A stretch of 64,000 bases of DNA from Pavona decussata. Lineage: Eukaryota. The stretch spans positions 372,001 through 436,000 of the forward strand of contig CDRNST010000072.1 in NCBI GenBank assembly GCA_977016875.1, read 5' to 3'. Numbering within the stretch: position 1 is the first letter of the stretch; each line of letters opens with the position of its first letter. The notes under the pieces are model-generated. The model did no database searches. It was not told where the DNA came from and saw only the letters and a list, made by a program, of their open reading frames with translations. The position numbers were made by a program, and so were the translations under genes. This document shows positions 1-64,000 of the stretch, piece after piece.

Positions 1-575
1 TGGCGCGTCTGATTTGCCACTCTGTCAACTTGGCGTAAGGTTCATGGATCTTCTGAATCTTCTTGACTGGATATCGATATGCATATAGGCTCAGAATCTG
101 GGTCTTTACGTTTCTCGTCGTAGCATTGCTATAGGCCTGTATTAGTGGTATAAGTTCTCCATAGTTGGTCTCTTTATCTGGTGAGAAACAGGATTGAAAT
201 AGCTCCTGTCCAGCCTTTGGTGCTATGACGTCGCACACGAGACTACAGGCTTCAGTGGCCTTATCAATGCACACTTCTTTCTCGTCTTCCCTTGCCTCAT
301 CCCATGTGGTCTTCAGCTGGGACGTTAAGGGACTGACCTGACCAGCATTGGTTGCCACTTGGTTCAGATTCTCCATAGCAGCATTGAACGCTGATATTGC
401 CGACTCGCCAGCACTTTCAGCTACCTCGTCGTCTTCGGAGCTCTGACTGTTCGAACCGGGTCTATACTCTAAAGTCCACTCAGCTGTGCAGGCAGCTTCG
501 TTTGGTCGAGCTGGTGTTATAGCAGGGGTTGACGTGACTAATGTAAGATTCATGGCTGCGATACGTTTAGCGAGT
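1..575 (-). pseudogene. Exon of the putative Sola3 transposase, open to the window edge and absent from the ORF track
   Basis: Manual translation gives ...IQAYSNATTRNVKTQILSLYAYRYPVKKIQKIHEPYAKLTEWQIRRA. A polypyrimidine tract and CAG acceptor precede it at 576-600. The upstream Cys/His-rich piece (2050-2435) has an in-frame stop at 2178-2180. Confidence 0.5.
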
Positions 576-3550
576 CTGAGGGAGTAGTAAAAAAAAAAAT
601 TATAACCTATCTTCACTTATTGATCCATTGTAAGGTTTTATCCCAGACCGTGACCACTATAAACAACATTATACTCCCCTGTAAATAACCTCAAAATAAA
701 TACTGCTGTTTTATTAACAACCGCTAAGAAGAAATAAACTTCGAAAGAAAGTCTTGTTCGCAAGCGTTTTCCATAATAGCAAATACAGGTTACTTAGTAA
801 TATGATAAATTGGCTTCATTCATACGAGCAAACATCACCTTGAAGGCTCATCCTTCTGTTCATCACTTTCCTGGGCCAGCTGCTGCCCCTGAATCCAAGC
901 CATATTTTCATCAAGCTTGATTTTGTGTAGGTTAGAGCAAGATACACAAATCACTGAAAAGCACAGTAAAAAATAAGCAATACAGCGCTAGGAAAGAAAT
1001 GAAAATCGAAACTTATTGAGGAACGTAACACAAACCAAACAAAGAAGATAGGCACGCAATGTATTCAGAAATGATTACATTTTCAGACATGAGTTTTGTC
1101 GTAATTTTAGGCTATGGGACAAATTCCGAAGAACGCTACCTTATTATGCATCCGAGTATTGAAATGAACAGTATAGGCTAACCGCCTACCCCAGTTCACC
1201 GTATGTCAACCCGACGTTCTCTCCAAAGATGTATACTGCATTTGAAAATTTGAACTTTGCAACGCAGTAAATTAAAGAAATCTCTGTTCAATCAATTGCA
1301 CTACCCTGCATATTTTATAAACAAAATCCATAGTCCACAGTCCACAGTCCGGATTCCTAATTATAACCTAATAAACTAGCAGATGGAACCTGTTTTTGTA
1401 ACATTGCTGGCTGCCAGGGCTCGAAATTGCGACTGATAAGTTGCGGCTAAAGATTTGCAGTAGTTGCCATTTGGGGACTATTTGATAGCCAAAGTTCATT
1501 TTGAACAGGAACAAATTCCTATTTCATGTTGCGTGATACAAGATTAGCGCGTAATTTAGCCATATGAAACAGCGATTTGTTGGAATGAAATGTTTCCAAT
1601 CAGAACAATTTCCTTTGTAAAAAGGCGCTTTATTTTTGTCTTCTTTTAATATAATTATGTAGTGTAAATGTAAGAAAATTCCACAACTTCTGCGAAATTA
1701 AACATGCCACGAAACAAGGTCCGATTTATGCAAATTTCGTGCAAAAGTGTAATTCGATATCATGTTTGTTTTCATGACCACAGAACTTTTGTCGCGAAAG
1801 GTGGCTTGTTTCTTTCTCTTTTCTTTCTTTTTTTTTACTTTCGAGCCTTGTCAACTTGCCCGTAAATATTTCCACAGTTTGTTATGAAAACAAAATAATT
1901 ATTACAAAGTTAGGTATATCTCTTGCTTCTTGGAAACAAATTTTGCCACCGTAGCAATTTCATTCCTGCGCGCATACTAAGGAAACATTTGGGGAAATAT
2001 GTTGCAACAAAAATTTTCATCGTTTGCGGCGGAGATTGACTTACAGGATCCTACTGGGACTTGTTTTCCGTAGATAGTGTTGATTTCCTTTGACATAAAA
2101 GGGTTAACCGCATTTCTGGTCCTGAGTTTCTTTTTTCTGCAGGAATGCAGTGGGTACTGACAGGTGCGACGCGGCCGTCACTTTCTCCCCATGTCACGTC
2201 TGTGCTTCTCAGAGATCCATAGCTGCTGAAGCTGATCTGAAGAAAGGTCGTGAGGCAGTCCCGACCTATTGATGATAAGCTCATATTCTTGCAAGGTTCC
2301 TTGAATCTGACTGAGGTGCCATGCTTGTAACTGGTCATCGATATTACTTCTGCACTCAGACAGCTTTATCAACTTGACAGCGGAATCACTGCACACTGAC
2401 TCCCCTCTGGTCTCAAATAAGCATTTGCATTCCATTTAAGTAACAGAAAAAGCCAAACGTGCTAAGTAATAAAAAACTAAAAGAACTTTCATCTGAATTA
2501 CAGTGGAATTACACCTGTACTTTACAAAGCTTTCATCGAAAACGATGTGTTGTCCGCGATACATCTGGATAGCGGAACTCTGTAGAAACCGCATCACGGA
2601 AGAGGTCGATCTTTCGGTGATCAACATGGGAGTTATTTCTCAATATTTCGTCGAAATTGAAGCCAAATTTCAATTTTCTTTCTAAACAGCAGAGCAGTAT
2701 AGTTCATTTTTCGACTCTCCAAGAAATCTGACCTCTTGCTGCCCTTAGCTGAAGTCTTTAGAAGATATATATCGAGAGATCGAACTGTGGTCCGTTGACA
2801 AGCGACCCGATGGAGGTTGTTCTAAAGTTTTGAAAACTACAGCTGCCTATTTACTGGATCTTTTATGGAATTCAAACATCTGAGGGATTAGAAAATGGGG
2901 GAATTCGGAAATTATCTCCAGTTGCGAAGCAGGTAAGTGATGTCTATGACAAAATCTGCTTGTGATTAGGGAATTTGACAGTAGGCGGAAGTACCGTGAA
3001 TGCTCGCACATGGGCTGATACAAACGGTCATAACTTTTAAAATACTGAAATCGTACAGGGGTTTTTGCATAGTTTTGCCACTAAATGACTATACTTTACG
3101 GCTGTATAAGCTAGAGCTTTCAGCTAGGTCCCAAATTTTAAAAATTAGCTTCTAAACTAAGGCCATTTCCAGCCTTCGTTCGATGACCAATATAGGGGTC
3201 CATAATACGCATAATTTCGCCTTTCTATCTGCACTAAGAGAAAAATTGTTGCTGTATTAGAAAACTAGAAAGGTTTATGAGCAATTTGATGTAAAATGTG
3301 TGGTTAGTTGTTGCGAATGAAATATTTTACAGGGCTACAAAATGTGCCTAATTTTCAATTTTCGGGATGTCACTTTCGCCCCAGACGGGGCAAAATTTTT
3401 AACGGCTCACAGCGCAAGCACAAGATCATTTTGAATCAAACCAAACCTGCTTCTTTCTTGACTTGGTGTAGGCTTTCATTTGCCAGAGTTTCAGGCAAGA
3501 TTGATTTTGATGCGAAATTCGAGTGGGTGGTTATAAAAAAAGACACCCTC
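1..3550 (-). mobile_element. Sola3-like DNA transposon, one end visible, continues beyond the window start
   Basis: On the minus strand the terminus reads TTAA|GAGGGTGTC (TTAA at 3551-3554); a TTAA target with GAG termini matches Sola3. Interrupted minus-strand coding pieces lie at about 2050-2435, 840-953 and 1-575. The other end is not visible. Confidence 0.55.
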
Positions 3551-3692
3551 TTAAGGTAAATTTGGCGTTGAGAAATTTGTGGTAACCCTTCAACGAAAAA
3601 AAATTAATTGGCTATTCCAATTATTCAACAAGTTGCATTTATTCTTTGTCGAAACGGTTAAATCATTTTTTTGTCCTTTCTTATTTTTTTAG

Positions 3693-3815
3693 ATATTGAT
3701 AAATGCACTAAAGGCATCCACGACTGCAGCAAAAATGCATTCTGCCTGAATACACATAGATCCTTTAATTGCATCTGTAACCCAGGGTTCACTGGTGACG
3801 GACGCTCATGTTCAG
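3693..3815 (+). CDS. Calcium-binding EGF exon, copy 1 (123 bp, phase 1-1)
   Basis: TTTTTAG acceptor and GTAAG donor; [41 protein letters not shown], 6 Cys; differs from the other copies by E>K and G>R. Confidence 0.85.
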
Positions 3816-3837
3816 GTAAGACTTTGGTAGTCTCTTT

Positions 3838-4468
3838 TTAGCCATGCGCGTTAAATACAGGATTGGATCCCAGAAGGGTTTGGCATACACAAACAAGATT
3901 AACATTGTACGTGTCGTGCAAAATGGTTACTAACCCCTCAATAGCAGAACCCACTACTAAAAGATCAAGCCGGGAAAGATCGTTGGTTCCCAGCTGTAAG
4001 ATAACTATGTCTGGCGCGAATGAAGCGACCACGGGGAGGTCGTATTGCATCGTTTTGGCCACAGTTCTACCCCCAACACCATGCCATTTGAATGTAGCAA
4101 GGGCAGTCAACAAGAATTGATGGTTAAGGTTGGGGTTTGCGGCAACAAAGTATTCTAAACGCCTAATGAATGAATGCCCCAGTATTAAAATCTTAGGATG
4201 AGCCATGCTAATACTAACCAAAAATAACTGCTACAACTTGCCTGAAAAATTGTTTTCGCCAGGAGATATACTCGCTGTGATGGTGAAAGCAATAGGGAAT
4301 TCTTGCCAATGCGACCAGTCCTTTATACTAGCGGACAAATTAGGCTCTCCCACATGATTGGCTGTTATGTCACATGACAGACCACCATCGGATTAACAAA
4401 TATGTGCCTAGACTACAATTGGTCAATGTATCGACATAAATAACATCATGCGTTTACATGATGTTTGG
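3838..4468 (-). mobile_element. Ngaro-type YR retroelement copy A (5' end plus truncated SGNH ORF)
   Basis: Near-identical to about 12415-13042; ORF 3838..4221 is the N-terminal part of the SGNH hydrolase. Confidence 0.85.
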
Positions 4469-4557
4469 TTAATTGGCTATTCCAATTATTAAACAAGTTG
4501 CATTTATTCTTTGTCGAAACGGTTAAATCACTTTTTTGTCCTTTCTTATTTTTTTAG

Positions 4558-4680
4558 ATATTGATGAATGCACTAAAGGCATCCACGACTGCAGCAAAAA
4601 TGCATTCTGCCTGAATACCCATGGATCCTTTAATTGCATCTGTAACCCAGGGTTCACTGGTGACGGACGCTCATGTTCAG
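4558..4680 (+). CDS. Calcium-binding EGF exon, copy 2
   Basis: AG/GT boundaries, 123 bp, [41 protein letters not shown]. Confidence 0.88.
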
Positions 4681-5036
4681 GTAAGACTTTGGTAGTTTCT
4701 TTTTGGTCTTTGTTTTTTGCCAGGTTTTAATCCCCTGGTTAAATCGCAAAATGCAGCAATTTTTGGCCGAATTTAACGATCACGTAAAGTAAGAAAGTAG
4801 ATAACCTGAGGAAAAATATATTTAAAAAAGTTAGGTTGTATTCGAAGTGTAACAATTTTTTACGCTTAATTTCACGTTGAGAAACTGTGTGAACCGATCT
4901 TGGGTAATGTCTTCTAATAAGGCTTTAAATTTATTTCACGTAATGGTAATTAATGGCTAATAAAACATGCTTTTATTTTTCGTTACCTATTTTTTCATAC
5001 TATGACTGAATGACTAGTGTAAACGTATAATACAAA

Positions 5037-8000
5037 TATGAAAAGAGCTAATTGGGGAGAAGATAATGGTAGCTGGGGGGTTGATGACCCACAAAAACGT
5101 TCATAAAAAATTTCAAACGACCCCCATGCTCTCTGGTACGATTTTTTGGTGCCGGCCGTTAGAGCTGAGCCTAATAAATCCCTCAAGTGAGTGACCAACT
5201 CTCCGGTAGAAGGTTCGCTGGTACTGTTGTTGGGAATTCGTCTGCCTCTGGCGCTAGTTCCTTGAAGTTGTCTACCTGAAATCGGGAGAGGTAATCGGCT
5301 TGGCTGTTCTGCAAGCCAGGAACATGCCGAGCACGAAATAAAATATTATAACGTAGGCAACTAAGAACCAGGTCACGTAGAAGAACCATTACTGACTTAT
5401 GCTTAGATGTTTGCTTGCTGATAATGTCCACGAGGGCAGCATTATCGGTTAAAAATAGCACGCAGCGGTTAGCCATGCTAGTCCCCCAAATGTGGACAGC
5501 AATAACAATGGGAAAAAACTCGAGGAAAGTAATGTTGAAACTGTGCCATTTGTCAGGAAAAGCGCCGCCAAACCAGTGCTTTCCAAATATCGCACCATAA
5601 CCTTTTGATGCCGCAGCATCCGTATATAATTTAAGTGTAGAAGAATTGTCCCAGCGATCTGACGAAAAAAATGCCCTGCCATTAAAATTATCTAGAAAGT
5701 CTAACCACATGCGTATATCAAGTTTAGCTTCTCTGTTTAAACGGATGTGGTGATGAGGGCGTGTCAGACCGGTGGTAAGGTCAATTAAGCGGCGTAAAAA
5801 TGCACGGCCTGGGATGACAACTGAACAACAAAAATTCAACGGGCCGATTAAAGATTGCAGCTCGCGCAGAGTAACGGAGCGCTTCTTATAAAATTGATGA
5901 AGTAAGGTGCGACATTTGGTAAGATTGTCTAGCGGCAATAAAGTGGTACCTGGTCCCACTGTTTTCTCTTCAGCATTGGGACTCCGGGGAATTTGCACAT
6001 ATCGAGAAAATGGTGTAGATCTTTGCTGCATTGATCTTTATTAGGTGCAATAAACAAAAAATCGTCTAAAATATGTAAAACGGCAGAGACATGTAAGTCT
6101 TGCGTGGCAAGCCACTCCAAAGACGAACTGAATTTTTCGAAAATAGCACAGCTTGACTTCAAACCCATTGCTAGACACCGATCAAAATAATATTCATCGC
6201 CCATTTGATACCGAGTAAAGGGTACTCCAACGGGTGAACAGGAATAATACGGACTGTGGACTTAATATCCGTTTTAGCCAAAAAACAACCGGCCCCGAAA
6301 ATTTTTAGAATAGAAATGGCATCGCTAATTGTAGCATAATGAACTGATGAGCATTCATCGGGGTTGAATGAGCAACTTGACGGTCTGCTGTGGGGTGGCT
6401 GTCAGAGACATTCGCTAGGGGCTGCATGGCCAAGGCATCTTTAACGGCTGCAGAAACAGCAGCGGTAATCGTGGAGGTGAGCGCTTGAAGATTCAACTGG
6501 ACCATCCCCGAGCCTTGAGGAGGCTGGACTGGAGGAGGTTGAACTTGTAGCATGGTAGCTGGCTCGGCCACTTGCAGATCAGATGCAGGTAACGGGCGAA
6601 GACGCTTAGCACGTCTTGCAGGGCCAGCAGAACGCTTCTTAGGTGGCATGATGCAGCGAGAAGAAATAAACTAAACAATAGCGGATGTTAGCGGATAGCC
6701 CTAACCCACATACTTATATTGCCCCTGTCTATTTAGGTGCACACCATCACGAGCGAGAAATCTCTGGAAAGAATTCCAAAAACCCCGATGACCCCAGAAA
6801 AAGGAATAAGGGAGTGCCTCCAGGAACGTCTTAACATATCTGTTAAGCGCGCGGACACGCGCGTTAAATACAGGATTGGATCCCAGAAGGGTTTGGCATA
6901 CACAAACAAGCTTAACATTGTACGTGTCGTGCAAAATGGTTACTAGCTCCTCAATAGCAGAACCCACCACTAAAAGATCAAGCCGGGAAAGATCGTTGGT
7001 TCCCAGCTGTAAGATAACTATGTCTGGCGCGAATGAAGCGACCACGGGGAGGTCGTATTGCATCGTTTTGGCCACAGTTCTACCCCCAACACCATGCCAT
7101 TTGAATGTAGCAAGGGCAGTCAACAAGAATTGATGGTTAAGGTTGGGGTTTGCGGCAACAAAGTATTCTAAACGCCTGTTGAGGCCTCAAATGTAATAAA
7201 TGTCCCTAAATGTAATAAAGGTCCTAAGTGTAATAATTTTCGGCCCTAAATGTAATAAAGGTCCTAAGTGTAATAACTTTAAGCCCTAAATGTAATAAAG
7301 CTCTCGAATGTAATATATGTTCTGCTTCATATGAAATCACAGTGATAAATATGTAAGATTTAACTGCATTTTGATTTATTATACAAAAGCAAGAAGGCCG
7401 AAATGTGTCTAGGGGATCCCGATTACATTTTACCTTGAATACTCAGAACCCACTGAAATAGAAGCCTTACGTCAAGTGTCACATATGCCACTTTAATCTG
7501 CAGGTCCTATTCTACAGGGGCCAACAGTGACGGCAGAAATAGTAAATTTTAACTTAGGCCTTTTTAATGTAAATGTTTCACCTTGTGATCTTTTTAAGTA
7601 CACAACGAATGGATGCGAAAAATGTCACAGTACGGGAACTTGAGTGTTAACTGTACCGCGCTTGAACAGTGGCGAAACTGTCAATAAACCGCCTCCAATA
7701 GCCTGTTAGCTTGAGATGAAGTCTGCTTTATGTATGTCTTTAATTTTTTCTGTCGAGTCTTTCTGTTTGTGGCTAAAAGTTTTACATTCAAAAAGTGTTT
7801 TTGACTTCATTTCTCTACTTTTCTTCAAAGCAGGATTCGTAAGGGCATAGAAAAATCGCTTGTGGAATTTGAGAATGTAATATTATAGGCCTGGAAAATC
7901 GTGCATCTGGGCGGATCATGAGAAGTCATTAAAAGTAATATCCCTGCTACAAAATCAAAGTAAGGAAGTTATTAAAACAGTTTATTAGAGATTTTCCATA

Positions 8001-8843
8001 TAAGCTTCAGTACTATTTTTGATAAATGAATGACAGAATAGTCTGCCAAAATGAGCTTCCAAATGCTACAATCTAATTCAACTTAAAAATTTGACTGTTT
8101 AGATACAAATCACTATTTGCAAAAGCTTTAAAGGTACGCGGAAATTAACACAATTTTTTCGAAAATTTGCATTAACTTTCTATTATTTGAGCACGATGAA
8201 GCAAGATCGTTTTAAGTTGTATGCTGCTACCATAAGACATTGAAAAAATAAATTCAAGCAAAAATTAGCAAAGGAAGGGGAATTTTGGCCATTTGCCTGA
8301 CTGATGACGCCATCACTATTCAATCATCAAAGACATGAGGTCAAACCGTGATGGGACTCAGTCAATGACCTTTATTACATTTAAGGCCAAAAGGTTTTAC
8401 ACTTAGGACCTTTATTACATTTAGGGCCGAAAGTTATTACACTTAGGACCTTTATTACATTTAGGGCCGAAAGTTATTACACTTAGGACCTTTATTACAT
8501 TTAGGGACATTTATTACATTTGAGGCCGCAACAACGCCTAATGAATGAATGCCCCAGTATTAAAATCTGAGGATGAGCCATGCTAATACTAACCAAAAAT
8601 AACTGCTACAACTTGCCTAAAAAATTGTTTTCGCCAGGAGATATACTCGCTGTGATGGTGAAAGCAATAGGGAATTCTTGCCAATGCGACCAGTCCTTTA
8701 TACTAGCGGACAAATTAGGCTCTCCCACATGATTGGCTGTTATGTCACATGACAGACCACCATCGGATTAACAAATATGTGCCTAGACTACAATTGGTCA
8801 ATGTATCGACATAAATAACATCATGCGTTTACATGATGTTTGG
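5037..8843 (-). mobile_element. Ngaro-type YR retroelement copy B, internally deleted and interrupted by a MITE
   Basis: SGNH (6701-7176 and 8534-8596), gag N-terminus (6305-6649), RT/RNaseH pieces (5183-6300, LHILDDFL, LYTDAA) and YR N-terminus (5037-5198). Deletions relative to copy C near 5938 and 6365. Confidence 0.88.
7177..8533. mobile_element. Non-autonomous TIR element with TGT...ACA ends (Ginger-like)
   Basis: Ends TGTTGAGGCCTCAAATGTAATAAA / TTTATTACATTTGAGGCCGCAACA. 5-bp TSD ACGCC, confirmed by the empty sites in copies A and C. Subterminal repeats of TGTAATAA occur in both TIRs. Confidence 0.8.
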
Positions 8844-8932
8844 TTAATTGGCTATTCCAATTATTAAACAAGTTGCATTTATTCTTTGTCGAAACGGTTA
8901 AATCACTTTTTTGTCCTTTCTTATTTTTTTAG

Positions 8933-9055
8933 ATATTGATGAATGCACTAAAGGCATCCACGACTGCAGCAAAAATGCATTCTGCCTGAATACCCATGGA
9001 TCCTTTAATTGCATCTGTAACCCAGGGTTCACTGGTGACGGACGCTCATGTTCAG
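8933..9055 (+). CDS. Calcium-binding EGF exon, copy 3
   Basis: Same peptide and splice sites as copy 2. Confidence 0.88.
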
Positions 9056-9411
9056 GTAAGACTTTGGTAGTCTCTTTTTGGTCTTTGTTTTTTGCCAGGT
9101 TTTAATCCCCTGGTTAAATCGCAAAATGCAGCAATTTTTGGCCGAATTTAACGATCACGTAAAGTAAGAAAGTAGATAACCTGAGGAAAAATATATTTAA
9201 AAAAGTTAGGTTGTATTCGAAGTGTAACAATTTTTTACGCTTAATTTCACGTTGAGAAACTGTGTGAACCGATCTTGGGTTATGTCTTCTAATAAGGCTT
9301 TAAATTTATTTCACGTAATGGTAATCGATGGCTAATAAAACATGCTTTAATTTTTCGTTACCTATTTCTTCATACTATGACTGAATGACTAGTATAAATG
9401 TATAATACAAA

Positions 9412-9573
9412 TATGAAAAGAGCTAACTGGGGAGAAGATAATGGTAGCTGGGGGGTTGATGACCCACAAAAACGTTCATAAAAAATTTCAAACGACCCCC
9501 ATGCTCTCTGGTACGATTTTTTGGTGCCGGCCGTTAGAGCTGAGCCTAATAAATCCCTCAAGTGAGTGACCAA
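9412..9573 (-). pseudogene. N-terminus of tyrosine recombinase, truncated
   Basis: MVTHLRDLLGSALTAGTKKSYQRAW...LALFI overlaps the RT/RH stop as is typical of DIRS/Ngaro; the catalytic domain is absent. Confidence 0.7.
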
Positions 9574-11130
9574 CTCTCCGGTAGAAGGTTCGCTGGTACT
9601 GTTGTTGGGAATTCGTCTGCCTCTGGCGCTAGTTCCTTGAAGTTGTCTACCTGAAATCGGGAGAGGTAATCGGCTTGGCTGTTCTGCAAGCCAGGAACAT
9701 GCCGAGCACGAAATAAAATATTATAACGTAGGCAACTAAGAACCAGGTCACGTAGAAGAACCATTACTGACTTATGCTTAGATGTTTGCTTGCTGATAAT
9801 GTCCACGAGGGCAGCATTATCGGTTAAAAATAGCACGCAGCGGTTAGCCATGCTAGTCCCCCAAATGTGGACAGCAATAACAATGGGAAAAAACTCGAGG
9901 AAAGTAATGTTGAAACTGTGCCATTTGTCAGGAAAAGCGCCGCCAAACCAGTGCTTTCCAAATATCGCACCATAACCTTTTGATGCCGCAGCATCCGTAT
10001 ATAATTTAAGTGTAGAAGAATTGTCCCAGCGATCTGACGAAAAAAATGCCCTGCCATTAAAATTATCTAGAAAGTCTAACCACATGCGTATATCAAGTTT
10101 AGCTTCTCTGTTTAAACGGATGTGGTGATGAGGGCGTGTCAGACCGGTGGTAAGGTCAATTAAGCGGCGTAAAAATGCACGGCCTGGGATGACAACTGAA
10201 CAACAAAAATTCAACGGGCCGATTAAAGATTGCAGCTCGCGCAGAGTAACGGAGCGCTTCTTATAAAATTGATGAAGTAAGGTGCGACATTTGGTAAGAT
10301 TGTCTAGCGGCAACCTGGCCTCCTGATGCACAGAATGAAGCTCTATGCCAGCAAATTGTAAAGTGGTACCTGGTCCCACTGTTTTCTCTTCAGCAATTGG
10401 GACTCCGGGGAATTTGCACATATCGAGAAAATGGTGTAGATCTTTGCTGCATTGATCTTTATTAGGTGCAATAAACAAAAAATCGTCTAAAATATGTAAA
10501 ACGGCAGAGACATGTAAGTCTTGCGTGGCAAGCCACTCCAAAGACGAACTGAATTTTTCGAAAATAGCACAGCTTGACTTCAAACCCATTGCTAGACACC
10601 AATCAAAATAATATTCACTCGCCCATTTGATACCGAGTAAAGGGTACTCCAACGGGTGAACAGGAATAATACGGACTGTGGACTTAATATCTTTTTTAGC
10701 CAAAAAACAACCAGCCCCGAAGTTGTTTAGAATAGAAATGGCATCGCTAATTGTAGCATAATGAACTGATGAGCATTCATCGGGGATGGAATCGTTTACA
10801 GAAGAACCTTTGGGGTATGATAAATTCGTTAGGAGTTTTTTTGGGAACTAAGCCAATGGGTGAAGTGCGAAAAGTAGGATAAGGGGGAGCCTTGAAAGGT
10901 CCCACAACCCTACCAGCTTCGATTTCCTTCATTGATTTTCCTGAAACAACGTCCGGGCTCTGTAGCGCACTTTGTAAATTAGGATACTCAAAAGGAGATA
11001 ATTCGCCGATGTAAGAAATTCGAAAACCGCACCGAAAGCCATTAACTAAAAGGGTTTTAAGGGCTGGAGTATAACCGGCTAATAAAACCTCAAACCGGTC
11101 CGCTTTTACGGGCGTGACTGGTGGGCTGTC
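9558..11130 (-). pseudogene. Ngaro reverse transcriptase-RNase H, frameshifted near 10800; 381-aa open portion 9558..10703
   Basis: SPIGLVPKK, AKKDIKS, CLAMGLKSS, VLHILDDFL, LYTDAA, ITFLEFFPI, TDNAALV, HVPGLQNSQADYLSR. Confidence 0.9.
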
Positions 11131-12210
11131 CAACACTTGGAGTAATAACTGGCGATCCTGATTTGCCAACGTTGGAGCGCTGGTGGGTTGGTGAGACCTG
11201 ACATTGGCTTGCGGGATGTTTGGCATGCATTTAAAGCAAACATGCTCATATTGACATCCCCTACATTGCCTTCCAGCGTGAAACGTCCAGCATGTCCCTT
11301 TTGGGAAATTGTTGTTGGAGGGACGAAAACGTACTCGTGGGTTTACCTTATCCGCACTGGCGGATGATTGAGGTTTGCCCCGAAAATTGGTCATTGCCCG
11401 CAGCCATAACTTCCAGTGGATCTGATCCCATGGGTAGCTTTCGGGGGAGGATTGCCTTAGGTAGTGAAACTGCTCGTCATAAAAAAGCCAGTCCGCCGAT
11501 TTCTGAGACAGATCACGCACCACTTTACAATATTTCATTAGTTTTGGGGCGTCGTCAGAAGCCTTCTCTGAATAAATGGTTACAAAAGTGTTAAAGGCAG
11601 TAAGTCACTGCTGTATATTGGTCACTTTTTTCGGCGTGTGAGAAGGCTCAAGTGTTAGCTGGGGTTGACCCGAGGCACCCGCAGTGGAGGTCATAGAAAG
11701 GAAATACTTTTCACGGGGGGGAGCTACTGACAATAACGCCCCAAAATCTATGTATCCATGAGCCCAGATTTTGGCTTTGATTTTAGCACTAACTCTAGCA
11801 CCTAAATTCATACCGATACTGGTAAATAGCTGACGGGGTTGATCTCCAGCACCGAGGGTAGAAAGTTGTGGATCTGTGGACTGCGTACCTGCGAGTTCTG
11901 TAAGGTTGGTAACCTCTTCGTCTACCACATGAGCAACTTGACGGTCTGCTGTGGGGTGGCTGTCAGAGACATTCGCTAGGGACTGCATGGCCAAGGCATC
12001 TTTGACGGCTGCAGAAACAGCAGCGGTAATCGTGGAGGTGAGCGCTTGAAGATTCAACTGGACCGTCCCCGAGCCTTGAGGAGGCTGGACTGGAGGAGGT
12101 TGAACTTGTAGCATGGTAGCTGGCTCGGCCACTTGCAGATCAGATGCAGGTAACGGGCGAAGACGCTTAGCACGTCTTGCAGGGCCAGCAGAACGCTTCT
12201 TAGGTGGCAT
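11130..12210 (-). pseudogene. Ngaro gag-like ORF1 with premature stop at 11605
   Basis: ORFs 11605..12210 and 10777..11538; WLFYDEQF motif and terminal Cys/His finger. Confidence 0.75.
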
Positions 12211-12261
12211 GATGCAGCGAGAAGAAATAAACTAAACAATAACGGATGTTAGCGGATAGCC

Positions 12262-12795
12262 CTAACCCACATACTTATATTGCCCCTGTCTATTTAGGTG
12301 CACACCATTACGAGCGAGAAATCTCTGGAAAGAATTCCAAAAACCCCGATGACCCCAGAAAAAGGAATAAGGGAGTGCCTCCAGGAACGTCTTAACATAT
12401 CTGTTAAGCGCGCGGACACGCGCGTTAAATACAGGATTGGATCCCAGAAGGGTTTGGCATACACAAACAAGCTTAACATTGTACGTGTCGTGCAAAATGG
12501 TTACTAACTCCTCAATAGCAGAACCCACCACTAAAAGATCAAGCCGGGAAAGATCGTTGGTTCCCAGCTGTAAGATAACTATGTCTGGCGCGAATGAAGC
12601 GACCACGGGGAGGTCGTATTGCATCGTTTTGGCCACAGTTCTACCCCCAACACCATGCCATTTGAATGTAGCAAGGGCAGTCAACAAGAATTGATGGTTA
12701 AGGTTGGGGTTTGCGGCAACAAAGTATTCTAAACGCCTAATGAATGAATGCCCCAGTATTAAAATCTTAGGATGAGCCATGCTAATACTAACCAA
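12262..12795 (-). CDS. Element-encoded SGNH/GDSL hydrolase
   Basis: Blocks ILGHSF, GVGG, LGTNDL and NGVH (DGVH in copy B). Confidence 0.85.
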   Translation of the reverse strand: MVSISMAHPKILILGHSFIRRLEYFVAANPNLNHQFLLTALATFKWHGVGGRTVAKTMQYDLPVVASFAPDIVILQLGTNDLSRLDLLVVGSAIEELVTILHDTYNVKLVCVCQTLLGSNPVFNARVRALNRYVKTFLEALPYSFFWGHRGFWNSFQRFLARNGVHLNRQGQYKYVG

Positions 12796-13131
12796 AAATA
12801 ACTGCTACAACTTGCCTGAAAAATTGTTTTCGCCAGGAGATATACTCGCTGTGATGGTGAAAGCAATAGGGAATTCTTGCCAATGCGACCAGTCCTTTAT
12901 ACTAGCGGACAAATTAGGCTCTCCCACATGATTGGCTGTTATGTCACATGACAGACCACCATCGGATTAACAAATATGTGCCTAGACTACAATTGGTCAA
13001 TGTATCGACATAAATAACATCATGCGTTTACATGATGTTTGGTTAATTGGCTATTCCAATTATTAAACAAGTTGCATTTATTCTTTGTCGAAACGGTTAA
13101 ATCACTTTTTTGTCCTTTCTTATTTTTTTAG

Positions 13132-13254
13132 ATATTGATGAATGCACTAAAGGCATCCACGACTGCAGCAAAAATGCATTCTGCCTGAATACCCATGGAT
13201 CCTTTAATTGCATCTGTAACCCAGGGTTCACTGGTGACGGACGCTCATGTTCAG
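13132..13254 (+). CDS. Calcium-binding EGF exon, copy 4
   Basis: Same peptide and splice sites as copies 2-3; the downstream intron continues without Ngaro. Confidence 0.88.
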
Positions 13255-52219: not shown

Positions 52220-53356
52220 TATGAAAAGAGCTAATTGGGGAGAAGATAATGGTAGCTGGGGGGTTGATGACCCACAAAAACGTTCATAAAAAATTTCAAA
52301 CGACCCCCATGCTCTCTGGTACGATTTTTTGGTGCCGGCCGTTAGAGCTGAGCCTAATAAATCCCTCAAGTGAGTGACCAACTCTCCGGTAGAAGGTTCG
52401 CTGGTACTGTTGTTGGGAATTCGTCTGCCTCTGGCGCTAGTTCCTTGAAGTTGTCTACCTGAAATCGGGAGAGGTAATCGGCTTGGCTGTTCTGCAAGCC
52501 AGGAACATGCCGAGCACGAAATAAAATATTATAACGTAGGCAACTAAGAACCAGGTCACGTAGAAAAACCATAACTGACTTATGCTTAGATGTTTGCTTG
52601 CTGATAATGTCCACGAGGGCAGCATTATCGGTGAAAAATAGCACGCAGCGGTTAGCCATGCTAGTCCCCCAAATGTGGACAGCAATAACAATGGGAAAAA
52701 ACTCGAGGAAAGTAATGTTGAAACTGTGCCATTTGTCAGGAAAAGCGCTGCCAAACCAGTGCTTTCCAAATATCGCACCATAACCTTTTGATGCCGCAGC
52801 ATCCGTATATAATTTAAGTGTAGAAGAATTGTCCCAGCGATCTGACTATAAAAAAATCCCTGCCATTAAAATTATCTAGAAAGTCTAACCACATGCGTAT
52901 ATCAAGTTTAGCTTCTCTGTTTAAACGGATGTGGTGATGAGGGCGTGTCAGACCGGTGGTAAGGTCAATTAAGCGGCGTAAAAATGCACGGCCTAGGATG
53001 ACAACTGAACAACAAAAATTCAACAGGCCGATTAAAGATTGCAGCTCGCGCAGAGTAACGGAGCGCTTCTTATAAAATTGATGAAGTAAGGTGCGACATT
53101 TGGTAAGATTGTCTAGCGATAACCTGGCCTCCTGATGCACAGAATCAAGCTCTATGCCAGCGAATTCTAAAGTGGTACCTGGTCCTACTGTTTTCTCTTC
53201 AGCAATTGGGACTCCGGGGAATTTGCACATATCGAGAAAGTGGTGTAGATCTTTGCTGCATTGATCTTTATTAGGTGCAATTAACAAAAAATCGACTAAA
53301 ATATGTAAAACGGCAGAGACATGTAAGTGTTGCGTGGCAAGCCACTCCAAAGACGA
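52220..53356 (-). mobile_element. Ngaro copy D (RT/RH and YR start only)
   Basis: Near-identical to 9412-10548 with the same host junction TACAAA|TATG. Confidence 0.9.
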
Positions 53357-55173
53357 TCTGACTGCCCAGGTTGCCAACGCTGTTATGGAGACTGGAATCT
53401 TTGACAGATGCCTTCCATGCTTTCTTTTTGCCAATTTGAAACAACCCACTTGTAGAATCACAACCAGTTAAAGCATGGAACGCTGGCATCGATGCGCAGA
53501 CACTCCCACCAAGGTTCTCAGCAATAAGATGGACAGGGATAAAGCTAACCTTATCCTTGACGTCATTCTTGAACCAAATTTCGTCACATTGTATCATCTA
53601 GAATGCATGGATAGCTAATACAGCAACGTCTGTGTCAGGGGACTGGATGACAATCCTGTCTTTAGTGGAAGAAGCTTTCCAAGCATGAAGGATCATCCTT
53701 GTGTCAGCTTCTTCGTGGTCTGATCTTAGCTCTGCAAGGGGATCCGTGCGTCCACAGGTTACAACAACTGCATCTGTTGGATCTTTAAAGCCACCTCCAA
53801 TCACCATTTCTTTACCCGGAAGTAAATATTGTTCACCCAAACAGCACCATTTTTGGCAAAGAAATCTGGAAAGGTTAAGTGTGTTATTCTGGTTGCTGAT
53901 GAACTTTCCCCATCGCTTTGGAACAGGTGTGTGCTTGTTTGTGATTTGGATCCCAAGTGCTCTGCTCAATCTTTCGTTTTCCTTTATGGACTCTCGAACA
54001 TCGTAGCAGTTAAAGCTTATACACTGACCTTGCCGTAGAGGTGTGAAAGGGTAAAGTAAAGTACCTTTCAGCGAGGTCTCCGAATGTGCGGCAACCTGCA
54101 GACTTCAACATCTGGATAAGAGCCATTGCATCAAAATGAATGCTGTTGAAAGGGTACTTTCAGGAAGTCTTCCCTGTGCCTGACACTCTTGTTCAACCTC
54201 GGCCATTAGAGAACTTTTTGTCGTTTTCCGCAAAGCACCATCTGCGTGTGCCAATGCAAAGGGCACAGTTGACAGTTCATAGCTCAGGACCTCTTTCACA
54301 TCAACATCACGACACTTTTCAGCAATCAGAAGTCTACCGAACAAATTCCGTCTGTGCACATGATGTGACTGGTTTTTGCCATAGAGGCAAATATTTTCAC
54401 ATTGACTTTCGATATCTTGCTCCAAAAAGATACCTCACAACTGTCCATTCTTTGTATGGTAAACTTCTTTGCTTCTTCTGTTCCTGTCTTGAAACAGTCA
54501 ATGAGCTGCGTTGCAGAATCGTTTGGCATAACTACGCAAGTGGCGATGTTTCGGTAGAGGAATTGGATCTTCTTTCGATGCCTCACTCAAATCAAAAGGG
54601 TTTGACATGGTAGTAGCAATGGTGTTGATCAGCTTCTGAACATCAGCTCTATTCCTCTTTACTCTCTGAGAACTTGCCTCCTTGTGGGTTCCAATCTTGT
54701 CAGAGTCTTCAAGGTTGCAAAGTTGCTTGGTTGCAGAAGTAATCTCAGCCCTCTTGTGACTAGTTAGAAACCATCTGTCTAATGCAGAAGCATTTTGTGT
54801 TAAGTCAACAATACCTCCTCTATAGTCTTGCTGTCGAGGTTGATGGTTTGTTCCAAGGCCATGTCGGTCCAAACTTGGCTGAAACGTTGACTAAATCTAC
54901 ATACTGGATGGTTGCCGTTTAGGAACTCTTCGTGAACTTCTGGAGCGTGAGTGGGAAGCAAATGCATATCTGCCAAGTAGATTGGGAGCCACCTGCAATT
55001 GAAAAGAGCAAGAGATCATAACTAGGAGACACGTCAAAGGGGATAACGTTAGAAAATTAACAAATCGCAAATGCGCTTTGGCAGACACTAACAACAAACG
55101 TATTTTATTAATGCGTGTGACGAAGATTTTATCCCATATTATCCCAATTCAGATATATTGAAATTCAGTTTTT
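53355..55173 (-). mobile_element. Partial duplicate of the Academ element
   Basis: Near-identical to about 15194-17034; similarity stops abruptly at the Maverick terminus. Confidence 0.9.
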
Positions 55174-55218
55174 AGTAGTATAGATATTGGGGGTACGAGC
55201 GCAACCCCCCTTTTCCAA

Positions 55219-55402
55219 TTACATCTGAAAATCTCCACACGAATTGTATGAAATTTCTTCTGGTCACCTTTTTTACATCTGAAAATCTCCACACGAATTG
55301 TATGAAATTTCTTCTGGTCACCTTTTTTACATCTGAAAATCTCCACACGAATTGTATGAAATTTCTTCTGGTCACCTTTTTTACATCTGAAAATGTCCAC
55401 AC
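55219..55402. repeat. 54-bp tandem repeat (about 3.4 copies) in the Maverick terminal region
   Basis: Unit TTACATCTGAAAATCTCCACACGAATTGTATGAAATTTCTTCTGGTCACCTTTT. Confidence 0.95.
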
Positions 55403-55479
55403 TAATTACATCGAATTTTGACTGAGGGGCTACGAGCGCACCTCATTGAATCTTCATACAATTTTGTGTGAAGATTGAA

Positions 55480-55620
55480 TTAGATTCTTCTCTTAATCTC
55501 TTGGTCTCTTCTTCTCTTAATGTCTTTGTGTCCGTAGGCGAAACTTGTCACACCGTTTTCATGTATGTATCTCTTATCATCAAAGCAACTTAGTGATGTT
55601 TTTCCCTTTGTGGCTTTCCT
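55480..55620 (-). pseudogene. C-terminal stub of protein-primed DNA polymerase B
   Basis: KTSLSCFDDKRYIHENGVTSFAYGHKDI matches the characteristic Polinton pPolB C-terminus; no upstream polymerase motifs are present. Confidence 0.8.
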
Positions 55621-55878
55621 GTTAATCAATATACTTATGACCAACATCCGGTTGTGAGGAATTTGCATACATGTTCATTGAAGTGAAACGTGCAGTCACG
55701 CTAACCACAACCGCTCATGTAAAAATATCCTGTGATGTAAACGAATTATTTTTCCTGTTTTCACCAAATACACATGCGTACTAAAATTTAACATGAGTGT
55801 TACCGGTATGAAATACCACATGTAAAAGCTTTTTTAAACTGTAACATATAAATAGGCTGTTTGGTTGTGATATAAATT

Positions 55879-56368
55879 GGTTGTGTATGCTCAGTAGTTA
55901 ACCATTGGAAAAAGCAGGGGCCTTTGGTTACCGAACTGTATACACAACCCCTATAGAATGGTGAAAAACCCCTGCCGTCATTCTATAGGTTGACTGAATA
56001 ATAAAATAATAAAACTGTCGCCCTAAGATCGGTGGCAAGCTGTTGGGTAGAGCTTAGTTGGGTTAATCCCTTCAGAAGTGCCGGTTCAGCCCACACCGTA
56101 GGGCGATAAATACAAAATATGGCTTCAATCAAGGAGTCTGATAGTGCTCAAAAGAGCGGTGTGGTGGAGGGCAAAGCCTTGTAAAGTGGGTAAAATAAAA
56201 TAAATAAAATAAATAAAAAAACCAAAAAAAACCTCTCATGAGGGACAGGGTGGGAAAAATTAAAAAAGAGTAAAGTCCCTCATGAGAGGTCTGGTGGCCA
56301 CCAGTTTTGGTTTTTTATTACATCTCGTGACGATAGCTGTTTTTTCTATTCACGGTCATGAATAGAAA
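55879..56368 (+). ncRNA. Candidate structured RNA/ssDNA module (hairpin cluster with kissing loops)
   Basis: At least five successive stem-loop domains; wobble positions read G-U on the + strand. Transcription is not demonstrated. Confidence 0.4.
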
Positions 56369-56395
56369 GTCTGTTCAAAATATCTCACAACGCTT

Positions 56396-56881
56396 TTACG
56401 CAAAGATCATATCGTATTTTTTCTCAAACCTGTCAACAATCGGCGAATTGTCGAGAATGAAATCGTCATTTTGTTGAAGTTTTGACAACAGTTCTGACTC
56501 GTTGAATTGACCAGATCTGAGAATGTCTTTTATCTGAATCAACAGATGGCCATACGTTTGAAAAGCATACTGAACTTGGTGCAGTCTGATTTCAAGGTTT
56601 TTGTGTTTCATATACGCTTGAATAAGCACACTCGCAGACGCGATGGCAATTAGACTGACTCCTGCAGTCGCTATCGAACTGGCTAAACCACCGGTGGCAA
56701 ACACAATGCTTGAGATATTGCCTGCCAACTGCCACGCTTTCAATCGTTTGTAAGCAGCCTTGTACATCCACATCTTTTTGTGGTACGTTCTGTAATACGA
56801 TTTCAGTTCAGTTATCTGTGATTCGGTCAACTCTTCAGATATGTGGTTGAAATTGATGACCGATTTTTTTGTTTTTACCAT
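56396..56881 (-). CDS. Maverick small protein with a central hydrophobic hairpin (putative membrane-active protein)
   Basis: Intact 161-aa ORF; ISSIVFATGGLASSIATAGVSLIAIASASVLI flanked by helical charged regions. Confidence 0.75.
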   Translation of the reverse strand: MVKTKKSVINFNHISEELTESQITELKSYYRTYHKKMWMYKAAYKRLKAWQLAGNISSIVFATGGLASSIATAGVSLIAIASASVLIQAYMKHKNLEIRLHQVQYAFQTYGHLLIQIKDILRSGQFNESELLSKLQQNDDFILDNSPIVDRFEKKYDMIFA

Positions 56882-56890
56882 CTTTATTAT

Positions 56891-59305
56891 TTACTCAAGA
56901 TAAGATCTATTTCTTTTTTCCTCAAGCAAAATCCTGTGAAAGTCTAAACTGTCGACGTCAATAAACTTATCAACCAAACCGATTTTATTGACGAAGCCGT
57001 CATAGTCGATTTCAAATTGGTTACTTTGAAAATTAATAGTTCCGCTTAATGTTTTGGTTGCGTGAGCATTATAATTGCTTAGCGCCATCTTGTACAGACG
57101 TTGGGTGGCATCATAACATATCCAAATGCACAACTGTTTATTTTTGAAATCGCTTGTGAAACTGATTGACTGTTTTCCTCTTAGAAAGTCGATCTGAATT
57201 TGATCAGCAGTAATTAAAAATCTTGGATAAAATTTTATGTGAAACGCTCTCGTGTTAGACCAACTGATTGTTCCTGTTTTGGTTTCATCATGCAAAAAAG
57301 ACATGAAGAATGTAAAGCTGCTTGATTGATTAAAAACTTTTGTTGTATGGATACGTGTTTTTGTACTGAGTTTCAAACCATTTTTGACGTCATAGTCGTT
57401 GATAAAACGATCTGTTTCAAGGATAAAATTAGGTAGAACACTATTTATCACAACACCGCTAACACCCTTGATGAGACCAAAGCGTGATGTTTCTAATAAA
57501 TCATAGAATTCGGAAAATATACTTCTGTAAGCATGACCTTTCGTGTGATATGACACGGAATCCAAACTTGACTTATTGACAGCGTCTCCATCATCGATCG
57601 GGTCGGAAAGATGCACTATTCTTTTGTTATTCATGTCTAGTTCAGTCTGCATTTTCATGTCTCCATTTTCGTACTTGAACATAACATTATCCAACCCATC
57701 GTAAATATCTGGATACACACTATCCGACCAATCTTTTACACCGTAAACAACCAGATGGCACTGCACCGGTGTCGCTGTAGCTGTGCCGTGCATCGTCAAA
57801 TAGATGTAATCTGGAGTTTGTTTGCTGTTGTTATTGAATTGAACCAATAGCTTGCTATAATCAGTGAAATCACGCTGTGTTGATTTGTGGATATACGCAG
57901 AAGATGCAGTACATGATAATTGAATATTGGTCATTTCCGGTGGGTAGAATTCAAACATGATAGTGTATGTTCCTATAGCGAGAGAATAAAGATTGAAACC
58001 TATCCTTGATCGATAATTATTTGTGCCTGCATCCTTTGTCAAAACTATGCTGTAAGCCTTTTTATTTTGATGTGGAGATTCATTGAAATCAACAATACCA
58101 GTCACCGTGATATTGTACTCCGAACTGCTCTCGTCACTATCTATAAGATATTTGAATTGATTTGTTTTATGACTGCTGACAAGATGACTCTGCTCCAATC
58201 TGTCCTCAAAATATTTTTTGGTAGTAGCGTCATTATCATCAGTCGGTTTGGCGATGGATTTAATCTGTTTTTCATTCATATCGAGGTTGCCTGTCATTGG
58301 GATACTTCCATCTTTTTTCAAATATGCACTCAAATCACTTCCACCAGATGGTATTTTAGCTATTTCTGTATCAACATATGCTTTAGTGGAAGCATCATTG
58401 GGATCGGAAGGATTTCCAAGAACGATTATTTTATGACCTCTCATATCTAAATCACCACCAAGAGCATTTGGTGTCAACCTGTTGAGAAAGTTATGGTCAA
58501 CGTAGTATTTATTGACAGCATCATTATTATCAACAGGTTGAGCCATACCTTTGATTCTATGATTGTCCATATTGAGGTCACTATTAGATACTTTTTGTAA
58601 ATATTTTGTATCACAAAAACCTAAATTGACAACATCAGATGAATTTTGAATATTGTACCCAAGGTTGGTGATTTGTTGATTACCAATATTAAGATCACCA
58701 GTCATTGCAACACTGCCATCTTTTTTCACATACGCAGATAAATCAGTTGATGGTATTTTTTTAATCTCATCATCCACATATTTTTTATTCGCCGCTTGAT
58801 CGTTATTATTGGGTTTTACCACATTAAGATCAAAAAATGTTTTCCGCCCGGTAATATGTTGTTCAGTCGATGTTACCATAATTTCGCTTTTTTTACGGCC
58901 ACCATAGCCGTCAAAGTTTTGCAAATCCGGTACATGAAGGTGAATATTGTCATAAGACTGATGTTCAGTCATTAATCTAACACTATTGAAGCTACCAGCA
59001 CCGTCTGGTATGTCCTGCAGATAGACACTGTTGGTATGAACGCTACCCGTGTTGCTGTAAATTACTGCTTTATCGGCTTGCACATTACCAGGGGAATTAT
59101 CTAACGATTGAATTTGACTATTTGTGACTGCATCATTGGGATTGGTTCCTTGTTTGACATTTACAAGTTTTTTGTTTTGAATATCGTAATTTCCATTTTC
59201 GTCTAACTTAAAACCAACCCCCGGAAAACCCCTCTCACCTCTCTCTCCTTTTCCTGAAGGATAATTGAAATTTAAAACTCCGTTGTAAAAACTCATTTTA
59301 TTCAA
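56891..59305 (-). CDS. Maverick fibre/spike-like protein (collagen triplets, repeated neck motifs, C-terminal beta-rich domain)
   Basis: Intact 804-aa ORF; GKGERGERGFPG; seven repeats of G(D/N)LDMxxxxIxxLxxPxxxxDAxxKxYVD type; two copies of DLSAY(V/L)KKDGS. Confidence 0.75.
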   Translation of the reverse strand: MNKMSFYNGVLNFNYPSGKGERGERGFPGVGFKLDENGNYDIQNKKLVNVKQGTNPNDAVTNSQIQSLDNSPGNVQADKAVIYSNTGSVHTNSVYLQDIPDGAGSFNSVRLMTEHQSYDNIHLHVPDLQNFDGYGGRKKSEIMVTSTEQHITGRKTFFDLNVVKPNNNDQAANKKYVDDEIKKIPSTDLSAYVKKDGSVAMTGDLNIGNQQITNLGYNIQNSSDVVNLGFCDTKYLQKVSNSDLNMDNHRIKGMAQPVDNNDAVNKYYVDHNFLNRLTPNALGGDLDMRGHKIIVLGNPSDPNDASTKAYVDTEIAKIPSGGSDLSAYLKKDGSIPMTGNLDMNEKQIKSIAKPTDDNDATTKKYFEDRLEQSHLVSSHKTNQFKYLIDSDESSSEYNITVTGIVDFNESPHQNKKAYSIVLTKDAGTNNYRSRIGFNLYSLAIGTYTIMFEFYPPEMTNIQLSCTASSAYIHKSTQRDFTDYSKLLVQFNNNSKQTPDYIYLTMHGTATATPVQCHLVVYGVKDWSDSVYPDIYDGLDNVMFKYENGDMKMQTELDMNNKRIVHLSDPIDDGDAVNKSSLDSVSYHTKGHAYRSIFSEFYDLLETSRFGLIKGVSGVVINSVLPNFILETDRFINDYDVKNGLKLSTKTRIHTTKVFNQSSSFTFFMSFLHDETKTGTISWSNTRAFHIKFYPRFLITADQIQIDFLRGKQSISFTSDFKNKQLCIWICYDATQRLYKMALSNYNAHATKTLSGTINFQSNQFEIDYDGFVNKIGLVDKFIDVDSLDFHRILLEEKRNRSYLE

Positions 59306-59308
59306 TGT

Positions 59309-59959
59309 CTAGATAATTTGTGTAAAATTTTTTGCGTTAAACTTTCGGGGTTTGTCGGAATACAAAAATGTGTGAGGCTCATTTGTTGCGTATTCGTATA
59401 TTTTTTCGTTTATCCCCAAATCTCTGCAAATTGAATTCTTTTCTCTTGTGTTTGGAAAATCGTAAATGCAGTAATGGGAACAGTTTAATCTAATCGTTTT
59501 ATCCGTGTTGTAAAAAGACTGAGAAAGATAGACGCAACTGCAGTTTTTGTTTCGAGAGTTTGTGAAATAATTCCTAATTTCCCTATCGTTAGCTGTTCCA
59601 GTGTTCAAGTAATCGTCGAAAATTACCAACTTTTGATGCTCGTCGTTCATTTCCGACAATGGCAAAATATCTCCGTTACTGGCTTCAATCATGTCATAAC
59701 CGTATTTTTTTGAAAAAGGTTCGAAAAAATCTAACAAAAATCGATACTTATCCTGTTCCAAGTTTTTTGCATACAAGTATATCTTATCGTAATACAAAAG
59801 TGGTTTCATTATCATGTGAACCAAAAGGTTGGTTTTTCCACAACCGCTAGGCGCACAAATCAACATTCTAAAGCATCTATCGGGCATGAATTCACATCCA
59901 GGTATCTGTCGAAAATTGTTATCACTATAACCTTTGACATCGTAGTTTGGTATTTCCAT
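59309..59959 (-). CDS. A32/FtsK-like genome packaging ATPase
   Basis: Walker A ICAPSGCGKT, Walker B LVIFDD, arginine-finger region SRNKNCSCVYLSQSF, IRLNC. Confidence 0.92.
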   Translation of the reverse strand: MEIPNYDVKGYSDNNFRQIPGCEFMPDRCFRMLICAPSGCGKTNLLVHMIMKPLLYYDKIYLYAKNLEQDKYRFLLDFFEPFSKKYGYDMIEASNGDILPLSEMNDEHQKLVIFDDYLNTGTANDREIRNYFTNSRNKNCSCVYLSQSFYNTDKTIRLNCSHYCIYDFPNTREKNSICRDLGINEKIYEYATNEPHTFLYSDKPRKFNAKNFTQII

Positions 59960-60014
59960 TTACTAAATACCAAACAAAATATTTTTTCGATTACGGTTTG
60001 TTTTTGTTGCAAAT

Positions 60015-60050
60015 CGCTATACGACACGCTATACGACACGCTATACGACC
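60015..60050. promoter_or_regulatory. 12-bp direct repeat x3 in a divergent intergenic region
   Basis: CGCTATACGACA x3 (last copy ends in C) between the ATPase start (59959, minus) and the PZ-like start (60098, plus). Confidence 0.55.
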
Positions 60051-60097
60051 CGTTTTTATATTTATTTTTACAAAAAATTTTGTTGAGCAAAGATAAA

Positions 60098-61120
60098 ATG
60101 AGTTTGCAAAAATGGAAAGAAATGGCCGAAAAAAGGACGAAAGCCGGCCAAACTGCCAACGCAATTAGGGAAAGTATTAAACAAAAGAAAATCGCTGATA
60201 CAATGGGAGAAGCTGAAGCAGAAAAACTTTTCAGACCAATAACATCCGGTTTGAAAGATTTGAAACTGACTCAGGCTAAACCTGTAAAAAGGATTTTCAG
60301 AAAAAAAGCGCCAGCAGGTTTTCCCCCAGATTATGGAATAAATATTGAGGATGAAGGAATTCCAGATTACAATCTAGAAGATTTGTTTGATGAGGGAGTT
60401 CAACCACAAGATACAAAACAACTTGTTCCAAAACCACCCTCTTACGACGATGTCTTGAAAGATTTGGAAACAGGAAAAAAGAAAATGTCGATCGATCCGG
60501 AGTTTATGCCGGAACTAGAGACAATACCTGAAGATCCTCCGGAATACGATGAAGATGAAGTTCCGGATTATTCAATTTTCGATGAAGACAGAATAAATGA
60601 GACTTTGGACCAACTTGGTTTATCAAATTATGATGATATTGAAGCACAACTCAGCAGGGTTGATATGACAGAAAAAACTAGACAGAATTATTTAACAAAG
60701 AAAATCGAAGAGGCGACAAAAGAAAGACGACGATTTTCGGGATACAAAACAGACATTACAAAGAAGCTGAACAAAGGTGAGATTAGTCAGGCTGAAGCTC
60801 AGTTTGGAAGAAAAATTATTGACGATATGAGAAAAGTTTTAAACGACTATATTGGTTACCACAAAAGCAAGTTGAAGAGTATCAAAGGTTCGGGTTTGAG
60901 AAGATCCGCAGGTAGGCAAACCAAACGGGGTGGAAACGCTTTTTTCATAAATCCAGACAATGCTATAAAAAAGTTGCAGTTAATCGTCGGTTCGATTGAA
61001 GCAGGAAATAACAGCATTGAGTTAAGAAACATGGGTGTAGCAATTTTGGATATTTTATTGAAAAACAACATTATCAACAAACCTGTGTACAATAATTTTT
61101 ACAAAAACTTTTTCGGATAA
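60098..61120 (+). CDS. Polinton PZ-like conserved protein
   Basis: Likely start MSLQKWKE at 60098; C-terminal KLQLIVGSIEAGNNS...ILDILL motif; acidic Pro-rich middle. Confidence 0.75.
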   Translation: MSLQKWKEMAEKRTKAGQTANAIRESIKQKKIADTMGEAEAEKLFRPITSGLKDLKLTQAKPVKRIFRKKAPAGFPPDYGINIEDEGIPDYNLEDLFDEGVQPQDTKQLVPKPPSYDDVLKDLETGKKKMSIDPEFMPELETIPEDPPEYDEDEVPDYSIFDEDRINETLDQLGLSNYDDIEAQLSRVDMTEKTRQNYLTKKIEEATKERRRFSGYKTDITKKLNKGEISQAEAQFGRKIIDDMRKVLNDYIGYHKSKLKSIKGSGLRRSAGRQTKRGGNAFFINPDNAIKKLQLIVGSIEAGNNSIELRNMGVAILDILLKNNIINKPVYNNFYKNFFG

Positions 61121-61130
61121 ATAAGTAAAT

Positions 61131-61889
61131 ATGGAAAGACAATTGGTTTTATCTTCTCACAGCGTTAAAAAACAAGGTAAGAATAAACCCAGTGATTTCA
61201 CAATCAAATACAATGAACCGATAAGACTAAACCCAAACAACACGTATGTTCTTGGTCTTGACAGAATTATAACAATGTCGTTCACTTGGTTTAATATCAA
61301 TTCGGATTTGAAAAACCAGCTCATAAAATACTCTTCAGACGGAGGAAAAACATGGAAAGACATTAATTTTCCACCCGGAACGTGGAACTATGTTGATTTT
61401 AACGATCACATCAAGGAAGAGACAAAAACAGGAACCGCAAGCAACCCCTCATATCCGATTACATTGGAATTCGACAACACAACATATAAAACAATCATTA
61501 CATTGGCAGCAAACTACCAACTCGATTTGAGACCGTCAAATTTTAACGACTTGATCGGTTTTAACAAAAAAATTTTGACCAGTACTGAAAATACTGGTGA
61601 CTACACACCAAATCTTAGTCAAGACACGGAGATTCTCAACATTCACTGCGATTTGATTTCAGAAAGTCTTGTCGATGGGGATGAAACAGACATCTTGTAT
61701 TCTTTTGGGACAAACGACTTGACACCTTCATATGCTTTTACTAAAGAGCCTTTGAGGGTTCAATTTAACCCAGTCAACAAGTATCTAATCAACAACATAC
61801 GGATATACATCACCGATGGACAGAGAAGGATAATCGATTTGAATAATGCAGATACCGCATTTTCATTAATTTTGAAAGAAAAAATATAA
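61131..61889 (+). CDS. Minor capsid protein (penton, single jelly roll)
   Basis: NKPSDFTIKYNEPIRL, FPPGTW, LNIHCDLISESLVDG, INNIRIYITDGQRRIIDLN. Confidence 0.88.
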   Translation: MERQLVLSSHSVKKQGKNKPSDFTIKYNEPIRLNPNNTYVLGLDRIITMSFTWFNINSDLKNQLIKYSSDGGKTWKDINFPPGTWNYVDFNDHIKEETKTGTASNPSYPITLEFDNTTYKTIITLAANYQLDLRPSNFNDLIGFNKKILTSTENTGDYTPNLSQDTEILNIHCDLISESLVDGDETDILYSFGTNDLTPSYAFTKEPLRVQFNPVNKYLINNIRIYITDGQRRIIDLNNADTAFSLILKEKI

Positions 61890-61907
61890 AAGGTTGTAAT
61901 AATAAAA

Positions 61908-62378
61908 ATGCAGCCGTATAATTACAAAAGAATTTTTCATCCGAAACTCGGAAGATTTGTTTTCCAACACAAAGGATCGGGTTTGATTGTTGATAATATT
62001 TTCAAACCGATGAAAAAAATGTTGGCAACAGCGACAAAAGCTGTTTTGAAACCTCTTGCTAAAAAAGCTTTGAAATCGGGAATAGAAAGTGCTGGCGACA
62101 AAATCGGAAAGAAAGCTGTCGACGTTGCTGGTAAAAAATTTTCTGAAAGTCCAGGTTTAACGTTTTTGAAAGAGATGGGTAAAAAAACTAAAGACTCCAC
62201 CGGACCAACGGTCAGAGATTACAACGGAATGTTGAATTCAATGATCCAATTTTCACAACCGAAGGTAGGGGTTTCACAACCAAAGGTAACCCAACCCGCC
62301 GAAGAAGATTATAATTTGATTTTGAATCGAATGATTTCCGGAAGCGGGATGAAAAAAAGGAGAAAAAATAAAAAATAA
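61908..62378 (+). CDS. Basic virion core-like protein with putative protease sites
   Basis: 156 aa, Lys-rich amphipathic segment, HKGSG and ISGSG motifs, basic C-terminal tail. Confidence 0.7.
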   Translation: MQPYNYKRIFHPKLGRFVFQHKGSGLIVDNIFKPMKKMLATATKAVLKPLAKKALKSGIESAGDKIGKKAVDVAGKKFSESPGLTFLKEMGKKTKDSTGPTVRDYNGMLNSMIQFSQPKVGVSQPKVTQPAEEDYNLILNRMISGSGMKKRRKNKK

Positions 62379-62405
62379 AAAATAAAATTTTCGGTATAAA
62401 TAAAA

Positions 62406-63698
62406 ATGATGAGTTTCAGAACAAGTGAAAAACTTCAAAGATACGAAATGGTTAGATTTTCTCTTGACAATGTTATTGAGGTGCCCGGAAACAACAATTC
62501 TCAGAAAAAAACAGGCTATAAATTTACAATCAACGACAGATCGACTTTTTTCGATTATTTTAACGGGTATTTTGAGGTTACCAAGGAGTTACAGAAAAAA
62601 GCTGACGGTGCGGGTTATGCAGCCGCTGATAGAATCACCATGATCAATGGAGCACATTCTCTAATCAAACACATGGTGATCAAATCCGCAGGAAAAATCG
62701 TTTACGAAAGTGACAACATTCACAGAATCACAAATGCTAAAAATTTACTTGAGTATAGCGACGATTTCAGTAGATCGGTTGCTAAAAACAGTTTTTGGTA
62801 TCTTGATACAAACGGATCAACAGCAAACACAAATACAGGTTTTGAAGCAAGACGAATTTTAACTCAAGCTACAAACAATGATGGAAGTGGCGGTGCAAAA
62901 AGCATCAATGAAATCATTCCATTAAATAGGTACAGTTTTTTCGAGGAATTGGAAGACAAGATGATTCCACCCATGCAGCTCACAATTGAAATTACATTGA
63001 ACGATGATTCTGAATTGATTCACAAAGCGGCCGCTGCAGACGACGGTCGTGTTGTTGTGACTCGATTTTATCTTTGGCTTCCAAAAATGGTTCCAAAGGA
63101 TAGTGAATTTAATGAATTTGTAAAAGATTTTTTGAAACCGAGCAAATGGGTTTACATGAGAGATTTATACAACCAGAGTGCAAATACAAGAGCTGTTCAA
63201 AACATGTTTCAAATCAGTCCCGCCATCGACAATGTAAAACATGTATTTGTTTATTTGCAGCGAACCGATGGCCCAAACAACGAGGAATCTGAGAGAACAC
63301 CGTATGTTTACGATGCTTTCAAATTGAATGCTGCAGATTCAAACTCCAGTCTTGCATCGTGCCGACTAGAATATGGAAACAGTACTTTTTATCCTGAATT
63401 GGAGTACGATGCAGATTCAAAAGTCAGAATCTTTAACGATCTGATGTCTTATGCTTACAGAAAAAACGATCTCAACACTGGAACGCAGTTAAATCTCCAC
63501 AATTTCGATGCTCTTTACGGTCTTGTTTATTTCGATTTGACTTTCCAAAAAGAGACTGTCACACGAGACCCAAAACAACTTATTTTAAATTTTAGATTAA
63601 ACACTGCTCCGACAGCCAATGTTAGAGCACATGCCATCGTTTTTCATGAAAGTGAAATAATTGTGGATAAAAGAGGAAACGAACTTATGATTGTTTGA
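62406..63698 (+). CDS. Major capsid protein (double jelly roll, PY/hexon-like)
   Basis: Intact 430-aa beta-rich ORF in the morphogenetic cluster; NGAHSLI, NLLEYSDDF, IPLNRYSFF, KHVFVYLQ, YPELEY, LVYFDLTFQ. Confidence 0.85.
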   Translation: MMSFRTSEKLQRYEMVRFSLDNVIEVPGNNNSQKKTGYKFTINDRSTFFDYFNGYFEVTKELQKKADGAGYAAADRITMINGAHSLIKHMVIKSAGKIVYESDNIHRITNAKNLLEYSDDFSRSVAKNSFWYLDTNGSTANTNTGFEARRILTQATNNDGSGGAKSINEIIPLNRYSFFEELEDKMIPPMQLTIEITLNDDSELIHKAAAADDGRVVVTRFYLWLPKMVPKDSEFNEFVKDFLKPSKWVYMRDLYNQSANTRAVQNMFQISPAIDNVKHVFVYLQRTDGPNNEESERTPYVYDAFKLNAADSNSSLASCRLEYGNSTFYPELEYDADSKVRIFNDLMSYAYRKNDLNTGTQLNLHNFDALYGLVYFDLTFQKETVTRDPKQLILNFRLNTAPTANVRAHAIVFHESEIIVDKRGNELMIV

Positions 63699-63743
63699 GT
63701 TGGAAAAAATTTTTTTATTTTATTTGATTCAAATAAAATAACG

Positions 63744-64000
63744 ATGACACAATTGTATGAAATCAACATTTCACTTTCTGAAAATCAGAAAAAAACTTTG
63801 AGTAAAGCCTATCATGAAAAGGAAACGATTACATTGCGTTTGAAAAACGACGCTCTATCTGGGTCCGATACTCTTTTAGTACCAAAAACAACTGTAAACA
63901 GGTTGGAAAAGAATCGAAAACTAAACAAGGGAATGGATATCAAACTCGCAAAGTCAAACATTAGAAAACAAGTTGGTGGATCGCTTTTGAGTTCGATTTT
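63744..64000 (+). CDS. Maverick basic protein, partial (runs off the window)
   Basis: Manual translation MTQLYEINISLSENQKKTLSKAYHEKETITLRLKNDALSGSDTLLVPKTTVNRLEKNRKLNKGMDIKLAKSNIRKQVGGSLLSSI with no stop. Confidence 0.75.
   Translation, partial: MTQLYEINISLSENQKKTLSKAYHEKETITLRLKNDALSGSDTLLVPKTTVNRLEKNRKLNKGMDIKLAKSNIRKQVGGSLLSSI

What the first reader, a model, noticed from the sequence alone, without database searches (positions are those of the whole stretch)
55879..55989. Symmetric kissing-loop hairpin pair in the Maverick non-coding region
Seen: two abutting hairpins. Stem 1 is GGTTGTGTAT (55879-88) with ATACACAACC (55940-49), plus inner TAACCA/TGGTTA and GG/CC. Stem 2 is CCTATAGAATG (55950-60) with CATTCTATAGG (55979-89), extended by G-U, U-G and G-C. 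Both loops are 12 nt and start with five A: AAAAAGCAGGGG (55909-20) and AAAAACCCCTGC (55964-75). The two 7-mers are exact complements. Wobbles work on the + strand and would be A-C mismatches on the minus strand. Inference: a selected loop-loop RNA (or ssDNA) structure that could pair within one molecule or oligomerise. Its place in an element with a packaging ATPase recalls the interlocking loops of phi29 pRNA or an adenovirus VA-like RNA. I know of no such RNA described for Mavericks.
Basis: partly seen in the sequence, partly recalled or inferred. Interest (0 to 1): 0.85.

Follow-up and report, generated by a model that had tools for sequence, protein, structure and literature searches.

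The report
Hairpin pair with complementary loops
Two adjoining hairpins whose tips can pair with each other sit in the non-coding end region of a virus-like Maverick element; the structure is real and very unlikely to be chance, but whether it works as an RNA is not yet shown.

Summary
H1 (55879-55949) and H2 (55950-55989) abut. Each has a 12-nt loop built as G, five A, a 7-mer, then C. The two 7-mers are exact reverse complements, and they are the only complementary match of 6 nt or more among unpaired stretches in 500 nt. The fold beats all shuffles (z -4.8). The loop design has a chance probability of 0.0025 (any register) to 1e-7 (same register and same prefix), both post hoc.

The strand argument from wobble pairs is weak, because the minus strand folds almost as well. 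Other hints favour the + strand: more exposed loops, an A/T-rich word that precedes every gene start of the element, and purine skew.

The pair belongs to a cluster of palindromes (H1-H4) in a 1.2-kb stretch between a truncated retroelement and the first ORF of an adintovirus-like element. That element has an A32-type ATPase, a fibre-like gene and a capsid-like gene.

No Rfam family matches, so this is not pRNA and not VA RNA.

Conservation is therefore untested.

Best reading (0.35): a + strand structured RNA domain whose loops pair between molecules.

The parts
55175..56395 (.). Non-coding stretch between the break in a retroelement copy and the first ORF of the Maverick-like element. It is the probable left sub-terminal region of the element; the left boundary is inferred, not proven.
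   Evidence: Homology to the other retroelement copy (16861-17035) is 98.9% and stops at 55174/5. No ORF of 50 aa or more spans 55700-56395. None of nine small ORFs here is a called protein in the collection.
55219..55407 (.). 54-nt tandem repeat, 3.5 copies, flanked by a 15-nt direct repeat (55189-55203 and 55426-55440).
55445..55483 (.). A further strong hairpin (12-bp core).
   Evidence: the 71-nt segment 55420-55490 folds at -24.2 kcal/mol, z -4.5. Also, I1.
55846..55884 (+). Two copies, 24 nt apart, of a 15-nt word that begins ATATAAAT. The second copy runs into the first bases of H1. It contains the A/T-rich word found before every gene start of the element.
   Evidence: (D6)
55879..55949 (+). 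Hairpin H1: 71 nt, 24 pairs, one 2-nt bulge, three small internal loops and a 12-nt apical loop.
   Evidence: -26.4 kcal/mol, z -3.6 on +; -26.0 kcal/mol, z -4.2 on -
55909..55920 (+). Loop 1: five A, then the 7-mer GCAGGGG (55914-55920), closed by a G-C pair.
   Evidence: unpaired probability 0.99 on +
55950..55989 (+). Hairpin H2: 40 nt, 14 pairs (11 Watson-Crick, then G-U, U-G and G-C), 12-nt loop. It abuts H1 with no linker.
   Evidence: -14.1 kcal/mol, z -5.0 on +; -12.4 kcal/mol, z -3.8 on -
55964..55975 (+). Loop 2: five A, then the 7-mer CCCCTGC (55969-55975), closed by a G-C pair. This 7-mer is the exact reverse complement of the loop-1 7-mer.
   Evidence: (I13)
55990..56015 (+). A-rich spacer (58% A) with two AATAAA words at 56000 and 56008.
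56016..56108 (+). Hairpin H3: 93 nt, 31 pairs. It is 7.6 kcal/mol more stable on the + strand.
   Evidence: -39.4 kcal/mol (z -3.4) on +; -31.8 kcal/mol (z -3.2) on -
56119..56184 (+). 21-codon small ORF directly after an ATAAAT word. Coding status is unknown.
56212..56320 (.). Palindrome H4. It has a 16-bp perfect stem (56231-56246 / 56275-56290), a small GC hairpin (56291-56304), and an outer stem made of an A-run and a T-run. T-runs therefore follow the structure on both strands. It resembles a two-way terminator placed between the + strand unit and the leftward genes.
   Evidence: (I3, I9), 28, 56, 58, 64: z -6.8 on +, z -8.9 on -
56343..56368 (-). 10-bp hairpin about 27 nt downstream of the stop of the 161-aa ORF.
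   Evidence: (I14)
56396..56881 (-). 161-aa ORF, the last gene of the leftward block. It is open and has the same length as its relatives.
   Evidence: cluster of 42 members at 90% identity or more
56891..59305 (-). Fibre-like ORF, 801 aa from the first ATG.
   Evidence: Phage_T7_tail N-terminal domain, E 2.7e-13. Phage tail-fibre PHROGs. Weak tail-fibre chains in PDB.
59309..59959 (-). A32-type (FtsK/HerA) packaging ATPase, 216 aa, open. Relatives are 213-216 aa.
   Evidence: PF04665, E 3e-8. 2209 relatives, all carrying PF04665.
60098..63698 (+). Rightward gene block: ORFs of 340, 252, 156 and 430 aa. The 430-aa ORF (62406-63698) is capsid-like.
   Evidence: The model is poor (pLDDT 47), but Foldseek hits are almost all jelly-roll capsid proteins, including adintovirus, virophage and giant-virus ones.

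Best explanation
H1-H2 is the 5' structured domain of a non-coding transcript read from the + strand of the element's left sub-terminal region. The transcript would start at or just after the ATATAAAT words (55846-55884). It would end either in the A-rich spacer after H2 or at the two-way terminator-like palindrome H4, about 440 nt downstream.

Each hairpin presents a 7-mer at the 3' side of a 12-nt loop behind a run of five A. The two 7-mers are complementary, but the arms are unequal (24 and 14 pairs) and abut without a linker.

Shown: the structure, the loop design and its improbability, and the + strand bias of the sequence signals. Inferred: that the region is transcribed, that the loops pair, and that pairing is between molecules. 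What the assembly does (scaffold, decoy or packaging aid) is unknown.
For: - Fold statistics support a real structure.
- The loop 7-mers are the only complementary match of 6 nt or more among all unpaired stretches of 55840-56340.
- Chance is 0.0025 in any register and about 1e-7 for a shared 5-nt prefix plus in-register complementarity.
- H1 and H2 are not duplicates of each other. The only shared pieces are GAAAAA in direct orientation and the 7-mer in inverted orientation. A simple direct or inverted duplication does not explain this design.
- The loop-loop duplex is worth -13.4 to -14.1 kcal/mol. As an ordinary nested helix it would cost 15 kcal/mol (-26.3 against -41.6), so it can only be an add-on contact.
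- On the + strand both 7-mers are unpaired (0.99 and 0.92), against 0.60 and 0.74 on the minus strand.
- The word ATAAA/TAAAT lies within 20 nt upstream of 7 of 8 gene starts of the element. Background is 7.5%, P 1e-7. In 55175-56395 it occurs 15 times on + and twice on -, including at 55848 and 55872 just before H1.
- The + strand of 55846-56320 has the purine and A-over-T skew that all seven genes show on their sense strand. 55175-55845 has the opposite skew.
- H3 is 7.6 kcal/mol more stable on +.
- H4 carries T-runs on both sides, as expected where two transcription units converge.
Against: - There is no evidence of conservation or covariation, because I did not fetch related copies.
- There is no transcript evidence.
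- The minus strand folds nearly as well. The hairpins could therefore be plain DNA palindromes.
- The A/T-rich word is short, overlaps poly(A)-signal-like hexamers and sits in A/T-rich DNA. Its promoter role is assumed.
- All probabilities are post hoc, on a feature picked by eye.
- No known RNA family matches.
- That the region belongs to the element at all rests on parsimony. There is one break in the retroelement at 55174/5, and the right end of the element lies outside the window.
Confidence: 0.35

Rival explanations
1. DNA-level cis element. The palindromes and the repeated GGTTGTG word mark the sub-terminal region of the linear element as a site for proteins or for single-stranded DNA intermediates, in replication, packaging recognition or integration. 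The hairpin potential, or hairpins formed on displaced single strands, is what matters, and no RNA is involved.
For: - Both strands fold about equally well.
- The single-stranded DNA fold is also significant (z -3.95).
- Five of the window's 13 GGTTGTG words lie within 300 bp (55650-55949), in both orientations, and two of them form the base of H1.
- The region lies about 700 bp from the probable terminus, next to tandem repeats. That is where linear protein-primed genomes keep cis signals (established knowledge, recalled).
- Loop complementarity works equally on single-stranded DNA of either strand.
Against: - Long imperfect stems with bulges, and loops built to a common plan, are not what duplex protein-binding sites look like.
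- The + strand bias of loop exposure, of the gene-start word and of the skew has no role in this reading.
- The GGTTGTG enrichment is modest window-wide: 13 against 7.2 expected, with 5 of 100 shuffles reaching it.
Confidence: 0.25
2. Transcript-end signals. The palindrome cluster stops or processes transcripts that enter the non-coding end region. This would resemble the stem-loop plus U-tract terminators of yeast linear virus-like elements, or the palindromes at transcript ends in Mimiviridae. H1-H2 would be spare or upstream members of that set, and the loop match would be incidental.
For: - H4 and the 10-bp hairpin at 56343-56368 lie 27-185 nt after the stop of the last leftward gene, and H4 is followed by T-runs on both strands.
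- Stem-loops near stop codons or inside terminal repeats form mRNA 3' ends in yeast linear elements (PMC6211774).
- Palindromes end transcripts in Mimiviridae (PMC4402537).
Against: - H1-H2 lie more than 400 nt beyond the gene end and beyond H4, H3 and an AATAAA on the minus strand at 56319-56314.
- Co-directional genes in the element are 3-28 nt apart with no hairpins between them, so hairpins are not the general gene-end signal here.
- This reading does not explain the loop design.
Confidence: 0.15
3. No function. The hairpins are by-products of mutation in non-coding repeat-rich DNA, for example template switching that creates or perfects inverted repeats. The loop match would be one such event.
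For: - Perfect inverted repeats are five times more frequent than in shuffles across the whole window, mostly in transposon DNA. This genome therefore makes palindromes readily.
- The window holds stronger palindromes with no evident role, for example 36179-36278.
- All the statistics are post hoc.
Against: - The common loop plan (G, five A, 7-mer, C, with the 7-mers inverted but the prefix direct) is not the product of one simple duplication or inversion.
- Four strong modules are packed into 450 nt and separated by A-rich spacers.
- The element looks young and intact: all seven ORFs are open, three have the length of their relatives, and relatives reach 99% identity. Decay is therefore an unlikely source.
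Confidence: 0.2
4. Small-RNA precursor. H1 (71 nt, 24 pairs) is cut into microRNA-like or siRNA-like small RNAs. These would either serve the element or be used by the host to silence it.
For: H1 has the size and bulge pattern of a precursor hairpin. The only weak Rfam echoes on H1 are microRNA precursor models, all far below threshold.
Against: - The scores are far under the gathering cut-offs (18 against 54 bits).
- There is no extended basal stem.
- H2 is too short.
- This reading ignores the loop design.
Confidence: 0.05

Closest known systems
phi29-type packaging RNA (pRNA)
   Same: - It is a small structured RNA encoded near the left end of a linear, protein-primed dsDNA genome that also encodes a packaging ATPase.
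- Two loops of one molecule are complementary and pair between molecules to build a ring.
Both points are established knowledge, recalled.
   Different: - There is no match to the Rfam model at E up to 10 and no phage DNA similarity.
- Here two independent abutting hairpins stand in place of a three-way junction with one hairpin loop and one internal loop.
- There are 7 complementary bases rather than about 4.
- The ATPase is A32-type and the capsid is of the jelly-roll lineage. No RNA motor part is known for that lineage.
- No portal protein was seen.
Adenovirus VA RNA
   Same: It is a short, highly structured non-coding RNA of a related virus lineage. Adintovirus and Maverick elements share capsid and protease types with adenoviruses (PMC8502044).
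   Different: - There is no Rfam match.
- The shape is two separate hairpins, not one long imperfect stem with a central domain.
- There is no T-run on the + strand until 56305.
- The position is at the genome end rather than mid-genome.
Loop-loop (kissing) dimerisation elements, such as the dimer initiation hairpins of retroviral RNAs and domain III of bicoid mRNA
   Same: Exposed loop bases flanked by unpaired purines pair between molecules. Bicoid uses two different complementary loops on one molecule. Both points are recalled knowledge.
   Different: Those act on RNA genomes or on localised mRNAs. Here the genome is dsDNA and the RNA, if it exists, is non-coding. There is no sequence or family link.
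Stem-loop transcript-end signals of linear cytoplasmic elements and giant viruses (yeast pGKL elements; the Mimiviridae 'hairpin rule')
   Same: These are A/T-rich compact genomes with palindromes at transcript ends, some inside terminal repeats and some followed by a U-tract (PMC6211774; PMC4402537). H4 fits this picture.
   Different: H1-H2 are far from any gene end. Genes inside the element lack such hairpins. The loop complementarity has no counterpart.

Membership tests
phi29-type pRNA (Rfam family) | Match to the family's covariance model | tested here: not met
   No pRNA hit at E up to 10 in 1.4 kb or in 151 nt, nor at gathering score in the whole window.
phi29-type pRNA (Rfam family) | Two loops of one molecule are complementary, so that they pair between molecules | tested here: met
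   7-nt exact complementarity. Both loops are predicted open on +. Pairing between molecules itself is inferred.
phi29-type pRNA (Rfam family) | Three-way junction with a separate helix that holds the ATPase | tested here: not met
   The fold is two abutting hairpins with no third helix.
phi29-type pRNA (Rfam family) | Binds the portal and is needed for DNA packaging | not testable with these tools
   No portal-like gene was seen among the window's ORFs. The functional test lies outside this report.
Adenovirus VA RNA | Match to the family's covariance model | tested here: not met
   No hit.
Adenovirus VA RNA | T-run terminator directly after the RNA | tested here: not met
   The first run of four or more T on the + strand after H1 starts at 56305.
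Adenovirus VA RNA | Internal polymerase III promoter boxes | not tested
Stem-loop transcript-end signals (yeast linear elements, Mimiviridae) | Palindrome close to the stop codon of the gene it ends | tested here: not met
   H1-H2 lie more than 400 nt from the nearest gene end. The feature is met only by 56343-56368 and H4.
Animal microRNA precursor | Hairpin of about 60-70 nt with about 22 or more pairs, plus discrete small RNAs | tested here: inconclusive
   H1 fits by size. The microRNA models score far below their cut-offs. Small-RNA reads are not available here.
Maverick/Polinton (adintovirus-like) element, as the setting | A32-type packaging ATPase | tested here: met
   PF04665, E 3e-8, with 2209 relatives carrying the same domain on contigs of up to several Mb.
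Maverick/Polinton (adintovirus-like) element, as the setting | Jelly-roll capsid protein | tested here: inconclusive
   The 430-aa ORF has a poor model (pLDDT 47). Foldseek hits are nearly all capsid proteins, but TM-scores are 0.2-0.3. There is no sequence hit in PDB.
Maverick/Polinton (adintovirus-like) element, as the setting | Protein-primed PolB, rve integrase, terminal inverted repeats and a target-site duplication | not testable with these tools
   The element runs off the window at 64000. I did not fetch the rest.

The most novel reading that the evidence does not exclude
It would serve virion assembly or genome packaging. That would make it a functional analogue of phage pRNA arising independently in the jelly-roll-capsid, A32-ATPase lineage.
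Probability: 0.06. Interest if true: 0.9.

Novelty: new variant of a known kind. Interest (0 to 1): 0.5.

Why it matters
My paper searches turned up no structured non-coding RNA or nucleic-acid structure described for Mavericks/Polintons or adintoviruses. Their gene expression and packaging signals are essentially unknown.

If the hairpin pair is conserved and transcribed, it would be the first such element. It would also give a handle on how these widespread animal virus-like elements express or organise their end regions.

Two other observations are useful on their own for annotating these elements. Every gene start carries the same A/T-rich word. The non-coding end region is organised into palindrome modules with a + strand bias.

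If the pair proves not to be conserved, the finding reduces to a curiosity of palindrome-rich DNA.

Tried and rejected
- Rfam at gathering score on the whole window, and at E up to 10 on 1.4 kb and on 151 nt. Only sub-threshold chance echoes came back: a CRISPR repeat model and microRNA and snoRNA models.
- blastn of 55840-56340 against 50,697 phage records. No match.
- Self-search of 55000-56400 against the window. There is no second copy of the hairpin region.
- Test of whether H1 descends from the weaker GGTTGTG...CACAACC pair at 55650-55712. That hairpin is not significant (z -1.1), and local alignment of the two stretches is at shuffle level.
- Test of whether H2 is a copy of H1. It is not.
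- The loop-loop helix as an ordinary nested helix. It is 15 kcal/mol worse, so I rejected it.
- Absence of T-runs on the + strand between H1 and H4 as a sign of polymerase III. Not significant (P 0.42).
- Bacterial-type promoter and terminator scan. At background level except for the small GC hairpin plus T-run at 56291-56304.
- Looking for called proteins that overlap the hairpins, so as to read conservation through protein searches. None of nine small ORFs is in the collection.
- Structure prediction of the 430-aa ORF. Low confidence, used only as a hint.
- Literature. My searches returned no paper describing a Maverick or adintovirus non-coding RNA.

Full report
**Observation.**
- As RNA, the + strand folds into two abutting hairpins. 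H1 is 55879-55949 (24 pairs) and H2 is 55950-55989 (14 pairs).
- The fold is -41.6 kcal/mol with z -4.8, and none of 200 dinucleotide shuffles folds as well.
- Each hairpin is significant alone, at z -3.6 and -5.0.
- The exact arms are 10 and 11 bp (I11 and I10).
- Both apical loops are 12 nt. Each is closed by a G-C pair and starts with five A. The remaining 7-mers (55914-20 and 55969-75) are exact reverse complements (I13, 28, 29).

**Chance.**
- Two random 12-mers of local composition share 7 or more complementary bases with probability 0.0025.
- A shared 5-nt prefix plus in-register complementary 7-mers has probability about 1e-7.
- In the 501-nt fold of 55840-56340 this is the only complementary match of 6 nt or more between unpaired stretches.
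- H1 and H2 are not copies of each other. They share only GAAAAA in direct orientation and the 7-mer in inverted orientation. One duplication or inversion does not produce the design.
- All these numbers are post hoc, on a feature chosen by eye. Even so, the window holds only 21 comparable perfect inverted repeats and only this one abutting pair, so the multiple-testing burden is small.

**Strand.**
- There are three G-U pairs on +.
- The mirrored structure on the minus strand still gives -37.7 kcal/mol. That strand's own fold gives -39.7 kcal/mol, z -4.65.
- The 501-nt region is highly structured on both strands, z -6.0 and -6.8. Single-stranded DNA also folds significantly.

Other hints do lean to the + strand.
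- The two 7-mers are predicted unpaired at 0.99 and 0.92 on +, against 0.60 and 0.74 on -.
- H3 is 7.6 kcal/mol more stable on +.
- The + strand of 55846-56320 has the A-over-T and purine skew that all seven genes of the element show on their sense strands. 55175-55845 has the opposite skew.
- A short A/T-rich word (ATAAA/TAAAT) lies within 20 nt upstream of 7 of 8 gene starts. Background is 7.5%, P 1e-7. In the non-coding stretch it occurs 15 times on + and twice on -. Two copies sit just before H1 (55848, 55872), inside a 15-nt word repeated 24 nt apart (D6, 34, 41).

**Setting.**
- A retroelement copy (51363-55174) matches another copy at 13043-17035, and the match stops abruptly at 55174/5.
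- New sequence follows: a 54-nt tandem repeat (55219-55407), a strong hairpin (55445-55483) and a local cluster of GGTTGTG words.
- Next come four palindrome modules separated by A-rich spacers: H1, H2, H3 (56016-56108) and H4 (56212-320).
- Three consecutive 111-nt windows here rank among the dozen most stable of the whole 64 kb.
- Four of the window's 21 perfect inverted repeats fall in this 1.9% of the window.
- H4 has a 16-bp perfect stem, a small GC hairpin, and an A-run and T-run that leave T-runs after it on both strands. It sits where a + strand unit and the leftward genes would converge.
- The leftward genes are a 161-aa ORF, a fibre-like 801-aa ORF with a phage T7 tail-fibre N-domain, and an A32-type ATPase.
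- Rightward ORFs follow. They include a 430-aa protein whose weak model finds almost only jelly-roll capsid proteins, adintovirus ones among them.
- The ATPase has 2209 relatives and the 430-aa ORF 1374, all on long ENA contigs.
- In the part of the element inside the window I saw no broken gene. All seven ORFs are open, and the three that could be compared have the length of their relatives.
- The element runs off the window at 64000. Its polymerase, integrase, right end and terminal repeat are therefore unseen.
- That the hairpins lie inside the element, rather than in a third piece of DNA, is inferred from the single break at 55174/5 and from the shared word and skew.

**Mechanism.** My best reading (confidence 0.35) is a + strand non-coding transcript whose 5' domain is H1-H2.
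- The loops present their 7-mers behind five A.
- The loop-loop helix would add about -13 to -14 kcal/mol. It cannot replace the hairpins, because the nested alternative is 15 kcal/mol worse.
- H1 is much longer than H2 and there is no linker, so the two loops of one molecule should not reach each other. This is inference.
- Pairing between molecules, giving dimers or larger assemblies, is the natural outcome.
- What such an assembly does is open.

**Rivals.**

| Reading | Confidence |
|---|---|
| DNA-level cis element of the sub-terminal region | 0.25 |
| No function | 0.20 |
| Transcript-end signals | 0.15 |
| Small-RNA precursor | 0.05 |

The transcript-end reading has precedents in yeast linear elements (PMC6211774) and Mimiviridae (PMC4402537). 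It fits H4 and the 56343-56368 hairpin well, but not H1-H2.

**Comparison with known systems.**
- The design works like phage pRNA or other loop-loop dimerisation elements, but it is not a member of any known family.
- No Rfam family matches at E up to 10. There is no three-way junction and no phage similarity.
- It is not VA RNA either: there is no model match, the shape differs, and no T-run follows.
- My paper searches found no structured RNA described for Mavericks or adintoviruses. The adintovirus paper does note fibre genes similar to phage tail fibres (PMC8502044).

- My own tools liken this element to adintoviruses, which are described as animal-tropic.
- Conservation and covariation, the decisive descriptive evidence, are therefore untested.
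- Many copies exist. The neighbouring 161-aa protein sits in a cluster of 42 members at 90% identity or more, one of them on 13 contigs.
- I fetched no adenovirus comparator.
- I tested no polymerase III box, because that would have needed letters from memory.
- I propose no altered transcripts.
- The N runs (35922-36057 and 42406-42617) were left as they are.

- The patterns were read off the window.

**Verdict.**

| Item | Verdict |
|---|---|
| Observation | confirmed |
| Membership in pRNA or VA RNA | not met |
| Function | unproven |
| Interest | 0.5 |

Noticed in passing
56891-59305 (-): An 801-aa ORF with a phage T7 tail-fibre N-terminal domain (E 2.7e-13) and repeated matches to phage tail-fibre families. 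It is a fibre-like gene lying between the ATPase gene and the non-coding end region.
   Followed up: partly
56396-64000: Every one of 8 gene starts is preceded within 20 nt by an A/T-rich ATAAA/TAAAT word, and genes are only 3-28 nt apart. This compact, virus-style layout suggests very short leaders or a shared start signal.
   Followed up: partly
62406-63698 (+): A 430-aa ORF that is very conserved (77% identity or more among the 120 best of 1374 relatives). It has no Pfam or PDB sequence match. A weak structure model hits almost only jelly-roll capsid proteins (adintovirus, virophage, giant viruses).
   Followed up: partly
60098-61120 (+): A 340-aa ORF with a weak MIF4G-like match (E 0.004, below Pfam's cut-off).
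   Followed up: no
56119-56184 (+): A 21-codon small ORF directly after an ATAAAT word, between H3 and H4.
   Followed up: no
3600-17035 and 51363-55174: An array of retroelement copies 4.2-4.4 kb apart, with weak RVT_1 and RVT_thumb hits, plus a truncated copy that ends exactly where the Maverick-like sequence begins. Inverted repeats at 13763-14175 / 22289-22717 bound one unit.
   Followed up: partly
33532-38207: 438-nt inverted repeats (97% complementary) bound a roughly 4.7-kb unit. It contains an N run (35922-36057, left untouched) and a 32-bp perfect palindrome at 36179-36278, the most stable 111-nt window of the whole sequence.
   Followed up: no
30660-30733 (+): A tRNA-Ser (anticodon TGA) gene, the only Rfam match at gathering score in the window.
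   Followed up: no
27207-28013 (+): A 268-aa ORF with a chemoreceptor-like PDC sensor domain (PF22673, E 3.3e-13). This is unexpected in what otherwise looks like animal transposon-rich DNA.
   Followed up: no
55650-55949: Five of the window's 13 GGTTGTG words cluster within 300 bp in both orientations. Two of them form the base of H1.
   Followed up: partly

Follow-up and report, generated by a model that had tools for sequence, protein, structure and literature searches.

Fibres are a known kind of gene among the relatives of animal Polintons. For protist polinton-like viruses, the passages available from PMC12220804 describe phage-like fibres of modular build, which combine collagen, tail repeats and Laminin G lectin modules and are proposed to trimerise and to bind host surfaces, in viruses that depend on giant viruses. 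In PgVV, the tail-fibre-like protein Ltf is listed alongside capsid proteins in particle proteomics (bioRxiv 2022.07.28.501842, in excerpt), and a beta-helix fibre candidate is given for oomycete Polintons (bioRxiv 2023.08.22.554363, in excerpt). The accessible parts of the adintovirus paper (PMC8502044) name fibres in legends for non-animal viruses, and its Supplementary Fig S2 places the label 'Fiber' on one Alpha adintovirus map. Stony-coral polintoviruses are reported to carry 'collagen-like' and 'virus structural' accessory proteins (PMC11131425); the accessible text of that paper does not use 'fiber' or 'fibre', and its supplementary tables may annotate this family. As far as their accessible main texts go, neither PMC8502044 nor PMC11131425 describes fibre anatomy, lectin tips or shuffling for an animal element. 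The excerpts of PMC11071296 and PMC8097293 add no fibre anatomy, the latter recording that no Maverick particles had been observed by that time. A preprint of 2026 that treats mosaicism in such viruses is concerned with replicases, and none of the words fiber, fibre, receptor and lectin occurs in it. Our literature search, which covered few subscription journals, yielded nothing published on the exchange of tips or shafts among Polintons of animals.

Elsewhere, the replacement of tips over a conserved shaft is established for the receptor-binding proteins of phage tail fibres, and the adenovirus fibre is a trimer with an N-terminal anchor, a shaft and a receptor-binding tip that recombines between types. 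Here we describe a gene in the genome of Pavona decussata that encodes a putative virion attachment fibre with exchangeable modules, carried by an intact Polinton, a reading to which we give a probability of about 0.7. A preliminary description of the same DNA had noted that a fibre is not among the canonical core Polinton genes; given the protist polinton-like viruses, the oomycete Polintons and the one adintovirus map, its presence is less unexpected than that implied, and what sets it apart is the anatomy of its lectin-like domains and the exchange, inside one genome, of shafts and of nine tips.

The window, meaning the whole stretch of 64,000 nucleotides that was analysed (positions 372,001 to 436,000 of contig CDRNST010000072.1, assembly GCA_977016875.1), holds the left part of the element. 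A 6-bp target-site duplication, GTTTTT (55168..55173), has its right copy beyond the window (L013:8601-8606). It is followed by the left terminal inverted repeat (TIR; 55174..55602, plus strand; about 430 bp), which starts AGTAGT, contains 54-bp tandem repeats and matches the right end (L013:8226-8600) at 99.7-100%, so that by coordinates the element runs from 55174 to L013:8600 and measures 16,926 bp. The fibre gene shares the minus strand with the gene next downstream, for a SLATT-like membrane protein of two helices (161 aa, 56396..56881; NCBIfam SLATT_1 E 7.1e-5, below the cut-off, and Pfam SLATT_1 E 0.071) and with an A32-like packaging ATPase, which lies upstream, 12 bp from where the fibre gene starts (216 aa, 59309..59959; Pfam Pox_A32 E 3e-8). 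The plus strand carries a 340-aa ORF without assigned function (60098..61120), a likely penton or minor capsid protein (252 aa, 61131..61889), a basic ORF of 156 aa (61908..62378), a likely double-jelly-roll major capsid protein (430 aa, 62406..63698) and the start of a 446-aa ORF (63744..64000, the remainder in L013, beyond the window) that ends in an adenovirus-type protease (Peptidase_C5 E 0.002, just below the cut-off). Further into L013 lie genes for a PLA2-like protein (Phospholip_A2_4 E 2.4e-9), an integrase (Pfam rve E 4.4e-10 and Chromo E 1.3e-6) and a 1,389-aa protein. We take this last to be PolB, the protein-primed family B polymerase, from family-B motifs that stand in order at aa 702, 960, 1122 and 1222; it had no polymerase match in Pfam, PHROG or PDB, and a search for an OTU-like domain on it gave no match.

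The penton candidate matched no profile and no PDB entry, and the capsid candidate had no Pfam match with its own sequence and no PDB sequence match; its homologue in a second family of elements (family B, below) matched PF21738 (DJR-like) at E 0.019 over 203 aa, below the cut-off. Both identities are thus likely ones, drawn from size, from gene order and from that sub-threshold match on a homologue, with the penton placed one gene from the capsid candidate by a position rule taken from the accessible part of PMC4028283. With its TIRs, 6-bp duplication, PolB, integrase, ATPase and protease, the element is, judged by its sequence, a complete and ordinary Polinton; it is Alpha-adintovirus-like. 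Alpha (Mayetiola-class) adintoviruses and stony-coral polintoviruses share with it PolB, the rve-chromo integrase, ATPase, protease, PLA2X and the SLATT-like gene, and PLA2X belongs to the Alpha-class virion module according to the accessible text of PMC8502044. A sequencing run labelled coral metagenome had matches in every one of 30 bins along the element (likeness of at least 85%), which makes a coral host likely. Separately, two runs of one sample had contigs on the fibre gene; an RNA origin for these is a guess, and they were not used as a sign of expression.

The fibre gene (56891..59296, minus strand, as are all features of it given below) encodes 801 aa from its ATG. The ORF had been described as encoding 804 aa, a length that requires a TTG start at 59305 and is unlikely in an animal host. 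The first 16 residues (59249..59296) form a family-specific N-terminal peptide that would probably serve as the capsid anchor. They are followed by four GXX triplets (aa 17-28, 59213..59248), the short collagen-like triplets noted earlier; the run is too short for an extended triple helix and no Pfam Collagen match was found in this fibre. The seven copies of a motif of about 29 aa reported before were all located, five of them full and significant and two degenerate. In a leave-one-out ungapped profile compared with 1,000 shuffles, the scores of repeats 1, 4, 5, 6 and 7 were matched by 0/1,000 shuffles and that of repeat 2, of which the second half alone is conserved, by 56/1,000; repeat 3 is one residue out of register and non-significant in the ungapped test. 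A shuffle test based on a regular expression (7 seen, mean 0.09) was set aside as circular. Repeat 1 spans aa 34-63 (59108..59197) and the half repeat 2 aa 146-175 (58772..58861). The first of two DLSAYxKKDGSxxMTGxL segments, which the preliminary description had also listed, lies at aa 185-202 and adjoins repeat 3 (aa 200-229; together 58610..58744); the second, at aa 321-338, lies among repeats 4, 5 and 6 (aa 238-267, 280-309 and 335-364; together 58205..58585). An internal domain (aa 375-535, 57692..58174), repeat 7 (aa 546-586, 57539..57661) and a terminal domain (aa 587-801, 56894..57538) complete the protein. A conserved segment without assigned fold at about aa 65-150 (58847..59104), additional to the features first listed, was present in 8 of 46 long representatives of the wider family.

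Profile searches placed these repeats among the necks of phage fibres. Pfam Phage_T7_tail, the PF03906-type neck, matched the fibre at E 2.6e-13 (50.4 bits against a cut-off of 25.2) over three stretches, whereas YadA_stalk stayed below its cut-off (E 0.059); of the resemblance to HIM/YadA stalks and phage fibres proposed initially, the phage part was therefore the firmer, and of the profiles suggested for checking, neither YadA_stalk nor Collagen gave a match above its cut-off. Nineteen PHROG families matched the fibre, 12 of them of the kind 'tail', and the best two, head decoration (PHROG 2647, E 4e-21) and tail fibre, were level. Among PDB sequences the best matches, at E 0.003-0.04 and covering one neck each, were to gp47 (8vbx; neck repeat 5, E 0.003), gp44 (8es4) and gp9 (23sh), three fibre proteins of podophages whose tail fibres carry the PF03906 neck. 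In sequence, then, the neck repeat resembles the necks of phage tail fibres more closely than those of YadA. Podophage fibres resemble this one in having a conserved base and exchangeable tips; the present fibre differs in having no tail, in having seven necks instead of one and in belonging to an animal element of what is likely the double-jelly-roll type. The neck is also related to that of trimeric autotransporter adhesins (YadA/Hia), from which the fibre differs in lacking both a barrel anchor and a YadA head. Like the fibres of protist polinton-like viruses it combines phage-like modules, tail repeats and a predicted Laminin G-like lectin; those fibres often end in Peptidase_S74 and have protist hosts, whereas Pfam detected no Peptidase_S74 chaperone in this one, which sits in an animal genome. 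The adenovirus fibre, with its triple beta-spiral shaft and TNF-like knob, would have the same expected role, yet its families gave no sequence match, and here the shaft consists of phage necks and the tip (in a model covering aa 375-801) is ConA/LamG-like.

An AlphaFold2 model of aa 375-801, built on 112 sequences, had a mean pLDDT of 92.4 and bore out the two beta-rich domains, one internal and one C-terminal, that had been noticed in the sequence. The terminal domain is predicted to have a ConA-like lectin/LamG fold, a beta-sandwich whose closest matches included the lectin domain of the PilC pilin (7oa7; VIA-align, Z 14.4, rmsd 3.2, 194 aligned) and the lectin-tipped tailspike of Pan3 (9vyh; VIA-align, Z 13.7), with phage LamG proteins as the top matches in the viral library BFVD. 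The fold search of the C-terminal domain that the preliminary description had called for thus pointed to a lectin-like fold. A toxin function, raised by Neurotoxin HcN/NTNH entries among the fold matches, was rejected, as these share the common LamG fold at about 10-14% identity. For the internal domain, the fold search used the model of a family-B protein whose domain is 86% identical; CBM22/27/61 modules led (CBM22 1h6x: Z 10.7, rmsd 3.6, 136 aligned), and a CBM-like, galactose-binding-like beta-sandwich is predicted. No C-terminal membrane beta-barrel anchor was found: the last 215 aa were modelled at pLDDT >90 as the lectin sandwich up to the last helix, and there was no match to an anchor profile.

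The fibre is further predicted to form a homotrimer with its chains intertwined at the necks. A three-copy model of aa 534-801, run without an alignment, scored 0.65 against 0.00 for the best of three controls, its runs agreeing in at least 88% of contacts with a partner pLDDT of at least 66. The mark for this score, calibrated on two copies, was reached by 21/30 solved pairs and 0/23 single chains from microbes and by 17/29 solved pairs and 0/30 single chains from eukaryotes. The confident interface is the last neck alone (aa 546-586), the lectin domains being without confident placement. The model thus agrees with the trimer proposed earlier, as a prediction whose pass may merely reproduce similar phage necks that have already been solved.

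Relatives of the fibre were sought in the same 602-Mb genome, where 448 candidates came up in a first search; 56 of them were scored, and many of these matched aa 19-577 only, at 81-83%. We examined 47 other loci, picked for variety and not at random. The ATPase accompanied the fibre in 47/47 of these chosen loci, and penton and capsid homologues in 37 of the 38 loci of 10 kb, in line with the association with capsid-encoding elements that had been anticipated. By their core genes the loci fall into three Polinton families, A (16 loci), B (14) and C (17), and between them they carry nine tip types, so the head-domain swapping that the preliminary description had proposed to survey across cnidarian Mavericks is seen among related elements of one genome. 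Family A, to which this element belongs, has the LamG tip in 16/16 loci. In family B a single small domain precedes the terminal domain, of which there are four kinds (7, 2, 4 and 1 loci), and family C has four tip types (7, 5, 3 and 2 loci). The small tips are remotely related to one another (24-43% identity, E 1e-28 to 0.04), and the LamG tip matches none of them. The two tip domains of family B were modelled at a mean pLDDT of 77.8, the last of them resembling small jelly rolls (nucleoplasmin, Cwp84) at Z 7-8, within the common range; for the tips of P0191 and P0225 a C1q/TNF-like fold is a guess from sequence. In families B and C the fibre gene is followed by another small gene that also encodes a neck, and many copies of the element in the genome are truncated or frameshifted. 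Queries with P0191, P0240, P0124 and P0167 revealed no close fourth family among the top candidates in the genome. At the other end of the protein, the first nine residues track the core-gene family in all 45 readable loci of the 47 examined, the remaining two comprising one variant fibre start and one start that was not found.

Comparison of the families points to recombination at the necks. Fibres of families A and B share one block of 1,593 bp (57624..59215, aa 28-558) at 85% DNA identity, seen in 7/7 family-B loci tested, which begins at neck 1 and ends within neck 7, the point at which tips diverge; the capsid and penton candidates of the two families, by contrast, have no DNA-level alignment. 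For a single A-B pair taken as representative, protein identity over the block is 84% and identity at 155 four-fold sites 65%, against protein identities of 35% (capsid), 41% (penton) and 55% (ATPase) and four-fold identities of 34-39% for the core proteins, where the random expectation is 31% (shaft versus core genes, Fisher p 1.9e-5). Plain conservation of the shaft was rejected as the explanation, as four-fold sites are shared too, and so was an assembly chimera, since the block recurs in all seven family-B loci on different contigs. Because the shaft is shared at 85% despite capsids at 35%, with borders at necks, we attribute the block to recombination between A and B. Informative sites, which are mutually dependent, favoured B=C in the core genes (828 against 229 for A=B) and A=B in fibre aa 281-545 (242 against 42 for B=C); in fibre aa 81-160 they favoured B=C, and over aa 28-160 identity among the three families is 82-92%.

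Trees gave a related picture. The ATPase tree joined B and C (100/99) and rejected A+B (p 0.007), whereas trees of the internal domain joined A and B (96/98 with 60 rows, 98/99 with 26 rows), without rejection of B+C by the AU test (p 0.21); a 20-row tree with two long outgroups resolved no grouping (p 0.19). Tree topology consequently carries less of the case for recombination than do the distances, the synonymous sites and the sharpness of the borders. On the 60-row tree, head labels changed 10 times where the minimum is 5, an indicative count only, which takes in truncated or weakly assigned rows (P0135, P0144-type fragments, P0152, P0167, P0200, P0250, P0270). Such intragenomic exchange of shafts and tips with mapped breakpoints is absent from the accessible passages on protist fibres. 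Against 11 family-A copies, pN/pS was 0.15 for aa 1-160, 0.22 for the internal domain and about 0.30 for the tip, with a range of 0.15-0.32 that is highest in the tip, and no fibre region exceeded 1 among these copies. The fibre is under purifying selection.

In wider databases, 2,563 of 7,987 scored proteins matched the fibre, and 568 representatives at 50% identity matched aa 375-801; among these the internal domain, at times doubled, is followed by LamG or by several other tips. The shafts of some relatives carry long collagen, with Pfam Collagen domains in 3 of 31 relatives scanned, the distant P0210, P0252 and P0215; one relative is fused to the ATPase, and several homologues pass the YadA_stalk cut-off. 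In metagenomes the ATPase adjoined the fibre in 7/51 loci, while most of the others matched the neck only and some resembled podophage genes. A scan of IMG/VR yielded 3 pattern matches, 1 relative and 0 loci.

Three other readings of the fibre were weighed. It could be a trimeric decoration of the capsid facets, seated on the major capsid protein rather than at the vertex, that stabilises the particle or holds loosely to mucus. Head decoration is indeed the best family match, and the second small neck-bearing gene of families B and C could encode the true vertex or tip protein; however, the match to PHROG 2647 is confined to the neck repeats, and nine tip variants on a conserved shaft form the pattern of a receptor-binding protein, and we consider this reading unlikely. 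It is improbable, in our estimate, that a virion fibre of this kind targets a partner and not the animal cell, whether a giant virus acting as helper, a symbiotic alga or glycans of microbes, by which the particle would be brought into the host. In fold, the nearest matches are carbohydrate-binding modules of bacteria and lectins of phages, and reliance on giant viruses has its precedent in the protist elements (PMC12220804, in the passages available); yet the many integrated copies lie in an animal-type genome of 602 Mb, and the element has its own PolB, protease and PLA2-like protein.

Finally, the fibre could be a relic of a viral past in elements that now move only within the genome, its mosaic structure having arisen by neutral gene conversion at the necks. 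Gene conversion among hundreds of copies could yield the same mosaic, many copies are truncated or frameshifted, and the accessible part of PMC8097293 records Maverick particles as unobserved. The constraint on the family-A copies (pN/pS 0.15-0.32) speaks against decay, as do exchanged genes that remain in frame with their tips intact and the near-identical TIRs and perfect target duplication of this copy; tips that are unrelated, or only 24-43% identical, imply a source pool wider than recent copies. We regard such a relic as very improbable.

An attachment fibre with exchangeable modules accounts for these observations as follows. Three chains would intertwine at the necks, with the CBM-like and the terminal ConA/LamG-like domains projecting from the stalk. 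The family-specific N-terminal peptide would fix the fibre to the capsid, with the penton vertex as the most probable site; this placement is tentative, since the top PHROG match, head decoration, is level with tail fibre. The lectin-like domains may bind glycans on host cells or in mucus, after which the PLA2-like protein could aid entry. Homologous recombination at the necks, either in co-infected cells or between integrated copies, would swap shafts and tips, and would thereby change the particle's target and leave the anchor fitted to its own capsid.

A trimeric model, a fibre profile match and linkage to capsid genes, the lack of any of which the preliminary description would have held against a fibre, were all found. 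Of the trimeric receptor-binding spike that it proposed, the trimer is supported by the neck model, a prediction, and the tip by its lectin-like fold (Z 14.4); a lectin fold alone says nothing of function, identity to the fold matches being about 10%. That stalk pieces are shared under nine different tips makes it likely that these elements spread in the form of particles able to attach to the surfaces of cells. More tentatively, and with somewhat less than even odds in our judgement, animal Polintons may keep phage-style interchangeable receptor-binding tips with the necks as crossovers, their integrated copies forming a germ-line library of shafts and tips across families whose capsids are 35% identical, and selection for new tips may reflect infection that still passes through an extracellular stage and is directed at glycans of the host surface. 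It has long been an open question whether animal Polintons form infectious particles. A fibre that has a lectin-like tip, is under purifying selection and exchanges its tips in a phage-like manner is hard to explain for a purely intragenomic element, and this shuffling fibre offers a practical handle on that question.

Within family A, the Polinton family to which the window's element belongs, comparison of this copy with L028, another fibre-bearing locus of the same genome, showed 98% DNA identity from fibre residue 374 to near the left end of the element, whereas the capsid genes of the two copies share only about 80% DNA identity. This difference between the arm and the capsid genes points to whole-arm recombination within family A.

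A small second gene follows the fibre in families B and C (L017:7651-8295 and its equivalents), and a version of it was present in two family-A loci, L005 (3927-4469) and L031, but was absent from the window's family-A copy. It combines a weak match to the phage-tail-fibre-type neck repeat with a helical middle of varying length and a conserved C-terminal domain of ~105 aa, and its product may act as an additional fibre, as an adaptor for the tip or as a chaperone. Family-B elements additionally carry a poxvirus VLTF3-like gene (L017:9283-9885, minus strand; Pfam E 4.8e-6), as previously reported in coral polintoviruses; no ORF was found at the matching place in the window's element.

At the left end of the window's Polinton, 54-bp tandem repeats (55219-55418) lie within the terminal repeat, the left end having one copy of them more than the right. 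Upstream of the 3' end of the genes, the two arms of a perfect 16-bp inverted repeat flank a spacer of 28 bases (56231-56290). Further left, the host DNA contains two retroelement-like fragments of reverse-transcriptase type (45351-45910 and 52366-53230), whose motifs, judged by eye, look like those of LINE-type and DIRS-type elements.

Elsewhere in the genome, four near-identical fibre-bearing units spaced by exactly 9,060 bp were observed on another contig (G000:C8:3857171-3886015); these are either partial Polintons in a tandem array or an assembly feature. In the wider fibre family, the 760-aa database protein P0247 joins the fibre in frame to an A32-type ATPase, which may represent a genuine ATPase-fibre fusion or a lost stop codon.
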